Part shown: piece by piece, positions 1-64,000 of the stretch | Layout: each line of letters begins with the position of its first letter | Position numbering within the stretch: the first letter of the stretch is position 1 | Assembly: GCF_013315695.1 (NCBI RefSeq) | Contig: NZ_CP054353.1 | DNA from: Escherichia coli | GTDB lineage: Bacteria; Pseudomonadota; Gammaproteobacteria; Enterobacterales; Enterobacteriaceae | DNA length: 64,000 nt | Reading direction: 5' to 3' (one strand) | Notes under the pieces: generated by a model | What the model saw: only the letters and a program-made list of their open reading frames with translations | Database searches by the model: none | Told to the model about the DNA's origin: nothing | Program-made: the position numbers and the translations under genes

Positions 1-8724: not shown

Positions 8725-9736
8725 AAAGGTGAAAACCGGCAGTTCATCCAGTAAGTCTGTATTGACCTGGCTTGCTGATATGTGCGGTGCCGATTTGTGT
8801 GCATACCCGTCTGTATCTGCACTGGCAGAAGTAACGGAACTAAACAAAAAGACTGTGCAGGACAGCTTACGACACCTGATGGAGATTGGGTTAATTGTTG
8901 ATACCGGTGAGAGAAAAGGCAGAACAAAGCAAATTGTGGTGTACCGACTTATCGGTGTAGAAGAAAGTGTTGCCGAGCCTGAATACACCCAAAAACGGGA
9001 GTCTTTAAAGGTGGGTAAAATTGGTGCTGTTAATAAAAACAGTACCGAAAATGGTTATGTTTCAGCACAAAACAGACCCAAAAACGGAACTCTTAGCTGC
9101 ATGGAAAATAACCAAAGACACCCAAATTTTCCATCAAAGACACCCAAAAACGGATCACGGAACCCAAAGGAACCCAAAGATCTAAACCCCACACATAACG
9201 CACGCGAGAGTGCTCCGACCAGTGAGCAGGAAGTTTTGTCGTTACAGGCAGCACCCCTTGTATTCCTGGATGGCCTGAGCGAACCCATCGGAAAATTTCC
9301 GATGACCGATAGCTGGTATCCGTCACGGGATTTTCGACGACGGGCTGCGTTGTGGGGGATGGCTTTGCCGGAGACAGAATTTACACCTGCTGAACTTGCC
9401 GCCTTCCGGGACTACTGGGCAGCGGAGGGGAAAGTGTTTACGCAGATTCAGTGGGAGCAGAAATTCGCCCGTCACGTAAATCACGTCAGGGCGCAGGTTA
9501 AACCAGTCAGCAAGGGGGTAAACCATGCAGCAGCACCAGGTGGCACCGCATCACGGGCAGTTCAGGAAATTCGGGCAGCACGTGAGCAGTGGGAACGTGA
9601 AAACGGATTTATCAGCGACGGAAACGGTCTGGAAGCTGTGGGAACTCATGGGGGAGGTTTATTCGAACCGCTGGACCCAGAAGAACGGGGCCGCACCTTC
9701 GAAGCTCTGGATTGCACAGATTGGCGCGATGACTGA
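8696..9736 (+). CDS. Replication initiator, O-like, with winged-helix N-terminus and DnaT-like C-terminal domain
   Basis: MSIDALRWAKKVKTGSSSSKSVLTWLADMCGADLCAYPSVSALAEVTELNKKTVQDSLRHLMEIGLIV...; C-terminal ...ALWGMALPETEFTPAELAAFRDYWAAEGKVFTQIQWEQKFARH resembles DnaT C-terminus; RBS AGGGG. Confidence 0.7.
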   Translation: MSIDALRWAKKVKTGSSSSKSVLTWLADMCGADLCAYPSVSALAEVTELNKKTVQDSLRHLMEIGLIVDTGERKGRTKQIVVYRLIGVEESVAEPEYTQKRESLKVGKIGAVNKNSTENGYVSAQNRPKNGTLSCMENNQRHPNFPSKTPKNGSRNPKEPKDLNPTHNARESAPTSEQEVLSLQAAPLVFLDGLSEPIGKFPMTDSWYPSRDFRRRAALWGMALPETEFTPAELAAFRDYWAAEGKVFTQIQWEQKFARHVNHVRAQVKPVSKGVNHAAAPGGTASRAVQEIRAAREQWERENGFISDGNGLEAVGTHGGGLFEPLDPEERGRTFEALDCTDWRDD

Positions 9737-10190
9737 GCAGCAAATCCGACAGGTCTGCCGCCAGTGCATGGACCGCTGCCGGGCGGGTGAAACATGGCCT
9801 CCGGACCTGGCTGAGTTTGTGGCGCTGATTTCAGAAAGCGGGGCCAATCCATTTGGCCTGACGGTGGATGCTGTGATGGAGGAGTACCGCCGCTGGCGTG
9901 ATGAGTCCTGGCGATATGACGGAAGCGACAAATATCCGTGGCCTCAGCCTGTGCTGTACCACATCTGCCTCGAAATGCGTACCAGAGGGATTGAGCGCCA
10001 GATGACGCAGGGTGAGTTAAAACGACTTGCGGAACGGCAACTGACGAAATGGGCAAAGCATGTTGGTAACGGGATGAGTGTTCCGCCAGTGCGACGACAA
10101 CTGGAAGGGGCGAAACACCCGCAAGGGCCAACGCCAATTGAACGGCTGAAACAGGAATACGAACGCCGGAAGGCAGCTGGTTTTATTTGA
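9525..10190 (+). CDS. Replication protein P-like, 221 aa; start uncertain
   Basis: Strong RBS AAGGGGG before the 9525 ATG; region ...YPWPQPVLYHICLEMRTRGIERQMTQGELKRLAERQ... resembles the lambda P N-terminal domain; overlaps the O-like ORF by 211 nt in another frame. Confidence 0.6.
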   Translation: MQQHQVAPHHGQFRKFGQHVSSGNVKTDLSATETVWKLWELMGEVYSNRWTQKNGAAPSKLWIAQIGAMTEQQIRQVCRQCMDRCRAGETWPPDLAEFVALISESGANPFGLTVDAVMEEYRRWRDESWRYDGSDKYPWPQPVLYHICLEMRTRGIERQMTQGELKRLAERQLTKWAKHVGNGMSVPPVRRQLEGAKHPQGPTPIERLKQEYERRKAAGFI

Positions 10191-10223
10191 ATCTGAGAAA
10201 CGATTTTGTCGGAGGAAATTTTA

Positions 10224-10994
10224 ATGGAAACCGTATTTGACGCACTGAAAGCAATGGGAAAAGCCACATCGGTAGAACTGGCCGCGCGACTTGATATCAG
10301 TCGTGAAGAGGTTCTCAACGAGCTGTGGGAACTCAAAAGAAAAGGCGTCGTTGATAAAACTGGTCACACCTGGTTTCTGGCTGGCGAAGGTGAATCCCGG
10401 GTAACCGAAGAGCGGCCAGTAAAATCTGAAGCACAGGATATGCTGACCGGGGAGGTCGAACAAAAAGTTACCGCAGACATGATGATTGAGTTTATCGGTC
10501 AGGATGGGGCTAAAACGTGTGAGGAACTGGCGGGTAAGTTCGGTGTCAGTACTCGCAAGGTTGCTTCCACGCTGGCGGTGGTAACCGCAACGGGGCGGCT
10601 GGCACGCGTTAATCAGAACGGTAAATTTCGTTACTGCATGCCGGGCGATAATTTACCAGCAGAGCCGAAAGCCGCGCTGGTAACGGAAAGTGATGGTAAG
10701 GCCTTTCCTCAGCCAGCAGGTGCTGCGTTACCAGTCCGGGAAGCCGCAACACAGGAAGAAATTAAAACAGAAACTGTGGCGGACATTGTGCAGCCGTTGC
10801 CATCGTTTACCGAAACGCAAGCAGATGAGCTGATTTTTCCGTCCCTTCGCAGGGCAAACCTGGCGCTGCGCAGGGCGAAAAGTGATGTTCAGAAGTGGGA
10901 GCGAGTCTGCGCCGCGCTGCGGGAGCTGAACAAGCACCGGGATATTGTTCGACAGATTACTGATTCTTCCCGCCGTGTTGTATCGGAAAAGTGA
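10224..10994 (+). CDS. DUF1627-like protein with two winged-helix-like repeats
   Basis: RBS GGAGG 8 nt before [50 protein letters not shown]... Confidence 0.6.
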
Positions 10995-11009
10995 TTGCCG
11001 GAGGCGCTT

Positions 11010-11402
11010 ATGGCAAAAGTATTTACACCAGAAGAGCGGGAAGAAGTGAAGGCGCGCATTGTGGAATTCGTGCGCCTGAGCGGACGAGAAACTTTTCGAC
11101 AACTGGCAGATAAAACGGGTGTCAGTAAGACCGCTATTCGTCGTTTATCTGGTGCGCTTGCGGCCAGTGGTGATGTCTGGCTCTCTGGTTGCGGGGTATT
11201 TCCATCAGAGCAGGCGTATCGCGTATGGCGTAAGACACCGGAGAAGGCTGCTGACCCGACACTGATTCGAAAGTTACCTGACGGAGAAATACGTCGTTAC
11301 AACAGACGGCAGAACATAATTTGTCGTGAGTGCCGCCAGAGCGAAGTTATGCAGCGTGTGCTGGCGTTCTATCGGGGAAACTTTCAGGAGGTGATGGAGT
11401 GA
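11010..11402 (+). CDS. Hypothetical phage protein, 130 aa
   Basis: RBS GGAGG 6 nt before ATG; MAKVFTPEEREEVKARIVEFVRLSGRETFRQLADKTGVSKTAIRRL... Confidence 0.55.
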   Translation: MAKVFTPEEREEVKARIVEFVRLSGRETFRQLADKTGVSKTAIRRLSGALAASGDVWLSGCGVFPSEQAYRVWRKTPEKAADPTLIRKLPDGEIRRYNRRQNIICRECRQSEVMQRVLAFYRGNFQEVME

Positions 11403-11695
11403 GGGTCAGAGTTTATATTGCCGGTCCAATGACGGGATATGAAAATTTCAACCGTGAGGCGTTTCACAAGGCGGAAGAGGAACTGAAACGGGAAGGGCAT
11501 ACCGTCTTAAACCCGGCAGTACTTCCGGACGGGCTGACACAGCCGCACTACATGGATATTTGCATGGCAATGATTCGTTGTGTGGATGCGATTTACATGC
11601 TGAATGGCTGGCAGCGGTCAGCGGGCGCTAAGGCAGAGCTGGCACTGGCGGAGAAACTGGGGCATGCAGTGATTTATCAGGAGGTGGCTCAATGA
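11399..11695 (+). CDS. DUF4406-like protein (nucleoside 2-deoxyribosyltransferase-like fold), GTG start
   Basis: RBS AGGAGGT then GTG; VRVRVYIAGPMTGYENFNREAFHKAEEELKREGHTVLNPA... Confidence 0.6.
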   Translation: MRVRVYIAGPMTGYENFNREAFHKAEEELKREGHTVLNPAVLPDGLTQPHYMDICMAMIRCVDAIYMLNGWQRSAGAKAELALAEKLGHAVIYQEVAQ

Positions 11696-12153
11696 GAGAG
11701 GTTAACTATGAGGCGCTTCGTGAGGCAGCACAAAACTATCAGTCGACGCTGGCGTGGTATCAGGCTATTCCGGACAGCCCAAATGCTGAACGGGATTGTG
11801 ATGCGGCTCTTGCTGCGTTTAAGCGTCACATCCGTCATCGGGAAGCGGATATTATCGCTGATTTGCTGGATGGACTGGAAGAAGCAAAATCACAACTCAA
11901 CGAGCAGCGTGAGTATTACGAAGGCGTTATCTCTGATGGGAGCAAGCGTATTGCTGAACTGGAAGCGCGGGAAGTTCAATTACCGACTCGCTACGACCTT
12001 CGATATGGACACCCGATAAATGCAGATGAGCGACATGTCATGATACCTAAAGAAAATGGCAGTTGGCTTTACCTGATTGACTTAGAACACGCATTACGCG
12101 TCGCTGGCATTCGCATCAAAGGAGAGGAGCATGGAAATAAAACCAGAGGATGA
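11692..12153 (+). CDS. Ead/Ea22-like protein, 153 aa
   Basis: RBS AGGAGG; N-terminus MREVNYEALREAAQNYQ... typical of Ead/Ea22-family early proteins. Confidence 0.6.
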   Translation: MREVNYEALREAAQNYQSTLAWYQAIPDSPNAERDCDAALAAFKRHIRHREADIIADLLDGLEEAKSQLNEQREYYEGVISDGSKRIAELEAREVQLPTRYDLRYGHPINADERHVMIPKENGSWLYLIDLEHALRVAGIRIKGEEHGNKTRG

Positions 12154-12487
12154 GTTAAGCAATATCGTTTTATTTCCGGTAAAAGAGGATGACCCTCGTA
12201 ATCAGGTTAATTTTCTTTATGAGCCATCGGAAAGACCATATTGTCATCACGCCTCTGTTCGGGTTGACGAAAAAGAGCGTCAGGTCCGCTGTAAAATCTG
12301 CGGTGCAGTTGTGGAGCCATTTGACTGGATGCTCTCTGTGGCGAAAAGAGAAACCAGACTGGCAGATGATGTAAGGCTCTTGCGTCAGGAGGAGCGGGAA
12401 AGGCGAAAAAATATAGAAAAGCTAATTCAGATTGAGCGTAACGCGAAAGCGCGGATACGCAGGGCGACAAAATCCAGAACTGAATAA
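12131..12487 (+). CDS. Hypothetical protein with CHH...CxxC motif and basic C-terminus
   Basis: RBS GGAGAGGAG before ATG; 118 aa. Confidence 0.5.
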   Translation: MEIKPEDELSNIVLFPVKEDDPRNQVNFLYEPSERPYCHHASVRVDEKERQVRCKICGAVVEPFDWMLSVAKRETRLADDVRLLRQEERERRKNIEKLIQIERNAKARIRRATKSRTE

Positions 12488-12580
12488 TTAAATTTAGCTC
12501 TGTTAAAAATTTAATCCTTAACCGGAGGGATTTCTGCACCCTCAGAACATCAGGAGGCCGCCCGAAAGGGCGGTAGTTAA

Positions 12581-12763
12581 ATGCGAAAGTTTAAAATAAT
12601 TATTGAAACGGGAATAGCCGGTGGAGATTTCGAGGATGAATTCGAAGTGGATGATGATGCGACGCCTGATGAAATACATGACGAAGCAAAAGATATTTTC
12701 TTTAACTACTGCAATTACTCATATCACGAAATAAAAGACGAAGAGGAAGAGCAAAATGGCTGA
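12581..12763 (+). CDS. Small highly acidic protein, 60 aa
   Basis: MRKFKIIIETGIAGGDFEDEFEVDDDATPDEIHDEAKDIFFNYCNYSYHEIKDEEEEQNG; stop overlaps the next start. Confidence 0.5.
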   Translation: MRKFKIIIETGIAGGDFEDEFEVDDDATPDEIHDEAKDIFFNYCNYSYHEIKDEEEEQNG

Positions 12764-12932
12764 TTTTGGTTCAACTAAATACAACGTCAGTTTTGAAGCA
12801 TGGCATGAACTGTTAATGGACTATGCAGAGTTACGTGGTGGCAGTGCTGCTGATGCTGAAGCATGGCGTGATGATTATGAAGCAGGAAAAACTCCGGTCG
12901 AAGCATATTGTGATGAGTGGGGCGATGAATGA
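12756..12932 (+). CDS. Small acidic protein, 58 aa (below the ORF-track cutoff)
   Basis: MADFGSTKYNVSFEAWHELLMDYAELRGGSAADAEAWRDDYEAGKTPVEAYCDEWGDE; start overlaps upstream stop, stop overlaps downstream start. Confidence 0.45.
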   Translation: MADFGSTKYNVSFEAWHELLMDYAELRGGSAADAEAWRDDYEAGKTPVEAYCDEWGDE

Positions 12933-13444
12933 GCGAGATTAATTATCAGGAAGGGCATGAAACGGCAGGGCAGGCAAAACCAGTTGCATGGCGATATCGC
13001 TACGTGAAAAAAGACGTTACAGACTTTCAGGGGAAGCCGTGGGCTGGTGACTGGAAATATGTACCGACAAAAGAGGATTGTAACGACAGGCCGAACTATG
13101 AAATTCAGGCCTTATTCATCGGCCCGCCAGTCCCGGTGACATCAGAAGGACTGGTTAAAGCCGTGCGCTTTTATGAACAGGTAAAGCGTGAGAATCCGCC
13201 AGTCGAAACAGGAGCATGGAAGGATGCTGTTGACTGGGTGCTCAGAGAGGCCTGCTGCGCTGCCATTCTGGGTAAAGCCGACAATCCACCAGCATCCGGC
13301 AATCAGGTTAGCGAATTAACAATGTGGGTTAAACGACTGGTCAGTCAACTGAAAAAAGCTCAGCCGGACTGCAAATTACCGGAGAAGGCGATGGATTACC
13401 TGAAACGAAATGGACTGATAAGCGTGGAGGATGTTTTACGATGA
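12929..13444 (+). CDS. Hypothetical protein, 171 aa
   Basis: MSEINYQEGHETAGQAKPVAWRYRYVKK...; translationally coupled to the upstream small ORF. Confidence 0.55.
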   Translation: MSEINYQEGHETAGQAKPVAWRYRYVKKDVTDFQGKPWAGDWKYVPTKEDCNDRPNYEIQALFIGPPVPVTSEGLVKAVRFYEQVKRENPPVETGAWKDAVDWVLREACCAAILGKADNPPASGNQVSELTMWVKRLVSQLKKAQPDCKLPEKAMDYLKRNGLISVEDVLR

Positions 13445-13564
13445 ATATTTAGACTAAAGAGTTTGTAACGCTATGTAAGTGATTTTTTCTGGTTTAGATA
13501 TTTATATGTCCGGCCAAATTGAGGTGTGTTTAAATGTTATTGCACATTGATTGTAGGGGGAATA

Positions 13565-13744
13565 ATGAAAAACGCATTGCAGTTTTTGTTTGTTGCGTTC
13601 TGGTTGTTCGCATCATGTATGCCCATCATCTTCACAGCAAGGTATATGGAAAAAATTGATGTTTTGATATTAATGTTTGGACATATAAATGCCCTTTTTT
13701 TAGGGGTGTTCATGGCGGTCATGTGCATTGAATACTGGCGGTAA
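13565..13744 (+). CDS. Small hydrophobic membrane protein, 59 aa
   Basis: RBS GGGGG then ATG; MKNALQFLFVAFWLFASCMPIIFTARYMEKIDVLILMFGHINALFLGVFMAVMCIEYWR; AT-rich flanks. Confidence 0.45.
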   Translation: MKNALQFLFVAFWLFASCMPIIFTARYMEKIDVLILMFGHINALFLGVFMAVMCIEYWR

Positions 13745-13889
13745 ATACAGCGAACGCCATTGGTTTAGTTGGATATTTACTGTGCCGGACAAAAACGGTT
13801 TGCGGGGAAATCTTAGTTAAGTAGAATAACTGCGGGTGCTTGAGGCTATCTGTCTCAGGCATGAACACCAAAAGGCAGATAGAGAAAAG

Positions 13890-13953
13890 CCCCAGTTAAC
13901 ATTACGCGTCCTGCAAGACGCTTAACATTAATCTGAGGCCATATCTATGCGAC
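13890..13953 (-). ncRNA. Putative Sok-like antisense RNA of the hok locus (extent approximate)
   Basis: Reverse-strand promoter TTGACC, 18 nt, TAATCT (-35 at 13984-13989, -10 at 13960-13965) pointing across the mok-like start; 3' end not defined. Confidence 0.3.
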
Positions 13954-14006
13954 ACATAGAGATTAGCCTCTTACGGACCGAAAGGTCAAGGAGAAGCAGG
14001 CTATGA
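13947..14006 (+). CDS. mok-like leader ORF (19 codons) translationally coupled to hok
   Basis: ATG CGA CAC ... CTA TGA; its stop overlaps the hok ATG (cTATGAag). Confidence 0.35.
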   Translation: MRHIEISLLRTERSRRSRL

Positions 14007-14158
14007 AGCAGCAAAAGGCGATGTTAATCGCCCTGATCGTCATCTGTTTAACCGTCATAGTGACGGCACTGGTAACGAGGAAAGACCTCTGCGAGGTACG
14101 AATCCGAACCGGCCAGACGGAGGTCGCTGTCTTCACAGCTTACGAACCTGAGGAGTAA
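14003..14158 (+). CDS. hokD: Hok/Gef-family type I toxin, 51 aa (HokD/RelF-like)
   Basis: MKQQKAMLIALIVICLTVIVTALVTRKDLCEVRIRTGQTEVAVFTAYEPEE; RBS AAGGAG. Confidence 0.9.
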   Translation: MKQQKAMLIALIVICLTVIVTALVTRKDLCEVRIRTGQTEVAVFTAYEPEE

Positions 14159-14228
14159 GAGACCCGGCGAGGGAGAAATCCCTCGCCACCTCTGATGTGG
14201 CAGGCATTCTCAACGCACCCGCACTTAA

Positions 14229-14258
14229 CCCGCTTCGGCGGGTTTTTGTTTTTATTTT
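14229..14258 (+). terminator. Intrinsic terminator at the hok mRNA 3' end
   Basis: cccgcttcggcggg hairpin followed by tttttgtttttatttt. Confidence 0.7.
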
Positions 14259-14374
14259 CAACGCATTTGAAGTTCTGGACGGTGCCGGAATAGAATCAAA
14301 AATACTTAAGTAGCGCGCAGGGATAAGAGGGATGGTCCCTTAAAGGGGAGAGCTAATTATCCGGAAGGATTCTG

Positions 14375-14626
14375 ATGATGAACATCGAAGAACTGCGTAA
14401 AATTTTTTGTGAAGATGGCCTCTATGCTGTGTGCGTTGAAAATGGAAATATTGTTAGTCATTACCGCATTGTGTGTTTGCAAAAAAATGGGGCTGCGTTA
14501 ATTAATTTTGTGGATGCCCGAGTGACGGACGGATTTATCTTGCGCGACGGTGAGTTTGTCACTTCATTACAGGTATTGAAAGAGATCGGAATAAAAGCTG
14601 GCTTTTCTGCTTTTTCAGAAGAATAA
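14375..14626 (+). CDS. rem: Rem-like protein, 83 aa
   Basis: MMNIEELRKIFCEDGLYAVCVENGNIVSHYRIVCLQKNGAALINF...; same hok-rem-ydfU order as recalled for Qin. Confidence 0.65.
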   Translation: MMNIEELRKIFCEDGLYAVCVENGNIVSHYRIVCLQKNGAALINFVDARVTDGFILRDGEFVTSLQVLKEIGIKAGFSAFSEE

Positions 14627-14692
14627 ACTCATCTACAATCTTGCGCGGGGCTGAACTCCCGCTGAGTAACACCGTGCCACCGGAGAAAACCG

Positions 14693-14971
14693 ATGGCACG
14701 CAACGCAAAATATTACAAACATGATAATTCGACCGTTCTTGCCCACACGCACGAGCGGTATTCTCACGCATTTAAGTCAGACTGGTACCAGCATCCCCCA
14801 TGCACTGAAGAACAGGCCGAATGGCTCATTCAGTGTTACCGCAGGCGCGGATGCGAGGTTAAAAAAGCCCTTAGCCTCGACTACCGTCACTGGATAATCT
14901 CCGTCAGGCTTCCTTACTCCGAACGCCCACCGCGTCTGTCCCGCACATTCCAGCAACGCATCTGGAGGTAA
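14693..14971 (+). CDS. Hypothetical protein, 92 aa
   Basis: RBS GGAG; MARNAKYYKHDNSTVLAHTHERYSHAFKSDWYQHPPCTEEQAEW...; ends 1 nt before the ydfU-like GTG. Confidence 0.45.
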   Translation: MARNAKYYKHDNSTVLAHTHERYSHAFKSDWYQHPPCTEEQAEWLIQCYRRRGCEVKKALSLDYRHWIISVRLPYSERPPRLSRTFQQRIWR

Positions 14972-14972
14972 C

Positions 14973-16019
14973 GTGCGGGTATTACTTCGACCTGTTCTGG
15001 TACCGGAACTCGGGCTGGTGATCGTTAAGCCGGGCAGTGAATCCATGCCGGTATTCCACAATACCCGGGTACTGGTGGAGCCGGAACCGAAAAGCATGCG
15101 TAATCTGCCGTCCGGGGTCGTTCCTGCCGTTCGCCAGCCGCTGGCGGAGGATAAATCATTACTGCCATTTTTCAGCGACGAACGAGTGATTCGTGCTGCT
15201 GGTGGCGCTGGCGCATTGTCTGACTGGTTACTGCGCCATGTTAAATCCTGCCAGTGGCCACACGGCGATTATCACCACAGTGAAACCGTCATTCACCGTT
15301 ATGGTACCGGCGCAATGGTGTTGTGCTGGCACTGCGACAACCAGCTGCGCGACCAGACCTCCGAATCACTCGGGCAACTTGCTCACCAAAACCTGTCTGC
15401 ATGGATGATTGACGTCATACGCCATGCAATGAATGGCTCGCAGGAACGGGAATTATCGCTGGCTGAATTATCCTGGTGGGCGGTCCGCAATCAGGTGGCG
15501 GACGCGCTACCGGAAGCGGTATTACGTCGTTCGCTGGGGTTGCGTGCGGAAAAAATCCGCTCAATGTACCGTGAAAGCGACATCGTACCGGGAGAGCAGA
15601 CCGCCACCAGCATACTGAAGCAGCGCACAAAAAATCTTGCGCCGCTGCCTCACGCCCACCAGCAAAACCCGCCACAGGAAGAGACGGTGGTCAGCATTGC
15701 CGTTGATCCTGAGTCTCCGGAATCTTTCATGAAACGACCTAAACGTCGCCGCTGGGTTAACGAGAAATACACACGCTGGGTGAAGACACAGCCGTGTGCG
15801 TGTTGTGGTAAGCCAGCCGACGATCCCCATCACCTGATTGGTCATGGTCAGGGCGGAATGGGGACAAAATCTCACGATATTTTCACGCTACCGCTGTGTC
15901 GGGAGCATCACAACGAGCTTCATGCGGATCCTCTGGCGTTCGAAGAAAAGCATGGTTCTCAGGTTGATTTAATTTTTCGTTTTCTTGATCACGCCTTTGC
16001 AACTGGCGTGCTTGGGTAA
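14973..16019 (+). CDS. ydfU: YdfU-like DUF968 protein, 348 aa
   Basis: C-terminal KTQPCACCGKPADDPHHLIGHGQGG...LPLCREHHNELH motif cluster; GTG start. Confidence 0.7.
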   Translation: MRVLLRPVLVPELGLVIVKPGSESMPVFHNTRVLVEPEPKSMRNLPSGVVPAVRQPLAEDKSLLPFFSDERVIRAAGGAGALSDWLLRHVKSCQWPHGDYHHSETVIHRYGTGAMVLCWHCDNQLRDQTSESLGQLAHQNLSAWMIDVIRHAMNGSQERELSLAELSWWAVRNQVADALPEAVLRRSLGLRAEKIRSMYRESDIVPGEQTATSILKQRTKNLAPLPHAHQQNPPQEETVVSIAVDPESPESFMKRPKRRRWVNEKYTRWVKTQPCACCGKPADDPHHLIGHGQGGMGTKSHDIFTLPLCREHHNELHADPLAFEEKHGSQVDLIFRFLDHAFATGVLG

Positions 16020-16031
16020 AAGAGGTGACTG

Positions 16032-16406
16032 ATGCTCATAGATTTGGTTTTACCTTACCCGCCGACGGTGAACACTTACTGGCGACGCCGTGGCAGCACA
16101 TATTTTATCTCGGAGGAGGGAAAGCGTTATCGCCGGGCTGTGGCGCTTATTGTTCGCCAGCAGCGGCTGAAATTAAGCCTGTCCGGAAGGCTGGCGATAA
16201 AGGTGATTGCAGAGCCACCGGATAAGCGTCGTCGCGACCTGGACAATATCCTGAAAGCACCGCTGGATGCGCTGACGCATGCGGGAGTGTTAATGGACGA
16301 TGAGCAGTTTGATGAAATCAATATCGTTCGTGGTCAGCCAGTATCTGGTGGACGTCTGGGGGTGAAGATTTACCCCATAATGCATGAAGAGCAGGTCAAA
16401 AAATGA
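16032..16406 (+). CDS. rusA: Holliday-junction resolvase RusA
   Basis: MLIDLVLPYPPTVNTYWRRRG...DKRRRDLDNILKAPLDALTHAGVLMDDEQ. Confidence 0.85.
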   Translation: MLIDLVLPYPPTVNTYWRRRGSTYFISEEGKRYRRAVALIVRQQRLKLSLSGRLAIKVIAEPPDKRRRDLDNILKAPLDALTHAGVLMDDEQFDEINIVRGQPVSGGRLGVKIYPIMHEEQVKK

Positions 16407-17224
16407 AACTGGAAGATTTACCGAAATACTACTCCCCAAAATCCCCTGGCCTGACCGATGCATCGGCCTCAACGTCAAAAGATGCGCTGAGTATCACTGA
16501 TGTGATGGCCGCGCAGGGCATGACACAGAATCGGGCTGAGATGGGTTTTTCTGCGTTCCTGGGGAAAATGGGCATCAGTATGAATGACAGGGTGCGGGCA
16601 ACAGAATTACTGGCAGATTATGCACTCAGTCGGTGCGATCGTGTGGCGGCGTTGAGAAAACTTCCGGCAGAAATAAAACCGGTAGTGATGCGCATTATGG
16701 CTTCGTACGCTTTTGAGGATTATGCCCGCAGCGCAGCGAGTAAAAAGCAGTGCCCTTGTTGCTATGGGGAAAAATTTATTGAAAGCATAGTTTTTACAAA
16801 CAAGGTCCAGTATCCGGATGGTAAGCCGCCGGTATGGGCAAAGTGTACGAAAGGTGTGTATCCGTCTTACTGGGAAGAATGGAAAAAAGTCAGGGAGGTG
16901 GTAAAAGTTGCCTGTCCGGAGTGTGGCGGAAAGGGTGAGGTTTCCACCGCCTGTAAGGATTGCCGTGGGCGTGGTGTCGCCATTCACCGTGAAGAGTCGG
17001 TAAAACGTGGTATGCCTGTTATCAGAGACTGCCAGCGTTGTGGTGGTCGTGGCTATGAAAGACTACCATCAACGGAGGCATTTAATGCTATATGCGAGGT
17101 GACAAACCAGATAACACGCGCGTCATGGGAAAAAACAGTTAAGAAATTCTATGATGCGCTGGTGACCCGGTTTGATATTGAAGAAGCATGGGCTGAGCGG
17201 CAGTTAAAAAAGGTAACTAGGTAA
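16403..17224 (+). CDS. Late-gene antiterminator Q (QuuQ-like, zinc-finger type)
   Basis: MKLEDLPKYYSPKSPGLTD...; multiple CxxC pairs (CPCCYG, CPECGG, CKDCRG, CQRCGG); overlaps rusA stop. Confidence 0.75.
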   Translation: MKLEDLPKYYSPKSPGLTDASASTSKDALSITDVMAAQGMTQNRAEMGFSAFLGKMGISMNDRVRATELLADYALSRCDRVAALRKLPAEIKPVVMRIMASYAFEDYARSAASKKQCPCCYGEKFIESIVFTNKVQYPDGKPPVWAKCTKGVYPSYWEEWKKVREVVKVACPECGGKGEVSTACKDCRGRGVAIHREESVKRGMPVIRDCQRCGGRGYERLPSTEAFNAICEVTNQITRASWEKTVKKFYDALVTRFDIEEAWAERQLKKVTR

Positions 17225-17229
17225 CAAGG

Positions 17230-17257
17230 TTGATTTTTCCGGAATCTGTGGTAAATT
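17230..17257 (+). promoter_or_regulatory. Late promoter pR'-like
   Basis: TTGATT, 16 nt, TAAATT immediately downstream of Q, same -10 hexamer as lambda pR'. Confidence 0.6.
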
Positions 17258-17306
17258 CGTCATAACGATGGGCCTTTTATGCCTGACGTTAGAAGAGTTT
17301 CTACAA

Positions 17307-17331
17307 CCCGCCGCCGAGCGGGTTTTTTATT
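17307..17331 (+). terminator. tR'-like intrinsic terminator
   Basis: cccgccgccgagcggg hairpin followed by ttttttatt about 45 nt downstream of the putative late start. Confidence 0.65.
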
Positions 17332-17367
17332 GCGGAATTAATTACGGACCGTTATTATTCTGCTCCC

Positions 17368-17443
17368 GGCCCTTTAGCTCAGTGGTGAGAGCGAGCGACT
17401 CATAATCGCCAGGTCGCTGGTTCAAATCCAGCAAGGGCCACCA
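17368..17443 (+). tRNA. ileZ: Prophage tRNA with CAU anticodon, Ile2 (lysidine) type, ileZ-like
   Basis: GGCCCTTTAGCTCAGTGGTGAGAGCGAGCGACTCATAATCGCCAGGTCGCTGGTTCAAATCCAGCAAGGGCCACCA; close to host ileX in sequence. Confidence 0.85.
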
Positions 17444-17543
17444 TCACAAACCGCCATTAGCTTATCAGGAAGAGCAGACGACGCGATAACAGGGTTGTTG
17501 GTGCGGGGGCGGGTCCCCGATGGCGGTCCATTATCGGTATTCA

Positions 17544-17617
17544 GCGTTGTTAGCTCAGCCGGACAGAGCAATTGCCTTCTAAGCAATCGGTCACTGGTTC
17601 GAATCCAGTACAGCGCG
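17544..17617 (+). tRNA. Prophage tRNA-Arg (UCU), argO/argN-like
   Basis: Acceptor GCGTTGT/ACAGCGC, D-stem GCTC/GAGC, anticodon stem ATTGC/GCAAT with loop CTTCTAA, T-arm ACTGGTTCGAATCCAGT; no encoded CCA. Confidence 0.8.
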
Positions 17618-17730
17618 CTATATTCATTCTTCCAGATTCCTTCCGGCAGAGCCTTATACTGAAATATACCTGGCTCAGGATATTGTTGAAAATATTATAT
17701 GTTTGTCAAAAATAAAAGTTCTGTTAAGTA

Positions 17731-18084
17731 TTGATTGAGTGTTTGTTATACGGTCTAATGGTTTTTTCAGCATTAAATATTTATCATTCATATGGTGTGG
17801 GTAGAGTGAATATTGATGAGGCGTCGGGGTGTTTCATCCTTAGGCAGCGTATTGATATAGTCAATGCAGCACGAGCAAAGGCCTTCAGCCGTTTGACAGT
17901 TTTGTTCTGTACTCCTGATCGTCTTTCGGGAAGAGACGTTATTATTCTGAATAGTGATGCTATTCAGAGGGTTTGCGATGAGTTCATGGTTGCTAATTCA
18001 GAATTATTTGCTCTTGTTCAGGAGTACAACAGAATAGCCAGGACCTGTGGTATGGATGAACTTCGGATTACTCATCTGGGGTAG
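17731..18084 (+). CDS. Hypothetical ORF in an AT-rich moron region (start uncertain)
   Basis: Open frame with TTG/ATG starts and no clear RBS. Confidence 0.3.
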   Translation: MIECLLYGLMVFSALNIYHSYGVGRVNIDEASGCFILRQRIDIVNAARAKAFSRLTVLFCTPDRLSGRDVIILNSDAIQRVCDEFMVANSELFALVQEYNRIARTCGMDELRITHLG

Positions 18085-18531
18085 ATACATATCTGGATTA
18101 TCACTTGTTACGGTAAAAAGTGATTGCTTACTGTTTTTGTGAGTGGCATTGCAGCAGCCGGATAATGTCAGTGCTGGCTGACGGTGTGCTGGTGGCGGGT
18201 GTGGTGGTTGTTGCTTTCCCGTTGCTGAAAAAGAAAACGCCAGACTGTTAGCCGGGTATCAGTTAGCGGGAGAAATTTTTAAATACTTCACAATTCAGGC
18301 GGTTGACTGTTGTCTGGTTTGCGGGGAGTTTGTTAAAAGAAACTGGCATGGTGAATCCCCCTGTGCGGAGGGGCAATCAGCGAGTAGGTATATGGGATAA
18401 TCGCGGATTCAGGTGCTGGTACTGAATTCACCGGGAGGCACCCGGCACCATGCAATGGCACATAGCGCCACTCTCCAGCCCCTCTCCGGAGGGGCTGTTT
18501 ATATTGATTTTGTCAGATGTGAGTAAACTCC

Positions 18532-18867
18532 TTATGGACTTTGTTGTTTTAGTCCATAAGGACATATTTGCAGAGTGCAACGGTTATTAAAGCATTCATT
18601 CAATACGTTATCTGTATTTGTAGGACATTCCTGGCTGTTTTTGATTAAATTCCAGAATGTTTTATTGAATGGTGCTACGTTGTAAATGGTTACAGGTAGC
18701 ACTTTGTTATTGAGCATGATACCTGTGTGAGTCAGTGTAAATATACTTTCAGGAGGTAAGAAAGCATCCGATTGATACCAGATTATTAATTTTATTTTAC
18801 TCCATATGACTGAAAAAGATATTCCGCATGATGGCTGGATAACTGTATCAATCACAATCCACTTCAT
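18532..18867 (-). CDS. Hypothetical Cys-containing protein, 111 aa, reverse-strand moron
   Basis: Strong RBS AAGGAAA 5 nt before ATG; GC about 35 percent; opposite strand to the late operon. Confidence 0.5.
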
Positions 18868-19127
18868 TTAGTTTCCTTGTTTATGTCTTGCTGGTGATGT
18901 TCTGAAAAGTATAAATGATATTTTTGAATGTAAACCATAGAGCAGAATTATTTTTCTGATGTTGTTTATTGTTTATTTAAATGCAGGGTGGTTTATATCT
19001 CGTCTTGTAGTTTATCCATGCATATCTGCTTGATGATGAGGTTTTTATTTAAGGTATGGTTTTGTGTTTTTTCTGTATTACATGTCAGGTATTTTAAAGA
19101 ATTATTTTTCAGATGGTGGAAAGAACC

Positions 19128-21089
19128 ATGGCATTTAAACACTATGATGTTGTCAGGGCGGCATCGCCGTCAGACCTTGCGAAACGACTGACACAAAAAC
19201 TGAAGGAGGGGTGGCAGCCATTTGGCAGTCCGGTGGCCATCACGCCTTATACCCTGATGCAGGCCATTGCGGCGGAAGGTGATGTCACCACACCTGTGGT
19301 GGTGAAGCCGTCGGATGGAGAAGGCGCAGTTATCAGCAACACCAGCAACCCGGAGTATTACTTTGTTGTTGCCCTGGCCGGGCAGTCAAACGGTATGGCG
19401 TATGGTGAAGGGCTTCCGCTGCCGGAGACATATGACCGTCCGGACCCGCGTATTAAACAGCTGGCGCGTCGCAGCACTGTCACGCCGGGTGGTGCGTCCT
19501 GTAACTACAATGACATTATTCCTGCGGACCACTGCCTGCATGATGTTCAGGATTTGAGTAAGTTTTCACACCCGAAAGCCAGCGCAGCTCAGTATGGATG
19601 CGTGGGGCAGGGATTACATATCGCGAAGAAATTGTTGCCGTTTATTCCGGCGAATGCCGGTATTCTTCTGGTTCCGTGCTGCCGTGGTGGTTCTGCATTT
19701 TTGGCGGGCGATGAAGGTACCTTCAGCGAATCCACCGGCGCAAGCGAGACCTCGGCACGCTGGGGTGTAGATAAGCCACTGTACAAGGACCTGCTTACCC
19801 GTACTCAGGCCGCACTGAAGGCCAACCCTAAAAATATTCTGCTTGCAGTGGTCTGGATGCAGGGCGAGTTTGATTTGAAACAGGGTGCATACGCCACTCA
19901 GCCGGGGCTGTTTGATTCCATGGTGGAAAAATATCGTTCTGACCTGTCGGAATTCGGAGGTCAGTGTCTCGGGGGCTCTCCGTCATCAGTTCCCTGGATT
20001 TGTGGCGACACGACCTACTACTGGAAGCAGACTTATTCTTCGCAATACGATGCGGTGTATGGTGCATATAAGACGAAATCCGCAAAAAAAATCTTCTTTG
20101 TGCCGTTTATGACGGATGAAAACGGGCGAAATGTGGGTACCAACGAGCCGTCAGAAGATCCGGATGTTGCGGATATTGGGTATTACGGAGCCGGTGGTCG
20201 AACGGACGCCAAAACCTGGACGACGGCTGACCGTAAAACGCATTTTGGATCATGGGCACGTCGTGGGATTATTTCCGACCGTCTGGCAACGGCGATTCTT
20301 GTGCATGCCGGGAGAACCGCTGAATTCATTACCGGAAAACAGCCTGATACGGTGAAGCCCACCGGACCTTCCGGTGAAGGTACGGAGAGAGAGCCGGAAG
20401 GTCCGGTCAGTAACCGAACCCTGATGAGTCTGCTGGCGTCCGGCGAAGACCTGGCATCACAGGGCTGGCGCTATTATCACAAACCGGCGAGCGGAGACAA
20501 TGTTAACAAAAACATTGCTGAAGCGGTGGTCAGTGATGCGGGGGCTACGGGAGGTAAGGCCCTGCAACTGAATAAACCGGAAAACCACATCTGGTTTCTG
20601 GAGCATGATGCAGCCGGGCAGGGGGCAGAGTTGCTGAAGAAAGGAGGACGTGTGAGCGTACGGTTTAAGTTGCCGGGTTCACTGGTGCCGAATCAGTTTG
20701 CCCTGGGCATTTACTGGCAGTTGTCGTCCCTGCCGGAGGGAGTGACGCTGGCAGAGGAAGGCAACGACATGCTGATGTCCTTCTTTCTGCAGACGGATGC
20801 GACGAACCTGAACGCGATGCACCACAAGAAGCCGAATGCGAAGCTGGAAACGTTCGGGGTCTTTGATAACGGATGGCACACACTGGCTTTTGAGTTTGCC
20901 GGAAACAACAGCATTCAGGTGACGCCGGTACTGGATGAGAAACGGGGGACGCCGTTCACACTGGTGAAATCTCCGGCATCAGGGGCGGCGGACAAACTGC
21001 AACTGACAGGCATATCAAAGGCGGCGACATATACGCTGCTGATTGACAGTGTGAAGGTGGAAGTGAACAACGCGGATGCCGCGGCATGA
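19128..21089 (+). CDS. nanS: Prophage NanS-p-type sialate O-acetylesterase (N-terminal DUF1737-like plus SGNH-type esterase)
   Basis: MAFKHYDVVRAASPSDLAKRLTQKLKEGWQPFGSPVAITPYTLMQ... then ...FVVALAGQSNGMAYGEG...; 653 aa. Confidence 0.7.
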   Translation: MAFKHYDVVRAASPSDLAKRLTQKLKEGWQPFGSPVAITPYTLMQAIAAEGDVTTPVVVKPSDGEGAVISNTSNPEYYFVVALAGQSNGMAYGEGLPLPETYDRPDPRIKQLARRSTVTPGGASCNYNDIIPADHCLHDVQDLSKFSHPKASAAQYGCVGQGLHIAKKLLPFIPANAGILLVPCCRGGSAFLAGDEGTFSESTGASETSARWGVDKPLYKDLLTRTQAALKANPKNILLAVVWMQGEFDLKQGAYATQPGLFDSMVEKYRSDLSEFGGQCLGGSPSSVPWICGDTTYYWKQTYSSQYDAVYGAYKTKSAKKIFFVPFMTDENGRNVGTNEPSEDPDVADIGYYGAGGRTDAKTWTTADRKTHFGSWARRGIISDRLATAILVHAGRTAEFITGKQPDTVKPTGPSGEGTEREPEGPVSNRTLMSLLASGEDLASQGWRYYHKPASGDNVNKNIAEAVVSDAGATGGKALQLNKPENHIWFLEHDAAGQGAELLKKGGRVSVRFKLPGSLVPNQFALGIYWQLSSLPEGVTLAEEGNDMLMSFFLQTDATNLNAMHHKKPNAKLETFGVFDNGWHTLAFEFAGNNSIQVTPVLDEKRGTPFTLVKSPASGAADKLQLTGISKAATYTLLIDSVKVEVNNADAAA

Positions 21090-21240
21090 TAAAAAAAGGC
21101 CGCCAGCAATGAAGGAAAGGGATGAACTGTGTCCACTACATGAATGCTGGCGGCTGGTAAAACGACCACGATGACACCGAAGTTTGCGATATTTTTCTAC
21201 AAAAATAAGTAAATCATGTCAACTATCACGGTGAGAAACC

Positions 21241-21423
21241 ATGACATTTCTGAACCAGTTAATGCTGTACTTCTGTACGGCAGTCTGTGTTATGTATCTT
21301 CTTTCGGGTGGGTACAGGGCAGTGCGCGATTTCTGGCGCAGGCAGATTGATAAAAGGGCCGCTGAGAGAATCAGCGCCAGTCAGTCAGCCGGAAGCAAAC
21401 CCGAAGATCCGCTCATTCCGTAG
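21241..21423 (+). CDS. Small single-TM protein, 60 aa
   Basis: MTFLNQLMLYFCTAVCVMYLLSGGYRAVRDFWRR...; weak RBS. Confidence 0.3.
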   Translation: MTFLNQLMLYFCTAVCVMYLLSGGYRAVRDFWRRQIDKRAAERISASQSAGSKPEDPLIP

Positions 21424-21460
21424 TCACTTTCTTGACAACACCTTTCAACGAGAAAATCCC

Positions 21461-21706
21461 ATGTCAGAAATCACATCCCTGGTCACTGCTGAGGCAGTGA
21501 AGGAAGTCCTGCGCTCTGAAGAAGTCCTGAGCGCACTGAAACAGAAACTCCGCCAGAACCTTGAGTCGCGTCTTGATGCAGAAGTGGATGCCATTCTGGA
21601 TGAGCTGCTGGGCGTACCAGCGGTTCCGGAGCCGGAAGGTATCGCGGGTGACGGGAGTGCTTCAGATGGCGGTGAACCCACACCTGACAGCGACATGATG
21701 ATGTAA
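21461..21706 (+). CDS. Small acidic protein, 81 aa
   Basis: [50 protein letters not shown]...; inside a longer TTG-started ORF. Confidence 0.35.
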
Positions 21707-21782
21707 GCCTGCGCAAGGGACCATCGGTGTGTGCCGGTGGTCTTTATATTGTTGTGAGCTTCCGGATAACGGGAGACGGGGT

Positions 21783-21998
21783 ATGTACCAGATGGAAAAA
21801 ATCACAACAGGTGTGTCATACACCACGTCAGCGGTGGGAACGGGCTACTGGTTCCTGCAGTTGCTGGACAGGGTTTCCCCGTCTCAGTGGGCGGCAATAG
21901 GCGTGCTGGGGAGTCTGCTGTTTGGGCTGCTGACATATCTGACTAACCTGTATTTCAAAATCAGAGAGGACCGGCGTAAGGCGGCGCGGGGAGAGTAA
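21783..21998 (+). CDS. S: Class II holin, S21-like pinholin, dual-start motif
   Basis: [71 protein letters not shown]; Met1 and Met4 starts. Confidence 0.85.
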
Positions 21999-22002
21999 AG
22001 TG

Positions 22003-22893
22003 ATGAATAAAAAATATGAACTGGTTGTTAAGGGGATAAATAATTACGGGGATAAGGTTACTGTTACTGTGAAGCCGGAAGGTGACGGGCAAGCGTCGCT
22101 GTTGTTGCCAGATGTGGCGATTAGTCTTGACCGTACTGAAGGTGCCACGCTGGAGTTTTACGAAGCTGAGGCGAAAAAGCAGGCGAAGCAGTTTTTCATG
22201 GATGTTGCTGCCGGGTTATGTGAATGGAACGAACCGTTGCCGGAAAAGCGCCCCGTAATTTTAGAGGCGCAGGATGTGTTGATAACCTACAAAGGAAAGC
22301 TACCGGGAAGAATTACTTGTTCTCTGAAGATGCCGCCGTCAACACTGCGGTCAGAAAAAGATGATGTTGAATCACGTATTGAAAAACTGGAGAGCTACGT
22401 CGTTGAGCTGAATAAGAAATGGTCGATATTGGTGCCTTCTGGCGATGAAAAGCAGTTTGCTGCGTTTGACGATTATTGTCGGAAAGTGATGAGCAGAAAT
22501 CTCGCAGAGTGTTTCAGTATTCATAATGATAATTTCAGTGAGCTGGAATGGGAGTGTAACCGGCCATCCTTTGTTGTATCCGGTGATGCTGGGAAAATAA
22601 CCATCTCAGAAAATGGGAAAGTAACACCTCCATCGCACCAGCACAGTGAGGAGCTCATTGAATTTGCCATTGATTACCTGAAGAACAATAAAAAGCAGGG
22701 GCTGATGAAGCGCGTTGGCCGTTGCATGGGATATCTTCAGGTAGCCGCTGAGATTGAAGCGCTGGCCAGTGGTGCTGATAAGGATGCAATTGTGCGGGAG
22801 GCTCTTCTTCGTGATTTTAATACTCCACCCTTTAAAAAAGTGCCGGCTTACTGGCTTCATCCGGGGCTGACTTATCTTAAAGTGCGTATTTAG
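22003..22893 (+). CDS. Unknown cytoplasmic protein, 297 aa, embedded between holin and endolysin
   Basis: ATG 5 nt after the holin stop with GGGGAGAG RBS inside the holin 3' end; no TM segments; no family recognised. Confidence 0.7.
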   Translation: MNKKYELVVKGINNYGDKVTVTVKPEGDGQASLLLPDVAISLDRTEGATLEFYEAEAKKQAKQFFMDVAAGLCEWNEPLPEKRPVILEAQDVLITYKGKLPGRITCSLKMPPSTLRSEKDDVESRIEKLESYVVELNKKWSILVPSGDEKQFAAFDDYCRKVMSRNLAECFSIHNDNFSELEWECNRPSFVVSGDAGKITISENGKVTPPSHQHSEELIEFAIDYLKNNKKQGLMKRVGRCMGYLQVAAEIEALASGADKDAIVREALLRDFNTPPFKKVPAYWLHPGLTYLKVRI

Positions 22894-22929
22894 TGGGCCA
22901 GGGACAGCGGCTGAATATTTAATATATCC

Positions 22930-23463
22930 ATGAACACCAAAATCAAATACGGCCTGTCGGCTGCCGTTCTGGCGCTGATTGCCGCTGGTGCGCCTGCGCC
23001 TGACATTCTCGACCAGTTTCTGGATGAAAAGGAAGGCAACCACACCACAGCATACCGTGATGGTGCAGGTATCTGGACCATCTGCCGTGGTGCCATCATG
23101 GTGGATGGCAAACCTGTCGTTCCGGGCATGAAGTTGTCGAAGGAAAAATGCGACCAGGTTAACGCCATTGAGCGTGATAAAGCGCTGGCGTGGGTGGAGA
23201 AAAACATCAGAGTGCCGCTGACCGAACCCCAGAAAGCGGGGATCGCGTCATTCTGTCCGTACAACATTGGTCCCGGTAAGTGTTTCCCGTCGACGTTTTA
23301 TAAACGAATTAATGCAGGTGATCGCAGGGGAGCGTGTGAGGCGATTCGCTGGTGGATTAAGGACGGTGGCAGAGACTGCCGTATCCGCTCAAACAACTGT
23401 TATGGTCAGGTATCCCGTCGTGACCAGGAGAGCGCGCTGGCGTGCTGGGGAATCGACAGATAA
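22930..23463 (+). CDS. R: SAR (signal-anchor-release) endolysin, R21-like lysozyme
   Basis: MNTKIKYGLSAAVLALIAAGAPAPDILDQFLDEKEGNHTTAYRDGAGIWTICRG... Confidence 0.85.
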   Translation: MNTKIKYGLSAAVLALIAAGAPAPDILDQFLDEKEGNHTTAYRDGAGIWTICRGAIMVDGKPVVPGMKLSKEKCDQVNAIERDKALAWVEKNIRVPLTEPQKAGIASFCPYNIGPGKCFPSTFYKRINAGDRRGACEAIRWWIKDGGRDCRIRSNNCYGQVSRRDQESALACWGIDR

Positions 23464-23553
23464 GCAGAATATTTTGCTGAAAAATAAGGCATGGCCACGC
23501 GGGCGGATAACACGAAATCCTGCGAACTGGCGAAACGTAAGTGAATAAAAGTA

Positions 23554-23592
23554 AAAACCCCGTTTGTTGGCACCAAGCGGGGTTTTGTGTTT
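23554..23592 (+). terminator. Intrinsic terminator downstream of the endolysin
   Basis: aaaaccccg / cggggtttt stem around a 15-nt loop, followed by ttttgtgttt. Confidence 0.5.
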
Positions 23593-23619
23593 CTGACCTT
23601 GAGTAAGGCAAGGGAGAAC

Positions 23620-23802
23620 ATGGCGAAGTATAAACGAATTCTGTTGAGGTTGACTATGAAAAACGGCCTTGAACTGAAAGCGCCTGTAACTGATGACATC
23701 AGCAGAGCACTGGCTTTTGCCATTAAGTGGGTGGCGGTCGGTGTTGCTGTGTCCCCGATGCTGTATGGGCTGGCAAAACTGGTCATTGCGTTGAAATCAT
23801 GA
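23620..23802 (+). CDS. Small protein with C-terminal TM helix, 60 aa
   Basis: [72 protein letters not shown]. Confidence 0.4.
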
Positions 23803-23816
23803 AGGGAGGATTAAGC

Positions 23817-23948
23817 ATGCCAGACAAACTCATAACGCTGGCGAAGATCCTCTGTGTAATTGTCGGCATTTCATTTTCACTAATGCTGGTTGCTCTTTTT
23901 CTTTCCATGGCCTGGATGATGTTGTCTTCGTCGGGGTTGCTGGGGTGA
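23817..23948 (+). CDS. Small hydrophobic protein, 43 aa
   Basis: RBS GGGAGG 7 nt before [46 protein letters not shown]. Confidence 0.4.
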
Positions 23949-23959
23949 ACATAAACCGA

Positions 23960-24418
23960 ATGCTTTCCGCGTTTATCGTTATTCTGCTGGTGGCCTGTGG
24001 TGCGCTGTGGATGGCAACAGACCATTACCGTGATAACGCGATTACCTACAAAGCGCAGCGCGATAACAAAGCCAGTGAACTGAAGCTGGCGAACGCAACC
24101 ATTACTGATATGCAGGTGCGCCAGCGCGATGTTGCTGCGCTCGATGCAAAATACTCGAGGGAATTAGCCGATGCGAGAGCTGAAAATGAAACTCTTCGCG
24201 CTGACGTTGCCGCTGGTCGTAAGCGCCTGCGGATCAACGCCACCTGTCCAGGCTCCGTGCGTGAAGCCCCCACCACCTCCGGCGTGGATAATGCAACCGG
24301 CCCCCAACTGGCAGACACCGTTACACGGGATTATTTCACCCTCAGAGAGCGGCTGATGACGATGCACAAGCAACTGGAAGGGGCACAGGACTATATCCGC
24401 ACTCAGTGCCTGAAATAA
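23960..24418 (+). CDS. Rz: i-spanin Rz
   Basis: [65 protein letters not shown]..., closely lambda-Rz-like. Confidence 0.85.
24171..24356 (+). CDS. Rz1: o-spanin Rz1, lipoprotein embedded in Rz in the +1 frame
   Basis: [51 protein letters not shown]; lipobox VSAC, Pro-rich. Confidence 0.8.
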
Positions 24419-24728
24419 GTTTTGTTGATGCGCCGTATCGTCGCTATATTCCCTCATTAACAGAGACCGCAGCCCGACAGGGAGACTCCTCTGCGCGAGT
24501 GTGCGGGGATAATTAAAAACGATGCTCACCGGGTTTTTACCGCGTTAATGATTCGCGGGTTTATCCCGGTGCGATGGTGGAAGAAACAGGAAGCTGTATT
24601 ACAGAAAGTGCTACTACTGTATCCCGATGCGATGTATGTAATGTGAGTCAGATAATGGCACAGGATGTGGTGATGTGGCAGTCTGGAACACAGGATATAT
24701 TGTCAGAATAAGACCCGTAGGAATAAAA

Positions 24729-25055
24729 ATGAAAAGACGCCTTTTACTACTTTTTCTGTTATCTGTCCTGGCAGTGGGATGCTCGCAGCAAAAAGCTGAT
24801 GAGCCCCGGCAATTAGTGACGGTGTATCCACGATATCCGGAATATGCTGCAGCAAATTATATCAAGGGGCTGGTTGAGGTTAAGTTCGATATTGGTGCTG
24901 ATGGGACTGTGACACGGATCGTTTTTCTCCGCTCAGAGCCTCATAATTTGTTTCGTGATGAAGTGGTGAAGGCCATGGCGAAATGGCGATTTGAAAAGAA
25001 TCGCCCCTGTCAGGGAGTGAAGAGACAATTTATCTTTACGCCGTCACGTCCCTGA
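24729..25055 (+). CDS. Lipoprotein with TonB C-terminal-like domain, 108 aa
   Basis: MKRRLLLLFLLSVLAVGCSQ (lipobox) then VTVYPRYPEYAAANYIKGLVEVKFDIGADGTVTRIVFLRSEPHNLFRDEVVKAMAKWRFE; RBS AGGA. Confidence 0.65.
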   Translation: MKRRLLLLFLLSVLAVGCSQQKADEPRQLVTVYPRYPEYAAANYIKGLVEVKFDIGADGTVTRIVFLRSEPHNLFRDEVVKAMAKWRFEKNRPCQGVKRQFIFTPSRP

Positions 25056-25177
25056 TGCTTCCAGGTAGAGAGGGGCTGGACGCAGGAGAAAAATGAAAGA
25101 GCCAGCGGTTATATTTTTGTCATGGCTGACGAGGAATGATGGAAGAAGGCGTTGTATGCCACACAACGCCTCACTGT

Positions 25178-25670
25178 TCATTTCTTCTTTTTCTCTGGTG
25201 GAACCCGATGAATAAGAGTTGCACTGGTTTCCGATGAGATGGCGATATACTCGGGCAAAGTATGCTGGCAGTTTTCCAACTGGTCAAAAATACCTGCTCT
25301 CGTCTGTTGCAATGCCTGCAGCATGCGGCGGCAATGCGCCTTGCTTTTACTAACCATCTTTCCTTCCTCTATCAGTCGCTGCGTGAACTCATCATGTAAT
25401 ACCAGGTAAATGCGGATGTTATCGGTTTTGGCTACGCAGCATAGTACAAAACGGACAGGTGCATCCCGGGACGGGGGAGGCGTCACATGTCCCTGTGATG
25501 GTTGTTCCGGGTAATGCACTGTGTGGGGCATAAAAATGTCCGATAATTTTACTTTCTACCGCAGTTAGTTGATTCGTTGGTCCTGGTAGCACATTGGGCG
25601 AGGATTTAAATGCCAGGCAACTGAAGGATGATGTTGCAAGGGAGATAGCGAGAATATTTCTGATTTTCAT
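25178..25670 (-). other. Reverse-strand coding region in two overlapping frames (25419-25670 with signal-peptide-like start MKIRNILAISLATSSFSCLA; 25178-25531); possible frameshifted gene or two overlapping genes
   Basis: Two ORFs of 84 and 117 aa overlap by 113 nt; function unknown. Confidence 0.35.
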
Positions 25671-25817
25671 TTGATGATGCCTCTGTGTGAAATGACGGTA
25701 AACGACGCACTTGTGCCGGCACATAATAGCAAGCACCATAATAGATCAGATTCGATTCTTGCTGTAAGTGATAATCATTCTCGTTTTCGGGTCCTTTCCG
25801 TCGATCCAACAGGTTAC

Positions 25818-25829
25818 GGGGCGGCGACC
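25818..25829. other. cosN cohesive-end site, lambda-type
   Basis: GGGCGGCGACCT followed by CGCGGGTTTTCGCTATTTATGAAAATTTTCCGG, matching the lambda left end as I recall it for about 45 nt. Confidence 0.8.
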
Positions 25830-25867
25830 TCGCGGGTTTTCGCTATTTATGAAAATTTTCCGGGAAC

Positions 25868-25966
25868 CATGTCCGGTTTCTCTTCAAGTTAACTATATGA
25901 AAAATAAAAAAAGAGGTCTTCTGTGAACCGGACATGCACAAAAAATAGACATGTAAGCCGGACATG
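25868..25966. repeat. Three copies of CCGGACATG (one inverted) in the cosB position, putative small-terminase binding sites
   Basis: catgtccgg 25868-25876 (inverted), ccggacatg 25928-25936 and 25958-25966, between cosN and Nu1. Confidence 0.45.
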
Positions 25967-26013
25967 ACCGGTTTTGTTGTGATTGTGAAGTGAGAGTTTT
26001 TGCGAGGTGAGGA

Positions 26014-26523
26014 GTGGCTACGCAGACTGAAGTTGCCAGGCATTTAAGTCTGACCGATCGCCAGCTTCGCAGATTGCAGAAATTGCCGGGTGCCCCGATA
26101 TCGAATAAGCGAGGGCAACTGGATCTGGATGCCTGGCGCGATTTTTACATATCGTATCTGAGAAGAAGTAAAAACGATGTGCCTGATGGCGATAGCGAAG
26201 ACGACTATGAGGAGAAATTGCTTATTGCCAGATGGGAACTGACAGCAGAACAGGCTGTTACACAGCAGTTAAAAAATGAGGTGTCAAAAGGAAAACTTAT
26301 TGACACCGGGTTCTGTATTTTTGCCCTCAGCAAGCTGGCAATGGCGTTATCCAGTACGCTTGATTCCATCCCTTTATCCATGCAGCGACAGTTTCCTGAT
26401 TTAACACCGCGCCATCTTGACCATCTGAAAACCCTTATTGCGAAGGGGGCAAATCAGTGTGCGCGGGCGGGGGATAAATTACCGGATTTACTCGATGAAT
26501 ATATCAGAGCAACAACTGAATAA
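26014..26523 (+). CDS. nu1: Terminase small subunit, Nu1-like
   Basis: GTG start; C-terminal half TGFCIFALSKLAMALSSTLDSIPLSMQRQFPDLTPRHLDHL... resembles lambda Nu1. Confidence 0.8.
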   Translation: MATQTEVARHLSLTDRQLRRLQKLPGAPISNKRGQLDLDAWRDFYISYLRRSKNDVPDGDSEDDYEEKLLIARWELTAEQAVTQQLKNEVSKGKLIDTGFCIFALSKLAMALSSTLDSIPLSMQRQFPDLTPRHLDHLKTLIAKGANQCARAGDKLPDLLDEYIRATTE

Positions 26524-28412
26524 TATGATGAGTGCTGTCACAACAGCATTACAGCCCCTGATAAGGGCATTGCCGGTGACGCCAGTTGAATGGGCTGATC
26601 AAAATTATTATCTGCCTAAAGAATCTTCATATGGTGAGGGAGAATGGAAAACGCTGCCGTTCCAGATCGCCATCATGAACAGCATGGGGAATGATCAGAT
26701 CCGGACTGTTAATCTGATTAAATCTGCCCGTGTTGGCTATACAAAGATGTTGCTGGGGGTGGTCGGGTATTTTATTGAGCATAAATCCCGAAACAGTCTG
26801 CTTTTTCAGCCCACGGATTCTGCCGCTGAAGATTTTATGAAGTCTCACGTGGAGGCGACGATTCGGGATGTGCCATGTCTGAAAGACCTTTCTCCATGGC
26901 TGGGGCGTAAACATCGTGACAATACTCTCACGCTGAAACGCTTTTCATCGGGTGTGGGCTTCTGGTGCCTGGGCGGCGCTGCCGCCAAAAACTACCGTGA
27001 AAAATCCGTGGACGTGGTCTGCTATGACGAACTTTCCTCGTTCGAACCGGATGTCGAAAAAGAGGGTTCGCCAACCCTGCTTGGGGATAAACGTATTGAG
27101 GGCTCTGTATGGCCCAAATCCATTCGCGGCTCGACGCCTAAAATCAAAGGCACCTGCCAGATCGAAAAAGCGGCCAACGAGTCGGCGCATTTCATGCGTT
27201 TTTATGTGCCCTGCCCGCACTGTGGGGAGGCGCAGTATCTGAAATTTGGCGATGAGTCCACGCCTTTTGGCCTTAAATGGGAGAAGGACAGCCCCGAAAG
27301 CGTTTTCTACCTCTGTGAACATCATGGCTGCGTGATCCATCAGTCTGAGCTTGACCAGAGCAACGGGCGGTGGATCTGTGAAAACACGGGGATGTGGACC
27401 CGCGACGGTCTGACGTTTTTCAGCGCTGCGGATAATGAAATTCCGCCGCCGCGCTCCATCACATTCCATATCTGGACGGCGTACAGTCCGTTCACCACCT
27501 GGGTACAGATTGTCTATGACTGGCTGGATGCACTGAAAGATCCCAACGGCCTGAAAACCTTTGTGAACACCACGCTGGGCGAGACCTGGGAAGAGGCCGT
27601 GGGCGAAAAACTCGATCACCAGGTGCTGATGGATAAGGTTGTGCGTTACACGGCTGCGGTGCCTTCCCGGGTGGTTTATCTGACGGCGGGCATTGACTCG
27701 CAGCGAAACCGTTTTGAGATGTATGTCTGGGGATGGGCTCCGGGAGAGGAAGCCTTTCTGGTGGATAAAATCATCATTATGGGGCGTCCCGATGAGGAAG
27801 AGACGCTGTTACGTGTGGATGTGGCGATCAACAAAAAATACCGCCATGCAGACGGAACCGAAATGACCATTTCCCGTGTCTGCTGGGACACCGGGGGGAA
27901 TTGTCTATCAGAGGTCAAAAAAACACGGTGTTTTCCGGGTGCTGCCGGTAAAAGGTGCATCTGTTTATGGCAAGCCGGTGATCACCATGCCAAAAACCCG
28001 CAATCAGCGGGGCGTGTATCTGTGCGAAGTGGGGACGGACACCGCAAAAGAAATTCTCTATGCCCGTATGAAAGCCGATCCCACGCCTGCGGATGAAGCC
28101 ACGTCGTATGCCATCCGTTTTCCTGATGATCCGGAGATTTTTTCGCAGACAGAGGCGCAGCAACTGGTGGCGGAAGAGCTTGTGGAGAAGTGGGAAAAAG
28201 GAAAGATGCGTCTGCTGTGGGATAACAAAAAGCGGCGTAACGAAGCGCTGGACTGCCTGGTGTATGCCTACGCGGCATTACGTGTGTCCGTGCAACGCTG
28301 GCAGCTTGATCTGGCTGTACTGGCAAAATCCCGGGAAGAAGAGACGACCCGGCCAACCCTTAAAGAACTGGCAGCGAAGCTGTCCGGAGGAGTGAATGGT
28401 TACAGTCGCTGA
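26495..28412 (+). pseudogene. A: Terminase large subunit gpA, interrupted by a +1 frameshift near 27893-27900
   Basis: N-terminal 466 aa (MNISEQQLNN...ISRVCWDTGG) and C-terminal 170 aa (...IVYQRSKKHGVFRVLPVKGASVYGKP...) both lambda-gpA-like but in different frames; junction at ccggggggaattg. Confidence 0.6.
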
Positions 28413-28602
28413 ACTGCAGGCGCTGCGTCAGGCGCGCCTTGATTTATTAACCGGTAAACGGGTGGTGTCTGTCCAGAAAGATGGTCGCAGAATTGAATAT
28501 ACGGCAGCTTCTCTGGATGAGCTTAACCGGGCGATCAATGATGCGGAGTCGGTACTGGGGACAACCCGCCGTCGCCGTCGTCCGCTGGGAGTGAGGTTAT
28601 GA
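28396..28602 (+). CDS. W: Head-tail joining protein gpW
   Basis: MVTVAELQALRQARLDLLTGKRVVSVQKDGRRIEYTAASLDEL..., lambda-W-like. Confidence 0.85.
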   Translation: MVTVAELQALRQARLDLLTGKRVVSVQKDGRRIEYTAASLDELNRAINDAESVLGTTRRRRRPLGVRL

Positions 28603-30191
28603 AACGAACGCCTGTCCTGATTGATGTGAACGGCGTTCCGCTTCGGGAGAGCCTCAGCTACAACGGTGGCGGTGCAGGATTTGGCGGGCAAATGGCAGAG
28701 TGGTTGCCACCCTCGCAGAGTGCCGATGCGGCCCTGCTGCCCGCGTTGCGTCTGGGGAATGCCCGTGCAGATGATCTGGTGCGCAATAACGGAATAGCGG
28801 CCAATGCGGTGGCCCTGCATAAGGATCACATTGTCGGGCATATGTTTCTGATCAGTTACCGTCCGAACTGGCGCTGGCTGGGGATGCGGGAGACCGCGGC
28901 AAAAAGTTTTGTCGATGAGGTGGAGGCGGCCTGGTCAGAATACGCAGAAGGGATGTTTGGTGAGATCGACATGGAAGGGAAACGCACGTTCACGGAATTT
29001 ATCCGTGAAGGTGTGGGCGTTCATGCGTTTAACGGCGAAATCTTTGTGCAGCCGGTCTGGGATACGGAGAGCACGCAACTGTTTCGTACGCGTTTTAAAG
29101 CCGTGAGTCCGAAACGGGTGGACACGCCAGGACACGGTATGGGGAACCGTTTTCTGCGGGCCGGTGTGGAGGTCGATCGATATGGTCGTGCCGTTGCGTA
29201 CCATATCTGTGAGGATGATTTTCCTCGCTCCGGGAGTGGACGATGGGAACGGATCCCGCGTGAACTTCCCACCGGGCGTCCGGCCATGCTGCATATTTTC
29301 GAGCCGGTGGAGGACGGGCAGACCCGTGGGGCCAATCAGTTTTACAGCGTAATGGAACGGCTGAAGATGCTCGATTCCCTGCAGGCAACACAGCTTCAGT
29401 CGGCCATAGTGAAGGCGATGTATGCAGCGACGATTGAAAGTGAACTTGATACCGAAAAGGCCTTTGAATATATCGCCGGTGCGCCGCAGGGGCAGAAGGA
29501 TAATCCGCTTATTAATATTCTGGAGAAGTTCTCCACCTGGTATGACACGAATAGCGTGACGCTGGGCGGTGTCAAAATTCCGCACCTTTTCCCCGGTGAT
29601 GATCTGAAACTTCAGACCGCGCAGGATTCAGACAATGGATTTTCGGCGCTTGAACAGGCGCTGCTGCGGTATATCGCCGCCGGTCTTGGCGTTTCCTACG
29701 AACAGTTGTCCCGTGATTACTCGAAGGTCAGTTATTCAAGTGCCCGCGCATCCGCCAATGAGTCGTGGCGCTATTTTATGGGGCGGCGAAAATTTATTGC
29801 GTCCCGGCTGGCCACGCAGATGTTTTCCTGCTGGCTGGAAGAGGCACTTCTTCGGGGGATTATTCGTCCGCCACGGGCGCGTTTTGATTTTTATCAGGCG
29901 CGATCAGCCTGGTCACGGGCTGAGTGGATTGGAGCCGGAAGAATGGCCATTGACGGGCTCAAGGAGGTTCAGGAATCAGTGATGCGCATTGAGGCCGGAC
30001 TGAGCACGTATGAGAAAGAGCTGGCGCTGATGGGCGAGGATTATCAGGACATTTTCCGCCAGCAGGTCAGGGAATCTGCAGAGCGGGAAAAAGCCGGACT
30101 CTCACGTCCGGTGTGGATAGCGCAGGCGTATCAGCAGCAGATAGCGGAGAGTCGCAGGCCGGAAGAGGAGACAACACCACGTGAGACGTAA
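28599..30191 (+). CDS. B: Portal protein gpB
   Basis: 530 aa, lambda-B-like; start overlaps the W stop. Confidence 0.9.
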   Translation: MKRTPVLIDVNGVPLRESLSYNGGGAGFGGQMAEWLPPSQSADAALLPALRLGNARADDLVRNNGIAANAVALHKDHIVGHMFLISYRPNWRWLGMRETAAKSFVDEVEAAWSEYAEGMFGEIDMEGKRTFTEFIREGVGVHAFNGEIFVQPVWDTESTQLFRTRFKAVSPKRVDTPGHGMGNRFLRAGVEVDRYGRAVAYHICEDDFPRSGSGRWERIPRELPTGRPAMLHIFEPVEDGQTRGANQFYSVMERLKMLDSLQATQLQSAIVKAMYAATIESELDTEKAFEYIAGAPQGQKDNPLINILEKFSTWYDTNSVTLGGVKIPHLFPGDDLKLQTAQDSDNGFSALEQALLRYIAAGLGVSYEQLSRDYSKVSYSSARASANESWRYFMGRRKFIASRLATQMFSCWLEEALLRGIIRPPRARFDFYQARSAWSRAEWIGAGRMAIDGLKEVQESVMRIEAGLSTYEKELALMGEDYQDIFRQQVRESAEREKAGLSRPVWIAQAYQQQIAESRRPEEETTPRET

Positions 30192-31686
30192 TCTTTCACA
30201 CATTATTGCCGCAGCATTCAATGAACCGCTGCTTCTGGAGCCCGCCTATGCGCGGGTTTTCTTTTGCGCGCTCGGGCGCGAGATGGGGGCAGCAAGTCTT
30301 TCGGTACCGCAACAGCAGGTACAGCTTGATGCTCCCGGGATGCTGGCTGAAACGGACGAGTACATGGCCGGAGGTAAACGACCGGCCCGTGTTTACCGGG
30401 TGGTGAACGGTATTGCGGTACTGCCGGTGACCGGCACGCTGGTGCACCGGCTGGGGGGGATGCGGCCATTTTCCGGAATGACTGGCTATGACGGCATTGT
30501 CGCCTGTCTTCAGCAGGCAATGGCAGATAGCCAGGTGCGGGGCATACTGCTGGACATTGACAGTCCGGGCGGGCAGGCCGCCGGCGCGTTTGACTGCGCT
30601 GACATGATTTACCGCCTCCGGCAGCAGAAGCCGGTCTGGGCACTGTGTAATGACACGGCCTGTTCTGCAGCCATGCTGCTGGCGTCGGCCTGCTCCCGAC
30701 GGCTGGTTACCCAGACATCCCGTATCGGCTCCATTGGCGTGATGATGAGCCATGTCAGCTATGCCGGTCATCTGGCGCAGGCCGGTGTGGATATCACGCT
30801 GATTTACTCAGGAGCGCACAAGGTGGATGGCAATCAGTTTGAAGCGTTGCCGGCAGAGGTTCGCCAGGACATGCAGCAGCGGATTGATGCGGCGCGCCGG
30901 ATGTTTGCCGAAAAAGTGGCGATGTATACCGGTCTGTCTGTTGATGCGGTCACGGGAACAGAGGCTGCCGTTTTTGAAGGTCAGTCCGGCATTGAGGCCG
31001 GGCTGGCGGATGAATTAATCAATGCGTCGGATGCCATCAGTGTGATGGCCACGGCGCTGAACAGTAATGTCAGAGGAGGCACTATGCCGCAATTAACTGC
31101 AACGGAAGCCGCCGTGCAGGAGAACCAGCGAGTGATGGGGATCCTGACATGCCAGGAAGCGAAAGGACGTGAACAGCTTGCCACGATGCTGGCAGGGCAA
31201 CAGGGCATGAGCGTTGAACAGGCCCGGGCGATTCTGGCCGCGGCGGCACCGCAGCAGCCGGTGGCATCCGCACAGAGTGAAGCCGATCGCATTATGGCGT
31301 GTGAAGAAGCGAACGGTCGTGAACAACTGGCGGCAACGCTGGCGGCGATGCCGGAGATGACGGTGGAAAAAGCCCGCCCGATCCTGGCTGCTTCACCGCA
31401 GGCGAATGCCGGACCATCACTCCGTGATCAGATCATGGCACTGGATGAGGCAAAAGGGGCTGAGGCGCAGGCTGAACAGCTGGCTGCCTGCCCGGGAATG
31501 ACTGTGGAGAGCGCCCGGGCTGTGCTGGCTGCGGGATCAGGTAAGGCAGAACCGGTCTCTGCATCCACAACCGCCCTGTTTGAACATTTCATGGCGAACC
31601 ATTCACCGGCTGCGGTCCAGGGGGGCGTGTCACAGGCGTCAGAAGACGGTGATGCGGACGTGAAAATGCTCATGGCCATGCCATGA
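30181..31686 (+). CDS. C: Head protease/scaffold gpC-like (S49-type peptidase N-domain plus repeat-containing C-terminal region)
   Basis: GTG start overlapping the B stop; three tandem ~40-aa repeats in the C-terminal half. Confidence 0.8.
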   Translation: MRRNLSHIIAAAFNEPLLLEPAYARVFFCALGREMGAASLSVPQQQVQLDAPGMLAETDEYMAGGKRPARVYRVVNGIAVLPVTGTLVHRLGGMRPFSGMTGYDGIVACLQQAMADSQVRGILLDIDSPGGQAAGAFDCADMIYRLRQQKPVWALCNDTACSAAMLLASACSRRLVTQTSRIGSIGVMMSHVSYAGHLAQAGVDITLIYSGAHKVDGNQFEALPAEVRQDMQQRIDAARRMFAEKVAMYTGLSVDAVTGTEAAVFEGQSGIEAGLADELINASDAISVMATALNSNVRGGTMPQLTATEAAVQENQRVMGILTCQEAKGREQLATMLAGQQGMSVEQARAILAAAAPQQPVASAQSEADRIMACEEANGREQLAATLAAMPEMTVEKARPILAASPQANAGPSLRDQIMALDEAKGAEAQAEQLAACPGMTVESARAVLAAGSGKAEPVSASTTALFEHFMANHSPAAVQGGVSQASEDGDADVKMLMAMP

Positions 31687-31722
31687 AGTCAGTGCTGAAC
31701 ATCAATACGAGGTTTTTACAAT

Positions 31723-32070
31723 ATGGTGACGAAAACCATCACTGAACAGCGTGCGGAAGTACGTATTTTTGCCGGTAATGATCCGGCTCACACCGCCACA
31801 GGCAGCAGCGGGATTTCCTCGGCAACACCGGCACTGACACCCCTGATGCTGGATGGGGCCACCGGGAAACTGGTGGTCTGGGACGGACAGAAAGCCGGTA
31901 GTGCGGTTGGCATACTGGTACTGCCGCTTGAAGGCACAGAGGAGGTGCTGACCTATTACAAGTCGGGGACCTTTGCGACGGAGGCAATCCGCTGGCCTGA
32001 AAGTGTGGATGAACACAAAAAGGCCAACGCCTTTACCGGCAGTGCCCTGAGTCACGCGGCGCTGCCGTAA
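31723..32070 (+). CDS. D: Head decoration protein gpD
   Basis: ...NDPAHTATGSSGISSATPALTPLMLDGATGKLVVWDG...YYKSGTF..., lambda-D-like. Confidence 0.85.
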   Translation: MVTKTITEQRAEVRIFAGNDPAHTATGSSGISSATPALTPLMLDGATGKLVVWDGQKAGSAVGILVLPLEGTEEVLTYYKSGTFATEAIRWPESVDEHKKANAFTGSALSHAALP

Positions 32071-32127
32071 CACGTTATCAGGCCACCGCGTTGGCCTGAC
32101 TGATTTCTTAATGAAAGGAACTGATTT

Positions 32128-33156
32128 ATGGGATTGTTTACGACCCGCCAGTTACTCGGTTATACCGAACAAAAAGTTAAATTCCGTGCGCTGTTTCTGG
32201 AGCTGTTTTTCCGCCGTACGGTGAATTTCCACACCGAAGAGGTGATGCTGGACAAAATTACCGGAAAAACGCCGGTGGCGGCCTATGTCTCCCCGATCGT
32301 TGAAGGAAAAGTGCTTCGCCATCGCGGTGGTGAAACCCGCGTGTTACGTCCGGGCTACGTCAAGCCCAAACACGAATTTAATTACCAGCAGGCGGTTGAG
32401 CGCCTTCCTGGTGAAGATCCGGCTCAGCTGAACGACCCGGCCTACCGTCGTCTGCGTATCATTACCGATAACCTCAAACAGGAAGAGCACGCCATTGTCC
32501 AGGTGGAAGAAATGCAGGCGGTGAATGCCGTGCTGTATGGCAAATACACCATGGAAGGGGATCAGTTTGATACTGTCGAGGTGGATTTCGGGCGCTCTGA
32601 AGGAAATAACATTGAGCAGGCTGACGGTAAAAAATGGTCTGAGCAGGACCGTGATACGTTTGATCCGACGCATGATATTGACCTCTACTGCGATCAGGCC
32701 AGCGGCCTTGTGAATATCGCCATTATGGACGGTACGGTCTGGCGTCTGCTGAATGGCTTTAAGCTGTTCCGCGAAAAACTGGATACCCGTCGCGGCTCAA
32801 ATTCACAACTCGAAACGGCAGTGAAAGACCTGGGGGCGGTGGTGTCCTTCAAGGGGTATTACGGCGATCTGGCCATTGTGGTGGCGAAAACGTCTTATGT
32901 GGCAGAAGACGGTACCGAAAAACGTTATCTGCCGGAGGGCACACTGGTCCTGGGGAATACGGCAGCAGAGGGCATTCGTTGCTATGGTGCCATTCAGGAT
33001 GCGCAGGCGTTGTCCGAAGGTGTGGTGGCCTCTTCCCGTTATCCGAAACACTGGCTGACTGTGGGCGATCCGGCCCGTGAATTCACCATGACGCAGTCCG
33101 CACCGCTGATGGTGCTGCCGGATCCGGATGAGTTTGTGGTGGTACAGGTGAAATAA
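32128..33156 (+). CDS. E: Major capsid protein gpE
   Basis: 342 aa, closely lambda-E-like (...RIEGSVWPK-type motifs, C-terminal GDPAREFTMTQSAPLMVLPDPDEFVVVQV). Confidence 0.9.
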   Translation: MGLFTTRQLLGYTEQKVKFRALFLELFFRRTVNFHTEEVMLDKITGKTPVAAYVSPIVEGKVLRHRGGETRVLRPGYVKPKHEFNYQQAVERLPGEDPAQLNDPAYRRLRIITDNLKQEEHAIVQVEEMQAVNAVLYGKYTMEGDQFDTVEVDFGRSEGNNIEQADGKKWSEQDRDTFDPTHDIDLYCDQASGLVNIAIMDGTVWRLLNGFKLFREKLDTRRGSNSQLETAVKDLGAVVSFKGYYGDLAIVVAKTSYVAEDGTEKRYLPEGTLVLGNTAAEGIRCYGAIQDAQALSEGVVASSRYPKHWLTVGDPAREFTMTQSAPLMVLPDPDEFVVVQVK

Positions 33157-33207
33157 TCCGTGAGCGGGGGCGAAATGCCCCCGTGTCTTTTTTCACAGGA
33201 GGCTGAG

Positions 33208-33591
33208 ATGGCAACAAAAGAAGAAAATCTGAATCGTCTTCGTCAACTGGCTGGCCTGCTGGGGCGCGAGGCGGATATGTCGGGGAGTGCTGCGGATATT
33301 GCTCAACGTGTGTCTGAGTGGGAAGAGGAGCTTGCTGTTTCCCCGGAGGGCATTATGCACTCTGATGAGAGCGGGGCTGATCAAAATCACACAGACGATG
33401 GTGAGCAGTTGCACAACACTGATGCTCCGGATGATGTTAAAGCGGTCCGTGTGCGGAAATGCCTGCATGTGATGGGGTATTGCCCGGAGACAGGCCGTCC
33501 CGTTGAACTGACGTACCGGGGCATGCGTGTTATGGTGCCATCACCACTGGCGACAGCCATGATACAGCACGGAACGGCTGAGCATGCGTGA
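33208..33591 (+). CDS. FI: DNA-packaging protein FI-like
   Basis: RBS AGGAGG 6 nt before ATG (MATKEENLNRLRQLAG...); position between E and FII. Confidence 0.65.
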   Translation: MATKEENLNRLRQLAGLLGREADMSGSAADIAQRVSEWEEELAVSPEGIMHSDESGADQNHTDDGEQLHNTDAPDDVKAVRVRKCLHVMGYCPETGRPVELTYRGMRVMVPSPLATAMIQHGTAEHA

Positions 33592-33937
33592 TTTTCAGAA
33601 TGCCTTTGATGCTGCCCTCGCCGGGGTGGACAGTACGATCGTTGAAGTGATGGGGATCCGTGCGCAGTTCACCTCCGGAGCACAACGTGGCGGCGAAGTT
33701 CAGGGGGTTTTTGACGATCCGGAGTCGCTGGGTTTTGCCGGTGGCGGGGTCCGTATTGAAGGAAGCAGCCCGTCATTATTTGTGCGGACGGATACGGTGC
33801 GTGCCGTGCGGCGTGGTGACACGCTGACCATTAACGGCGAGATGTTCTGGGTGGATCGTGTTTCTCCGGATGACGGGGGAAGCTGTTATCTCTGGCTCAA
33901 CCGTGGGCAACCACCCGCTGTTAACCGGCGACGATAA
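33584..33937 (+). CDS. FII: Head-tail connector gpFII
   Basis: MRDFQNAFDAALAGVDS...WVDRVSPDDGGSCYLWLNRGQPPAVNRRR, lambda-FII-like. Confidence 0.85.
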   Translation: MRDFQNAFDAALAGVDSTIVEVMGIRAQFTSGAQRGGEVQGVFDDPESLGFAGGGVRIEGSSPSLFVRTDTVRAVRRGDTLTINGEMFWVDRVSPDDGGSCYLWLNRGQPPAVNRRR

Positions 33938-33952
33938 ACGCAGGGTGAAATT

Positions 33953-34528
33953 ATGGCGATAAAAGGGCTTGATCAGGCGATTGATAATCTGAGCCGGGTT
34001 CGTAAAAACGCCATTCCGGCGGCTTCAGCAATGACGATTAACCGCGTGGCCACAACGGCGATTAATCAGTCTTCATCACAGGTTGCCCGGGAGACAAAGG
34101 TACGCCGGAAACTGGTTAAGGAACGGTCCAGACTGAAACGGGCCACGGTCAGAAATCCGAATGCAAAAATTATCGTTAACCGCGGTGATCTCCCTGTGAT
34201 TAAGCTGGGGATCAGAATGCTGGGGCGTCGTCCGGACAGCATACTCAAAGCCGGTCAGCATCGTTATCAGCGGGCATTTATCCAGCGATTAAATAATGGG
34301 CGCTGGCATGTTATGCAACGTCTTCCCCAGGCCAGATATGAGGAGGGCAATGACGACAAGGGAAGGAAAAAGCGTAATCGCCTTCCCATTCAGGTGGTGA
34401 AAATCCCGATGGCGGCCCCACTGAAACAGGCATTTGATGAGAATGTTGACCGTATCCGGCGTGAACGCCTGCCTAAAGAACTGGCATACGCGCTGAAACA
34501 ACAACTGAGGATTGCGATAAAACGATGA
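33953..34528 (+). CDS. Z: Tail completion protein gpZ
   Basis: MAIKGLDQAIDNLSRVRKNAIPAASAMTINRVATTAINQSSSQVARETKVRRKLVKER..., lambda-Z-like. Confidence 0.85.
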   Translation: MAIKGLDQAIDNLSRVRKNAIPAASAMTINRVATTAINQSSSQVARETKVRRKLVKERSRLKRATVRNPNAKIIVNRGDLPVIKLGIRMLGRRPDSILKAGQHRYQRAFIQRLNNGRWHVMQRLPQARYEEGNDDKGRKKRNRLPIQVVKIPMAAPLKQAFDENVDRIRRERLPKELAYALKQQLRIAIKR

Positions 34529-34920
34529 AACACACTGACATTCGTGCCGCAGTGCTGGATGCACTCGAGCAGCATGAACACGGGGCGACGCTGTTTGATG
34601 GTCGCCCCGTTGTTTTTGACGAAGAGGATTTTCCTGCGATCGCGGTTTATCTGACGGATGCAGAGTATACCGGTGAAGAGCTGGATGCAGATACCTGGCG
34701 GGCCACGCTGCATATTGAGGTGTTTTTACCGGCACAGGTACCGGATTCAGAGCTTGATCAGTGGATGGAAAGCCGGATTTACCCGGCGATGACCGCGATC
34801 CCGGCACTGGCAGGACTGATTACCACGATGGTTACGCAGGGCTATGAGTATCGTCGTGATGACGATATGGCGTTATGGAGTTCTGCAGATCTGACTTATT
34901 CCATTACATACGAGATGTGA
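34525..34920 (+). CDS. U: Tail terminator gpU
   Basis: [54 protein letters not shown]..., lambda-U-like. Confidence 0.9.
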
Positions 34921-34927
34921 GGACGAT

Positions 34928-35674
34928 ATGGCAACACCAAATCCCCTTGAGCCGGTAAAAGGTGCCGGTACCACTCTGTGGGTTTACAACGGCAAGGCTG
35001 ATGCTTACGCAAACCCGTTGTCAGACGATGGCTGGCAGCGACTGGCTAAGGTGAAGGATCTGACGCCGGGCGAGATGACGGCTGAACCCTACGATGATAA
35101 CTACCTGGATGATGAAGACGCGGACTGGACCGCGACCGGGCAGGGACAGAAATCTGCAGGTGATACCAGTTTTACGCTGGCCTGGAAACCGGGAGAGGAA
35201 GGCCAGAAAGGGCTTATAGGCTGGTTTGAAAGCGGCGATGTCCGGGCCTATAAAATCCGTTTTCCGAATGGCACGGTGGATGTGTTTCGTGGCTGGGTCA
35301 GCAGTATCGGTAAGGCCGTGACGGCGAAAGAAGTGATCACCCGCACGGTGAAAGTCACTAACGTGGGTAAACCTTCTGTAGCGGAAGAACGCAGCAAAAT
35401 TACGCCGGTCACTGCGATTAAGGTAACGCCGACAGGTACGGTTGAAAAAGGGAAAACAACCACCCTGACCGTTACTGTGGAACCGGAAAATGCAACGGAT
35501 AAGACATTCAGGGCGATTTCCGCCGATCCATCAAAAGCCACCATTAGCGTGAAAGATATGACGATTACTGTGACGGGGGTTAAGGATGGAAAAGTCAGCA
35601 TCCCTGTGATTTCCGGTAATGGTCAGTTTGCTGCGGTGGCTGAAATTACCGTTAATAATGTGCCGGGTGGCTAA
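34928..35674 (+). CDS. V: Major tail protein gpV
   Basis: ...[76 protein letters not shown]..., lambda-V-like. Confidence 0.9.
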
Positions 35675-35692
35675 AGAGCTGAGAGATAAGCG

Positions 35693-36124
35693 ATGTTCCT
35701 GAAAACAGAACAATTTGAATATAACGGTGTATCCGTCACGCTTTCTGAGCTGTCTGCGCTGCAGCGTATTGAGCATCTTGCCCTCCTGAAACGGCGGGCA
35801 GAAGAGGCTGAAGCCAGCGGCAACCTGCAGGTGAGTGTGGAAGATCTTGTCAGAACCGGCGCGTTTCTGGTGGCGATGTCCCTGTGGCATAACCATCCAC
35901 AGAAAACGCAGTCACCGTCAATGAATGAGGCCGTGATGAAGATAGAGCAGGAAGTGCTCACCACCTGGCCTGCCGATGCCATTGCCCGGGCGGAAGACGT
36001 GGTGTTGTGCCTGTCCGGGATGATCGAAGCTGTTCGTCCGGATACTGATATTACTGAAGTGGCGAAAAATAACACGCTGACTGATGATGATTTTTCTGCG
36101 GGAAAGTCTTCGACGGCGAGCTGA
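35693..36124 (+). CDS. G: Tail assembly chaperone gpG
   Basis: MFLKTEQFEYNGVSVTLSELSALQRIEHLALLKRRAEEAEASG..., lambda-G-like. Confidence 0.9.
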   Translation: MFLKTEQFEYNGVSVTLSELSALQRIEHLALLKRRAEEAEASGNLQVSVEDLVRTGAFLVAMSLWHNHPQKTQSPSMNEAVMKIEQEVLTTWPADAIARAEDVVLCLSGMIEAVRPDTDITEVAKNNTLTDDDFSAGKSSTAS

Positions 36125-36564
36125 ACTTTGCCCTCAGACTGGCGCGTGAGATGGGGAGACCCGACTGGCGCGCCATGCTTGCCGGGATGACATCCACCGA
36201 ATATGCCGACTGGCACCGTTTTTACCGCACGCATTATTTTCAGGATACCCAGCTGGATATGCATTTTTCCGGGCTGACGTACGCTGTACTCAGCCTGTTT
36301 TTTTGCGATCCGGATATGCATCCCTCTGATTTCAGTCTGCTTGTCCCCCGGCATGAGGAAGAGCAGGTGGAGAGGCCGGATGAGGACAAAATGCTGATGC
36401 AGAAAGCGGCAGGACTTGCCGGAGGCGTCCGGTTCGGTGGGGACGGAGGGCGCGATATTTTATCGTCTGCGGATGTGGCGGATGTCATGGTGGATGATGC
36501 CGCATTAATGATGGCTTCAGCGGGGATTCCGGGAGGTGTGAGATATGTCCCAGCCGGTTGGTGA
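35693..36564 (+). CDS. GT: Tail assembly chaperone G-T fusion by programmed -1 frameshift at 36100-36106
   Basis: Slippery heptamer G GGA AAG at 36100-36106; the -1 frame is open from 36106 to 36564. Confidence 0.75.
36100..36106 (+). promoter_or_regulatory. Programmed -1 ribosomal frameshift slippery site (G GGA AAG)
   Basis: Same heptamer as the lambda G/GT site, 18 nt before the G stop. Confidence 0.75.
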
Positions 36565-39118
36565 TCTTGTTATTGACCTTAGTCTGGATGCTGTCCGTTT
36601 CGATGAGCAGATGAGCCGGGTAAGGCGTCATTTTTCAGGTCTGGATACCGACGCCAGAAAAACCGCCAGTGCTGTTGAACAGGGCCTGAGCCGCCAGGCG
36701 CTGGCTGCACAAAAAGCAGGGATTTCCGTCGGGCAGTATAAAGCGGCCATGCGAACCCTGCCCGCACAGTTTACGGATATCGCCACGCAGCTTGCCGGTG
36801 GTCAGAATCCCTGGCTGATCCTGCTGCAACAGGGCGGTCAGGTGAAGGACTCCTTCGGCGGGATGATCCCCATGTTCAGGGGGCTTGCCGGTGCGATCAC
36901 CCTGCCGATGGTCGGGGTCACCTCGCTGGCGGTGGCGACAGGTGCGCTGGTGTACGCCTGGTACCAGGGAGATTCCACGCTTTCAGCGTTTAATAAAACT
37001 CTGGTTCTTTCCGGTAATCAGTCCGGACTGACTGCCGATCGTATGCTGACTCTCTCAAGAGCCGGGCAGGCAGCAGGGCTGACGTTTAACCAGGCGAGAG
37101 AGTCACTGGCAGCCCTGGTGAATGCCGGTGTGCGTGGTGGTGAACAGTTTGATGCCATCAACCAGAGTGTCGCGCGTTTTGCGTCTGCATCCGGTGTGGA
37201 GGTGGATAAAGTCGCTGAAGCCTTCGGGAAGCTGACCACTGACCCGACGTCGGGACTGATGGCGATGGCGCGCCAGTTCCGTAACGTGACGGCAGAGCAG
37301 ATTGCGTATGTTGCACAGCTGCAGCGTTCCGGAGACGAGGCCGGGGCATTGCAGGCGGCGAACGATATCGCCACGAAAGGCTTTGATGAGCAGACCCGTC
37401 GCCTGAAAGAAAACATGGGAACACTGGAGACCTGGGCGGATAAAACAGGGAAGGCATTCAAATCGATGTGGGATGCCATTCTGGATATCGGTCGTCCGGA
37501 ATCCTCAGCGGATATGCTCGCCAGTGCGCAGAAGGCATTTGATGAGGCGGATAAAAAATGGCAGTGGTACCAGAGCCGGAGCCAGCGCCGGGGAAAGACC
37601 TCCTCTTTTCGTGCGAACCTTCAGGGGGCATGGGATGACCGGGAAAATGCCCGTCTGGGTCTGGCAGCGGCCACGCTGCAGTCGGATATGGAAAAAGCCG
37701 GTGAACTGGCGGCAAGGGACCGGGCTGAGCGTGAGGCGTCACAGCTGAAGTATACCGGAGAGGCGCAGAAGGCGTATGAGCGCCTGCAGACGCCGCTGGA
37801 TAAATATACCGCCCGTCAGAAAGAGCTGAATAAGGCCCTGAAAGACGGAAAAATCCTGCAGGCGGATTACAACACGCTGATGGCGTCGGCAAAAAAGGAT
37901 TATGAATCGACGCTGAAAAAGCCGTCAGGTGTGAAGGTGTCTGCCGGTGAGCGCCAGGAAGACCGGGCGCATGCAGCCATGCTGGCGCTTGAAACCGAGC
38001 TCAGGACGCTGGAAAAACACAGCGGTGTGAATGAGAAAATCAGCCAGCAGCGCCGGGATTTATGGGAAGCGGAAAATCAGTATGTGGTCCTGAAAGAGGC
38101 CGCCACGAAACGGCAGTTATCTGAGCAGGAAAAATCCCTGCTGGCCCATGAGAAAGAAACGCTGGAGTACAAACGCCAGCTGGCTGAGCTGGGCGACAAG
38201 ATAGAACACCAGAAGCGGCTGAATGAGCTGGCACAGCAGGCGGCGCGGTTTGAACAGCAGCAGAGCGCGAAGCAGGCGGCAATCAGCGCAAAAGCCCGCG
38301 GCCTCACTGACCGTCAGGCGCAGCGGGAGTCGGAAGAGCAGCGCCTTCGTGAGGTGTACGGTGATAATCCGGCTGCGCTGGCGAAGGCCACATCGGCACT
38401 GAAGAACACCTGGTCTGCGGAGGAGCAGCTTCGTGGAAGCTGGATGGCCGGGATGAAGTCCGGCTGGGGCGAGTGGGCGGAAAGTGCGACGGACAGTTTT
38501 TCGCAGGTTAAAAACGCGGCCACGCAGACCTTTGACGGTATTGCACAGAATATGGCGGCGATGCTGACCGGCAGTGAGCAGAACTGGCGTGGTTTCACCC
38601 GTTCCGTGCTCTCCATGCTGACAGAGATTTTTCTGAAGCAGGCAATGGTGGGGATTGTCGGAAGTATCGGCAGCGCCATTGGCGGGGCTGTTGGTGGTGG
38701 CGCATCCGCGTCAGGCGGTACAGCCATTCAGGCTGCGGCGGCGAACTTCCATTTTGCGACCGGAGGATTTACGGGAACCGGCGGCAAATATGAGCCAGCG
38801 GGGATTGTTCACCGTGGTGAATTTGTCTTCACGAAGGAGGCAACCAGCCGGATTGGTGTCGGCAACCTGTATCGTCTGATGCGCGGGTATGCGGAAGGTG
38901 GTTATGTCGGCGGTGCCGGAAGTCCGGCGCAGATGCGGCGGGCGGAAGGTATCCGGTTTGAGCAGAACAACAGCGTGGTGATTCAGAACGACGGTATCAA
39001 CGGACAGGCCGGGCCGCAGCTGATGAAAGCGGTGTATGAGATGGCCCGTAAAGGTGCGCAGGATGAGATTCAGGCGCAGATGCGTGATGGCGGCGTATTT
39101 TCCGGAGGCAGGCGATGA
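36545..39118 (+). CDS. H: Tail tape-measure protein gpH
   Basis: 857 aa, coiled-coil-rich, lambda-H-like in order and length. Confidence 0.9.
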   Translation: MSQPVGDLVIDLSLDAVRFDEQMSRVRRHFSGLDTDARKTASAVEQGLSRQALAAQKAGISVGQYKAAMRTLPAQFTDIATQLAGGQNPWLILLQQGGQVKDSFGGMIPMFRGLAGAITLPMVGVTSLAVATGALVYAWYQGDSTLSAFNKTLVLSGNQSGLTADRMLTLSRAGQAAGLTFNQARESLAALVNAGVRGGEQFDAINQSVARFASASGVEVDKVAEAFGKLTTDPTSGLMAMARQFRNVTAEQIAYVAQLQRSGDEAGALQAANDIATKGFDEQTRRLKENMGTLETWADKTGKAFKSMWDAILDIGRPESSADMLASAQKAFDEADKKWQWYQSRSQRRGKTSSFRANLQGAWDDRENARLGLAAATLQSDMEKAGELAARDRAEREASQLKYTGEAQKAYERLQTPLDKYTARQKELNKALKDGKILQADYNTLMASAKKDYESTLKKPSGVKVSAGERQEDRAHAAMLALETELRTLEKHSGVNEKISQQRRDLWEAENQYVVLKEAATKRQLSEQEKSLLAHEKETLEYKRQLAELGDKIEHQKRLNELAQQAARFEQQQSAKQAAISAKARGLTDRQAQRESEEQRLREVYGDNPAALAKATSALKNTWSAEEQLRGSWMAGMKSGWGEWAESATDSFSQVKNAATQTFDGIAQNMAAMLTGSEQNWRGFTRSVLSMLTEIFLKQAMVGIVGSIGSAIGGAVGGGASASGGTAIQAAAANFHFATGGFTGTGGKYEPAGIVHRGEFVFTKEATSRIGVGNLYRLMRGYAEGGYVGGAGSPAQMRRAEGIRFEQNNSVVIQNDGINGQAGPQLMKAVYEMARKGAQDEIQAQMRDGGVFSGGRR

Positions 39119-39444
39119 AAACCTTTCGCTGGAAAGTGAAACCGGATATGGAGGTGAACTCGCAGCCATCGGTGCGTGAAGTGCGTTTTGGTGACGGGTA
39201 CTCACAGCGTATGGCGGCAGGGCTGAATGCTGACCTGAAAACATACAGGGTGACGCTTTCCGTGACCCGGGAGGAGGCCCGGCATCTGGAAGCGTTCCTG
39301 GCAGAGCACGGTGGCTGGAAGGCATTTTTGTGGAAGCCACCCTATGCATACCGGCAGATAAAGGTGACCTGTGCCGGGTGGTCTGCGCGGGTCGGGATGT
39401 TGCGCGTTGAGTTCAGCGCGGAGTTTAAGCAGGTGGTGAACTGA
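39115..39444 (+). CDS. M: Minor tail protein gpM
   Basis: MKTFRWKVKPDMEVNSQPSVREVRFGDGYSQRMAAGLNADLKTYRVTLSV..., lambda-M-like. Confidence 0.9.
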   Translation: MKTFRWKVKPDMEVNSQPSVREVRFGDGYSQRMAAGLNADLKTYRVTLSVTREEARHLEAFLAEHGGWKAFLWKPPYAYRQIKVTCAGWSARVGMLRVEFSAEFKQVVN

Positions 39445-40142
39445 TGCAGGATATTCGCGAAGAAAGTCTGAACGAGTCGGTTAAGTCAGAGCAGTCACCG
39501 CGGGTGGTACTCTGGGAAATCGACCTGACGGTACAGGGTGGTGAGCGGTATTTTTTCTGTAATGAGCTGAATGAAAAAGGGGAGCCGGTCACCTGGCAGG
39601 GGCGTAAGTATGAGGCATACCCGATTGACGGCAGCGGCTTTGAGATGAACGGCCGGGGCAGCAGTGCCAGACCGTCGCTGACGGTGTCCAATCTGTTCGG
39701 TCTGGTCACCGGGATGGCGGAAGACCTGCAGAGTCTGGTGGGGGCCACGGTGGTCCGCCGCCGGGTGTATGCCCGTTTTCTGGATGCGGTGAATTTCGTT
39801 GCGGGCAATCCGGAGGCGGACCCGGAGCAGGAGCTGAGTGACCGCTGGGTGGTGGAGCAGATGTCGCAGCTGACAGCCATGACGGCCTCGTTTGTGCTGG
39901 CCACACCGACCGAGACGGACGGGGCGCTGTTTCCCGGTCGCATCATGCTGGCGAACACCTGTATGTGGGATTACCGGGGAGATGAATGCGGGTATAACGG
40001 TCCTGCGGTGGCGGATGAGTTCGACAACCCCACCACGGATATCCGTAAGGACAGATGCAGCAAGTGCATGCGCGGGTGTGAGATGCGCGGCATGGTGGCT
40101 AATTTTGGCGGTTTCCTTTCCATTAACAAACTTTCGCAGTAA
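39444..40142 (+). CDS. L: Minor tail protein gpL
   Basis: MQDIREESLNESVKSEQSPRVVLWEIDLTVQGGERYFFCNELNEKGEPVTWQGRKYEAYPIDGSGFEMNG..., lambda-L-like. Confidence 0.9.
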   Translation: MQDIREESLNESVKSEQSPRVVLWEIDLTVQGGERYFFCNELNEKGEPVTWQGRKYEAYPIDGSGFEMNGRGSSARPSLTVSNLFGLVTGMAEDLQSLVGATVVRRRVYARFLDAVNFVAGNPEADPEQELSDRWVVEQMSQLTAMTASFVLATPTETDGALFPGRIMLANTCMWDYRGDECGYNGPAVADEFDNPTTDIRKDRCSKCMRGCEMRGMVANFGGFLSINKLSQ

Positions 40143-40147
40143 ATCCA

Positions 40148-40891
40148 ATGACACAGACAGAATCAGCGATTCTGGCGCATGCCCGGCGGTGTGTGCCTGC
40201 GGAGTCGTGCGGCTTAGTGGTGAGAACGCCGGAGGGGGAGCGGTATATCCCTTGTGTGAATATCTCTGCAGAGCCGGAGGCGTATTTTCGTATTGCACCG
40301 GAAGACTGGCTGCGGGCAGAGATGCAGGGGGAGATTGTGGCACTGGTCCACAGTCATCCCGGTGGGCTGCCCTGGCTGAGCGAGGCTGACCGGCGGCTGC
40401 AGATAAAAAGCGCACTGCCCTGGTGGCTGGTCTGCCGGGGTGACATTCACAAATTCCGCTGCGTGCCGCACCTGACGGGACGGCGCTTTGAGCACGGGGT
40501 GACGGACTGTTACACCCTGTTCCGGGATGCATACCATCTGGCGGGGACTGAAATGCCGGATTTTCATCGCGAGGATGACTGGTGGCGCAACGGTCAGAAC
40601 CTTTACCTGGACAATATGGCGGTCACCGGCTTTTACCGGGTGCCCCTGTCCTCTGCACAGGCGGGCGATATTCTGCTGTGCTGCTTTGGTGCTTCGGTAC
40701 CGAACCATGCCGCCATTTACTGCGGCAACGGTGAGCTGCTTCACCATCTGCCTGAACAACTGAGTAAACGGGAGAGGTATTCCGAAAAATGGCAACGACG
40801 AACGCATTCTGTCTGGCGTCACCGCCACTGGCACGCATCTGCCTTCACGGGGATTTGCAACGATTTGGCCGCCGCCTCAGCCTGTATGTGA
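40148..40891 (+). CDS. K: Tail assembly protein gpK (NlpC/P60 plus JAB/MPN-like); 3' extent uncertain because the frame runs into gpI
   Basis: MTQTESAILAHARRCVPAESCGLVVRTPEGERYIPCVNIS...HSHPGG; overlaps I by 103 nt. Confidence 0.8.
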   Translation: MTQTESAILAHARRCVPAESCGLVVRTPEGERYIPCVNISAEPEAYFRIAPEDWLRAEMQGEIVALVHSHPGGLPWLSEADRRLQIKSALPWWLVCRGDIHKFRCVPHLTGRRFEHGVTDCYTLFRDAYHLAGTEMPDFHREDDWWRNGQNLYLDNMAVTGFYRVPLSSAQAGDILLCCFGASVPNHAAIYCGNGELLHHLPEQLSKRERYSEKWQRRTHSVWRHRHWHASAFTGICNDLAAASACM

Positions 40892-41469
40892 ACACGGCAG
40901 CGGAAGCCATTCGCGCCCTGTCGATGCAGATGCCGGGCTTTCGCCGTCAGATGAACGAAGGCTGGTACCAGATACGTATTGCCGGTGATGACACGGCACC
41001 GGAGGCGGTGTATGCCCGTCTTCACGAACAGCTGGGTGAGGGAACGGTCATCCACATTGTGCCGCGACTGGCCGGGGCCGGAAAGGGTGGACTGCAGATT
41101 GTGCTGGGGGCGGCAGCCATCGTGGGCTCTTTCTTCACGGCCGGAGGCTCGATGGCGTTATGGGGTACAGCCCTGAGTGCCGGTGGTTTTTCTGCCACCA
41201 CGATGCTGTTTTCACTGGGTGCCAGCATGATACTGGGCGGAGTGGCCCAGATGCTGGCCCCGAAGGCAAAAACACCGGATTACCGCGCAACGGATAACGG
41301 CAGACAGAACACGTACTTTTCCTCGCTGGATAACATGATTGCCCAGGGGAACCCGATGCCGGTGCCTTACGGGGAAATGCTGGTTGGCTCCCGCCGTATA
41401 TCCCAGGACATCAGCACCCGTGATGAAGGCGGGGGCGGAAAGGTCGTGGTTATCGGGCGGCAGGGGTAA
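40789..41469 (+). CDS. I: Tail assembly protein gpI
   Basis: MATTNAFCLASPPLARICLHGDLQRFGRRLSLYVNTAAEAIRALSMQMPGFRRQ..., lambda-I-like. Confidence 0.85.
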   Translation: MATTNAFCLASPPLARICLHGDLQRFGRRLSLYVNTAAEAIRALSMQMPGFRRQMNEGWYQIRIAGDDTAPEAVYARLHEQLGEGTVIHIVPRLAGAGKGGLQIVLGAAAIVGSFFTAGGSMALWGTALSAGGFSATTMLFSLGASMILGGVAQMLAPKAKTPDYRATDNGRQNTYFSSLDNMIAQGNPMPVPYGEMLVGSRRISQDISTRDEGGGGKVVVIGRQG

Positions 41470-41474
41470 AAAGA

Positions 41475-41573
41475 ATAAAAAAATCCCGCAGTGATCGCGG
41501 ACAGGAACTGCGGGAGAGTTACGAAGATTAAGTGTAAGGAATTATTCTTATATCACGACAAAAAAATTAACGC
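41475..41573 (-). ncRNA. Candidate small RNA between I and J (promoter to intrinsic terminator, about 100 nt, no ORF)
   Basis: Reverse-strand TTCACA, 16 nt, TATAAT (41580-41607) then AU-rich transcript ending in hairpin CCCGCAG...CTGCGGG plus U7 (41471-41514). Confidence 0.45.
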
Positions 41574-41579
41574 AGAGAA

Positions 41580-41607
41580 ATTATACGCGCCACAGTCAGT
41601 TTGTGAA
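41580..41607 (-). promoter_or_regulatory. Near-consensus sigma70 promoter on the reverse strand in the I-J spacer
   Basis: -35 TTCACA (41607-41602), 16-nt spacer, -10 TATAAT (41585-41580). Confidence 0.45.
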
Positions 41608-41680
41608 AATGTGAAGATATTCAGAATTTTTATGCCATTACCGGTTTTAACCAACAGGATTATCGGTGGGCATGAAAGAA

Positions 41681-41715
41681 AACCCCGGTATCTGCTGATA
41701 CCGGGGTTTCTCTTT
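41681..41715 (+). terminator. Intrinsic terminator-like hairpin upstream of J
   Basis: ccccggtatc / gataccgggg stem then tttctcttt. Confidence 0.5.
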
Positions 41716-41812
41716 AGCATGGCAGAAATGTGTTTCATGCTTTTCGGGCGAAGGATATCCGACTTCTGTACGGAATGGCAAGTGGCGGTTAATTTATTCA
41801 GGGGAAGGCTGT

Positions 41813-44800
41813 ATGGGAAAAGGTGGCGGTAAGGCACACACGCCTCGTGAGGCGAAGGATAATCTCAAATCCACGCAGATGATGAGTGTGATTGATGCGA
41901 TTGGTGAGGGACCGATAGAAGGTCCGGTGAAGGGACTGCAGAGTATTCTGGTGAACAAAACCCCGCTGACGGACACGGACGGTAATCCCGTGATACACGG
42001 TGTGACTGCGGTCTGGCGTGCCGGGGAGCAGGAGCAGACACCACCGGAAGGCTTTGAGTCCTCCGGAGCTGAAACCGGACTGGGCGTGGAAGTGACGAAG
42101 GCAAAACCGGTGACGCGCACCATTACGTCCGCGAACATTGACCGCCTGCGGGTTACCTTCGGGGTGCAGTCACTGGTGCAGACCACGTCAAAGGGCGACC
42201 GTAATCCTTCCTCTGTCCGGATTCTGATTCAGTTACAGCGTAATGGCCGCTGGGTGACGGAAAAGGATGTCACCATTAACGGCAAGACCACCTCGCAGTT
42301 CCTGGCCTCGGTGATTCTGGATAATCTGCCTCCCCGGCCCTTTAACATCCGGATGGTCAGGGAGACGGCGGACAGCACCACGGACCAGCTGCAGAATAAG
42401 ACGCTGTGGTCGTCATACACCGAAATCATCGATGTGAAACAGTGCTACCCGAACACGGCCATTGTGGGGCTGCAGGTGGATGCGGAGCAGTTCGGCGGCC
42501 AGCAGATGACGGTGAACTACCATATCCGCGGTCGCATCATCCAGGTGCCGTCAAACTATGACCCGGAAAAACGCACGTACAGTGGTATCTGGGACGGCAG
42601 CCTGAAACCGGCATACAGCAACAACCCGGCCTGGTGTCTGTGGGACATGCTGACTCACCCGCGCTACGGCATGGGAAAACGTCTGGGGGCGGCGGATGTG
42701 GACAAGTGGGCGCTGTATGCCATCGGGCAGTACTGCGACCAGACGGTCCCGGATGGTTTCGGGGGGACCGAGCCGCGGATGACCTTTAATGCGTACCTGG
42801 CACAACAGCGTAAGGCGTGGGACGTTCTCAGTGATTTCTGCTCTGCGATGCGCTGTATGCCGGTATGGAACGGCCAGACGCTGACGTTCGTTCAGGACCG
42901 TCCGTCGGATGTGGTGTGGCCGTACACCAACAGCGATGTGGTGGTGGATGATAACGGCGTGGGTTTCCGCTACAGCTCCAGTGCCCTGAAGGACCGGCAC
43001 ACGGCAGTGGAGGTGAATTACACCGACCCGCAGAACGGCTGGCAGACCTCCACGGAACTGGTGGAAGACCCGGAAGCCATACTGCGCTACGGACGCAACC
43101 TGCTGAAGATGGACGCGTTCGGCTGTACCAGCCGCGGTCAGGCCCACCGTGCCGGGCTGTGGGTGATAAAGACCGAACTGCTGGAAACGCAGACGGTGGA
43201 TTTCACGCTTGGGTCACAGGGGCTGCGTCACACACCCGGTGACATCATTGAAATCTGTGATAACGACTATGCCGGGACCATGACCGGCGGACGTGTCCTG
43301 TCCATCGATGCCGCCAGCCGTACCCTGACGCTGGACCGGGAGGTGACACTGCCGGAGACCGGCACGGCCACTGTTAATCTGATTAACGGCAGCGGTAAGC
43401 CGGCGAGCGTGGCCATCACCGCACACCCCGCGCCTGACCGGATACAGGTCAGCACCCTGCCGGATGGTGTGGAGACATACGGTGTGTGGGGACTCTCCCT
43501 GCCGTCACTGCGTCGTCGCCTGTTCCGCTGTGTCTCCATCCGGGAAAACACGGACGGCACCTTTGCCATCACGGCGGTGCAGCACGTACCTGAAAAAGAA
43601 GCCATCGTGGATAACGGGGCCCGCTTTGAGCCGCAGTCAGGCACCCTGAACAGCGTTATCCCACCGGCAGTGCAGCACCTGACGGTGGAGGTGAGCGCAG
43701 CTGACGGCCAGTATCTGGCGCAGGCTAAATGGGACACGCCGCGGGTGGTGAAGGGCGTGCGCTTCAGTCTGCGCCTGACCAGTGGTAAGGGAACGGATGC
43801 CAGACTGGTGACCACCGCCATCACCGCAGACACGGAGCACCGTTTCAGCGGCCTGCCACTGGGGGAATACACCCTGACGGTGCGGGCCATTAACAGCTAC
43901 GGCCAGCAGGGCGAACCTGCGACCACCACCTTCCGGATTAACGCGCCTGCAAAACCCGCCACCATTGAGCTGACGCCGGGGTATTTTCAGATAACGGCGG
44001 TACCGGTGCTGGCGGTGTATGACCCGACGGTGCAGTTTGAATTCTGGTTCTCAGAAAAACGCATCACGAACACGGCACAGGTGGAAAAATCTGCCCGTTA
44101 TCTGGGGACCGGCAGTCAGTGGACTGTCCAGGGGAGCCGGATTAAGCCGGGGACGGATTTCTGGTTTTACGTGCGAAGCGTCAACCTGGTGGGAAAATCT
44201 GCTTTTGTGGAAGCCAGCGGGCAGCCCAGCAATGATGGTGAAGGGTATCTGGAAATTTTCCGGGGGCTGATAGATGAGACGCTTCTGGGGCAGGCACTGA
44301 AAGAGCGCATTGATGCTTCAGCGCTGCGTACGGAGGTCACGCAACTGGAAGAAGATATCCGTCAGCGGATGGACACGGATATCGCAGAAGTGACCCGGAA
44401 AATCGGGAAGGCGGAAAACAGCCTCACGCAGCTGGTTGCGAAAAAGAATGAGGACCAGACACTGGCCATCGCGCAGGTGAGCCAGAAAGTGGACCGGGTG
44501 AGCAGTGAAATCTCACAGACTGTCAGCCAGGGGCAGTCAGAAAACGCCCGACAGATAGCACAGGTCCGCCAGTACGTGGATAAAAAAGGGAGTGAAATTA
44601 CCTCGACCACGGATAAAAAGCTGGGTGACCAGGCCGTGACCATACAGCAAATCCAGCGGGTTCAGTCAGACACGCGCAATGAGCTGAATGCCATGTATAT
44701 GCTGAAGGTGCAGAAAACAAAAAACGGTATTCCCTATGTGGCCGGGATTGGCGCGGGGATTGAGGATGTTGATGGTCAGACCCTGAGTAACATTCTGCTG

Positions 44801-45505
44801 CAGGCCGATCGCATTGCGATGATTACCCCGGAGAACGGCAACACCACGCCGCTGTTTGTGGCGCAGGGGAATCAGCTGTTCATGAACGACGTGTTCCTGA
44901 AGCGACTGTTTGCGGTGAGCATCACGTCATCCGGCAATCCTCCGACGTTTTCCCTGACGCCGGATGGCAGGCTGACAGCCCGCAATGCGGATATCAGTGG
45001 AGCCATCACGGCGAATACCGGCACGCTCAATAATGTCACCATTAACGAGAACTGTGTCATCAGAGGGAAACTGTCTGCAAACCAGATTGAAGGCGATCTC
45101 GTTAAAACAGTGGGTAAGGCTTTCCCCCGTGACTCCCGTGCACCGAAGCGTTGGCCATCAGGAACCATTACCGTCAGGGTTTATGACGATCAGCCGTTTA
45201 ACCGGCAGATTGTTATTCCGGCGGTGGCTTTCAGCGGTGCCAGACATGAGCGGGAGAACAGCGATACTTATTCGTCATGCCGCCTGATAGTGAAGAAAAA
45301 CGGTGCTGAAATTTATAACCGTACCGCGATGGATAATACGCTGGTTTACAGTGGTGTTATTGATATGCCTGCTGGTCGCGGCCACATGACGCTGGAGTTT
45401 TCTGTATCAGCATGGTGGGTAAATGGCTGGTATCCCACAGCAAGTATCAGCGATTTGCTGGTTGTTGTGATGAAGAAAGCCACTGCAGGCATCACGATTA
45501 GCTGA
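41813..45505 (+). CDS. J: Central tail fiber / host specificity protein gpJ
   Basis: 1230 aa; N-terminus [52 protein letters not shown]... lambda-J-like. Confidence 0.9.
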
Positions 45506-45572
45506 ATTTTATAACCCCAATACGGGCGCCAGAAATGGCGCCTTTTTTATTGCAGAAAAGCGAGAGGTAATT

Positions 45573-46172
45573 ATGCGTAAATTATGTGCAGCCATTTTGT
45601 CCGCAGCCATCTGTCTGTCCGTATCCGGTGCGCCTGCATGGGCGTCTGAACATCAGTCCACACTGAGCGCGGGGTATCTTCATGCCCGTACGAACGCTCC
45701 CGGCAGCGATAATCTGAACGGGATTAACGTGAAATACCGTTATGAGTTTACGGACACGCTGGGGCTGATTACGTCCTTCAGTTATGCCAATGCTGAGGAT
45801 GAGCAAAAAACGCACTACAACGATACCCGCTGGCATGAAGATTCCGTGCGTAACCGCTGGTTCAGCGTGATGGCGGGGCCGTCTGTACGCGTGAATGAAT
45901 GGTTCAGCGCGTATGCGATGGTGGGTGTGGCTTACAGCCGTGTGTCGACTTTCTCCGGGGATTATCTCCGCGTAACTGACAACAAGGGGAAAACGCACGA
46001 TGTGCTGACCGGAAGTGATGACGGTCGCCACAGCAACACGTCTCTGGCGTGGGGGGCTGGCGTGCAGTTTAACCCGACCGAATCCGTGGCCATTGATATT
46101 GCTTATGAAGGCTCCGGTAGTGGTGACTGGCGCACTGACGGTTTCATCGTGGGTGTCGGTTATAAGTTCTGA
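45573..46172 (+). CDS. lom: Lom-like outer membrane protein (Ail/Lom family)
   Basis: Signal peptide MRKLCAAILSAAICLSVSGAPAWA, beta-barrel-like pattern, C-terminal ...GVGYKF. Confidence 0.85.
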   Translation: MRKLCAAILSAAICLSVSGAPAWASEHQSTLSAGYLHARTNAPGSDNLNGINVKYRYEFTDTLGLITSFSYANAEDEQKTHYNDTRWHEDSVRNRWFSVMAGPSVRVNEWFSAYAMVGVAYSRVSTFSGDYLRVTDNKGKTHDVLTGSDDGRHSNTSLAWGAGVQFNPTESVAIDIAYEGSGSGDWRTDGFIVGVGYKF

Positions 46173-46198
46173 TTAGCCAGGTAACACAGTGTTATGAC

Positions 46199-46226
46199 AG
46201 CCCGCCGGTTCAGGCGGGCTTTTTTG
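46199..46226 (+). terminator. Intrinsic terminator after lom
   Basis: agcccgcc ggttcag gcgggct followed by tttttt. Confidence 0.75.
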
Positions 46227-46236
46227 TGGAGTGGAT

Positions 46237-48303
46237 ATGGCAGCAGTAAAAATCTCAGGTGTGCTGAAAGATGGTGCGGGAAAACCAATACAGAACTGCA
46301 CTATTCAACTGAAGGCAAAGCGTAACAGCACCACGGTACTGGTGAACACGGTGGCCTCTGAAAATCCGGATGAAGCCGGGCGTTACAGCATGGATGTTGA
46401 GTATGGCCAGTACAGCGTCACCCTGCTGGTTGAAGGTTTTCCACCTTCACATGCCGGGACCATTACCGTCTATGAAGGTTCCAGACCAGGTACGCTGAAT
46501 GATTTTCTCGGTGCCATGACGGAGGATGATGTTCGTCCGGAGGCACTGCGCCGTTTTGAGCTGATGGTGAATGAAGTGGCACGTCATGCCGGAGCGTCAT
46601 CACAGAGTGCAGCGGCGGCAAAGAAATCCGAAACGGCAGCAGCCTCATCGAAGAATGCGGCGAAAACCTCAGAAACGAATGCAGCTAACAGCGCACAGGC
46701 GGCAGCGGCCTCGCAGACTGCATCGGCAAACTCCGCGACAGCAGCCAAAAAATCAGAAACCAGCGCGAAAAATAGCGAGACAGCCACAAAGGCCAGCGAA
46801 AAAAACGCAAAATCCAGCCAGACGGCAGCGAAAACCAGTGAGACGAATGCCAAAGACAGTGAAGCCAACGCAAAGGTGAGCGAAACAGCGGCGGCGAACT
46901 CGGCGAAAGCATCGGCAGCAAGCCAGACGGCAGCAAAAGCAAGTGAAGATGCTGCCAGAGAATACGCAAACCAGACAGCAGAGCCGTACAGATATGTTTT
47001 ACAGCCGCTGCCGGATGTGTGGATACCCTTTAATGATTCGCTGGATATGATTACGGGCTATTCTCCGGGTTATAAAAAAGTGAAGATTGGTGATAATGTG
47101 GTTCAGGTTGCCAGTGATAAACAGGTTAATTTCAGTCGCGCATCAACGGCAACATATATCAACAAATCTGGCGAACTGAAAACGGCGGAAATTAATGAGC
47201 CACGATTTGAGTGTGATGGCCTGCTTATTGAGGGGCAAAGAACGAACTTCTTCCCGAACAGTACAGACCCTTCGAAGTGGAATAAGTCAACTTCACTGGA
47301 CGTTACAGAAACAGGCACAGATAGTTTCGGGTTTAATTATGGCCGGTTTGTCGTACAGGATTCGATTGTTGGTACAAGTAAAGCGCATACCATTATCGGA
47401 CTGTATTCGAGTACCGGAGGGGTTGATACTTCAGGGGACGAAAAGCATGTAACTATATCCTGTCGGGTAAAAAGTGAAGTTGATAATATCGCCGTTCGTA
47501 TTTTATTTGAACATTATGATGGGGAGGTAAGGACATCAATAGGAGCAGCAAACCTGAACCTTACCACCCGCATAATTAGCAAGACAGGTCAGACAAGCCG
47601 TGTTACAGCAAGGTCTGTTAAGGATGATGCAACTGGCTGGATATTTTTTGAGGCTACATTAAAAGCAGATACAACAGAAAATACGGTTGGTGGTTTTGTC
47701 CAGTATTCTCCGGATACAGGGCAGATGGTTGCATCAGGGGATTATCTCGATGTAACCACTCCACAGATTGAGGCTGGTACAGGCGCATCATCTTTTATTG
47801 TTACGGGGACGGCACCGGTAACGCGGGCAAGCGATATGGTTACAGTTCCGATTAAGAATAATCTTTATAATCTTCCTTTTACGGTTCTTTGTGAGGTACA
47901 TAAGAACTGGTATAAAACGCCAAATGCAGCACCGCGTGTTTTTGACACATACCGGCATCAGGCAGATGCGGGGATCGTAATGGGGTTTGGTTCATCAGGT
48001 GGGTACGACGGTTTTCCGTATTGCGATATAGGTGGTTCAGACCGACGAATAAATGAAAATGCCGGGCTGGAAAAAATGCTTATTGGTATGCGGGTAAAGT
48101 CCGAACGGTCCACATGTGTAGTCAGTAACGGTAAGTTAAGCAGCGAAACTAAAACCAAATGGGAATATATCCGGAGTACAGCAACCATTCGCATTGGTGG
48201 ACAAACTACAGCAGGATTACGCCATTTATTTGGGCATGTGAGGAATTTTCGTCTCTGGCATAAAGAGCTAACAGATGCGCAGCTTGGGGAGGTTGTGGAG
48301 TGA
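46237..48303 (+). CDS. stf: Side tail fiber Stf: lambda-Stf-like N-terminus, Ala/Ser/Thr-rich repeat stalk, divergent C-terminal receptor-binding region
   Basis: MAVKISGVLKDGAGKPIQNCTIQLKAKRNSTTVLVNTVASENPDEAGRYSMDVEYGQYSVTLLVEGFPPSHAGTITVYEG...; ATG chosen 6 nt after the ORF-track GTG. Confidence 0.85.
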   Translation: MAAVKISGVLKDGAGKPIQNCTIQLKAKRNSTTVLVNTVASENPDEAGRYSMDVEYGQYSVTLLVEGFPPSHAGTITVYEGSRPGTLNDFLGAMTEDDVRPEALRRFELMVNEVARHAGASSQSAAAAKKSETAAASSKNAAKTSETNAANSAQAAAASQTASANSATAAKKSETSAKNSETATKASEKNAKSSQTAAKTSETNAKDSEANAKVSETAAANSAKASAASQTAAKASEDAAREYANQTAEPYRYVLQPLPDVWIPFNDSLDMITGYSPGYKKVKIGDNVVQVASDKQVNFSRASTATYINKSGELKTAEINEPRFECDGLLIEGQRTNFFPNSTDPSKWNKSTSLDVTETGTDSFGFNYGRFVVQDSIVGTSKAHTIIGLYSSTGGVDTSGDEKHVTISCRVKSEVDNIAVRILFEHYDGEVRTSIGAANLNLTTRIISKTGQTSRVTARSVKDDATGWIFFEATLKADTTENTVGGFVQYSPDTGQMVASGDYLDVTTPQIEAGTGASSFIVTGTAPVTRASDMVTVPIKNNLYNLPFTVLCEVHKNWYKTPNAAPRVFDTYRHQADAGIVMGFGSSGGYDGFPYCDIGGSDRRINENAGLEKMLIGMRVKSERSTCVVSNGKLSSETKTKWEYIRSTATIRIGGQTTAGLRHLFGHVRNFRLWHKELTDAQLGEVVE

Positions 48304-48578
48304 GAGATTTCACGTTGCGTTTCAGTGATAAAGCAGATTTCAGGGCATTTCTCAGGAAACTTAACTGGGAAGAGGACGAAGAGCTGCAGAATGCCGTTCT
48401 GGTTGATGAGATTGGTTTTACGTTCAGGGAGACAGATGTTTCTGATGACGGAGAACCAGAATACACGCGAAACGAAGGGTACTTTGTTAATATCCGTCTT
48501 CTTGACGATGGATTTGATGATTCCGTGTTCCGTGAGTGGGTGGTTACACCAGAGCGCCCGCTCAGGGAGTGGTTTTAA
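48300..48578 (+). CDS. Hypothetical acidic protein downstream of stf (tail fiber assembly/chaperone position), GTG start
   Basis: GTG overlaps the stf stop (GTGA); 92 aa; not lambda-Tfa-like. Confidence 0.45.
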   Translation: MRDFTLRFSDKADFRAFLRKLNWEEDEELQNAVLVDEIGFTFRETDVSDDGEPEYTRNEGYFVNIRLLDDGFDDSVFREWVVTPERPLREWF

Positions 48579-48587
48579 GGATAGCAG

Positions 48588-48875
48588 ATGGATATCACGT
48601 CGATACTTCATGCGCTTTGTGCCGTAGCGGTGCAGGTACTGGCTGGTCTTTTTACCGGAAACTGGGCTTACGGTGCGATAGCCGGTTGTACGTTCTTCAT
48701 TGCGCGTGAACACACCCAGGCAGAATATCGCTGGATTGAAATGTTTGGGCATGGCAAGAGGATTAACATGCCGTGGTGGGGCGGTTTTGATCCGCGCGTG
48801 TGGGATGTGGCAAGCCTGATGGATTTTGCTGTGCCGGTGGTGGCGTGTCTGCTGATCTGGATGTTGATCCGTTAA
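48588..48875 (+). CDS. Hypothetical membrane protein, 95 aa, last prophage gene before attR
   Basis: MDITSILHALCAVAVQVLAGLFTGNWAYGAIAGCTFFIAREH...; two or three hydrophobic segments. Confidence 0.5.
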   Translation: MDITSILHALCAVAVQVLAGLFTGNWAYGAIAGCTFFIAREHTQAEYRWIEMFGHGKRINMPWWGGFDPRVWDVASLMDFAVPVVACLLIWMLIR

Positions 48876-49112
48876 ATATAAAAAGTAAAAAGCCGCAGTA
48901 ACTTGTCATGACAGGATACTGCGGCTGGCTGGTTAACTTTCGATAGTGCGAGTATTGAATGATTTCCAGCTGTTACTGATTTTATATAACTGCAGTGGAA
49001 TTATTCAACACACAGGCAAAACGGAATAAGCTGAGAAAAAAAGCGTGCTTTCCCAATCTGGGGTAAATCACATCTGAATGACACCTGAAAACAGGTGGTG
49101 GCCTCAAGAAGG

Positions 49113-49185
49113 CTTGGAATATTCTTCTTTAATGTTATGTAATTTATTGATTTTTCGTGTACGATTTTAAGACATTTATTCCAAG
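49113..49185. repeat. CTTGGAATAT arm-type motif copies flanking attR (one direct, one inverted)
   Basis: cttggaatat at 49113-49122 and attccaag at 49178-49185; same motif as 1882-1914. Confidence 0.45.
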
Positions 49186-49224
49186 AAAAATTTTTAACTC
49201 TTTGATTTTTCGACTCTGTATCAT

Positions 49225-49286
49225 CGGTCTCGAAAACCGGAGTAGGGGCAACTCTACCGGGGGTTCAAATCCCCCTCTCTCCGCCA
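49225..49286. other. attR core: displaced original 3' part of serU
   Basis: CGGTCTCGAAAACCGGAGTAGGGGCAACTCTACCGGGGGTTCAAATCCCCCTCTCTCCGCCA, no 5' half of the tRNA upstream. Confidence 0.85.
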
Positions 49287-49830
49287 CTTTATCAATGACT
49301 TATCTCCCGACTTCCCGCCTTGCTTTTCCTAAACAGAACAATCGTAGAATATTCTTGAAGGGTTAGATCGTCACTGTTTTCTGTTCGATACTGTGACATT
49401 CAGCACTTGATTCGCTATGGAGCTGACAGGAAGGTTTCGAGCGAAAATCTACAGTTATTCAGTCGTTTTCTTATCGATCACCATTATTCTTTTAGACATT
49501 GATCCTATGAAACTGCCGCAAAGTTGCTGGCGGGAACTGAAGTTGCGTAGAGAAGGGGTCAATAATTGAGCCAAAAAAGGAACGCGGCCGTCAGATTAAA
49601 GCCGCGGGACAAAGTCCATAATTTCCAAGAGTTGTTGAATTTCCCAGCTTTTTTGAAAGCCTTTGTATTATACTAACAAGTAAAAAAGGTTTAAACACCA
49701 AAATTAACCTATATTTCTGGTTAGCTTTACCATGACAGATGACTTGCTCCTGGAAACATTTGCGCTGCCAGTCTGTATGGCTGAGTTGTGTATTTATTGT
49801 TCGCCTTTTTCGCAGTTTTTTTCTACAGAC

Positions 49831-49867
49831 ATAATAAAAAAGACACGACTCAAGTATGAGCGTGTCT
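49831..49867 (-). terminator. Intrinsic terminator of zinT
   Basis: Reverse strand agacacgctcatacttgagtcgtgtct hairpin followed by tttttatt. Confidence 0.7.
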
Positions 49868-49955
49868 GAGTTTGTCTTACTTATTTGTCTTGGTAAATTA
49901 TTGTTGTTACTACCAGGCACTGTTCTGTTAAATAACTGAAGTCAGCGCAAAAAAA

Positions 49956-50606
49956 TCAATGAGACATCATCTCCTCGACCACTTCTTCGCTACTCAACTG
50001 ATAGGGATAATACGTTGGCCAGTTTTCCATTTCATTCAATAAAGATTGCTGGGAATCATTACCCATAAAAATGTGAAAATGAGATGATTTTCGTGGTGCA
50101 ATTATATGATCGCTAAATTGTATATATTTAGGGGCTTTGCTTTCAGGATCTTTACATTCGAATAAGTAACGAACGCCTTTCTTGCCTGATTTATAGGTGA
50201 GTATTTTGTATCCATCGTAATCATATTTACAGGATGTTGTTTCATTATTTCTATGGAATTCGACAATGCCGTCCTCAATGCCAATCATTTCGATATCTGT
50301 CGCATAACCTTTGCGATAATAATCTTTAATTTCAGCAAATGGTTTGGTTTTATCTGCATCCGCTTTCTTCTGAAAGACGGGATCAAGTTTGCCACTTTGC
50401 AGTAAAGGGTAAACGGATTGCCAGACTCCATCCCAGTCACTGAGCGTTCGGTTTTGTACATTGGTATCATCAAAAACACCATTAGCAGCTTTTTGTTCGA
50501 CCTCTGTTAAGGGTTTGCCGTGTGAGTGATGACCATGCGAAAAGGCAGGAGCGCTAACAATAAAGACACCTAAAGCAACAGCCAGTTTATGAAGACGAAT
50601 CGCCAA
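49956..50606 (-). CDS. zinT: Zinc/cadmium-binding periplasmic protein ZinT (YodA)
   Basis: 216 aa; signal peptide then HGHHSHG His-rich motif. Confidence 0.9.
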
Positions 50607-50863
50607 AACAATTTCCTCCAGAGTTAATGTACATGATGTGTAATGTTATATTGTAACATATGAAAAAATGCAACAACTCATTAGGAAATGAGAGCATGGT
50701 ATTCTCAGGTGTATTTAACTATCTTATTGAAATAAAATAAATTATTCTGGTGATGAAAGGTTGATGACAAACGAAACATAACTTGATGCGATCTGTGTGG
50801 GCCGGATAGGGCGCTCGCGCCGCATCCGGCCGGGATAACGCGAAGTTTGTCGGCAATATGAAG

Positions 50864-51499
50864 TTATAGAGATAATTTGTTGTGGGCCTGCTTGCGTAAC
50901 CGGTTGAAAAGGGAAAGCAACTTCTTATACCGTAAGGCTAAAAGCAGTACAGCCAGCCCAGCGTAGATGAGTGGCTGCGGTGAAATAATCTTCACTGACC
51001 ACAGATAATGTATTGGGGCCAGGATCGCGACAAGATAGACGAAGTTATGCAACTGTTGCCAGTGTTTGCCGAGTTTTCGCTGCATCGACTGGGTTGAAGT
51101 GAACGCTAAAGCAAGCAAAATAACCCAGCTGATAATTCCTAACGTTAAATAAGGCCGGGTAATTAACTCCTTACCTAATAACGCCAGATTATTCACGCCC
51201 AACTCCAGCAATGCGTAACTGGTTAAATGCAGTGTCGCCCAGGCAAAGCACCATAAGCCTAACAGGCGGCGAGTGCGTATCAATAACGGCTGTTTTGCGT
51301 AGCGTGCCAGAGGTGTGATTAACAAGGCCGCAAGCAAAAATTTCAGTGCAGTGCGACCGGTAAAATGCTGAATATCTTTCACCGGATCGGCACCTAGTCC
51401 ACCGTGATTGATCGCCCAGACCAGCCAGAGAAACGGCAACAATCCGGCAAGATGCAGGCAAACTTTCAGCCATATCACCTGCTTTGCTGTCAGACGCAT
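50864..51499 (-). CDS. msrQ: MsrQ (YedZ), heme-binding membrane subunit of the MsrPQ system
   Basis: 211 aa polytopic membrane protein, [28 protein letters not shown]... Confidence 0.9.
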
Positions 51500-52510
<1,011 letters not shown>

Positions 52511-52612
52511 TCACACTTTTTTGTCGTTAGCCAACAAGAGCCGTTTACTGTTAATCTGTCAGGGAGTCACCTCCCTAACAGTAGCAGAGATCAGCTTTTA
52601 CATATTTACGCA

Positions 52613-53026
52613 TTAACTGCCACGATAGGTTGAATACCCATATTGGCTGAGTAATAAAGGCACATGATAATGCTCGTTCACTTTATTAATATGAAATTCA
52701 ACGGGGATCTCAGGGAAGAAACTTTCAAGATTTTGTTTCTTGAAATAGTCTCCGGTTTTAAATACGACACGGTAATCGCCAGTAGTCGCAGTTTGCTCGG
52801 GCCACAGTGCCTTAATTCGTCCATCCTTATCTGTTTTGGCGGTATTAAGTTGTAACCAGCCGTTATCCGCTTTCTTTTCAAGAGTGACTGTCACGTCGGC
52901 AGCGGGTTTTCCTGTTTGCTGGTTCAAAATGTGCACGCTAAGAATGTTTTGTTGTGCGGCATAAACCAAAGAAGGTAATGAAAATGCTGCCGTTGCTACC
53001 GAGAGTACTAAATAACGCTTTAACAT
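52613..53026 (-). CDS. hiuH: 5-hydroxyisourate hydrolase (transthyretin-like) HiuH/YedX
   Basis: 137 aa, signal peptide, C-terminal YRGS. Confidence 0.85.
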
Positions 53027-53158
53027 GTTTATATCCTTGTCATGTGAATGAGTTTTGAGGATAGCGAAAAAACGTCCAGGGTAACCTTACAGCAGCATTA
53101 CAATTTTGTAATGAACCAGGTTGTTTCTATAACATATGATTTATGGCATATTATTTTC

Positions 53159-53830
53159 ATGAAGATTCTACTTATTGAAGATAATCAAAGGACCCAGGAA
53201 TGGGTAACGCAGGGGCTTTCCGAAGCGGGTTATGTCATTGATGCCGTTTCTGATGGCAGAGATGGGCTTTATCTTGCGCTGAAGGATGATTATGCATTGA
53301 TCATTCTGGATATTATGCTTCCGGGTATGGATGGCTGGCAGATCTTACAAACGTTAAGAACGGCAAAGCAAACTCCTGTTATTTGCCTTACAGCAAGGGA
53401 TTCTGTCGATGACAGAGTCAGAGGGCTGGACAGTGGAGCAAATGATTATCTGGTAAAACCTTTTTCATTTTCTGAGTTGCTGGCAAGGGTTCGGGCACAA
53501 TTAAGGCAACATCACGCTTTGAATTCAACATTAGAAATCAGTGGCTTAAAAATGGACTCTGTCAGTCAAAGTGTGAGCAGGGACAATATCAGTATTACAC
53601 TGACGCGCAAGGAGTTTCAGTTACTTTGGCTACTGGCCTCCAGAGCTGGCGAGATTATACCCAGAACGGTTATTGCGAGTGAAATTTGGGGAATCAACTT
53701 TGATAGTGAGACCAATACGGTGGATGTCGCCATTCGCAGGCTCCGCGCAAAAGTTGATGATCCTTTTCCTGAAAAGCTAATCGCCACAATCCGGGGGATG
53801 GGCTATTCATTCGTAGCGGTAAAAAAATAA
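53159..53830 (+). CDS. hprR: Two-component response regulator HprR (YedW)
   Basis: MKILLIEDNQRTQEWVTQGLSEAGY..., OmpR-family winged-helix C-terminus. Confidence 0.85.
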   Translation: MKILLIEDNQRTQEWVTQGLSEAGYVIDAVSDGRDGLYLALKDDYALIILDIMLPGMDGWQILQTLRTAKQTPVICLTARDSVDDRVRGLDSGANDYLVKPFSFSELLARVRAQLRQHHALNSTLEISGLKMDSVSQSVSRDNISITLTRKEFQLLWLLASRAGEIIPRTVIASEIWGINFDSETNTVDVAIRRLRAKVDDPFPEKLIATIRGMGYSFVAVKK

Positions 53831-55188
53831 TGAAAAGATTATCTATAACCGTCCGTTTAACCTTGCTTTTTATATTGCTGCTGTCTGTTGCTGGCGCTGG
53901 AATTGTATGGACTCTCTATAATGGCCTGGCAAGTGAGTTGAAATGGCGCGATGATACAACACTCATTAACCGGACAGCGCAGATCAAGCAGTTGTTAATT
54001 GATGGGGTAAATCCAGATACGTTACCTGTGTACTTTAACCGGATGATGGATGTTAGTCAGGATATTTTGATCATTCATGGTGATGGCATCAATAAAATTG
54101 TTAACCGGACAAATGTCAGTGATGACATGTTAAATAACATACCTGCTAGTGAGACAATCAGCGCAGCAGGCATTTACAGAAGCATTATTAATGATACAGA
54201 GATAGATGCTTTACGAATTAACATTGATGAAGTTTCGCCATCATTAACGGTTACTGTGGCTAAATTGGCTTCAGCCAGACATAATATGCTTGAACAGTAT
54301 AAAATTAATAGCATTATAATTTGCATTGTCGCCATTATATTGTGCTCAGTATTAAGTCCGTTGTTAATCAGGACGGGGTTGCGAGAGATCAAAAAGTTGA
54401 GTGGCGTAACGGAAGCGCTGAATTATAACGATAGCCGAGTGCCGGTTGAGGTTAGCGCATTACCGAGAGAACTAAAACCTCTTGGGCAGGCGTTGAATAA
54501 AATGCATCATGCTTTAGTCAAAGATTTTGAGCGCCTTAGTCAATTTGCTGACGATCTCGCTCATGAACTTAGAACGCCAATTAATGCATTACTGGGTCAG
54601 AATCAGGTTACGCTCAGTCAAATCAGAAGTATCGCTGAATATCAAAAAACAATTGCCGGAAACATTGAAGAGCTGGAAAATATTTCGCGGTTAACAGAGA
54701 ATATACTGTTTCTTGCCAGGGCAGACAAAAACAATGTTTTGGTGAAACTGGATGCGCTTTCTCTCAATAAGGAAGTTGAAAATCTTTTGGACTATCTTGA
54801 ATATCTTTCAGACGAGAAAGAGATTCGTTTTAAGGTCGAGTGCAATCAACAAATCTTTGCGGATAAAATTTTACTGCAACGAATGTTATCGAATCTTATT
54901 GTTAACGCCATTCGATATTCACCAGAAAAATCGCGTATTCATATAACCAGTTTTCTTGATGCCAACGGTTCTCTTAATATTGATATCGCCAGTCCTGGAA
55001 CGAAAATTAATGAGCCTGAAAAACTCTTCCGTAGATTTTGGCGGGGAGATAATTCGCGTCATTCCGTAGGTCAGGGACTTGGCCTTTCTTTAGTCAAAGC
55101 GATTGCCGAATTACATGGAGGAAGTGCTACGTATCACTATCTCAGTAAGCATAACGTGTTCCGAATTACGTTACCGCAAAGAAATTAA
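53830..55188 (+). CDS. hprS: Sensor histidine kinase HprS (YedV)
   Basis: 452 aa, two TM segments, H-box ...ELRTPINALLGQ..., ATPase domain; start overlaps hprR stop. Confidence 0.85.
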   Translation: MKRLSITVRLTLLFILLLSVAGAGIVWTLYNGLASELKWRDDTTLINRTAQIKQLLIDGVNPDTLPVYFNRMMDVSQDILIIHGDGINKIVNRTNVSDDMLNNIPASETISAAGIYRSIINDTEIDALRINIDEVSPSLTVTVAKLASARHNMLEQYKINSIIICIVAIILCSVLSPLLIRTGLREIKKLSGVTEALNYNDSRVPVEVSALPRELKPLGQALNKMHHALVKDFERLSQFADDLAHELRTPINALLGQNQVTLSQIRSIAEYQKTIAGNIEELENISRLTENILFLARADKNNVLVKLDALSLNKEVENLLDYLEYLSDEKEIRFKVECNQQIFADKILLQRMLSNLIVNAIRYSPEKSRIHITSFLDANGSLNIDIASPGTKINEPEKLFRRFWRGDNSRHSVGQGLGLSLVKAIAELHGGSATYHYLSKHNVFRITLPQRN

Positions 55189-55295
55189 CATCGGGCTTCA
55201 GTACGCCATAAGTTAACCGTGAAAAAACGCAGCCACGTCGTGAGTATTAACGTGGCTGCGATTGATTATGCGCTTACATCACAATGTAACAGGGA

Positions 55296-56147
55296 TTAAC
55301 TCGCGTAAGCTGCCAGCATTTCCTGCGCCGCCAGTTTACCCAACGCATTCGCTGCAAAAGGACTGTCGCCGGTGAGAAGTTTACGGTCCTTATGTACTCG
55401 CCCGGTGATGTCGTCATTAATGATGTTCATGCCCATTTTCTTCAACTCTTCGCCGAAGTACCAGGTGAGATGACCCGGCATATAGCCAATATCTGGCGTT
55501 TGTTTGTCTGCGGCGTCTGGGAATGCGCAAATAGAATAACCATTCAGTGGGTTATCGCTGTGGCGAAGTGCCAGAAAAGCCGCCGGACCGTGGCAAAGGG
55601 AGATAACAAAACGGTCATTTTTGATTGCCCACTGTAAAGCGGCAGCCACGTCCTGGCTTTCTGGTAAACCAATAAGTGCGCCATGCCCACCAGGAACAAA
55701 GATTGCTGCATATTCGCTATCAGCGTTGAGGCTGGCGACAACATCCGCGAGTTTCTTCGGATTACGGAATAACGATTTATGCTGTTCAAAGAATGGCATT
55801 ACTTTTTCATCTTTGTGCGGCATAGCCCAGTATTCAAACTTGGTCATCAGACCGGAAATGGTCGCCACTTCGAATTCGAAACCTGCAGCATGGAGATGAT
55901 ACAACGGCAGCAACGTTTCAATCGGATGGTTACCGGTCGAGAACAGTTTTCCGTTATCGGTCGGCAAATAACGTTCGTCCGCGGCGATCACCAGAATTTT
56001 ATGTTTACCGCGATACGGTTTTGGATAGTCCACGCCATCAAGATCAGAGACGGGACTCGTATATTGGCTAAGCGAATATTCTGAAGGGAAGAACGCATTA
56101 TCTTCAGCAATATCGACCTGCGGGTTTTTACTTGTTTGAACAGTCAT
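55296..56147 (-). CDS. hchA: Hsp31 / glyoxalase III HchA
   Basis: 283 aa, MTVQTSKNPQVDIAEDNAFFPSEYSLSQYTSPVSDLDG... Confidence 0.9.
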   Translation of the reverse strand: MTVQTSKNPQVDIAEDNAFFPSEYSLSQYTSPVSDLDGVDYPKPYRGKHKILVIAADERYLPTDNGKLFSTGNHPIETLLPLYHLHAAGFEFEVATISGLMTKFEYWAMPHKDEKVMPFFEQHKSLFRNPKKLADVVASLNADSEYAAIFVPGGHGALIGLPESQDVAAALQWAIKNDRFVISLCHGPAAFLALRHSDNPLNGYSICAFPDAADKQTPDIGYMPGHLTWYFGEELKKMGMNIINDDITGRVHKDRKLLTGDSPFAANALGKLAAQEMLAAYAS

Positions 56148-56742
56148 AGTGTATTCCTTATTGTTGCTTAGTTAGGGTAGTCACTATATTTGCGACTGAG
56201 CTGGTCGCTATTTTTAACCAGGCTGAAAAATTGAGTCAATATATCGAAAGCGGTAGTTGGCGGGCATAAGTATGTAATGATGATGCTGCACTGGTGTTGA
56301 ATATTATTCACGCCAAACTTTCCTTATTGAGTAACGTCGTCGCAAGTGGCCTCAATGATTTTAGACCATTATCAGAGGTTTGGGGGCGATGGGGAGAGAT
56401 TTAGTGCTGTGGAATGTTGTGGTACTGATGAATATTTATATCCCGGATTGGTAGGGAAAAAGCTTTTTTCATGCACTATTTTTGCAAATATTTCTATATG
56501 GGAAGCGGTTTTGTTACAGATTAAATTTATAAAGAAATGCATTTGGGGTGTTGGCTGGAAGAGTTGCTGGTAGAGGATATTGTGCCAGGAGGGGCAGGGT
56601 AAGTGGCTGTATCGAGATGCTTTGGCAATTGCGTGTGCCGCAGATGGAGATGAAATGCCAATAAAAAAAGCCTGAGTTCGATGAGGGACGAACTCAGGCT
56701 GGTGTTATGTTTTACAGTAACACGCCTCGGCGCGTTGGCTGA

Positions 56743-57801
56743 TTAGAACTGGTAGACGATACCAACTGCCAGTTGGTCGTCGGTGTTCAGTCCATGAGCG
56801 AGAACATAATCACTCTTATCAAGCAGGTTGATCTGATAAGCGGTATATACGTTCATATTCTTATTGAAGTAATACCAGGTACCGATTTCAATATAGTTCA
56901 GACGATCAGAATCTTTGTAACCTGCTACGTCCAGTGCTTTAGAATAGGAGTAACCGATGGATGGACGCAGACCAAAGTCGAACTGATATTGCAGAACAGC
57001 TTCGAAGTTTTGTGTTTTGTTCACAACATCACCGTCGTCGGAATTCATGTTGTGAGATTCACCGTACATCACAGCAGCATAGACATTGTTAGCGTCATAT
57101 TTTGTTGACAACGCCCAAACTTCGGCTCTTTCGCCTTTACCATCACCAGACTGCCAATCAGTACGGTCAGAGTTTGCATAAGCACCAGCAAATGAGAAAC
57201 CGTCAATAGTGTAAGTTGCAGATAAACCATGGCCATCGCCATTTGCTTTGTAGTTGCCTGTACCTTCATTTTTACCCTGATATTGCAGAGCAAAATTTAG
57301 ACCTTCAACCATGCCAAAGAAATCTGTGTTACGATAGGTTGCAACACCGTTGGTACGGTTGGTCATGAACAGGTCAGTACCAGCCCATGAGTCACCGCCC
57401 CACTCAACAAACATATCAGTAAATGCTTCTGCATCATACGCGACACCGACATTACGACCGTAGTCGAATGAACCAAAATCTTTGTAACTCAAACCAGCAT
57501 ATGCCAAACGAGTTTGGTCAGGGTTGTGTCTGTTTGATGCTTCCAGGTCTAGTTCAAACTGACCGTAACCAGTCAGTTCAGGGTTGATCTGAGTTTCACC
57601 TTTCACGCCTACACGGGCATAAGAGGTATCTTGAGAATTATCGCCTTTTTCACCATTTTCACGGTCGGTCAGAATGCGCTCACCAACCATCTTGCCGTAT
57701 AGCTCAACTTTATTGCCATTTTTATTATAAATTTCAGCCGCATTTGCTGCGCCAGCAACTAATAACGCCGGGACCAGCATTGCCAGAACTTTTCTTTTCA
57801 T
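56743..57801 (-). CDS. yedS: OmpC/OmpF-family outer membrane porin, apparently intact (YedS-like)
   Basis: Signal peptide MKRKVLAMLVPALLVAGAANA, porin-type repeats, C-terminal ...GIVYQF. Confidence 0.8.
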   Translation of the reverse strand: MKRKVLAMLVPALLVAGAANAAEIYNKNGNKVELYGKMVGERILTDRENGEKGDNSQDTSYARVGVKGETQINPELTGYGQFELDLEASNRHNPDQTRLAYAGLSYKDFGSFDYGRNVGVAYDAEAFTDMFVEWGGDSWAGTDLFMTNRTNGVATYRNTDFFGMVEGLNFALQYQGKNEGTGNYKANGDGHGLSATYTIDGFSFAGAYANSDRTDWQSGDGKGERAEVWALSTKYDANNVYAAVMYGESHNMNSDDGDVVNKTQNFEAVLQYQFDFGLRPSIGYSYSKALDVAGYKDSDRLNYIEIGTWYYFNKNMNVYTAYQINLLDKSDYVLAHGLNTDDQLAVGIVYQF

Positions 57802-58430
57802 TATGTATTCCCTTGTGATTATAATCTTCATGAATATATCAATAAGTGCTGTTATCCAAAAAAAGCACATTTGGATACTATTCTATGAAGTTCATTTTAT
57901 TTTAAAGATTACATGTAACAAATGTATTTAAAAGATTTCAAAATGTTTCTAATCTATTTAATATAATTCATAGTTATGAATTCTGAATATAAATATTCAC
58001 GAATATTATGGATATATATCAATATGTTATGAGTTGATCGAAAAGATAGGGAGTATCAATGATTGTTGCGCTAAACGGCTGGTGTGATCTCGCGCACATT
58101 AATGAAGGCATAAAAAAAAGCCGGCATCATGCCGGCCCAAAAAAATATAAACAAGACGATAAAAGGCTAATAACGGAGGCATGATGACACAGAAAAATAA
58201 AAAGGTATAATTGTAATCAGTACCAATATATTGATTGAATGAATTAATAAAGCCGAAATCAAAGATAAATAACATCGTTCAAATCGATTTTTCCTGTATT
58301 CACCGCCGTTGCGCAAAATTTATCTATTTGTTCAAAAAATGATTGAGTCTTGACTGGCTCATCCAATGTGGAAAAATGTGACTTTTATCACATAATAGTT
58401 CTAAGTCTGAATTTTCCGGGTTATCTCAAA

Positions 58431-58733
58431 ATGGAATACGGTTCGACAAAGATGGAAGAGAGACTCTCTCGCAGCCCTGGCGGCAAATTGGCTTTGTGGG
58501 CTTTCTATACATGGTGTGGCTATTTCGTCTGGGCAATGGCGCGATACATCTGGGTGATGAGCCGGATCCCCGATGCCCCCGTGTCGGGATTTGAAAGTGA
58601 TTTAGGATCTACCGCGGGGAAGTGGTTAGGAGCATTGGTCGGATTTCTGTTTATGGCCCTGGTTGGTGCCTTGTTAGGCGGCATTGCATGGTACACCCGA
58701 CCTCGTCCCGCACGTTGCAGACGCTATGAATAA
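58431..58733 (+). CDS. yedR: Inner membrane protein YedR-like (start uncertain)
   Basis: Two hydrophobic helices; position between yedS and yedJ. Confidence 0.6.
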   Translation: MEYGSTKMEERLSRSPGGKLALWAFYTWCGYFVWAMARYIWVMSRIPDAPVSGFESDLGSTAGKWLGALVGFLFMALVGALLGGIAWYTRPRPARCRRYE

Positions 58734-58772
58734 AAACTGCTAAGGTTGCGACTCTTTGGCAACGGAGCGCGT

Positions 58773-59468
58773 ATGGAGTTACAACACTGGCAGGCACAGT
58801 TCGATAACTGGTTGAAAAACCATCATCAACATCAGGACGCGGCGCATGACTTGTGTCATTTTCGCCGTGTCTGGGCTACGGCACAGAAACTGGCGGCAGA
58901 TGACGATGTCGATATGCTGGTGATTTTAACCGCCTGTTATTTTCACGATATCGTGACCCTGGCGAAAAATCATCCGCAACGGCAGCGTTCTTCAATCCTG
59001 GCGGCAGAAGAGACGCGTCGCCTGCTCCGTGAAGAGTTCGCGCAATTTCCGGCGGAGAAAATTGAGGCCGTTTGTCATGCCATTGCCGCTCACAGTTTCA
59101 GCGCGCAAATCGCCCCCTTAACAACGGAAGCTAAAATCGTCCAGGATGCGGATCGGCTGGAAGCCCTGGGGGCGATTGGCCTGGCGCGCGTATTTGCCGT
59201 TTCAGGGGCATTGGGCTTGGCGCTGTTTGATGGCGAAGATCCGTTCGCACAGCATCGCCCGCTTGATGATAAACGCTACGCGCTGGATCATTTCCAGACA
59301 AAGTTACTGAAATTACCGCAAACCATGCAAACCGCAAGAGGCAAGCAGCTGGCACAGCACAACGCGCAATTTTTAGTCGAGTTTATGGCGAAGCTCGGTG
59401 CCGAACTGGCGGGGGAGAATGAAGGTATCGATCACAAGGTGATAGATGCGTTTTCACCCGCTGGCTGA
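58773..59468 (+). CDS. yedJ: HD-domain phosphohydrolase YedJ
   Basis: ...[17 protein letters not shown]...YFHDIV... HD motifs. Confidence 0.8.
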
Positions 59469-59534
59469 GCGCGTGGCCCTAAACGGCAGTAATTATGTTA
59501 ACCTGTCGGCCATCTCAGATGGCCGGTTAAATCT

Positions 59535-60953
59535 ATGCAGGAAAATATATCAGTAACCGATTCATACAGCACCGGGAATGCCGCACAGGCAATGCTGGAG
59601 AAACTGCTGCAAATTTATGATGTTAAAACGCTGGTGGCGCAGCTTAATGGTGTGGGTGAGAATCACTGGAGCGCGGCAATTTTAAAACGTGCGCTGGCGA
59701 ATGACTCGGCATGGCACCGTTTAAGTGAGAAAGAGTTTGCCCATCTGCAAACGTTGTTACCCAAACCACCGGAACATCATCCGCATTATGCGTTTCGCTT
59801 TATCGATCTATTTGCCGGAATTGGCGGCATCCGTCGCGGTTTTGAATCGATTGGCGGACAGTGCGTGTTTACCAGCGAATGGAACAAACATGCTGTACGC
59901 ACTTATAAAGCCAACCATTATTGCGACCCGGCGACGCATCATTTTAATGAAGATATCCGCGACATCACCCTCAGTCATCAAGAAGGCGTGAGTGATGAGG
60001 CGGCGGCGGAACATATTCGTCAACACATTCCTGAACACGATGTTTTACTGGCCGGTTTCCCTTGTCAGCCATTTTCGCTGGCTGGCGTATCGAAAAAGAA
60101 CTCGCTCGGGCGGGCGCACGGTTTTGCCTGCGATACCCAGGGTACGCTGTTCTTTGATGTGGTGCGCATTATCGACGCGCGTCGTCCGGCGATGTTTGTG
60201 CTCGAAAATGTCAAAAACCTGAAGAGTCACGATAAGGGAAAAACGTTCCGCATCATCATGCAGACGCTGGACGAACTGGGCTATGACGTTGCCGACGCAG
60301 CAGATAACGGGCCGGACGATCCGAAAATCATCGACGGTAAACATTTCCTGCCGCAGCACCGTGAACGCATCGTGCTGGTGGGTTTTCGTCGCGATCTGAA
60401 TCTGAAAGCCGATTTTACTCTGCGTGATATCAGCGAATGTTTCCCTGCACAGCGAGTGACGCTGGCGCAGCTGCTGGACCCGATGGTTGAGGCGAAATAT
60501 ATCCTGACGCCGGTGCTGTGGAAGTACCTCTATCGATATGCGAAAAAACATCAGGCGCGCGGTAACGGCTTCGGTTATGGAATGGTTTATCCGAACAATC
60601 CGCAAAGCGTCACCCGTACGCTGTCTGCTCGTTATTACAAGGATGGCGCGGAAATTTTAATCGACCGCGGCTGGGATATGGCCACGGGTGAGAAAGACTT
60701 TGACGATCCGCTGAATCAGCAACATCGTCCACGTCGGTTAACACCTCGTGAATGCGCGCGCTTAATGGGTTTTGAAGCGCCGGGAGAAGCGAAATTCCGC
60801 ATTCCGGTTTCGGACACTCAGGCCTATCGCCAGTTCGGTAACTCGGTGGTCGTGCCGGTCTTTGCCGCGGTGGCAAAACTGCTTGAGCCAAAAATCAAAC
60901 AGGCGGTGGCGTTGCGTCAGCAAGAGGCACAACATGGTCGACGTTCACGATAA
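59535..60953 (+). CDS. dcm: DNA-cytosine methyltransferase Dcm
   Basis: 472 aa; FAGIGG motif I, PCQ catalytic motif, ENV motif. Confidence 0.9.
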
Positions 60954-61404
60954 GGCCACCCGCAGCAAAAATATGCGCGCGATTGCCACGCGTGATACGG
61001 CGATTGAGAAGCGCCTCGCCAGTTTGTTAACCGGGCAGGGCCTTGCGTTTCGCGTTCAGGACGCCAGTCTGCCCGGACGCCCGGATTTTGTCGTTGATGA
61101 ATATCGCTGCGTGATATTTACCCACGGCTGCTTCTGGCATCATCATCACTGCTATCTGTTTAAAGTGCCTGCGACTCGAACCGAGTTCTGGCTGGAGAAG
61201 ATAGGTAAAAATGTTGAACGCGATCGCCGCGATATCAGTCGCTTGCAGGAGCTCGGCTGGCGCGTACTGATTGTCTGGGAGTGTGCGTTACGTGGGCGCG
61301 AGAAGCTGACGGATGCGGCGCTTACCGAGCGTCTGGAAGAGTGGATCTGCGGCGAAGGTGCCAGCGCGCAGATCGACACGCAGGGGATTCATTTACTCGC
61401 TTGA
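60934..61404 (+). CDS. vsr: Very-short-patch repair endonuclease Vsr (overlaps the dcm 3' end)
   Basis: [57 protein letters not shown]... Confidence 0.9.
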
Positions 61405-62313
61405 TGCATCCTGAATAACTGGCGCGACAACGGGTTTGGCCGGGAAGAGATATTTTCCCAACGTGACCAGTACCACCGCGAAAACAATTACGCCGAGCGC
61501 CAGCCATTCAATTTTCGACAGCGTTTCGCCACCCAGTCCCGTACCCAGCAAGACCGCGACCACCGGGTTAACGTAGGCGTAGCTGGTGGCGAGAGCCGGA
61601 CTGACATTACGGATTAAATACATATAAGCGTTAATGGCGATAATCGAACCAAACAGCGCCAGATAGCCGACCGCAAGGAAGCCTGACAGGGAAGGGAGCG
61701 CCGTCAGTTTTTCACCCGCAATCATCGATGCGATCATTAACACCACGCCTGCCGCCAGCATCTCAATCGCACCCGCCATCATCCCTACAGGTAAGGTAAT
61801 GCGCGAGCCATAAACTGAGCCAAACGCCCAGCTAATCGAGCCGATTAAAATCAGAATCGCGCCCCACGGATTGCCGCTTAAATTTCCACCGCTATTGAGC
61901 ATGATGATTCCGGCAAGCCCAATGGCGATACCCACCCATTCCAGTTTGCGCGTTTTAATGCCAAACAGGCGGCTGAAGCACAGGGTAAAGAGGGGCACGG
62001 TTGCAACCACTACGGCGGCGATGCCGGAAGGAACATTTTGATGTTCGGCAACCGTCACCATGCCATTACCGACAGCCAGCAATAACAGGCCAATCAGCGC
62101 GGCATTGAGCAGCGGACGTAGCGGGGGAAGTTTGTGTCCGCGCAGTAGCAAAAATGCCAGCAATAAAATACCGGCTGCCAGGAATCGAACGCCCGCCATC
62201 ATTAACGGAGGCCAGCTTTCCACGCCAATCCGAATGACAAAATAGGTTGAGCCCCAAATGATATACAACGCAAACAGCGCGCCAAAAAGCGGTAACAACT
62301 GGCGGAAACGCAT
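61393..62313 (-). CDS. yedA: EamA-family transporter YedA
   Basis: 306 aa, 10-TM-like. Confidence 0.85.
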   Translation of the reverse strand: MRFRQLLPLFGALFALYIIWGSTYFVIRIGVESWPPLMMAGVRFLAAGILLLAFLLLRGHKLPPLRPLLNAALIGLLLLAVGNGMVTVAEHQNVPSGIAAVVVATVPLFTLCFSRLFGIKTRKLEWVGIAIGLAGIIMLNSGGNLSGNPWGAILILIGSISWAFGSVYGSRITLPVGMMAGAIEMLAAGVVLMIASMIAGEKLTALPSLSGFLAVGYLALFGSIIAINAYMYLIRNVSPALATSYAYVNPVVAVLLGTGLGGETLSKIEWLALGVIVFAVVLVTLGKYLFPAKPVVAPVIQDASSE

Positions 62314-62485
62314 AATCCCTCACGGCGGAAATAAAAAGGTGGTTCATAGTAAACGTGAAAATCATTCTGCTGGCGAGAGATATAATTGCACTTGATTGTT
62401 AAATAAATGTTGACCTGTGAAGCAAGTATCAGAGCTGCCGTTTTTGCTTCATACTTACACCCTTCAACAATAAAAATGAGAGGGA

Positions 62486-63403
62486 ATGCTTTTGGCCGGG
62501 AGTAGTTTACTGACGTTGCTCGATGATATCGCCACACTGCTGGACGATATCTCCGTGATGGGCAAACTGGCGGCGAAGAAAACCGCCGGTGTATTAGGGG
62601 ATGATTTATCGCTCAATGCGCAACAAGTTTCAGGCGTGCGGGCCAACCGGGAACTTCCCGTGGTCTGGGGCGTGGCGAAAGGATCGCTGATCAATAAAGT
62701 GATTCTGGTGCCGCTGGCGTTGATCATCAGTGCGTTTATCCCGTGGGCGATTACGCCACTGTTGATGATTGGTGGCGCGTTTCTCTGCTTTGAAGGGGTA
62801 GAGAAAGTGCTGCATATGCTGGAGGCGCGTAAACATAAAGAAGATCCAGCGCAGAGCCAGCAGCGTCTGGAGAAGCTGGCGGCGCAGGATCCGCTGAAGT
62901 TTGAAAAGGACAAAATTAAAGGGGCGATTCGTACCGATTTTATTTTGTCTGCGGAAATCGTCGCCATCACGCTGGGGATTGTGGCAGAGGCGCCGTTGCT
63001 TAATCAGGTGCTGGTGCTTTCAGGCATCGCGCTGGTAGTGACCGTGGGCGTCTACGGTCTGGTAGGGGTTATCGTTAAGATTGATGACCTGGGGTATTGG
63101 CTGGCGGAAAAATCCAGCGCGCTGATGCAGGCATTAGGTAAAGGGTTATTGATTATCGCGCCCTGGCTGATGAAAGCATTATCGATTGTCGGCACGCTGG
63201 CGATGTTCCTCGTCGGCGGCGGGATTGTGGTACATGGTATTGCGCCGCTGCATCACGCCATTGAACATTTCGCCGGGCAGCAAAGTGCAGTGGTGGCGAT
63301 GATATTACCGACTGTTTTAAATCTGATTCTTGGATTTATCATCGGCGGCATCGTGGTGCTGGGAGTGAAAGCAGTAGCGAAAATGCGCGGTCAGGCACAT
63401 TAA
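62486..63403 (+). CDS. yedI: DUF808 inner membrane protein YedI
   Basis: 305 aa polytopic membrane protein. Confidence 0.8.
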
Positions 63404-63481
63404 TACTCGCACTGGCTATTATGCAAAATTTGCCATCTTCAACTAAGGTGAACAAGTTTCACTCGAAAAAAGGAGGCGAGT

Positions 63482-63664
63482 ATGAGCTTTATGGTTAGTG
63501 AGGAAGTTACGGTTAAAGAGGGCGGCCCGCGGATGATTGTCACTGGATACTCCAGCGGTATGGTTGAGTGTCGTTGGTATGACGGTTACGGGGTCAAGCG
63601 GGAAGCTTTTCATGAAACCGATCTTGTTCCGGGGGAGGGGAGTCGTTCTGCGGAAGAAGTTTGA
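63482..63664 (+). CDS. yodC: YodC (DUF2158) small protein
   Basis: 60 aa, RBS AAGGAGG; MSFMVSEEVTVKEGGPRMIVTGYSSGMVECRWYDGYGVKREAFHETDLV. Confidence 0.8.
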   Translation: MSFMVSEEVTVKEGGPRMIVTGYSSGMVECRWYDGYGVKREAFHETDLVPGEGSRSAEEV

Positions 63665-63834
63665 AAGGGTATCATTAACACCAGGCCGGATCACATCCGG
63701 CCTGGTGTCCCAATGCCTGCAATGAATGATAGTCGCGTCTTATCATGCCACCATTATAAAATTATCGCTGTTTTGCGGTACGCTATCGCCGGGTTATGCC
63801 AGAATCATAAAAAAGCAGGTTGGGAGTCGTCAGG

Positions 63835-64000
63835 GTGCAGCACGAGACAAAAATGGAAAACCAGAGCTGGTTGAAAAAACTCGCACGCCGCCTGGGGCCT
63901 GGTCATATCGTTAATCTCTGCTTTATCGTGGTATTGCTTTTTTCCACCTTGCTCACCTGGCGTGAAGTGGTGGTGCTGGAAGATGCCTATATCTCCAGCC
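63835..64000 (+). CDS. dgcQ: Diguanylate cyclase DgcQ (YedQ), 5' end only (runs off the window)
   Basis: ...[49 protein letters not shown]; start GTG 63835 or ATG 63853. Confidence 0.7.

Follow-up and report, generated by a model that had tools for sequence, protein, structure and literature searches.

Small acidic proteins of phages and plasmids

Phages commonly encode small acidic proteins, for a variety of reasons. Ocr (T7 gp0.3) and ArdA are very acidic proteins that are encoded by mobile elements and appear early in their own systems; these and similar DNA mimics are longer proteins that form elongated dimers. The two proteins of main interest here, the products of ORF1 and ORF2, are encoded in the window, a stretch of 64,000 nucleotides of Escherichia coli DNA. 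They share the strong acidity and the mobile-element coding of Ocr and ArdA, whereas they are only about half the size and are modelled as compact single domains of about 55 residues.

Another class of small phage proteins, inhibitors built of a beta-sheet and a helix, includes T7 Gp2 (RNA polymerase), phi29 p56 (uracil-DNA glycosylase) and, from its model, lambda Orf55 (PMC8614690). The predicted topology of ORF1 resembles this class, with two strands, a helix and a probable third strand, a length of about 55-60 residues and a negative charge. Like ORF1, lambda Orf55 is an accessory gene, and it sits in the exo-xis region. The exo-xis genes, which are small and early, alter the balance between lysogeny and lysis (PMC8614690, PMC7093339). 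The DarTG1 defence can be neutralised by phage-encoded NADAR enzymes (PMC11257639). Only two phages, related to each other, have an ORF2-type domain fused to NADAR, whereas ORF2 of the window lacks a NADAR domain and has no NADAR gene nearby.

PHROG 519, the family of ORF2, is an uncharacterised phage family of 261 sequences (10.1101/2022.06.14.493971). The sole functional label given to PHROG 519 in the literature searched is a machine-learning prediction of anti-CRISPR activity, and DUF7167, the family of ORF1, had no match in the literature searched.

Locus and gene chain

Three ORFs on the same strand (12581-13444, +) are chained by overlapping stop and start codons. The features of the locus are as follows.

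12131-12487, + strand: gene of a 118-aa protein; PHROG 1621, E = 1.8e-56
12581-12763, + strand: ORF1, 60 aa, pI 4.05, net charge -15; 20 D/E against 5 K/R
12756-12763, + strand: ORF1/ORF2 junction ATGGCTGA; the ORF1 stop TGA (12761-12763) lies inside the ORF2 start
12756-12932, + strand: ORF2, 58 aa, pI 4.06, net charge -11; 15 D/E against 4 K/R
12929-12932, + strand: ORF2/ORF3 junction ATGA, a 4-nt overlap
12929-13444, + strand: ORF3, 171 aa, pI 7.6, near-neutral

The first-pass annotation had described a coupled trio led by two small, very acidic proteins, and the sequence confirms both overlaps, the lengths of the first two ORFs and their strong acidity. The trio did not hold up as a unit of its own, since it ends a seven-gene overlapping chain (10995-13444) whose sole break is a 93-nt gap before ORF1; the four genes 5' of ORF1 are joined by overlaps as in the trio. 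The suggestion that default gene calling would miss the 58-aa ORF was mistaken: PGAP annotates it as WP_000753058.1, and the same protein is gp14 in phage ArgO145. In the RefSeq annotation, ORF1, ORF2 and ORF3 are WP_001224662.1 (DUF7167 family protein), WP_000753058.1 and WP_001289994.1, respectively.

The window contains a Rac/Qin-type lambdoid prophage, as annotated by RefSeq at an identical locus. The genes 5' of the trio are, in order, Cro/CI, YdaT, a DnaT-like replication protein, P, DUF1627, DUF977, DUF4406, an Ead/Ea22-like protein and the 118-aa protein; those 3' of it are hokD, rem, DUF968, rusA and the Q antiterminator. Judged from this position, between ydaS/T/U-type replication genes and hokD/rem/DUF968/rusA/Q, the trio would belong to the nin-like, delayed-early part of the rightward operon. 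Many E. coli chromosomes match a 1.2-kb stretch around the ORFs at 100% identity, and 2748 of 5426 complete E. coli genomes have a match to it. The three ORFs are common, already catalogued prophage genes and constitute no new sequence feature.

The 118-aa protein contains a Cys/His zinc-ribbon-like motif followed by a basic coiled coil, and its gene accompanies ORF1-ORF2 in other phages. A near-identical protein is encoded upstream of the pair in the Stx phage ArgO145, where the 118-aa gene and the pair are surrounded by Ead/Ea22-like genes close to one end of the genome, outside the nin region. In the cryptic prophage PhiR42_1, the copies of ORF1, ORF2 and ORF3 are all pseudogenised by stops and frameshifts. 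Genes for phage functions would be expected to decay in this way in a cryptic prophage, which has no further need of them. The different sites of the cassette (nin-like here, at a genome end in ArgO145), together with the pseudogenised copies, point to an accessory rather than a core role.

ORF1, a DUF7167 protein

ORF1 matches Pfam DUF7167 (PF23768) over model positions 1-60 of 60 (i-Evalue 1e-14) and PHROG 1997 over its full length (E = 9e-31). It shows the DUF7167 pattern: an M-[RK]-K-x strand, a G, the helix E-V-x-D-D-A-T-x-E-E-I-E-E, F-N, an aromatic strand and an acidic tail. Compared with the other members of DUF7167 and PHROG 1997, nothing sets ORF1 apart. An exhaustive search with a threshold of E <= 1e-3 yielded 99 relatives, almost all 50-70 aa long. 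Elsewhere DUF7167 occurs as a single gene or as a tandem two-domain protein (P0149, P0157). Two multi-repeat matches to DUF7167 were dismissed on inspection, P0152 (a 3033-aa surface protein) as a chance match and P0160 as a divergent repeat.

Acidity is a family trait of DUF7167, with a median net charge of -11 among 41 members and a pI of 4.53 or less in all of them. The AlphaFold model built on family alignments (pLDDT 85) predicts a beta-hairpin (residues 2-9 and 16-23), a helix (29-43) and a less confident acidic tail. Lambda Orf55 was rejected as a distant relative, since hhalign of the DUF7167 profile against Orf55 gave a probability of 0.3%.

DUF7167 genes without ORF2 were found in several phage groups. 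The Klebsiella temperate phage ST512-KPC3phi13.3 carries one after its replication genes. In the lytic Klebsiella Guernseyvirinae the gene overlaps the start of a 454-aa PD-(D/E)XK-type exonuclease gene, and in MDA2, one of the Enterococcus Brockvirinae that carry the family, it overlaps the end of an exonuclease gene. In a metagenomic temperate-phage contig the gene lies downstream of GamL-RecT, three genes after RecT.

ORF2, a C-terminal domain of PHROG 519

ORF2 matches profile positions 76-137 of 143 in PHROG 519 (E = 2e-22), that is, the C-terminal domain only; the N-terminal half of the profile is absent. A W/W/DY/G/W core is common to ORF2 and its relatives in Kuttervirus, Koutsourovirus and plasmids. 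In the family alignment W16 and W37 are invariant, whereas D40, Y41, G44 and W55 are nearly so. ORF2 had no Pfam match, and a search of AFDB50 returned uncharacterised homologues only. The protein contains an internal helix repeat, EAW/EAW/EAY, with a DNA repeat at 12794-12808 and 12857-12871. AlphaFold predicts a Trp-cored three-helix bundle (residues 13-26, 34-42 and 47-55) with pLDDT 88.8 and pTM 0.72. The relatives of ORF2 are likewise acidic, with a median net charge of -9 among 55 members.

Relatives of ORF2 without ORF1 were found in 198 phage records, including Ackermannviridae and Koutsourovirus, and on 561 plasmids, 516 of them conjugative. In Koutsourovirus the gene lies between the DNA polymerase and 5'-3' exonuclease genes, and in Kuttervirus D5lw it adjoins the major capsid gene. 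The IncI2 mcr-1 plasmid pHNSHP45 carries a homologue of 86% identity. On IncI2 the homologue, WP_000753050.1, belongs to an operon that reads into the type IV secretion (transfer) genes, about 18 kb from mobC/relaxase. The Kuttervirus capsid side and the IncI2 transfer-gene operon are not early contexts, and they count against a role in host takeover or counter-defence.

The phages EP_H11 and IME392 encode a NADAR-domain protein whose C-terminus is an ORF2-type domain. This fusion is a weak further link to counter-defence; it is limited to this pair of close relatives and may represent no more than read-through between adjacent genes.

ORF3, a mosaic protein

ORF3 belongs to PHROG 660 (E = 4e-75), with partial matches to PHROGs 26213, 924 and 250. 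Its segments 1-115, 38-119, 62-171 and 108-171 matched different phages by tblastn, and no phage record in that search covered 80% or more of the protein. ORF3 is a replaceable mosaic protein of the Ead/Ea22 neighbourhood, and its modules are shared with different lambdoid, N15 and P22-type proteins. ORF3 had no Pfam match, including to Ead_Ea22 (PF13935).

The first-pass annotation had noted that ORF3 shares its first residues with the upstream Ead-like protein. This holds for a 7-residue N-terminal motif (MSEINYQ in ORF3, MREVNYE in the Ead-like protein); significant similarity beyond the motif is lacking (BLASTP E = 23). The motif and a 31-residue match to PHROG 250 are the only ties of ORF3 to Ead/Ea22, and with no PF13935 match it was rejected as an Ead/Ea22-like family member. 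In ArgO145 a 211-aa Ead/Ea22-like protein beginning MSEIDYQALREAAEKAT takes the place of ORF3, with the 4-nt overlap with ORF2 kept. ORF3 thus has the same position and first residues as the ArgO145 protein (MSEINYQ against MSEIDYQ), whereas it differs from the Ead/Ea22-like proteins (lambda Ea22, P22 Ead) in being a patchwork of modules without the PF13935 domain.

Leader and coupling junction

The region between the 118-aa gene and ORF1 contains the following features.

12488-12580, + strand: 93-nt gap that includes the remnant 3' end of a lost upstream gene; translation in the ORF1 frame reads ...SEHQEAARKGGS and then a stop
12552-12557, + strand: Shine-Dalgarno sequence AGGAGG, 23 nt upstream of the ORF1 ATG
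12558-12573, + strand: GC hairpin CCGCCC-GAAA-GGGCGG, between the Shine-Dalgarno sequence and the ORF1 ATG

Some E. coli relatives have an ORF before ORF1 that ends ...AEHQEAVRKGGS and continues into it; the fused protein P0143 is an example. The RNA of 12540-12600 folds at -18.3 kcal/mol (z = -3.3), with the hairpin present in both the MFE and the centroid structure. The block of Shine-Dalgarno sequence and hairpin, with 7 further nucleotides, is identical in ArgO145, whose sequence further upstream differs; ORF1 thus has a leader of its own that travels with it. When folded, the hairpin would cut the distance between the Shine-Dalgarno sequence and the ATG from 23 to 7 nt, which makes a split ribosome-binding site possible. 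Split sites of such a kind have been described for phage T4 genes.

The hairpin was rejected as a terminator, as a terminator scan made no call and no T-run follows it on the 3' side. A scan of 11500-14600 found no promoter-like site upstream of ORF1 on the + strand. A 12-nt inverted repeat (12570-12581 and 12701-12712) was set aside as about what chance would give in a region of such size.

The first codons of ORF2, ATG GCT GAT, contain an out-of-frame TGA. Three unrelated genes end with ...xAT GGC TGA on an ORF2 start: the DUF7167 gene here, a DUF1187 gene on pHNSHP45 and a membrane protein gene on p13190-VIM. Because the same ATGGCTGA ends unrelated upstream genes, ORF2 carries its own coupling junction wherever it is inserted. 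The 8-nt overlap of ORF1 and ORF2 implies coupled translation.

Linkage and selection

Of 5426 complete E. coli genomes, 1908 have any match to the ORF1-ORF2 pair and 1749 (92% of the 1908) have it intact, in copies at least 89% identical in DNA. The linkage of the two genes in E. coli may merely mirror recent common descent. ORF1 and ORF2 are members of unrelated families; each family is found without the other outside the E. coli lambdoids and can move independently.

Between ORF2 and the IncI2 plasmid homologue, dS was 0.68 and dN 0.07 (omega of about 0.1). Between ORF1 and a Klebsiella phage homologue, dN was 0.21 and dS was saturated. The dN/dS data, the conserved cores and the confident models show that both ORFs are real genes, and both are under purifying selection. 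Among the 30 annotated proteins of the prophage region, ORF1 and ORF2 are, with one other, the three most acidic.

Searches for a known function

No functional label was obtained for ORF1-3 from PHROGs, in which all matches were to families of unknown function, or from NCBIfam. The three proteins had no match at E <= 0.1 to the models of PADLOC, which represent defence rather than anti-defence systems. ORF1 and ORF2 were also compared with all PDB chain sequences by phmmer and by hmmsearch with family profiles (E <= 10). This sequence set should include the solved DNA mimics, such as Ocr and ArdA; no characterised inhibitor and no DNA mimic was found, and the only matches returned were compositional, to designed repeat proteins and calmodulin. 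No fold similarity of ORF1 or ORF2 to a characterised DNA mimic or inhibitor was detected. At the sequence level, then, ORF1 and ORF2 are not homologues of any characterised DNA mimic.

Possible roles

The best explanation of the locus is held tentatively, at a little under an even chance. It is that ORF1, ORF2 and ORF3 are ordinary accessory cargo of a lambdoid delayed-early operon, in which the small acidic proteins are likely host-protein binders, with no dedicated three-gene system. ORF1 and ORF2 would each act alone, most likely by stoichiometric binding. The target would be a protein of the host or of a competing element with a basic or nucleic-acid-binding surface. As host-takeover or counter-defence factors, the two proteins would be useful to lytic phages, temperate phages and plasmids alike. 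Both families do span unrelated lytic and temperate phages, and that of ORF2 extends to conjugative plasmids. The small size of the proteins, the acidity found throughout each family and the early-type operons all fit takeover or counter-defence, and a general reading of this kind is compatible with the data. A narrower proposal is that the ORF2 family is a shared mobile-element inhibitor of a conserved enterobacterial defence or DNA-surveillance protein, and that DUF7167 is a second, independent inhibitor in Gram-positive and Gram-negative hosts; this is unlikely, though with a real chance of being right.

A role as an accessory of phage replication or recombination, for example by modulating a phage exonuclease or inhibiting the host's RecBCD/AddAB, is rather unlikely. 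Lambda Gam and T7 gp5.9 are precedents, both encoded beside the exonuclease of their phage. The neighbours of the two families recall this arrangement: DUF7167 overlaps exonuclease genes at their start (Klebsiella Guernseyvirinae) or end (Enterococcus MDA2) and follows RecT in the temperate-phage contig, the Koutsourovirus relative of ORF2 lies between the polymerase and the exonuclease, and the genes of the window are in the replication/nin region. Nuclease neighbours are, however, often to be expected by chance in dense early arrays, and the exonucleases concerned are from different families. Neither the window nor the Klebsiella temperate phage has a recombination gene within three genes, and the GamL-RecT contig already encodes GamL.

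Anti-restriction by DNA mimicry, in which carboxylate arrays on ORF1, ORF2 or both would mimic the DNA backbone and thereby inhibit restriction enzymes of type I or other types, in the manner of Ocr and ArdA, is improbable. In its favour are the very low pI and the large negative net charge that both families conserve, together with the early-operon placement in lambdoid phages and the abundance of ORF2 on conjugative plasmids. Against it, neither the single sequences nor the family profiles matched a characterised mimic in the PDB, and the compact domains modelled are unlike the elongated dimers of Ocr and ArdA. Conservation falls mainly on core aromatics and a helix-capping motif, not on a periodic acidic array. 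The IncI2 copy of ORF2 apparently lies outside the leading region next to oriT, and the capsid-side and transfer-operon contexts fit poorly. DNA mimicry thus has no specific support beyond charge.

There is similarly little probability that ORF1 and ORF2 modulate the choice between lysis and lysogeny in the manner of the lambda and Stx-phage exo-xis genes (orf60a, orf61, orf63, orf73 and ea22). Those genes are likewise small and early and act on that balance (PMC8614690, PMC7093339), and the ArgO145 cassette does lie among Ead/Ea22-like genes. Both families occur in strictly lytic phages, which disfavours any lysogeny-specific role: members are found in Herelleviridae, Guernseyvirinae, Ackermannviridae and Autographiviridae, and ORF2 on plasmids, none of which face a lysogeny choice. 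ORF1 and ORF2 also have no homology to the five conserved exo-xis proteins, and the hhalign result for Orf55 points the same way.

It is very improbable that ORF1 and ORF2 form one two-component unit, either a heterodimer or a toxin-antitoxin-like pair, which would explain their E. coli linkage (92% of genomes with any match) and coupling by the 8-nt overlap and would agree with two database entries that label ORF2 relatives 'antitoxin': those labels give no stated evidence, each family occurs without the other outside the E. coli lambdoids rather than in the obligate co-occurrence expected of type II toxin-antitoxin pairs, the linkage among such similar copies may be recent descent, both proteins are acidic unlike typical pairs of this type, and the ATGGCTGA of ORF2 couples equally well to unrelated upstream genes.

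Implications for E. coli prophages and plasmids

About one in three complete E. coli genomes carries the ORF1-ORF2 pair, and ORF2 is also carried by the IncI2 plasmids through which mcr-1 colistin resistance spreads. ORF1 and ORF2 are reasoned candidates for experimental screening. If the counter-defence or host-takeover role is true of either, a very widespread family would be added to the anti-defence catalogue, and the finding might be relevant to host range in plasmids and Stx phages.

Genes for the ORF2 domain and its relatives

The start of ORF2, the gene for the 58-aa acidic PHROG 519-type protein, carries the sequence ATGGCTGA, which provides three unrelated upstream genes, in one prophage and two plasmids, with their stop codons.

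Window 12756-12763: ATGGCTGA at the start of ORF2 in the prophage
L008 1298-1305: ATGGCTGA in plasmid pHNSHP45 (IncI2, mcr-1)
L009 5001-5008: ATGGCTGA in plasmid p13190-VIM

ATGGCTGA serves as a portable translational-coupling junction that travels with the ORF2 gene. On pHNSHP45 the ORF2 homologue follows genes for a CaiF/GrlA-family regulator and DUF1187 and precedes those for SPFH and NfeD, all on the same strand. This gene run points toward the type IV secretion genes, and mobC/relaxase is located about 18 kb away. An ORF2-type domain is also present on the C-terminal side of a 218-aa protein of Escherichia phage EP_H11 that contains a NADAR domain (Pfam E = 1.2e-26), a fusion detected only in two related phages, EP_H11 and vB_EcoM_IME392.

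L008 591-2454, single strand: pHNSHP45 gene run with the ORF2 homologue
L004 1506-2162: EP_H11 NADAR and ORF2-type domain protein

Within ORF2, the helix motifs EAWHE and EAWRD are encoded by a 15-nt direct repeat and are followed by a third motif, EAY. The repeated motifs and the third EAY suggest that the three-helix domain was derived from a repeated helix unit.

Window 12794-12808 and 12857-12871: copies of the 15-nt direct repeat, 63 nt apart

The copies of ORF1, ORF2 and ORF3 in the cryptic prophage known as Escherichia phage PhiR42_1 (L011 2600-3530) are all broken by stop codons or frameshifts, and these copies adjoin IS transposase genes.

Neighbouring prophage features

A type I toxin-antitoxin locus, hok/sok, is located a short distance downstream of ORF3 (window 13834-14158), and a weak isrK-like match was found 3' of hokD (window 14167-14248).

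Window 13834-14005: sok (Rfam, E = 2e-24)
Window 14003-14158: HokD toxin open reading frame
Window 14227-14244: terminator-like hairpin 3' of the hok/sok locus

Phage-borne tRNA genes with the anticodon CAT (annotated by PGAP as Ile) and Arg-TCT follow Q (window 17368-17618). The genes for tRNA-Asn and tRNA-Ser(CGA), close to the window start (680-755 and 1747-1836), mark a possible prophage integration neighbourhood.

ORF1 and its upstream region

The 118-aa protein encoded 5' of ORF1 combines a zinc-ribbon-like CHH...CxxC motif with a basic coiled-coil tail, and this protein is also found together with ORF1-ORF2 in Stx phage ArgO145. A homologue is named "methyltransferase" in one phage record, which is unjustified, as its sole support is a weak PADLOC MTase_II match (E = 0.033).

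Window 12131-12487: gene for the 118-aa protein
Window 12552-12580: SD, GC hairpin with GAAA loop and 7-nt spacer, 5' of ORF1

This leader block, which may be a split ribosome-binding site, is at once what is left of the 3' end of an upstream gene that has been lost. It is exactly conserved in ArgO145 (L012 3357-3384), where the sequence farther upstream differs.

Some metagenomic relatives of the 60-aa ORF1 protein, namely P0149 (105 aa) and P0157 (129 aa), are composed of two tandem DUF7167 domains. This arrangement indicates that the DUF7167 domain can, as judged from these sequences, act as a repeated module.

Follow-up and report, generated by a model that had tools for sequence, protein, structure and literature searches.

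A probable complete hok/sok-type toxin-antitoxin cassette, the undeleted form of the hokD locus, in a Qin-like lambdoid prophage of Escherichia coli

The window, by which we mean the whole 64,000-nt stretch of E. coli DNA analysed here, carries a hok (hokD) toxin gene at 14003-14158 that encodes 51 amino acids and was identified through Pfam, PHROG, UniProt and RefSeq; this and all following features lie on the + strand unless the - strand is named. The Hok product matched Pfam PF01848 (HOK_GEF) with E = 1.2e-23 and 82.9 bits, against a cut-off of 22, and PHROG 251 with E = 2.8e-33, while its 51-residue sequence is the same, letter for letter, as UniProt HOKD_ECOLI. By this Pfam match and this identity it belongs with the Hok/Gef-type toxins, which are defined as ORFs of ~50 amino acids with a transmembrane helix at the N-terminus and a conserved cysteine in the periplasmic C-terminal part. 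The gene is labelled hokD in RefSeq genomes, and the hokD/sok locus is an ordinary one, already known and annotated, whose toxin is the textbook HokD. RefSeq annotation covers the toxin only, omitting Sok and the leader. Reading of the sequence additionally gave a candidate TadA A-to-I editing site, UUACGAA (14140-14146), at the Tyr47 codon TAC (14141-14143), where editing would change Tyr to Cys. Across 15 related loci TACGAA (alignment columns T342-A347) is invariant, with T or C as the preceding base. Editing of hokD mRNA has been reported to yield a second cysteine, and HokD expression to be toxic (bioRxiv 10.1101/2025.08.07.668861).

Ahead of the toxin gene lies a putative hok promoter (13800-13827), read from the sequence as a -35 TTGCGG (13800-13805), a 16-nt spacer and a -10 TAGAAT (13822-13827), which ends 7 nt upstream of the first Rfam-matched base at 13834. 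The -10 is kept in 13 of the 15 related loci while the -35 region is variable. A generic consensus promoter scan listed neither this promoter nor that of Sok, and so both calls rest on position and homology. Comparison of the 5' leader with Rfam RF01794 gave 106.7 bits (E 1.5e-24; gathering score 59) over model positions 1-157 of 157, position 1 being aligned to 13834, and a terminator scan placed an intrinsic terminator at 14227-14254, with a 7-pair stem including 5 G-C pairs, a loop of 4 and a T-rich tail. The Rfam start and this terminator delimit a predicted full-length hok mRNA of ~420 nt (13834-14254), for which the minimum free energy (MFE) was -167.7 kcal/mol, with z = -8.1 against shuffles. 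By both the Rfam score and the fold z, the hok/sok part of the sequence is far beyond chance.

In the MFE structure of the full-length mRNA the two ends are joined by 12 pairs, between the tac (translational activator) element GGGUGCUUGAGG (13834-13845), called from the folds and the Rfam consensus, and the fbi (fold-back inhibition) element UCUCAACGCACCC (14208-14220), recognised by its pairing with tac and as an inverted repeat. Tac is invariant across the 15 loci, in which 96.7% of cells of the tac-fbi helix (helix 1) are paired, and a single pair is G-U in the window as opposed to G-C in most relatives. Folding also identified a ucb or anti-SD box (AAGCCCCAG, 13887-13895), which pairs with the mok Shine-Dalgarno region (13933-13939) in the full-length fold, while in the fold of the 5' fragment, as in the Rfam consensus, it is tac that pairs with 13887-13893. 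This open form, made up of the tac-ucb stem and a 5' metastable hairpin, appears in the folds once fbi is removed. According to the pair list, a hairpin at 13966-13997 sequesters the hok Shine-Dalgarno (AAGGAG, 13988-13993), its outer helix (helix 6) being 100% paired in the 15 loci, and the folds place a 3'-UTR hairpin, GGCGAGGGA-GAAA-UCCCUCGCC, at 14166-14187 (helix 16), with 3 pairs showing compensatory changes across the same loci. For the full-length structure as a whole, 94.8% of cells are paired in the 15 loci compared with 35-43% in slid controls, and 18 pairs have changed on both sides, which was reached by 0 of 500 shuffles. The sequence elements and structure elements of the cassette, and their conservation, are direct observations. 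Under the hok 3' UTR we also saw hits to rsmX, ceN48 and isrK, the last with 26.6 bits where the gathering score is 50, and all three were rejected as sub-threshold matches to a generic hairpin plus terminator.

A mok-like leader ORF of 19 sense codons (MRHIEISLLRTERSRRSRL) occupies 13947-14006, starting at ATG 13947, and its Shine-Dalgarno, GAGG (13935-13938), is found 8 nt before this ATG; both were read from the sequence. The columns of the leader Shine-Dalgarno are invariant in the 15 loci and it is sequestered by ucb in the full-length fold. The leader stop TGA (14004-14006) overlaps the hok ATG (14003-14005) in the form ATGA, which is a classic coupling arrangement. With its own Shine-Dalgarno, and a frame that stays open across the hok Shine-Dalgarno region to the hok ATG, the leader has what is expected of a mok, although a canonical mok is longer, at ~70 codons, and overlaps hok; its coupling to hok is predicted from the sequence. 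In plasmid R1, mok translation is needed up to the hok Shine-Dalgarno/start and is dispensable beyond it (PMC9841398), and a 19-codon leader therefore fits the requirement. Near-identical loci, with Hok proteins that share at least 90% identity, show three leader frames: the 19-codon form with stop on start, a 70-aa in-frame N-extended Hok, and an overlapping mok of 67-68 aa. The window has the rarest of these (2 of the 15 loci sampled). Its exact 83-nt leader allele (13930-14012) was found in ~776 records at 99% identity or above among complete E. coli genomes, although this high count may partly come from clonal lineages such as ST131 rather than from selection.

On the - strand, sokW homology and folding point to a Sok antisense RNA of ~69 nt (13885-13953), consisting of a single-stranded 5' tail, a long hairpin and a U-rich tail. 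The annotated ends of sokW in 933W map to 13953 and 13885 of the window, in that order, and the Sok fold gives the hairpin followed by CUUUUCUCU, with z = -5.0. The putative Sok promoter (13960-13989, - strand), called from the sequence and from sokW homology, has a -35 TTGACC (13989-13984), an 18-nt spacer and a -10 TAATCT (13965-13960), which places the Sok 5' end at 13953, 7 nt downstream of the -10. This -10 matches at only 3 of 6 positions, which accounts for the promoter being unlisted by the generic scan. In its sequence, the predicted Sok has the parts expected of such an antitoxin, with its own predicted promoter, complementarity to the leader start, and a hairpin with a U-tail. Furthermore, the -10 of sokW, to which that of the window is homologous, was mutated to silence sokW in phage Sp5 (primers YO-421 and YO-597; PMC8621323).

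Alignment of the 15 loci showed that the hairpin targeted by the Sok 5' tail, which includes the leader ATG, is a hypervariable patch (13940-13963), with a mean pairwise difference of 0.336; the value is 0.039 in the hok CDS and 0.078 in the mRNA outside the patch. The 15 loci have 9 distinct patch hairpin sequences, all of which fold, at -9.6 to -11.0 kcal/mol. At least 7 discrete alleles of the patch exist, with 6-12 of 26 columns differing between alleles but the shape and stability of the hairpin preserved, and co-resident prophage hok/sok copies number a median of 2, and up to 9, per genome. We tentatively suggest, while holding it at somewhat below even chances, that what is under selection in this very young prophage hokD/hokW clade is the translating of the leader as such, together with the specificity of the Sok target, and not any Mok peptide. 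If true, co-resident prophage hok/sok copies would be mutually orthogonal, which would amount to 'address-swapping' among type I antitoxins in nature.

By gene order the cassette lies between P and Q of the early-right operon, next to a 171-aa hypothetical ORF and rem; downstream the order is rem, then a DUF968/ydfU gene, then Q. The ORF list contains no relBE within 1.5 kb on either side of the hok locus. We conclude that 13800-14254 is very probably a complete hok/sok-type type I toxin-antitoxin cassette that represents the hokD locus in its undeleted form. With equal confidence we take it to be a self-contained module that has a promoter and a terminator of its own and is situated in the nin region of a lambdoid prophage similar to Qin. 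An earlier note on this DNA had described a Hok-family type I toxin, a 19-codon mok-like leader whose stop overlaps the hok ATG, a reverse-strand Sok promoter (TTGACC, 18 nt, TAATCT), a terminator ending the hok mRNA, and, unlike the arrangement in Qin, no adjoining relBE. All of these stand: the toxin by its Pfam HOK_GEF match, exact identity to HOKD_ECOLI and the Rfam RF01794 match, the leader by its presence at 13947-14006, the promoter by a position that is that of the sokW promoter of 933W/Sp5, the terminator by a stem at 14227-14244 with a T-run to 14254, and the missing relBE by the neighbours just given. Two pairs of flanking direct repeats were considered as insertion scars and rejected, D2 (13494-13518/13769-13793) being only 72% alike and D6 (13779-13789/14279-14289) only 11 nt long, with neither motif repeated elsewhere in the window; both are possibly chance matches. 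An fbi-like second copy past the terminator (D4), with complementarity to a stretch within rem (I1/I2), was likewise rejected, these matches being short and unsupported.

From homology with R1 hok/sok and hokW/sokW, we infer how the cassette would be transcribed, processed at its 3' end, coupled in translation and toxic in its present context, and what biological role it would have. A stable mRNA of ~420 nt would be made from 13834, and in its full-length form the 5' tac would pair with the 3' fbi while ucb covers the leader Shine-Dalgarno; because of this cover, the closed form would be neither translated nor bound by Sok. Slow 3' trimming would take off fbi and allow tac to pair with ucb, and this pairing would in turn expose the leader ribosome-binding site and the Sok target hairpin. 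While present, the unstable 69-nt Sok would pair across the leader start and the duplex would be destroyed. Should Sok drop, the 19-codon leader would be translated, with ribosomes passing through the hairpin that hides the hok Shine-Dalgarno and terminating at the UGA that overlaps the hok AUG, so that hok would be translated by coupling or reinitiation, and the 51-aa membrane peptide HokD would then depolarise the inner membrane. Activation by 3' exonucleolytic action, duplex cleavage by RNase III, and killing upon Sok decay have been demonstrated in relatives (PMC8621323, PMC9841398).

By analogy with hokW-sokW, the cassette most likely serves in prophage stabilisation and/or as an aid to lysis and phage release on induction. 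We regard it as an even question whether its main role would be the timing of lysis and phage release after induction, as for hokW-sokW in Sp5, or abortive-infection defence, and not prophage maintenance. When hokW-sokW, which likewise belongs to a lambdoid phage and has ~90% nucleotide identity to the window, is deleted, Sp5 release drops by half; sokW declines after mitomycin C in dependence on RecA, and plasmid hok-sok is stated in the introduction of the same paper to be implicated in phage defence (PMC8621323). The cassette is also so placed in the early-right operon that read-through from pR would cross it during induction. However, PADLOC models gave no match for the locus, and hok is reported not to be enriched near defence systems (bioRxiv 10.1101/2025.08.07.668861). 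It is improbable, in our judgement, that the locus is a structurally intact but silent relic under passive carriage, as seems to be the case for several chromosomal hok loci, in which the 1-nt frame change giving the 19-codon leader, or weak promoters, would uncouple or silence hok. Chromosomal hokA/B/C do show no post-segregational killing (summarised in bioRxiv 10.1101/2025.08.07.668861), the leader frame of the window is, at 2 of 15, the rarest in the sample, and the promoters, both missed by the generic scan, have weak hexamers, TAATCT as the -10 of Sok and TTGCGG as the -35 of hok. Related copies are also disrupted by IS elements, with ISNCY splitting the hok ATG in RM14721 and PhiR42_1, but this would, if anything, suggest that the toxin imposes a cost and hence has activity. 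Moreover, all regulatory elements are intact, the structure has been kept through compensatory changes, a leader stop at the hok start is still permitted by the boundary that was mapped in R1, and the ATGA overlap is one generally known for coupling. The Hok sequence is also unchanged, and HokD is toxic when expressed (bioRxiv 10.1101/2025.08.07.668861).

The upstream 59-aa hydrophobic ORF (13565-13744), taken from the ORF list and of uncertain coding status, is not part of the hok/sok cassette. The earlier note had placed it in AT-rich DNA and proposed a second small membrane toxin or exclusion factor; the ORF is indeed there and its DNA AT-rich (GC 0.345), but the proposed role has no support, as there is no family match, its length is within chance and there is no sign of purifying selection. 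Nothing shows it to be a real gene, and we think it rather less than an even prospect that it encodes a small inner-membrane protein as a prophage moron, which might then act as a second toxin, in superinfection exclusion or as a modulator of the membrane. In support, it has two hydrophobic segments, a GRAVY of 1.2 and a Shine-Dalgarno, AGGGGG, 4-5 nt upstream (a perfect AGGAGG in 4 of 6 variants), some annotators label it 'membrane protein', and it is found in 1569 of 5426 complete E. coli genomes. Its copies are mostly intact (~320 member sequences against ~70 disrupted), and it has variable sites at 4 of 180 positions compared with 11 of 204 in the flanks. Nevertheless, when the 389-nt spacer was shuffled with dinucleotides preserved, 14% of the shuffles contained an ATG-ORF of at least 63 codons, an equally long ORF lies on the opposite strand, and hydrophobic ORFs arise in T-rich DNA by composition alone (AT skew -0.13 to -0.18; GC 0.345). 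All four substitutions in the ORF are nonsynonymous, and a codon-position test, on four substitutions only, was at most mildly negative and gave no sign of purifying selection, while frameshifted and truncated versions are common and strain 55989 has IS1 inside the ORF. Its named homologues are solely from E. coli/Shigella, and all homologues, named or unnamed, have at least 75% identity. We found no match for it in Pfam, NCBIfam, PHROGs or PADLOC, no annotation in any of the 30 RefSeq genomes listed, and no paper in a full-text literature search for the peptide.

As a discovery the cassette itself has little weight, since phage 933W already has an annotated, near-identical hokW/mokW/sokW, which experiments have dissected. 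Its natural 19-codon leader, the three-frame variation and the hypervariable Sok-target patch do, however, amount to ready-made natural variants, which could serve to test what extent of mok is required and whether there is cross-talk between co-resident hok/sok copies. The locus also shows the truncated hokD of K-12 as it was before relBE replaced its 5' half. When we compared the two, as the earlier note had proposed, K-12 hokD (relF, in the cryptic prophage Qin) aligned only from the hok Shine-Dalgarno on. From there through the 3' UTR, fbi and terminator it is nearly identical to the window, with an identical Hok protein and the same downstream neighbours (rem, DUF968/ydfU and Q). However, K-12 hokD has lost the promoter, tac, ucb, leader start, Sok RNA and Sok promoter, all of which the window keeps, and its remnant is abutted by relBE, which the window is without. 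The window therefore does not fit the K-12-type truncated class, in which relE lies directly before hok and there are no upstream elements.

The hokW-mokW-sokW locus of the Stx2 phages 933W/Sp5 (annotated in AF125520) has ~90% nucleotide identity to the window over the whole cassette. The two have in common tac, ucb, the Sok hairpin, the position of the Sok promoter, the hok Shine-Dalgarno hairpin, fbi and a lambdoid phage carrier, and for hokW-sokW toxicity, antitoxin activity, a sokW promoter mutant, dependence on RNase III/Hfq and a role in Sp5 release have been shown experimentally (PMC8621323). They differ in that MokW shares the frame of HokW and yields a 70-aa N-extended Hok, while the 19-codon leader of the window is out of frame; in 11 of the 26 columns of the Sok-target patch; in the Hok C-terminus (VDYESEK against TAYEPEE); and in their genomic neighbours. 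Likewise, the architecture is common to the paradigm hok/mok/sok of plasmid R1 (RF01794, PF01848), which shares tac/fbi, ucb/dcb, a leader with its first 19 codons ahead of the hok start, and a Sok that is encoded in cis antisense to the start of the leader. In contrast to the window, R1 mok has 70 codons and overlaps hok out of frame, and the replicon is a plasmid and not a prophage. The Sok hairpin of the window has a 16-nt insertion relative to the Rfam consensus, and Hok identity to R1 Hok is only ~44%, a figure reported for HokW against R1 Hok (PMC8621323).

The toxin encoded at this locus is already known as HokD and is labelled as such in RefSeq. Its ORF (14003–14158, + strand; 51 aa, MKQQKAMLIALIVICLTVIVTALVTRKDLCEVRIRTGQTEVAVFTAYEPEE) yields a product that matches Pfam HOK_GEF (E = 1.2e-23) and PHROG 251, 'MokW-like host killing' (E = 2.8e-33), and is identical in sequence to UniProt HOKD_ECOLI, which bears out the earlier note's reading of a Hok toxin. 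Likewise, the cassette with mok and sok has previously been annotated in Stx2 phage 933W and tested in phage Sp5 (hokW/mokW/sokW), and hok enrichment in prophages has been reported in a preprint (bioRxiv 10.1101/2025.08.07.668861). Only two features are mildly new, namely natural leader variation across three frames and a hypervariable Sok-target patch. Within hok, the Tyr47 codon TAC lies in UUACGAA (14140–14146), which we take to resemble the tRNA-Arg anticodon loop edited by TadA, and TACGAA at this position is unchanged in 15/15 aligned loci. Candidate A-to-I editing here would recode Tyr47 to Cys, and Tyr to Cys editing of this kind in hokD mRNA is reported in the same bioRxiv preprint.

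The hok/sok part of the locus is beyond chance. Rfam RF01794, a model of the hok mRNA leader strand despite its name 'sok', aligns over its full length with 13834–14005 (106.7 bits, gathering score 59; E 1.5e-24). The predicted fold of the 419-nt hok mRNA has an energy of −167.7 kcal/mol (z = −8.1 relative to dinucleotide shuffles), and that of the antisense Sok RNA has z = −5.0. In the predicted full-length fold, tac, the first 12 nt of the mRNA (13834–13845), pairs with fbi (14208–14220), the anti-Shine-Dalgarno element ucb (AAGCCCCAG, 13887–13895) pairs with the leader Shine-Dalgarno region (13933–13939), and a hairpin at 13966–13997 contains the hok Shine-Dalgarno (13988–13993). Without fbi, or with the 5' part alone, the 5' end is predicted to form a local hairpin or to pair with ucb, the latter being the 'open' form of the Rfam consensus.

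Both the reverse-strand Sok-like promoter and the terminator closing the hok mRNA, as proposed from initial inspection, were found. The promoter (TTGACC at 13989–13984, an 18-nt spacer and TAATCT at 13965–13960, − strand) is directed across the leader start, and the intrinsic terminator lies at 14227–14254 (+ strand). The 933W sokW annotation maps via the alignment to 13953→13885, which puts the start of Sok 7 nt downstream of TAATCT. In the predicted antisense RNA, a single-stranded 5' tail is followed by a long hairpin and then a CUUUUCUCU tail. The homologous −10 of sokW is, as we deduced from primers YO-421 and YO-597, the element that the Sp5 study mutated in order to silence sokW (PMC8621323). 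A promoter scan of 13400–14400 reported a sole sigma-70-like site, TTGAAG-18-TAGAAT (14267–14296, + strand), a promoter-like sequence between the hok terminator, which it directly follows, and rem (14375–14626). There is also a second fbi copy after the terminator (14206–14217 / 14254–14265, ATTCTCAACGCA / ATTTTCAACGCA), and both copies are complementary to 14431–14448 inside rem (GTGCGTTGAAAATGGAAA), although these are short matches that may be chance.

The leader ORF (13947–14006, + strand) opens with an ATG at 13947, which a GAGG Shine-Dalgarno precedes by 8 nt. It contains 19 sense codons, and the TGA that ends it (14004–14006) overlaps the hok ATG at 14003–14005, just as had been described. 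Canonical mok is longer, at ~70 codons, and extends into hok. A stop-start overlap of the ATGA kind is standard for coupled genes, and we infer translational coupling of leader and hok in the window. In the 15 loci, whose Hok proteins share ≥90% identity, the ATGs of leader and hok are 55, 56, 57 or 58 nt apart, so all three leader reading frames occur (variants seen in the window and in the extracted relative loci L002, L003, L004, L010 and L012–L019). The leader is in frame with hok in nine of these loci, and MokW of 933W, a 70-aa N-extended Hok, is of this type; an overlapping mok of 67–68 aa is present in 4/15, and a 19-codon leader stopping on the hok ATG in two, those of the window and of strain PS_131_S11. 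For the window's 83-nt leader allele there are ~776 records at ≥99% identity, a count inflated by clonal lineages, and the full-coverage ones listed are all 100% identical. According to section 18 of PMC9841398, stop codons in the first 19 positions of R1 mok abolish toxicity while mok translation past the hok start is dispensable, so the window leader would represent a natural 'minimal mok'.

Alignment of the 15 related loci (A3), drawn from phages, prophages and plasmids, showed 94.8% of cells paired in the full-length structure (35–43% with partners slid by 1–3 columns), and 18 pairs altered on both sides, a value matched by 0/500 shuffles. There is almost no variation in tac, fbi, the two Shine-Dalgarno sequences or the hok coding sequence. 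The patch at 13940–13963, which begins shortly ahead of the leader ATG, ends at the Sok −10 and constitutes the Sok 5'-tail/target hairpin, has a mean pairwise difference of 0.336, compared with 0.078 elsewhere in the mRNA and 0.039 in hok. It occurs as at least seven discrete alleles, mutually differing at 6–12 of 26 columns, and all nine distinct sequences are predicted to fold, within the SDmok/dcb stem, into hairpins of −9.6 to −11.0 kcal/mol. The number of hok/sok copies per genome has a median of two and reaches nine, and the divergence may reflect diversified antitoxin specificity that keeps co-resident copies orthogonal; the alternative is relaxed constraint together with recombination.

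A hydrophobic 59-aa ORF (13565–13744, + strand; GRAVY 1.2) is indeed present in AT-rich DNA (34.5% G+C), but its suggested role as a second toxin or exclusion factor gained no support, with no family match in Pfam, NCBIfam, PHROGs or PADLOC. That it encodes a real small membrane protein is possible, if somewhat doubtful. It has a Shine-Dalgarno (AGGGGG in the window, AGGAGG in 4/6 variants) and two hydrophobic segments, is found in 1569/5426 complete genomes with the majority of copies intact, and is labelled 'membrane protein' by some annotators. However, shuffling the AT-rich 389-nt spacer produces an ATG-ORF of ≥63 codons in 14% of cases, a 63-codon ORF also exists on the opposite strand, and all four substitutions observed are nonsynonymous. 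Furthermore, frameshifted and truncated versions are frequent, IS1 interrupts the ORF in strain 55989 (L020, ~470–1240), it is annotated in 0/30 listed RefSeq genomes, and the named matches are only from E. coli/Shigella (at least 75% identity). Most cassette-bearing phages are without this ORF, which indicates a module separate from the hok cassette.

The cassette occupies the nin region of a lambdoid prophage, which is integrated beside tRNA-Ser(cga) (1747–1836, +) and mtfA, with the integrase gene directly adjoining tRNA-Ser. The order is int, exonuclease, ydfD, dicB, DicF (6262–6313, −, in the immunity-side arm), repressor/cro, ydaT, O-like, P, small nin genes, the 59-aa ORF, hokD, rem, a 92-aa ORF, DUF968/ydfU, rusA, Q, tRNAs and lysis genes. 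The tRNAs downstream of Q (17368–17618, +) have anticodons CAT and TCT, the former annotated tRNA-Ile in a relative. A 171-aa ORF (12929–13444; PHROG 660), Rem (PHROG 340; 'prophage antirepressor' in one GenBank record) and the 92-aa ORF (14693–14971; PHROG 1212) are conserved phage proteins of unknown function and gave no match in Pfam, NCBIfam or PADLOC. The window also contains sRNA STnc100 (18317–18506, +), host rseX (58113–58203, −) and tRNA-Asn (680–755, −).

Many complete E. coli genomes contain a 100% identical copy of an 871-bp region of the window. A search with it gave 701 records at ≥99% identity and 1067 genomes with ≥80% of the query covered, and 'hokD' is the only feature annotated there. 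Homology with most phages runs from ~13787/13815 to 14230/14253, so the unit that moves between different neighbourhoods is the cassette together with its promoter and terminator. The E. coli plasmids pM121-2 (L017, 94.6 kb) and pTB-nb1 (L018) carry hokD-type cassettes at ~89–91% identity, and a Punavirus (P1-like) record is also among the phage search matches, which points to the same cassette moving between lambdoid prophages and plasmids. Relatives also show IS elements in this region: in E. coli RM14721 (L009, ~1725) homology to the window stops at 14004, inside the hok ATG, with an ISNCY transposase pseudogene annotated ~75 nt beyond, and in phage PhiR42_1 (L006, ~2555) it also stops at 14004 and mobile-element genes then follow. 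Imperfect direct repeats bracket the 59-aa ORF (13494–13518 / 13769–13793; 25 nt, 72% identity) and the hok cassette (13779–13789 / 14279–14289; 11 nt, 91%); they may be scars left by recombination at the edges of modules, or may be due to chance, and the motif has no further copy elsewhere in the window.

In the proposed mechanism, a stable hok mRNA would be locked by end-pairing and activated via 3' trimming, while short-lived Sok RNA would pair over the leader start and restrain it; a drop in Sok would then allow leader translation to open the hok ribosome-binding site, and HokD would be made. The window fold has the same elements and alternative pairings as R1 hok mRNA, as summarised in PMC9841398. 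For hokW-sokW, experiments demonstrated that HokW is toxic and neutralised by sokW, with partial dependence on RNase III and Hfq, that sokW is lost after mitomycin C, and that deletion of the pair gives two-fold less phage release (PMC8621323). By analogy, the most likely role of the window cassette is prophage stabilisation and/or assisted lysis. The K-12 cryptic prophage Qin has the same gene order as the window prophage, but, in agreement with the difference in arrangement that the earlier note pointed out, homology starts only at the hok Shine-Dalgarno and relBE replaces everything upstream, so the window carries the full-length form of the hokD locus.

Follow-up and report, generated by a model that had tools for sequence, protein, structure and literature searches.

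The window analysed here, a 64-kb stretch of Escherichia coli DNA, contains a lambda-like prophage whose integration site is the serU tRNA gene, with thirty-base att repeats at 1806 and 49256. Its gene order, which we took from the annotation of a 99.7%-identical genome, runs from integrase, exonuclease, repressor/cro, replication genes and RusA through Q and the tRNAs to accessory genes, holin/lysozyme, terminase, head and tail. The region described below sits where the early-right operon meets the late operon, and all of its features lie on the plus strand. A gene for a Q antiterminator is followed by a predicted late promoter (pR') with a pause element, an intrinsic terminator (tR'), and a cassette in which two intact tRNA genes (ileZ and argO) flank a third element that is most likely a decayed tRNA gene. 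On the 3' side of the tRNAs are a phrog_2873 ORF, a DUF3927 gene, an STnc100-type sRNA gene and iraM, and stx genes are absent. About 4 kb of accessory genes separate the tRNA cassette from the lysis and morphogenesis genes, and the lysis, head and tail genes downstream form a complete set. The same region is 98.6% identical in the genome record of phage mEp460. An earlier note on this DNA had recognized Q, a pR'-like promoter, tR', an Ile2 tRNA and an Arg(UCU) tRNA, and this core reading proved right on its main points. A 45-aa ORF at 17268–17405, which overlaps tR' and ileZ, was taken as spurious.

The Q gene (16403–17224) encodes a 273-aa protein that was assigned to the lambda-Q family by Pfam, BLASTP and PHROG searches. 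It matches PF03589 (Antiterm) with an E value of 2.2e-54 and the PHROG family 'anti-termination protein Q-like' with an E value of 1e-112, and is 31% identical to lambda Q in BLASTP (E 4e-41). The ORF is intact, and the annotations of two unrelated strains contain the identical protein (WP_000762915.1). The main difference from lambda Q is an insertion of about 66 residues with extra CxxC motifs, located in the zinc-ribbon arm. In lambda Q this arm contacts DNA and sigma region 4, so the loading details of the present Q may differ from those of lambda. PF03589 is the Q-lambda family, in which the cassette order is Q gene, PR', sigma-dependent pause element, terminator and late genes (PMC9388147).

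The pR' promoter (17230–17257) is predicted from a reading of the sequence and from its homology to lambda pR'. It lies directly after Q, as the earlier note had it: the Q stop is at 17224, 5 nt ahead of the −35 hexamer. The promoter consists of a −35 TTGATT (17230–17235), a 16-nt spacer (TTTCCGGAATCTGTGG, 17236–17251) that is a candidate Q-binding element and includes an extended −10 TG (17249–17250), and a −10 TAAATT (17252–17257); the motifs and coordinates of the earlier note are correct. Each hexamer matches consensus at 4/6 positions, for a total of 8/12, which is under the 9/12 threshold of the promoter scan and leaves pR' unlisted there. By consensus the hexamers would be unremarkable; the case for the promoter rests on homology and not on a consensus score. 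The lambda pR' string TAAATT-N6-AACGATGGG occurs once in the 64-kb window, against 0.01 occurrences expected by chance, and 17 of the 21 bases from the −10 through the pause element are identical to lambda in an ungapped comparison anchored on the −10.

The hexamer AACGAT is found 6 nt past the −10, exactly its position in lambda, where it is a −10-like element that is re-bound by sigma70 and gives the +16/+17 pause at which Q loads. From this shared layout we infer a start at about 17264 and a sigma70-dependent pause, with the element AACGAT(GGG) occupying 17264–17272. In close IMG/VR relatives the pause hexamer also reads AACAAT, AATGAT, AATAAT or GATGAT, with A2 and T6 invariant; positions 2 (A) and 6 (T) are the bases most critical for sigma region 2. 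These natural variants amount to a ready, if small, set of mutants with which sigma-dependent pausing could be studied in the present Q subfamily. Two relatives in which the Q C-terminus and the discriminator have diverged (L027 and L080) retain the −35, spacer, −10 and pause element. The spacer sequence is kept in relatives with diverged Q C-termini, yet it is unrelated to the lambda element.

The tR' terminator (17305–17328) was identified by a terminator scan and by folding. Its stem-loop, at 17305–17324, has seven pairs, five of them G-C, formed by AACCCGC and GCGGGTT around the 6-nt loop CGCCGA. A run of six T residues follows at 17323–17328, the first two of which close the stem, with TTTTATTGCG coming after it. 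The hairpin begins 48 nt past the −10, in good agreement with the distance of about 45 nt in the earlier note. The stem does not vary among relatives; their loop reads CGCCGA, CGCTGA or CATTGA. The predicted unantiterminated RNA would be about 65 nt long (from about 17264 to about 17328), and in the fold of a predicted 70-nt transcript the tR' hairpin is present at the 3' end. Two Rfam models scored on the short pR' transcript, Trp_leader at 25.3 bits and isrK at 15.6 bits; both scores are far under the gathering score, and we rejected them as chance matches driven by the terminator.

The arrangement closely follows the Q/pR'/6S RNA/tR' system of lambda. There, too, the promoter lies just past the Q stop, the −10 is TAAATT with AACGATGGG 6 nt further on, and an intrinsic terminator stands ahead of the late genes. 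The two systems differ in the promoter spacer, which is 16 nt with an extended −10 TG here and 17 nt of unrelated sequence in lambda, and in the length of the short RNA, since the lambda 6S RNA is 194 nt. With a Q protein, a pause element and a terminator that agree with those of lambda, and a predicted promoter in the corresponding position, the switch very probably works as lambda's does and belongs to the lambda family. It is a textbook arrangement and offers little that is new.

Two intact tRNA genes lie beyond tR', each called by ARAGORN, Rfam and PGAP. The first (17368–17443) is an ileZ-type tRNA-Ile2 gene with anticodon CAU and an encoded CCA, which scores 72.5 bits with Rfam. The second (17544–17617) is an argO-type tRNA-Arg gene with anticodon UCU, which scores 68 bits. 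The PGAP labels, tRNA-Ile and tRNA-Arg, come from a genome that is 100% identical over 17200–17700. The assignment of the CAU tRNA to the Ile2 type, made in the earlier note, holds against an elongator or initiator Met type: it is identical to K-12 ileX at 68 of 76 positions and PGAP labels it tRNA-Ile, and its identity to Met tRNA sequences is just 54/78 and 49/78. Like ileX it has C4-G69 and C5-G68, base pairs that are determinants for TilS. An A27-C43 mismatch is present atop its anticodon stem.

The 3' end of argO reads GCGCG-CTA, with CTA in place of the CCA found in the Stx-phage copies, and this CTA end is common to 11 IMG/VR loci. To our knowledge, all E. coli chromosomal tRNA genes encode the 3' CCA. 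Where CCA is not encoded, as in some T4 tRNAs, it is the CCA-adding enzyme of the host that completes maturation. Maturation of the argO product would need this enzyme, and because CCA is not encoded its output may be reduced. The anticodons and cloverleaves of the two phage genes are as in the chromosomal ileX/ileY and argU genes. The differences are that the phage genes travel on a mobile cassette and that argO shares only about 72% identity with argU.

The kinship to EHEC-type lambdoid phages that had been suggested for the tRNAs is borne out, as they are homologous to the ileZ and argO genes upstream of stx with 88.5% identity over 308 nt. In Stx2 phages of the 933W/Sakai type (for example AP012540) the order ileZ-argN-argO, the orientation and the promoter-proximal sequence are as in the window. 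The ileZ of Stx2a phage WGPS8 is identical over the tRNA and its argO is near-identical, and the GenBank record of that phage names ileZ, argN and argO directly upstream of stx2A. The Stx2-phage cassette likewise lies past the late regulatory region, ahead of the nanS-p esterase and lysis genes. Several differences set the present locus apart. The middle gene of the Stx2 phages is a tRNA-Arg(UCG), whereas its counterpart here, 80 nt long, is a derivative in which the anticodon arm is aberrant and the T-loop damaged; stx follows the cassette in those phages and not here; and the Q gene upstream in the AP012540 phage is much shorter, at 435 nt. We conclude that the tRNA module is the Stx-phage ileZ-argN-argO cassette, with its middle member most likely decayed, in a prophage without stx.

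The cassette is widespread. In megablast searches 289 phage records, mostly of Stx2 phages, match window positions 17328–17635 at about 88% identity. Matches are present in 3070 of 5426 complete E. coli genomes, 824 of which hold at least 80% of 17200–17700, and the argO sequence occurs in 2839 of the 5426, with up to 11 copies per genome. Together the 5426 genomes hold roughly 7600 copies of the cassette. The cassette is a mobile module of about 300 bp (approximately 17328–17640) found in more than half of complete E. coli genomes. Annotation of the ileZ/argO cassette goes back to the first genomes of Stx phages; among the papers available to us, none relevant came up under its three gene names. 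The two-tRNA layout is not new either, because the GenBank record of phage P27 (Stx2e, AJ298298) already annotates just ileZ and argO, 101 nt apart. The P27 cassette lies after a DNA methylase gene and before stx2e, and that of the window after tR'.

A candidate promoter of the cassette itself lies between tR' and ileZ (17330–17358). It was identified by conservation and consists of TTGCGG (17330–17335), a 17-nt spacer and TATTAT (17353–17358), with a predicted start at about 17365; it ends 10 nt ahead of the ileZ tRNA and falls below the threshold of the consensus scan. More than 100 loci gave 32 distinct 70-nt upstream sequences, among which conservation is highest in the TTG and TTATTAT columns. 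Upstream of the −35 there are at least five unrelated contexts, which include two tR'-type hairpins and the 3' end of a methylase gene. The most divergent upstream sequences have an unrelated spacer, yet TTGATT-17-TATTAT or TTGCAA-17-TATTAT is kept, as in TTGATT-ATTGATTTTCATCTGAT-TATTAT. Homology to the Stx phages begins at this −35, precisely with the ATTGC that adjoins the T run of tR'. A 'pS tRNA promoter' has been described upstream of tRNA-Ile in an O157 Stx2 phage (PMC2858043). The earlier note had treated the tRNAs as purely Q-dependent late products, and this view needs amending: because of the conserved candidate sigma70-type promoter between tR' and ileZ, and the published pS promoter, expression that is independent of Q is also probable. 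The cassette is probably a mobile unit with its own sigma70 promoter, active in the lysogen and supplemented by Q read-through after induction, and its tRNAs should not be assumed to be silent in lysogens. The terminator scan listed no terminator after argO within the window.

We compared codon usage between late prophage genes, early prophage genes and the flanking host genes, using long non-overlapping ORFs as crude proxies for genes (7474, 3229 and just 3088 codons, respectively). AGA and AGG together occur at 7.4 per 1000 codons in the late set, 13.0 in the early set and 2.3 in the host set. The excess over the host is 3.3 in odds for the late genes (p = 0.001) and 5.8 for the early genes (p = 4e-7). 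The frequencies of AUA are 5.9, 8.1 and 4.5 per 1000 in the same order; AUA is not significantly enriched in the late genes relative to the host (odds 1.3, p = 0.47), and the early genes give odds of 1.8 (p = 0.08). This is the comparison that the earlier note had suggested. Since AUA is not significantly enriched in the late genes, the codon-supply argument holds for Arg only; it rests on crude ORF calls and a host sample of 3088 codons, and is supported for Arg and weak for Ile. CGG, the codon that argN(UCG) would serve, occurs at 13.9 per 1000 in late genes, 13.3 in early genes and 4.5 in the host, and is threefold enriched in the late genes (odds 3.1, p = 9e-6) though argN is most likely dead here.

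The locus very probably controls the late genes of a lambda-like prophage, and a small mobile tRNA cassette has been inserted into it just past the terminator. Each sequence element is directly identified, with its homologues and its conservation, and from the layout we infer the following course of events. Transcription from pR' would begin at about 17264, and sigma70-bearing RNA polymerase would pause near +16 as sigma re-binds the −10-like AACGAT. Without Q, the polymerase would stop at tR' and release the RNA of about 65 nt. Accumulated Q would bind its site in the promoter spacer and load onto the paused polymerase, and the Q-modified polymerase would then cross tR', the tRNA cassette and the roughly 4 kb of accessory genes to reach the lysis and morphogenesis genes. 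The tRNA precursor would be processed by host RNases. In the ileZ product, C34 would be converted to lysidine by TilS, giving a tRNA-Ile2 that decodes AUA, and the argO tRNA-Arg(UCU) would decode AGA and AGG. With both promoters at work, tRNA levels would be basal in the lysogen and high after induction. The benefit, on this account, would be decoding capacity for rare codons that are used more by prophage genes than by host genes. Nothing at the locus is new in kind, and public records already carry annotation for most of it.

An alternative that we take seriously without favouring it is that the cassette acts as a 'moron', autonomous and expressed constitutively, to the advantage of the lysogen, where it might help to translate horizontally acquired genes rich in AGA and AGG. 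It would then not be a late phage function at all: its place after tR' would be an accident of mosaic recombination, to which Q read-through adds little. Several of the observations above fit such a role. The cassette has its own conserved candidate promoter, homology breakpoints flank it tightly, and at least five different modules precede it in one locus or another, among them a methyltransferase gene in P27 and ETEC4073, where no Q is adjacent. More than half of complete E. coli genomes carry it, many of them in several copies, and early prophage genes are richer in AGA and AGG than late ones. However, in every locus examined the cassette has the same orientation as the late transcripts and is placed after the regulatory region and ahead of the lysis or stx genes, so that it must also be transcribed by Q-modified polymerase. 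Moreover, with no terminator listed after argO, the cassette does not form a closed transcription unit in the window. Both readings may hold together.

It is unlikely that pR'-tR' is a fossil, with the prophage cryptic, Q or its loading site inactive and the tRNA genes alone functional. Some observations speak for it: the integrase is frameshifted in AVS0196, a close relative and the closest complete genome; the pR' hexamers are weak (4/6 and 4/6); and the late operon contains insertions such as iraM and the sRNA gene. Against a fossil stand the intact Q ORF, with its identical counterparts in two unrelated strains, and the conservation of pR', the pause element and tR', in which the variation is of a functionally tolerated kind. 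The near-identity of the module in the mEp460 record and the complete lysis, head and tail gene set downstream point the same way. We therefore retain the functional late switch, with the qualification that, because of the frameshifted integrase in AVS0196, some copies of the prophage may be defective and the switch may rarely fire.

Between the two intact tRNA genes lies the tRNA-like element of 80 nt (17451–17530), identified by alignment with argN and by folding. The earlier note had counted only two tRNAs at the locus, separated by a spacer of 100 nt that does not fold as a tRNA. The count stands insofar as no detector calls a tRNA: the Rfam tRNA model gave no hit on the element at E ≤ 10, ARAGORN called none even at relaxed thresholds, and PGAP annotates nothing at this position in the identical and 99.7%-identical genomes. 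The statement about folding does not stand, as at minimum free energy the element folds into a cloverleaf of four arms whose acceptor stem has 8 bp (ACCGCCAU/AUGGCGGU), although its fold energy is unexceptional (z = −1.37). It can be aligned throughout, column by column, with argN, which holds the middle position in the Stx-phage cassette. The two are the same in the acceptor stem (7–8 bp), D arm, T stem, discriminator and T-CCA end. The anticodon arm of argN, a 5-bp stem with the loop CTTCGAA, is replaced by GACGACGCGATAACAGGGTTGTT, in which GACGAC and GTTGTT form a 6-bp stem around the 11-nt loop GCGATAACAGG. A 7-nt anticodon loop with U33 is absent, as the loop is either 11 nt or 7 nt with A33. 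The T-loop is GCGGGT (6 nt) and lacks TTC, compared with TTCGAGT in argN. The same odd anticodon arm lies between ileZ and argO in P27, where the T-loop is the canonical TTCGAGT. In ETEC4073 the equivalent copy, with an intact TTCGAGT T-loop, is annotated by PGAP as 'tRNA-OTHER'.

The range of forms taken by the middle slot was surveyed by scanning IMG/VR for the shared acceptor stem, and the 123 matches listed fall into four groups. About 84 of them carry canonical argN (UCG). The odd arm is combined with an intact T-loop in 8, and with a damaged T-loop in about 29, the class to which the window belongs; the remaining group, two matches, has other anticodon arms. Damage to the T-loop takes at least five versions, and the T-loop forms of the odd-arm class are GCGGGT, GGCGGGT, GGCTGGT, CCGGGT and a shortened stem. 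In the same set, ileZ copies with deletions are also found (L043 and L064). The middle element is most likely a pseudogene, because heterogeneous damage to the T-loop, length changes included, resembles decay. The locus is then most likely a three-slot cassette with one dead slot, and not a two-tRNA variant with a neutral spacer.

Two further candidate identities for the element were rejected. A match to YrlA across ileZ and the middle element (17.6–19.9 bits, against a threshold of 69 bits) reflects generic tRNA likeness. At very relaxed settings ARAGORN read the form with the intact T-loop as a tRNA with a four-base anticodon (AACA) or as an intron-containing tRNA; the stems are mismatched, and these readings also disagree between two near-identical copies.

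A last alternative is that the element is a maintained, non-decoding tRNA-like RNA, built on the argN scaffold with an enlarged anticodon loop and an intact acceptor stem and CCA, which would be co-transcribed with ileZ and argO and cut out by RNase P and 3' nucleases. Such an RNA might, for instance, divert anticodon nucleases or tRNA-targeting defence or colicin systems, in the manner of a decoy or sponge, or act in processing or regulation. The attractions of this reading are that the odd arm is nearly invariant in 35 IMG/VR loci (22 distinct cassettes), that in the sole diverged copy (L099) all three changes in the arm keep pairing, that no damage affects the acceptor stem, discriminator or CCA and copies with an altered T-loop still retain the T-stem, that the same scaffold bears other anticodon arms (for example a UUU-type in L014), and that the odd form makes up about 30% of the sampled cassettes, cultured phage P27 included. 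We nevertheless judge it very unlikely: the invariance of the odd arm says little because the sequences are very closely related (the 22 distinct cassettes are too alike mutually to inform on selection), the T-loop in at least five forms with changes of length has the look of decay, the energy of the fold does not stand out, Rfam yields no significant match (YrlA reaching 17.6 bits against its 69-bit threshold), and the ileZ deletions imply that decay is common in such cassettes. Were it true, a functional middle element would be a modestly interesting phage tRNA mimic. On this same very unlikely reading, the middle slot may more broadly be a site at which anticodon arms are swapped; UCG, UUU-like, GCU-like and odd arms all occur on one scaffold.

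With the pseudogene as the preferred reading, the gap between the two tRNA genes should be annotated as a decayed third tRNA rather than as a spacer. This correction and that concerning the cassette promoter help annotation and will not surprise a specialist.

The middle slot of the tRNA cassette, which in the window holds a decayed homologue of argN, is occupied differently in some other loci. In two IMG/VR loci, L014 and L052, the acceptor stem of the argN scaffold is identical but the anticodon arms are different; ARAGORN reads these arms as Lys(UUU) and GCU. That these arms differ on the same scaffold suggests that the middle slot diversifies through changes to the anticodon arm. The argN of Stx phages is a tRNA-Arg(UCG) and the would-be reader of CGG codons. 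Despite the decay of this gene in the prophage, CGG is enriched approximately threefold in the late genes (19113-48303), at 13.9 per 1000 codons vs 4.5 in flanking host genes.

The neighbouring argO gene is followed directly at its 3' end by CTA rather than an encoded CCA (17615-17620). Other E. coli genomes share this ending, as do 11 IMG/VR loci. Four loci (L044, L080, L083 and L100) have a double compensatory change in the argO T-stem, from CACTGG..CCAGT to CAGTGG..CCACT, a pattern consistent with selection for a functional tRNA.

Upstream of the cassette, the Q antiterminator (16403-17224) has an insertion of approximately 66 residues relative to lambda Q. The insertion is located in the zinc-ribbon 'arm', the part through which lambda Q makes contact with sigma region 4 and with the Q-binding element, and contains extra CxxCxGxG-like motifs; its match to DnaJ_CXXCXGXG scores 28.4 bits, slightly under the 32.7-bit cut-off. 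The predicted -10-like pause hexamer downstream of pR' (17264-17269) and its counterparts in L016, L031, L046 and L072 comprise five natural variants (AACGAT, AACAAT, AATGAT, AATAAT and GATGAT) in otherwise near-identical promoters. A2 and T6 are unchanged in all five.

Several further elements lie in the late operon. A 108-residue ORF (17758-18084, + strand) matches PHROG family 2873, of unknown function (E = 3.8e-70), lacks annotation in the two RefSeq genomes examined, and holds the position that stx occupies in Stx phages. A strong match to the STnc100 sRNA family (18317-18506, + strand; Rfam, 132 bits, where the gathering score is 47 bits) is flanked by a DUF3927 gene on one side and iraM on the other. 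The iraM-like gene (18532-18867, - strand) encodes an anti-adapter of a type that stabilizes RpoS. It sits inside the late transcription unit of the phage in antisense orientation, and Q-modified polymerase would run across it.

Three further Rfam matches in the window exceed their gathering scores: the sok antitoxin RNA adjoining hokD (13834-14005, + strand), DicF in the prophage early-left region (6262-6313, - strand), and rseX in the host flank (58113-58203, - strand).

Follow-up and report, generated by a model that had tools for sequence, protein, structure and literature searches.

In Stx phages, toxin genes are carried between the phage tRNA genes and nanS-p, which raises the question of what occupies the same position (17620-19112) in the prophage studied here, in a 64,000-nucleotide stretch of Escherichia coli contig NZ_CP054353.1 (hereafter the window). 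An earlier reading of the letters (the original prediction) had proposed an AT-rich island of moron-type cargo, possibly unknown or toxin-like, with a reverse-strand gene expressed independently of late transcription. The moron proposal holds: the interval is very probably a variable cargo slot in a lambdoid prophage's late operon, bounded on one side by the Q antiterminator and its tRNAs and on the other by the nanS-p esterase together with the genes for lysis. The slot contains four separate elements (iraL, STnc100, a 92-aa gene and a DUF3927 gene) and is a real but ordinary region, flanked as follows.

17230-17257, plus strand: candidate late promoter pR' (TTGATT, 16 nt, TAAATT), directly 3' of the Q gene, read from the sequence
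17305-17331, plus strand: tR'-like intrinsic terminator (AACCCGCCGCCGAGCGGGTT then TTTTATT), from the terminator scan
17368-17443, plus strand: phage tRNA with anticodon CAT, tRNA-Ile according to PGAP
17544-17618, plus strand: phage tRNA-Arg (TCT)
19113-21089, plus strand: nanS-p-type SASA esterase (DUF1737, SASA and DUF6645); PGAP start at 19128

The candidate pR' scores 8/12, under the threshold of the promoter scan, and is proposed as such from lambdoid gene order; the block around it (17200-17332) shares 99% identity with the post-Q sequence of uropathogenic E. coli strain CFT073 and 84% with locus L007. A weak Trp_leader-like Rfam match at 17225-17331 is the same hairpin as the tR'-like terminator. 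Low GC was correctly noted for the interval (39.2% in 17620-19112 vs 50.4% for the whole window), but the composition is uneven (38% at 17620-18119, 55% at 18317-18506 where the sRNA lies, 32% at 18507-19112). Instead of one AT-rich block, the "island" comprises four or more separate elements in a mosaic. The principal elements of the slot are these.

17806-18084, plus strand: 92-aa phage protein of the phrog_2873 family, GTG start, inside the ORF 17731-18084
18120-18251, plus strand: small hydrophobic DUF3927 protein of 43 aa with a GTG start (Pfam PF13064, 95.6 bits vs a cut-off of 25)
18317-18506, plus strand: STnc100 sRNA (132.4 bits and E 4e-30 with Rfam RF02076, whose gathering score is 47)
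18532-18867, minus strand: iraL, 111 aa from an ATG start, a predicted RssB anti-adaptor (IraM/IraL/RssC family)

All five sequence features described in the original prediction are present, with small shifts in coordinates; the DUF3927 ORF and the STnc100 sRNA had been overlooked. None of the described features is new, and the region is already known.

The reverse-strand gene had been singled out as a 111-aa ORF with an excellent ribosome-binding site. Both are there (4 nt separate AAGGAAA, at 18878-18872, from the ATG), but when the region was shuffled 1000 times by mononucleotide, 47 shuffles gave an ORF of at least 111 aa; with 4.7% of shuffles reaching this length, ORF length is weak coding evidence and was dropped, and homology decides instead. 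The encoded protein is identical to CFT073 IraL (c1429) at 110 of 111 residues, the sole change being A65V, and positions 17326-19285 of the window are 96.9% identical in nucleotides to the CFT073 iraL locus. Across its whole coding region the gene is at least 95% identical to CFT073 iraL, the level by which iraL has been defined (PMC4045071), and iraL alleles are more than 95% identical to each other. By sequence, then, the reverse gene is iraL, an already characterized prophage gene.

The IraL protein of CFT073 has been shown experimentally to act as an anti-adaptor against RssB, making RpoS more stable in log phase (Hryckowian et al. 2014, PMC4045071): it binds RssB, its deletion halves the RpoS half-life in log phase, and complementation from the native promoter works (PMC4045071). 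Levels of iraL mRNA or protein rise in a fur mutant and on an upshift to 37 degrees C, and stabilization of RpoS via IraL has been shown in both CFT073 and Shigella sonnei. From the 99% identity to the CFT073 protein we infer that the present allele likewise binds RssB and stabilizes RpoS; by binding the adaptor it would block delivery of RpoS to ClpXP, leaving RpoS more stable in growing cells.

Comparison of the two loci reveals Q, tRNAs, DUF3927, STnc100, iraL, DUF1737/esterase and holin in both, whereas only CFT073 has a third tRNA, an esterase that is truncated and, 3' of tR', an IS200C. The left end of the prophage also differs, adjoining tRNA genes in the window and potB/potC in CFT073 (a potB-island prophage; the gene was formerly ycgW).

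PGAP labels the reverse gene "anti-adapter protein IraM" (WP_001336019.1), as does NCBIfam (NF007393, 162.4 bits vs a cut-off of 121, aligning protein residues 1-110 with profile positions 1-113 of 114), and these names suggest another reading, namely that the product works as IraM proper, responding to Mg2+ starvation through PhoP/PhoQ like its K-12 counterpart, and not as the log-phase IraL. K-12 IraM (encoded at the edge of the e14 element and induced by Mg2+ starvation) does belong to the same family and shares the RssB-binding β-barrel core of residues 1-78: the IraM(1-78) structure, PDB 8twd, is matched without gaps over residues 1-78 (E 2e-32), and of the IraM residues named as RssB contacts (bioRxiv 10.1101/2023.01.07.523045), C14, F18, W30, I61 and Y62 are kept, while T13S, H63N and I64V differ. 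Identity to K-12 IraM is, however, 62.6% (about 72-74% in nucleotides) against 99.1% to IraL; the window protein carries a four-residue C-terminal extension (QQSP) and its gene lies in a different genomic context. The sequence 5' of the ATG is unalignable to that upstream of K-12 iraM and instead matches the iraL promoter and 5' UTR. IraL and IraM are further reported to contact RssB differently, and searches with iraL and iraM gave hits without overlap (PMC4045071). We therefore regard the IraM reading as very improbable and refer to the gene as iraL.

The upstream region bears directly on whether the gene is read from its own promoter, against late transcription, as had been proposed. Two elements were located there, in a spacer with a GC content of 28.6%.

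18908-18934, minus strand: putative iraL sigma-70-type promoter (-10 TATACT at 18913-18908, -35 TTTACA at 18934-18929, 15-nt spacer)
18868-18900, minus strand: predicted iraL 5' UTR, 33 nt, including the ribosome-binding site

The -35 and -10 hexamers, as putatively assigned in this analysis, are identical in CFT073, as are the ribosome-binding site and the 3' hairpin discussed below. In CFT073 the iraL 5' end was mapped by 5'-RACE to ACATCACCAGCAAGGCATAAACAAGGAAACCA (PMC4045071); this 32-nt end matches the window with two substitutions, placing the predicted transcription start at 18900. Of the three substitutions that separate the two strains here, two fall within the 5' UTR and the third at position -1. 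Published complementation used a fragment reaching from -100 to +33 (PMC4045071). Because the -35, the -10 and the 5'-RACE start are shared with CFT073, iraL qualifies as a self-promoted moron, a conclusion that accords with the original prediction and is drawn from sequence alone; its sigma-70-type promoter would let the lysogen express it without recourse to Q-dependent late transcription. The spacer between the hexamers is only 15 nt, a caveat on the assignment and the reason that the promoter is absent from the promoter-scan list.

At the other end of the gene, the perfect stem that had been noticed over the reverse ORF stop is real, lies 2 nt to the right of where it had been placed and covers the TAA codon (18534-18532).

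18529-18562, minus strand: 12-bp perfect hairpin at the iraL 3' end (arms 18529-18540 and 18551-18562, 10-nt loop)

In the coding sequence the upstream arm reads PYGL, the downstream one S-P-stop. The RNA fold has a stability of -17.5 kcal/mol (z = -5.0), matched by 0 of 200 shuffles. Over the 61 nt that include the hairpin, identity is 100% in 991 genomes and 95-99% in 427, and the one common variant replaces an A-U pair with G-U, retaining pairing. Neither the Stx2-phage paralogue nor K-12 iraM has the stem, and in the diverged iraL-like allele of strain 06-00048 it is broken (6 of 12 pairs); it is thus specific to the iraL lineage, and was rejected as a conserved feature of the wider family. 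It was likewise rejected as an intrinsic terminator: no U-tract was found 3' of the stem, which is followed by GUUUACUC (GUUUAC), and the terminator scan does not list it on the minus strand. Five of its 12 pairs are G-C.

The likeliest role that we can tentatively offer for the hairpin is that it would mark or stabilize the 3' terminus of iraL mRNA. We give even chances to a different account, in which it is a lineage-specific quasi-palindrome, perfected for instance by a template-switch mutation, and has no selected function. The loss of pairing in all three diverged relatives, together with the missing U-tract and terminator call, is consistent with such an origin, and the overall similarity of iraL alleles makes conservation of the hairpin little informative. 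Set against this are a stem far beyond chance expectation, the retention of pairing in its single common variant, and a position precisely where two transcription units converge, at which structure in a 3' end would be of use.

On the strand that converges with iraL lies the STnc100 sRNA. A forward terminator-like hairpin had also been described here, and it is present (18476-18497), but it is the 3' end of STnc100 and not a free-standing element: the stem CAGCCCCTC / GAGGGGCTG (9 bp, 7 G-C pairs) is followed by the T-tract TTTATATT. The match to the Rfam model is untruncated (positions 1-206 of 206), and the minimum free energy fold reproduces the multi-hairpin core and the terminator. STnc100 would thus be a structured sRNA of ~190 nt ending at a GC-rich hairpin and T-tract, and a constant feature of the slot; the family is conserved across three different upstream cargos.

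In an O157 Stx2c prophage the family lies downstream of stx2B (158 bits), in agreement with published reports that place STnc100 just downstream of stx2B in O157 (PMC12370729, PMC12711010; the STnc100 literature also includes bioRxiv 10.64898/2026.05.13.724894). The O157 copy was found experimentally as EcOnc27/sRNA103, partly overlapping STnc100, and is reported to be a discrete transcript that binds Hfq (PMC12711010); STnc100 is related to PasD. The O157 and window copies share a full-length model match, the terminator and a late-region location; the window copy differs in following DUF3927 instead of stx2B and in a shorter central variable hairpin. A promoter scan and upstream comparison found no convincing sigma-70 hexamers upstream of the window copy, where a conserved block (TCACAATTCAG..GTTGAC) is located. 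PGAP carries no STnc100 annotation here, and places a pseudo-CDS over the sRNA.

18336-18461, minus strand: PGAP pseudo-CDS ("hypothetical protein, incomplete"), wholly inside STnc100 and probably an annotation artefact

Upstream of STnc100, the weaker forward ORF of the original prediction (17731-18084, TTG start) proved to be a genuine conserved gene with a misplaced start. Its homologues (91-95 aa, 33-63% identity) align from residue 26 onward, and the conserved core begins at the GTG at 17806; PHROG and many gene callers start the phrog_2873 gene at the ATG at 17758, giving 108 aa. The PHROG match is strong (E 4e-70), whereas Pfam and NCBIfam yielded no matching family. Comparison with a homologue of 56% identity gives a dN/dS of 0.35, with most change at the third codon position; a GTG or ATG start is conserved, and the frame stays intact in the window copy, in that of CFT073 and across hundreds of database entries (clusters of 146-370 members). 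This conservation, with a reading frame under purifying selection, marks the 92-aa ORF as a real conserved phage gene. PGAP leaves it unannotated. An AlphaFold2 model predicts a helix/β-hairpin/helix fold (pLDDT 89), for which the best Foldseek match in the PDB is prefoldin β (E 0.02, TM 0.70), the others being generic helical hairpins; these matches were too weak for a prefoldin-like function to be assigned. A PDB profile search with the family alignment returned only a designed coiled coil (E 0.007), which we consider meaningless.

The DUF3927 gene follows after a gap of only 35 bp. Its product (WP_000562553.1 in PGAP) is identical in CFT073 and matches phrog_1470, "TciB-like" (E 8e-13). In relatives (loci L007-L011 and L014) the corresponding cassette reads AraC-like regulator, 92-aa gene, TerB-like gene, DUF3927, holin. 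The TerB-like/DUF3927 pair of lambdoid late regions, which, going by the PHROG label, may resemble P1 tciA/tciB, has DUF3927 at the matching point of the order, upstream of the lysis genes; in the window, however, the TerB-like gene is missing, and with it the arrangement of a TerB-family gene upstream whose stop is overlapped by DUF3927. Searches by tblastn found no TerB-like gene in 17200-19300 (queries from L007 and L009) and no trace of an AraC-like gene in the window. Only the segment 18153-18233 (residues 12-38) of the window gene is homologous to the 50-54-aa versions found 3' of the TerB-like gene; the first 11 residues are unrelated to that form.

Part of the forward-strand region of the slot thus has the look of a larger cassette that has been reduced, with the 92-aa and DUF3927 genes being what would remain of the AraC-like/TerB-like arrangement, and the 92-aa protein and the 43-aa DUF3927 membrane peptide presumably being read from the late transcript. 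The two genes may moreover be decaying, because their Shine-Dalgarno sequences are weak (for the 92-aa gene, GTGGGT in the window but AGGAG or AAGGGA in relatives), PGAP does not call the 92-aa gene, and the AraC-like and TerB-like partners are missing. A stronger version of this account, in which both ORFs are a non-functional deletion remnant carried along by their position between the tRNAs and STnc100, seems to us possible but rather doubtful. The full cassette in relatives, the lost partners and the truncated DUF3927 homology are all compatible with it; yet the intact 92-aa frame and its dN/dS against a distant homologue speak against loss of function, and the DUF3927 bit score indicates that the short form is itself common in the Pfam family.

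Two further readings are unlikely, namely that the forward half (92-aa gene, short DUF3927 and STnc100) is a working minimal late-operon cassette, and that the 12-bp hairpin defines the iraL mRNA 3' end. If true, the cassette would be a minimal form of AraC-like/92-aa/TerB-like/DUF3927, which alternates with stx2AB in the slot, and the hairpin would insulate iraL from convergent STnc100 and Q-dependent late transcription, coupling prophage induction to RpoS stabilization through transcriptional interference. The 92-aa family and its AraC-like, TerB-like and DUF3927 neighbors constitute a conserved late-region cassette without characterized function.

With its contents assigned, the slot can be compared with its counterpart in Stx phages. 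The O157 Stx2c prophage has the order Q, tRNAs, stx2A, stx2B, STnc100, a reverse-strand IraM-like gene and the esterase, confirming that the slot is that of the toxin genes; stx2AB, upstream of STnc100 in Stx2 phages, replaces the 92-aa and DUF3927 genes. This shared position is what would favor new toxin or virulence cargo of a kind comparable to Stx, a possibility to which we attach almost no weight. The AB5 toxin genes are absent from the Q/tRNA/esterase slot of the window (stx2AB sits at the equivalent place in locus L004), and searches of every slot ORF against Pfam, NCBIfam and PHROG returned no toxin domain, on which ground toxin-like cargo was rejected. Three of the four elements belong to named families (IraL, STnc100, DUF3927), and the remaining 92-aa ORF matches only the unnamed phrog_2873 and has a predicted small coiled-coil-type fold with its weak prefoldin-like matches. 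The expectation of unknown or toxin-like cargo is therefore not borne out: the reverse gene carries a PGAP annotation in the IraM family, and of 5,426 complete E. coli genomes, 1,447 carry the iraL 3' end.

As iraL has been published since 2014 and is annotated in RefSeq, the finding adds no new biology. The region nonetheless illustrates neatly how a prophage moron rewires a regulon at the core of its host, in that a phage-borne anti-adaptor, linked to uropathogenic and Shigella lineages, would raise RpoS in growing cells.

A more modest use lies in the Stx2 phages themselves, where stx2AB, STnc100 and an IraM-like gene share the slot in both Stx2c and Stx2a phages. This gene (WP_001303568.1 in O157 strain 180-PT54; also in phage 2851 and Stx2-converting phage 1717, thus in Stx2c and some Stx2a phages) lies between STnc100 and the nanS-p esterase in the same orientation as iraL, and its product is 75.7% identical in amino acids to the window protein; it differs in being 107 aa long and in lacking the QQSP tail and the 12-bp hairpin. 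In most Stx2 phage records it is unannotated.

The window carries a lambdoid prophage, in which the interval of interest is bounded by tRNAs and an esterase gene. The features of this late region are as follows.

16403–17224: Q antiterminator, 273 aa (Pfam Antiterm)
17230–17331: short promoter-like and terminator block (terminator/promoter scan), which we infer to be pR′/tR′
17368–17443: tRNA(CAT), tRNA-Ile according to PGAP
17544–17618: tRNA-Arg(TCT)
17806–18084, forward: 92-aa gene, within a longer ORF from 17731
18120–18251, forward: DUF3927 ORF, 43 aa (Pfam 95.6 bits versus a threshold of 25; phrog_1470 “TciB-like”; PGAP-annotated)
18317–18506, forward: STnc100 sRNA
18532–18867, reverse: 111-aa ORF, iraL
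from 19113 (PGAP start 19128): nanS-p-type esterase, DUF1737-SASA-DUF6645, followed by holin and lysis genes

The tRNA–esterase interval is low in GC, as originally predicted (39.2% versus 50.4% for the window), though not uniformly so: 17620–18119 has 38%, 18317–18506 has 55%, and 18507–19112 has 32%, with 28.6% in the spacer preceding the reverse gene.

The reverse ORF begins with ATG and has the predicted AAGGAAA ribosome-binding site 4 nt ahead of the start codon. Its length alone does not prove that it is coding (among 1000 shuffled versions of the interval, 47 contain an ORF of 111 aa or more). The encoded protein exceeds the cut-off of 121 for NCBIfam NF007393, “anti-adapter protein IraM”, with 162.4 bits, and its residues 1–78 match the crystallized IraM core with no gaps (PDB 8twd, E 2e-32); PGAP lists the identical sequence under the same name (WP_001336019.1). 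Among complete E. coli genomes, blastn resolves three nucleotide classes of this gene: ~1,445 genomes at ≥95% identity, O157 Stx2 prophages at ~78%, and K-12 iraM at ~71.5%. The iraL locus of CFT073 is c1429 (PMC12890032); direct comparison of this locus with the window gives 96.9% nucleotide identity to 17326–19285 and 110 of 111 residues identical in the protein (A65V), against 62.6% identity of the window protein to K-12 IraM and 75.7% to the Stx2c-prophage paralogue. By sequence, the reverse gene is thus iraL, previously characterized. The cargo that the original prediction considered worth checking is indeed a putatively independently expressed moron in the Stx slot, but it is already known, being a published and annotated gene beside a catalogued sRNA.

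IraL binds RssB, and deletion of iraL halves the log-phase half-life of RpoS in CFT073 and, in Shigella sonnei, reduces RpoS, the deletion being complemented by a fragment spanning −100 to +33 around the start (Hryckowian et al, PMC4045071). The 5′ end of the mRNA mapped by 5′-RACE in the same study, ACATCACCAGCAAGGCATAAACAAGGAAACCA, matches the window with two substitutions, placing the transcription start at 18900. We assign TATACT (18913–18908) and TTTACA (18934–18929), both the same as in CFT073, as the likely promoter hexamers; because they are separated by only 15 nt, a generic scan does not list this promoter. Later work found iraL to be raised in a fur mutant and upon a shift to 37°C. 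Promoter, 5′ UTR, ribosome-binding site, and ORF are all intact, and the match to the mapped CFT073 start agrees with the expectation of a strongly signaled, independently expressed reverse gene. Given the 99% identity and the steps demonstrated elsewhere, the window copy would bind RssB, such that RpoS is not handed to ClpXP and becomes more stable in growing cells.

The forward terminator-like hairpin proposed for this interval exists at 18476–18497 (9 bp, seven of them G–C pairs, followed by TTTATATT), but belongs to a known sRNA: Rfam STnc100 (RF02076) matches 18317–18506 over the whole model (132.4 bits, gathering score 47, E 4e-30), and the hairpin is its terminator. STnc100 lies directly downstream of stx2B in the O157 Stx2c prophage (158 bits), and two further cargo contexts carry it (comparison loci L005 and L014, the latter aligned). 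Published work places STnc100 downstream of stx2, partially overlapping the Hfq-bound sRNA EcOnc27/sRNA103, and considers a common origin with PasD likely, the function of STnc100 not having been validated (PMC12370729, PMC12711010, bioRxiv 10.64898/2026.05.13.724894). Scanning and alignment revealed no convincing sigma-70 promoter upstream of STnc100, only a conserved block at 18277–18316 (forward strand, ahead of the Rfam start; TCACAATTCAG..GTTGAC.GTTG.CTG) that is kept across three otherwise diverged loci. This block, within which no sigma-70 promoter is recognizable, could belong to a longer RNA or act as a processing signal. PGAP leaves STnc100 unannotated, placing instead an “incomplete hypothetical protein” pseudo-CDS (18336–18461) on the opposite strand wholly inside it; this pseudo-CDS is also annotated in CFT073 and other genomes and is therefore probably a propagated annotation artefact.

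The predicted 12-bp stem at the iraL stop is also present, 2 nt to the right of its proposed position: a perfect inverted repeat (18529–18540/18551–18562, 10-nt loop) covers the TAA codon, with the convergent STnc100 ending 22 nt away. As minus-strand RNA the stem folds at −17.5 kcal/mol (z = −5.0; equaled in 0 of 200 shuffles). It is not a canonical terminator, since no U-tract follows it (GUUUAC). The CFT073 stem is identical, and a 61-nt segment around it was found in 1,447 of 5,426 genomes (991 copies at 100% identity, 427 at 95–99%). A common variant replaces GGA by the synonymous GGG, so that an A–U pair becomes G–U; only 6 of 12 positions pair in the diverged allele that strain 06-00048 carries. 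Nor is the stem shared by the whole family: both K-12 iraM and the paralogue of Stx2 phages terminate in PYG(L/R)K-stop and have no second arm. The TAA stop of the Stx2-phage paralogue corresponds to CAA in iraL, which has ~28 extra nucleotides that supply both the QQSP tail and the second arm. The stem may plausibly act at the mRNA 3′ end or on stability; it is about as likely to be a quasi-palindrome of no selective consequence.

Comparison with Stx prophages supports the prediction that this is the toxin gene position. The O157 Stx2c prophage (L004) runs Q, three tRNAs, stx2A, stx2B, STnc100, a reverse IraM-like gene, and esterase; the variable piece of the slot is the tRNA-to-STnc100 interval, STnc100 and the reverse anti-adaptor gene, where present, belonging to the common backbone. 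The IraM-like gene of L004 (4003–4326, reverse strand, between STnc100 and the esterase) is a third IraM/IraL paralogue of 107 aa (75.7% identical to IraL, 65% to IraM), carried by Stx2c and some Stx2a converting phages. By tblastn, an IraM-like gene occurs in 46 phage records, mostly Stx2c or Stx2a converting phages and mostly unannotated. CFT073 differs from the window in having an IS200C transposase gene between the tR′-like terminator and the tRNAs (L002 11701–12159) and three tRNAs rather than two, the window lacking the middle tRNA-Arg.

The weaker forward ORF of the original prediction (17731–18084, TTG start) exists and belongs to a real gene family (phrog_2873, E 4e-70), but its conservation begins only at residue 26, the GTG at 17806, where the alignment of homologues found by exhaustive search starts (33–64% identity, mostly 91–95 aa). 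Against a 56%-identical homologue, the 92-aa gene has a dN/dS of 0.35 and codon position 3 is least conserved (53% versus 70–72%). Relatives have AGGAG or AAGGGA as the ribosome-binding site at the shared start; the window has GTGGGT, a weakened site. A confident AlphaFold2 model (pLDDT 89) consists of a long helix, a β-hairpin, and a second long helix; its best PDB matches, prefoldin beta subunits (E 0.02, TM 0.70), are too weak to assign a function. The DUF3927 ORF had been overlooked in the original prediction. Relatives have the order AraC-like regulator, 92-aa protein, TerB-like protein, 50-aa DUF3927, and holin, and another E. coli strain has TerB-family, 54-aa DUF3927, and a diverged iraL-like gene. 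The window contains no trace of AraC-like or TerB-like genes, and its DUF3927 peptide is homologous to the longer form only over residues 12–38; the forward half thus appears to be a reduced form of a larger, uncharacterized late-region cassette. This cassette (AraC-like HTH regulator, 92-aa helix–hairpin–helix protein, TerB-like protein, DUF3927 peptide) recurs upstream of holin, the subsets kept differing by locus (L007 3142–5038, L009 4001–5063, L014 665–1251), with a 4-nt overlap between its TerB and DUF3927 genes.

Lambdoid gene order suggests that Q-modified RNA polymerase from pR′ would traverse the tRNAs and then the 92-aa gene, DUF3927, and STnc100 before crossing iraL in antisense and continuing into the esterase and lysis genes; such read-through would make the forward genes induction-dependent, like stx, with iraL a moron expressed in the lysogen.

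The late region appears common to prophages that differ in left end or integration site. The window has tRNA-Asn (680–755, reverse) and tRNA-Ser(CGA) (1747–1836, forward) at its left end; the near-identical prophage of strain 190693 and CFT073 adjoins potC/potB, an integrase occupying the corresponding position. Over the identical stretch in strain 190693, annotation marks the YdfR-family gene behind holin as truncated (window 21988–22323, forward), and the lysis region seems broken by a reverse-strand hypothetical gene (22804–23118); the prophage may be partly defective. Further Rfam RNAs in the window are the sok antitoxin (13834–14005, forward), with hokD adjoining, and DicF and rseX, listed at 6262–6313 and 58113–58203 (both reverse), rseX presumably lying in the chromosomal flank right of the prophage.

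Follow-up and report, generated by a model that had tools for sequence, protein, structure and literature searches.

NanS-p esterases have been characterised since the mid-2010s and are commonly cited as a textbook case of a prophage feeding its host through the cargo it brings; the benefit documented for them is indeed the host's, namely growth on Neu5,9Ac2. For the EHEC alleles, esterase activity has been demonstrated with both Neu5,9Ac2 and mucin (PMC8065619, PMC8319020). In Stx phages the gene order is Q-stx-nanS-p-S, DUF1378 and DUF826 ORFs usually lie 3' of nanS-p, and in STEC the expression of nanS-p goes up on induction (PMC10462455). According to a preprint on phi24B, the NanS-p homologue gp84 decorates the capsid, to which its DUF1737 domain anchors it: DUF1737 hexamers are plugged in hexon pores with the Tyr42 loop as the anchor, fresh virions carry full-length gp84, and the hexamer is found only at the flat hexon central to each T=9 face, on the 3-fold axis (bioRxiv 10.64898/2026.04.10.717836).

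We analysed a stretch of 64,000 nucleotides of Escherichia coli DNA (the window), in which a nanS-p-type gene lies in a lambda-like prophage of a non-Stx E. coli; the prophage is inserted at tRNA-Ser, with this tRNA gene and an integrase at one end and zinT at the other (Table 1). The gene occupies the late-region slot between Q and the holin gene S, where a sequence-only reading had placed it, and it is followed by DUF1378 and DUF826 ORFs just as in the EHEC NanS-p genes (933W Z1466/L0105, the EDL933 and O104:H4 alleles, and phi24B vb_24B_21/gp84), with which it also has three domains and the catalytic motifs in common. Two tRNA genes precede it at a position typical of the Q-downstream region in lambdoid prophages. 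The same reading had equated this location with that of nanS-p alleles in EHEC prophages; the slot is the right one but the EHEC framing is not, since no stx or toxin domain is present between Q and the nanS-p-type gene (the longest ORF there is at most 117 aa) and the closest prophages sit in non-STEC strains, e.g. ExPEC S88. A Stx-converting or EHEC prophage was rejected on these grounds: unlike the EHEC prophages, this one is non-Stx, lambda-type and siphovirus-like. Compared with any NanS-p in 50,697 phage records, the window protein is only 60-65% identical over its full length, and the DNA about 75%.

Table 1. Features of the nanS-p-type locus and its prophage (positions in the window)
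Feature	Position	Strand	Basis or remarks
Antiterminator Q, 273 aa	16403..17224	+	PF03589, E 2.2e-54; phrog_127, anti-termination protein Q-like
pR'/tR'-like arrangement after Q	17230..17330	+	sequence reading and terminator scan
Putative late promoter pR' (TTGATT-N16-TGgTAAATT)	17230-17257	+	read from sequence
tR'-like intrinsic terminator	17305-17324 plus T-run	+	terminator scan
tRNA-Met(CAT)	17368-17443	+	ARAGORN, Rfam tRNA
tRNA-Arg(TCT)	17544-17618	+	ARAGORN, Rfam tRNA
nanS-p-type gene, 653 aa	19128..21089	+	stop codon 21087-21089; phrog_143, 1068 bits
DUF1737 domain, predicted capsid anchor, residues 1-58	19128..19301	+	Pfam, alignments, phi24B cryo-EM role
Island of association with head-module type	19187..19305	+	nt +59 to +177, codons ~20-59; sliding-window scan
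Pro/Thr/Val-rich flexible linker, residues 59-74	19302..19349	+	alignment, pLDDT <50
SASA/SGNH esterase core, residues 75-395	19350..20312	+	3PT5 alignment, motif mapping
Variable interdomain linker, residues 396-463	20313..20516	+	alignment, AF2
C-terminal DUF6645 jelly-roll, lectin-like domain, residues 464-653	20517..21086	+	6YP6, Pfam, AF2
DUF1378 small ORF	21241-21423	+	S88 annotation, PMC10462455
DUF826 small ORF	21461-21706	+	Pfam DUF826, E 4e-44
P21-type holin	21783-21998	+	Pfam, PHROGs
DUF1327 ORF	22000-22893	+	Pfam, PHROGs
Lysozyme R	22930-23463	+	Pfam, PHROGs
Rz	23945-24418	+	Pfam, PHROGs
Lambda-type head module, predicted binding partner	26495..33156	+	PF05136, PF01343, PF03864
TerL gpA, frameshifted	26495-28412	+	private 11-bp deletion near 27885
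Portal	28599-30191	+	Pfam
S49 protease gpC	30181-31686	+	Pfam
Major capsid protein, gpE-type	32128-33156	+	PF03864

The ORF itself spans 19113..21089 (+), and its second ATG, at 19128, yields exactly 653 aa; this is the RefSeq start of the S88 homologue (99.7% identical) and agrees with the cryo-EM model of phi24B, where the N-terminus is Met1-Ala2. RefSeq already lists and names the identical protein (WP_174183218.1), so that as a NanS-p-family esterase the gene is ordinary. Pfam places DUF1737 at residues 3-50 (E 9.4e-16), the SASA esterase domain PF03629 at residues 83-274 (E 6.2e-9) and DUF6645 at residues 503-616 (E 2.4e-43), while the PDB sequence search aligns E. coli NanS/YjhS (3PT5) with residues 73-391 (E 1.4e-118) and the C-terminal domain of phi24B NanS-p (6YP6) with residues 464-648 (E 5.2e-61). 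These E-values are far beyond chance; NCBIfam gave zero family matches for the protein. The protein thus has the NanS-p architecture of DUF1737, SASA and a C-terminal lectin-like domain, and the sequence-only description of a 653-aa NanS-p-type protein with DUF1737 and an SGNH esterase core is borne out, the proposed profile search having returned the SASA domain. The linker that follows DUF1737 (residues 59-74) has 0% identity to phi24B and a mean identity of 37% within its own anchor type (type A, below); the interdomain linker is 41% identical to phi24B, with indels, and has pLDDT <50 at residues 396-427. An AlphaFold2 model built from a 31-sequence alignment has a mean pLDDT of 61; it is usable only for the disordered linker and for the beta-sandwich at the C-terminus, and leaves the N-domain and a large part of the core unresolved.

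The motifs that define SASA esterases in a review of SGNH enzymes (GQSN, the Block II Gly, (H/M)QGE and the Block V His; PMC9487903), from which our catalytic feature definitions were drawn, are all intact. Motif mapping finds Block I as GQSN at residues 85-88, with the catalytic Ser87 encoded at 19386-19388, Block II as CCRGGS at 184-189, Block III as WMQGE at 243-247 and Block V as DRKTH at 368-372, with His372 encoded at 20241-20243; Q86, S87, N88, G187, Q245, G246, E247 and H372 are invariant in 31 diverse alleles of 58-98% identity. Block V reads RKTH here and RSSH, RASH or RPTH in the NanS-p of Stx2a phages (PMC10462455). From these motifs and from the activity of EHEC alleles at most 65% identical to it, the window protein is predicted to be an active sialate O-acetylesterase. 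It is not a chromosomal NanS (YjhS). The SASA cores of the two are homologous (E 1e-118), have GQSN and WMQGE in common and use a Ser/His dyad without a Block V Asp, but NanS is a single-domain protein of ~330 aa, exported and encoded in the nan operon, whereas the window protein has two extra domains in its 653 aa, lacks a hydrophobic N-terminal segment and lies in a prophage late operon; the N-terminus of NanS is replaced by DUF1737 plus linker (72 aa), and 260 aa of linker and lectin-like domain are added.

The DUF1737 domain probably connects the enzyme to the head of its own phage. The protein's overall architecture, DUF1737 included, is that of phi24B gp84, and residues 1-34 are 94% identical to gp84, but residues 35-58, the anchor loop (PVAITPYTLMQAIAAEGDVTTP), are only 23% identical and 3 residues shorter, making the window allele type A where phi24B is type B1; Tyr Y41 lies near phi24B Tyr42 in sequence, but the two positions do not align. 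The heads differ as well: the window MCP is of the lambda gpE type (PF03864), presumably T=7, whereas phi24B is a podovirus with a PF13252 MCP and a T=9 shell, and no phi24B-type TerL, portal or MCP is found in the window. We compared anchor types A, B and C with head-module types across 64 typed IMG/VR loci (168 fetched) and 7 GenBank phages. Typing was anchored on the SASA core instead of a strict N-terminal regex (MAFKHYD), a pattern that 61 loci beginning MTFKHYD, MSIKHYD or MVFKHYD fall outside.

An association between anchor loop and head emerges from this comparison. Over the 64 IMG/VR loci, anchor-loop type and head-module type have an AMI of 0.65, while the corresponding values are 0.07 (SASA) and 0.20 (CTD). 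Type A is paired with lambda-gpE heads in 25 loci and with HK97-type heads in 9, type B1 with phi24B-type heads in 9, and type C with ClpP-MCP fusion heads in 17; 4 of the 64 loci depart from this pattern. The same pairing holds in 7/7 GenBank Stx phages, and one body type, S0/T1, is found with anchors A, B1 and C, each paired to the matching head. The association is stable at clustering thresholds of 80-99%, and the observed AMI was reached in 0/5000 permutations (18 unique combinations), with the qualification that these prophages come from related E. coli and are not fully independent of one another. A sliding-window scan resolves a sharp, isolated peak with AMI 0.71 and 0.64 at codons ~20-59; values are at most 0.27 upstream of this island, up to 0.39 just 3' of it, 0.08-0.23 over most of SASA and the CTD, and close to 0 over the ~900 nt that follow the stop codon (DUF1378, DUF826 and holin). 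Physical linkage as the cause was ruled out, because SASA, the CTD and the lysis genes lie nearer the head genes and yet have little or no association with head type, and the upstream flank behaves likewise. Among type-A alleles, conservation is highest in the N-domain (95% and 91%), followed by SASA (77%) and the CTD (62%). The MCPs that partner type A belong to two families unrelated in sequence (PF03864 and PF05065), which weakens a strict lock-and-key reading. On this covariation, the type-A DUF1737 looks like a docking module for the lambda-type capsid. The SSP motifs proposed for self-processing of gp84 (bioRxiv 10.64898/2026.04.10.717836) are absent from the window allele, which has TTP and TGP instead.

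The position and composition of the gene are those of a late gene. The putative pR' that follows Q has 8/12 consensus matches plus an extended -10, and the tR'-like terminator behind it consists of a T-run and a stem of 7 bp, 5 of them GC pairs. No promoter-like site was found on the + strand in the 260 nt upstream of the nanS-p-type gene. Its GC3 of 0.59 is close to that of holin, R, portal and MCP (0.60-0.68), unlike that of the adjacent iraM-like moron (0.32). No signal peptide is present, the Kyte-Doolittle maximum (11-residue) over the first 70 aa being 0.95. Together with the induction response reported for STEC, the gene's position and the pR'/tR'-like signals point to Q-dependent late transcription.

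We consider the best overall reading, with a probability of roughly 0.6, to be a late-operon, lysis-released and probably capsid-tethered sialate O-acetylesterase; the window enzyme is probably a virus-particle enzyme and no mere gift to the host. Transcription would run from pR' under Q antitermination, along with the lysis and morphogenesis genes, and since the esterase has no export signal, it would build up in the cytoplasm and exit solely at holin/endolysin lysis, the lysis cassette being required for its release. The type-A DUF1737 would dock the protein on hexons in the lambda-type (gpE) capsid of its own phage, with the flexible linker keeping the enzyme at a distance from the shell; a dyad of Ser87 and His372, together with an oxyanion hole based on Gln86 and positioned by QGE, would then remove 7/8/9-O-acetyl groups from sialic acids, the likely substrates being free Neu5,9Ac2 and mucin glycans. 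Particle-bound or proteolytically shed, the enzyme would alter the mucus near the burst, which could aid phage binding to, or movement through, mucus. The nutritional benefit known for EHEC alleles may hold here too, as a by-product of lysis in which Neu5Ac would become available to surviving sibling lysogens.

One feature of this particular prophage bears on that reading. TerL carries an 11-bp frameshifting deletion that is shared by no other genome; a homopolymer sequencing error is ruled out by the nature of the lesion, which could still be an assembly artefact, as it is seen in one genome alone. The deletion would block DNA packaging, so that here the enzyme could do no more than leave the cell, either free or attached to empty heads, and virion display is currently not selectable in this strain; being private to the strain, the lesion is uninformative on long-term selection.

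The sequence-only reading had held the gene to be lysogenic-conversion cargo rather than a phage function. As pure cargo, the enzyme would let lysogens use O-acetylated mucus sialic acids, and DUF1737 would be an inherited passenger without a capsid role. Such an account draws on the growth of EHEC on Neu5,9Ac2 and the de-O-acetylation of mucin glycans by its NanS-p alleles, on the persistence of alleles in several prophages per genome (up to 8 places) and on an intact allele having been kept here beside a broken terminase, although this last point loses its force with the private nature of the lesion; moreover, the T=7 lambda-type shell lacks the central flat hexon position used in the T=9 shell of phi24B. 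We nevertheless regard pure cargo as unlikely. In phi24B the homologue is a virion protein with its DUF1737 in hexons, a passenger domain is not expected to exceed all other parts of the protein in conservation within its type, and the variable segment of a passenger is not expected to track head type over at least 5 kb of unassociated DNA when neither flank nor the remainder of the gene does so. The absence of a signal peptide and of an evident promoter of its own, the pR'/tR'-like layout and a GC3 that fits the late genes likewise run counter to the cargo claim.

A virion-associated enzyme could instead act on bacterial glycans, de-O-acetylating E. coli surface polysaccharides such as O-antigens or the K1 polysialic acid capsule and so aiding adsorption or release, in the manner of a receptor-modifying enzyme. 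This possibility has been raised for NanS-p (PMC8065619), K1 polysialic acid bears 7/9-O-acetyl groups (PMC8319020, table), ExPEC backgrounds, the K1 strain S88 among them, commonly carry the allele, and virion display would bring the enzyme to the cell surface; but an enzyme mounted on the capsid is badly sited for the tail-receptor interface, the substrates assayed for NanS-p are free and mucin-bound sialic acids, and no capsule or O-antigen type is tied to the gene within the window, which leaves this alternative quite improbable. We give hardly any credence to an inactive relic of a decaying prophage: TerL is frameshifted in the same prophage, and truncated or IS-disrupted nanS-p copies are known elsewhere, yet here the 653-aa ORF is intact with every catalytic residue conserved, the gene is found at >=99% identity in 146 records of complete E. 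coli genomes, and the TerL lesion is found in none but this one.

Extending the preferred reading of a lysis-released, capsid-tethered esterase to the family, we tentatively propose, at somewhat short of even odds, that DUF1737 is a swappable capsid-docking cassette of ~40 residues, exchanged by lambdoid phages to suit their current head module (A for lambda-gpE and HK97 heads, B for phi24B, C for the ClpP-MCP fusion), and that NanS-p across E. coli prophages, this non-Stx lambda-type one included, is primarily a virion-displayed mucus modifier, with host nutrition secondary. The covariation carries the one cryo-EM observation, made with a Stx podovirus, over to lambda-type and HK97-type prophages, which are commoner and occur in commensal and extraintestinal E. 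coli. If the proposal is true, many gut E. coli phages bear an active glycan-modifying enzyme on their heads, which would matter for how phages behave in mucus and for phage-display or engineering scaffolds, and the Q-to-S position alone would be insufficient for recognising a moron. NanS-p would then also be a bacteriophage counterpart of the viral hemagglutinin-esterases of influenza C virus, toroviruses and coronaviruses, which display an SGNH-fold sialate O-acetylesterase with a lectin-like domain on the virion (PMC9487903); the analogy is functional, homology being limited to the fold, and for the phage the sialoglycan is not the entry receptor. Another parallel is T4 Hoc, a capsid-surface protein at hexon centres with a proposed mucin-glycan interaction ('bacteriophage adherence to mucus'; discussed in bioRxiv 10.64898/2026.04.10.717836); Hoc is a non-enzymatic monomer, whereas the window protein has a catalytic esterase and its phi24B homologue binds as a hexamer.

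The third, C-terminal lectin-like domain, which the sequence-only reading had left unmentioned, is a confident beta-sandwich in the AF2 model. In phi24B this domain has a proposed sugar site with four aromatic residues (PMC10462455); in the window protein the equivalent of F611 is deleted, and the other 3/4 are still aromatic (F524, Y529 and F553).

The sequence-only reading had proposed a 653-aa protein at 19128-21089 with a DUF1737-like region and an esterase core, and the gene model bears this out: an open reading frame spans 19113..21089 (+), and its ATG at 19128 gives a 653-aa product. This start is the RefSeq start of a 99.7%-identical gene in E. coli S88 and agrees with the Met1-Ala2 N-terminus modelled for the homologue from Stx phage phi24B. 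Pfam places DUF1737 at residues 3-50 (E 9.4e-16) and the predicted esterase domain, SASA (PF03629), at residues 83-274 (E 6.2e-9), together with a third domain that the earlier description had missed, DUF6645, at residues 503-616 (E 2.4e-43; the C-terminal domain, CTD). The protein belongs to phrog_143 (PHROGs, 1068 bits), and PDB sequence searches match residues 73-391 to E. coli NanS/YjhS (3PT5, E 1.4e-118) and residues 464-648 to the phi24B NanS-p C-terminal domain, for which there is a crystal structure (6YP6, E 5.2e-61); an AF2 model (pLDDT 61) resolves only the C-terminal beta-sandwich. The gene is intact and truly belongs to the NanS-p family.

Hallmarks of the SASA family are GQSN in Block I, (H)QGE in Block III and a His in Block V, the Gln adjoining the catalytic Ser making an inverted oxyanion hole; the usual Asp is missing from E. 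coli NanS (PMC9487903). The window protein carries GQSN at 85-88 (Ser87), CCRGGS at 184-189, WMQGE at 243-247 and His372 within DRKTH, and Q86, S87, N88, G187, Q245, G246, E247 and H372 are invariant in 31 alleles 58-98% identical to it. EHEC NanS-p alleles hydrolyse Neu5,9Ac2, support growth on it, and act on mono-, di- and tri-O-acetylated mucin sialic acids (PMC8065619; PMC8319020; PMC10462455). Because the motifs are kept and the EHEC alleles are active, there is a strong inference that this allele, too, is a predicted active esterase. Of the four aromatics of the proposed phi24B sugar site (Y510, Y515, Y540, F611; PMC10462455), three are still aromatic in the window CTD (F524, Y529, F553) and the fourth is deleted, so its binding specificity may differ from that of phi24B.

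In phi24B the NanS-p homologue, gp84, is among the most abundant virion proteins, full-length (~70 kDa) on fresh particles and processed during storage; its residues 2-57 (DUF1737) form a hexamer that, on each face of the T=9 capsid, plugs the pore of the central hexon, which is flat and lies on the 3-fold axis, with a Tyr42-bearing loop as the anchor (bioRxiv 10.64898/2026.04.10.717836; preprint, not peer-reviewed). Alignment to gp84 shows the window protein to be a mosaic: identity is 94% over residues 1-34, 23% over the anchor loop (residues 35-58, 3 residues shorter in the window protein), 0% in the linker 59-74, 72% in the SASA core, 41% in the second linker and 59% in the CTD.

We collected 166 nanS-p loci with 10-kb flanks from IMG/VR (L003-L168). 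The variable segment of DUF1737 falls into discrete types: A (GSPVAITPYTLMQ, window), B1 (ALISTAGYGAEFIQ, phi24B), B2 (PIISNAGYGAEFIQ) and C (GGPFSSYTDDGAALIQ). Clustering the large ORFs further downstream distinguishes four head modules: lam (gpA TerL, lambda-family portal, S49 protease, MCP PF03864), X (distant gpA-type TerL and a ClpP-MCP fusion, PF25209), Y (TerL PF03354 and an S78 protease-MCP fusion, PF05065) and 24B (MCP PF13252). Counting the window and phi24B, sixty-four loci were typed for everything; they are related prophages and not fully independent. Type A accompanies lam 25 times, Y 9, X once and 24B never; type B1 accompanies 24B 9 times, Y once and lam or X never; type C accompanies X 17 times, lam twice and Y or 24B never. 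Across these 64 loci the anchor has an adjusted mutual information (AMI) of 0.65 with head type, against 0.07 for SASA and 0.20 for the CTD, the latter two low despite lying between the N-terminal domain and the head genes, and both at most 0.21 at clustering thresholds of 80-99%. Collapsed to 18 unique combinations, the anchor retains an AMI of 0.45, reached by 0 of 5000 permutations. One body type (S0/T1 for SASA/CTD) occurs with anchors A, B1 and C, matching the head in each case, and the pairing holds in 7/7 GenBank Stx phages (the MCP itself typed in 6/7). Within type A the N-terminal domain is best conserved (95% and 91%, versus 77% for SASA and 62% for the CTD); in comparisons across types the figure falls to 36% over residues 35-58, with SASA still at 80%.

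A sliding-window scan that begins 600 nt before the start codon and ends 4.6 kb after it gives one sharp AMI peak (0.71, 0.64) at nt +59 to +177, codons 20-59, with values of at most 0.27 upstream, up to 0.39 directly 3' of the peak, 0.08-0.23 over most of SASA/CTD and about 0 in the DUF1378/DUF826/holin region. Physical linkage cannot yield such an isolated 120-nt island, with no association across the 5 kb or more of DNA between it and the head genes. Functional coupling of the codon 20-59 segment to the head module is the simplest explanation. The phi24B structure gives the nature of the coupling; by analogy, type A would bind the lambda-type capsid. To our knowledge, T=7 heads have no flat 3-fold-axis hexon, and type A occurs with MCPs of two different families. 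The four exceptions, L132 and L134 (C with a lam head), L127 (A with X) and L142 (B1 with Y), may have arisen by recent recombination that left them with mismatched anchors, possibly unable to bind, and would then be useful natural controls.

Further features of the gene resemble those of late phage genes. The maximum KD(11) of the window protein is 0.95, with no hydrophobic N-terminal segment, and release therefore needs lysis. The 260 nt upstream hold no promoter-like site on the + strand, which is weak evidence. GC3 is 0.59 in nanS-p, 0.60-0.68 in holin, R, portal and MCP, and 0.32 in the iraM-like neighbour, which lies on the opposite strand with a promoter-like site of its own. In STEC, nanS-p transcripts rise upon induction (PMC10462455). 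These features point to a late gene and not a moron. The label of cargo rather than phage function was thus half right: the family assignment stands, but the anchor/head covariation and late-gene features speak against cargo only. The evidence favours a late-operon, lysis-released enzyme, probably capsid-tethered, with host nutrition a likely side benefit.

The host element is a lambda-like prophage adjoining tRNA-Ser(CGA), flanked by mtfA-like and zinT chromosomal genes and containing no stx gene; nanS-p does lie between Q and the lysis genes, as first read.

Features of the prophage in window order
Feature	Position	Strand	Remarks
tRNA-Ser(CGA)	1747-1836		adjoins prophage
Integrase	1889-2914	-	prophage end beside tRNA-Ser(CGA)
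RusA
Q	16403-17224
pR'-like extended -10 promoter	17230-17257		putative, 3' of Q
Strong terminator	17305-17324		3' of pR'-like promoter
tRNA-Met(CAT)	17368-17443	+	directly 3' of pR'/tR'-like signals
tRNA-Arg(TCT)	17544-17618	+	likewise 3' of pR'/tR'-like signals
117-aa ORF	17731-18084	+	phrog_2873; GC 0.41; no Pfam or NCBIfam match
STnc100-family sRNA	18317-18506	+	Rfam, 132 bits (gathering score 47); 3' end is strong terminator 18476-18497
IraM-family anti-adapter ORF	18532-18867	-	NCBIfam NF007393, 158.7 bits (cutoff 121); GC 0.34
nanS-p	19128-21089	+	653 aa
DUF1378, DUF826, P21-type holin
DUF1327 ORF	22000-22893	+	297 aa; phrog_1085
Lysozyme, Rz
126-aa ORF	24675-25055	+	just 3' of Rz
Nu1
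TerL (gpA type)	26495-28412	+	frameshifted/split
Lambda-family portal, S49 protease, gpE-type major capsid protein, gpJ tail tip

The tRNA-Met(CAT) is possibly a lysidine-modified tRNA-Ile2, by analogy with Stx phages. IraM-type proteins block RssB and so stabilise RpoS; the AT-rich iraM-family ORF looks like a genuine moron, independently transcribed within the late region, and phage vB_EcoS-640R1 has an iraM-family gene in the identical slot. Where the window has the DUF1327 ORF, the sibling prophage in S88 carries a short ORF of the YdfR family. The 126-aa ORF, in lambda's bor position, combines a lipoprotein-like signal (MKRRLLLLFLLSVLAVGC) with a TonB C-terminal domain (Pfam PF03544, E 1e-12; TIGR01352); its product might hinder phages or colicins whose uptake depends on TonB. 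TerL is broken by an 11-bp deletion (ATCGATGGCGA) near 27,885, after a G6 run, found in 0/23 related loci and 0/5,426 complete E. coli genomes (best match 91%, the gap itself). The lesion is either a very recent inactivation, in which case the prophage probably cannot package DNA, or an assembly error.

Among complete E. coli genomes, 146 records carry the allele at 99% identity or higher, ExPEC S88 among them. Identity over the entire prophage arm reaches 99.7% in AVS0196 and AVS0790 and 99.6% in a third strain, MSB1_4I. Among 50,697 phage records no NanS-p exceeds 64.8% protein identity, and the best DNA identity is ~76%; by sequence, this is a divergent allele class of a non-Stx lambda-type prophage, its activity predicted. 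As an esterase gene it is ordinary, because the exact protein is already in databases under a name (RefSeq WP_174183218.1, 'SASA family carbohydrate esterase'; its cluster at 90% identity has 3,518 members). None of the four searchable papers mentioning DUF1737 describes a head-type-matched anchor cassette, the sole aspect of the finding that merits pursuit. The exact protein has two GenBank accessions, QKM90605.1 and QKM90796.1; their close numbering within a single submission suggests two identical copies in different prophages of the source genome.

Two variants of the architecture were seen. A 'stand-alone' type-A DUF1737 protein in the nanS-p slot of vB_EcoS-640R1 (L176, ON470612, 5986-6347) is an internally deleted nanS-p, in which the N-terminal 88 residues lead into a stretch that matches residues 601-647 weakly and out of frame; the enzyme is lost and the anchor domain kept. 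Two IMG/VR loci (L136, L138) encode a NanS-p-homologous SASA esterase with a wholly different, non-DUF1737 N-terminal region, which may be another attachment module.
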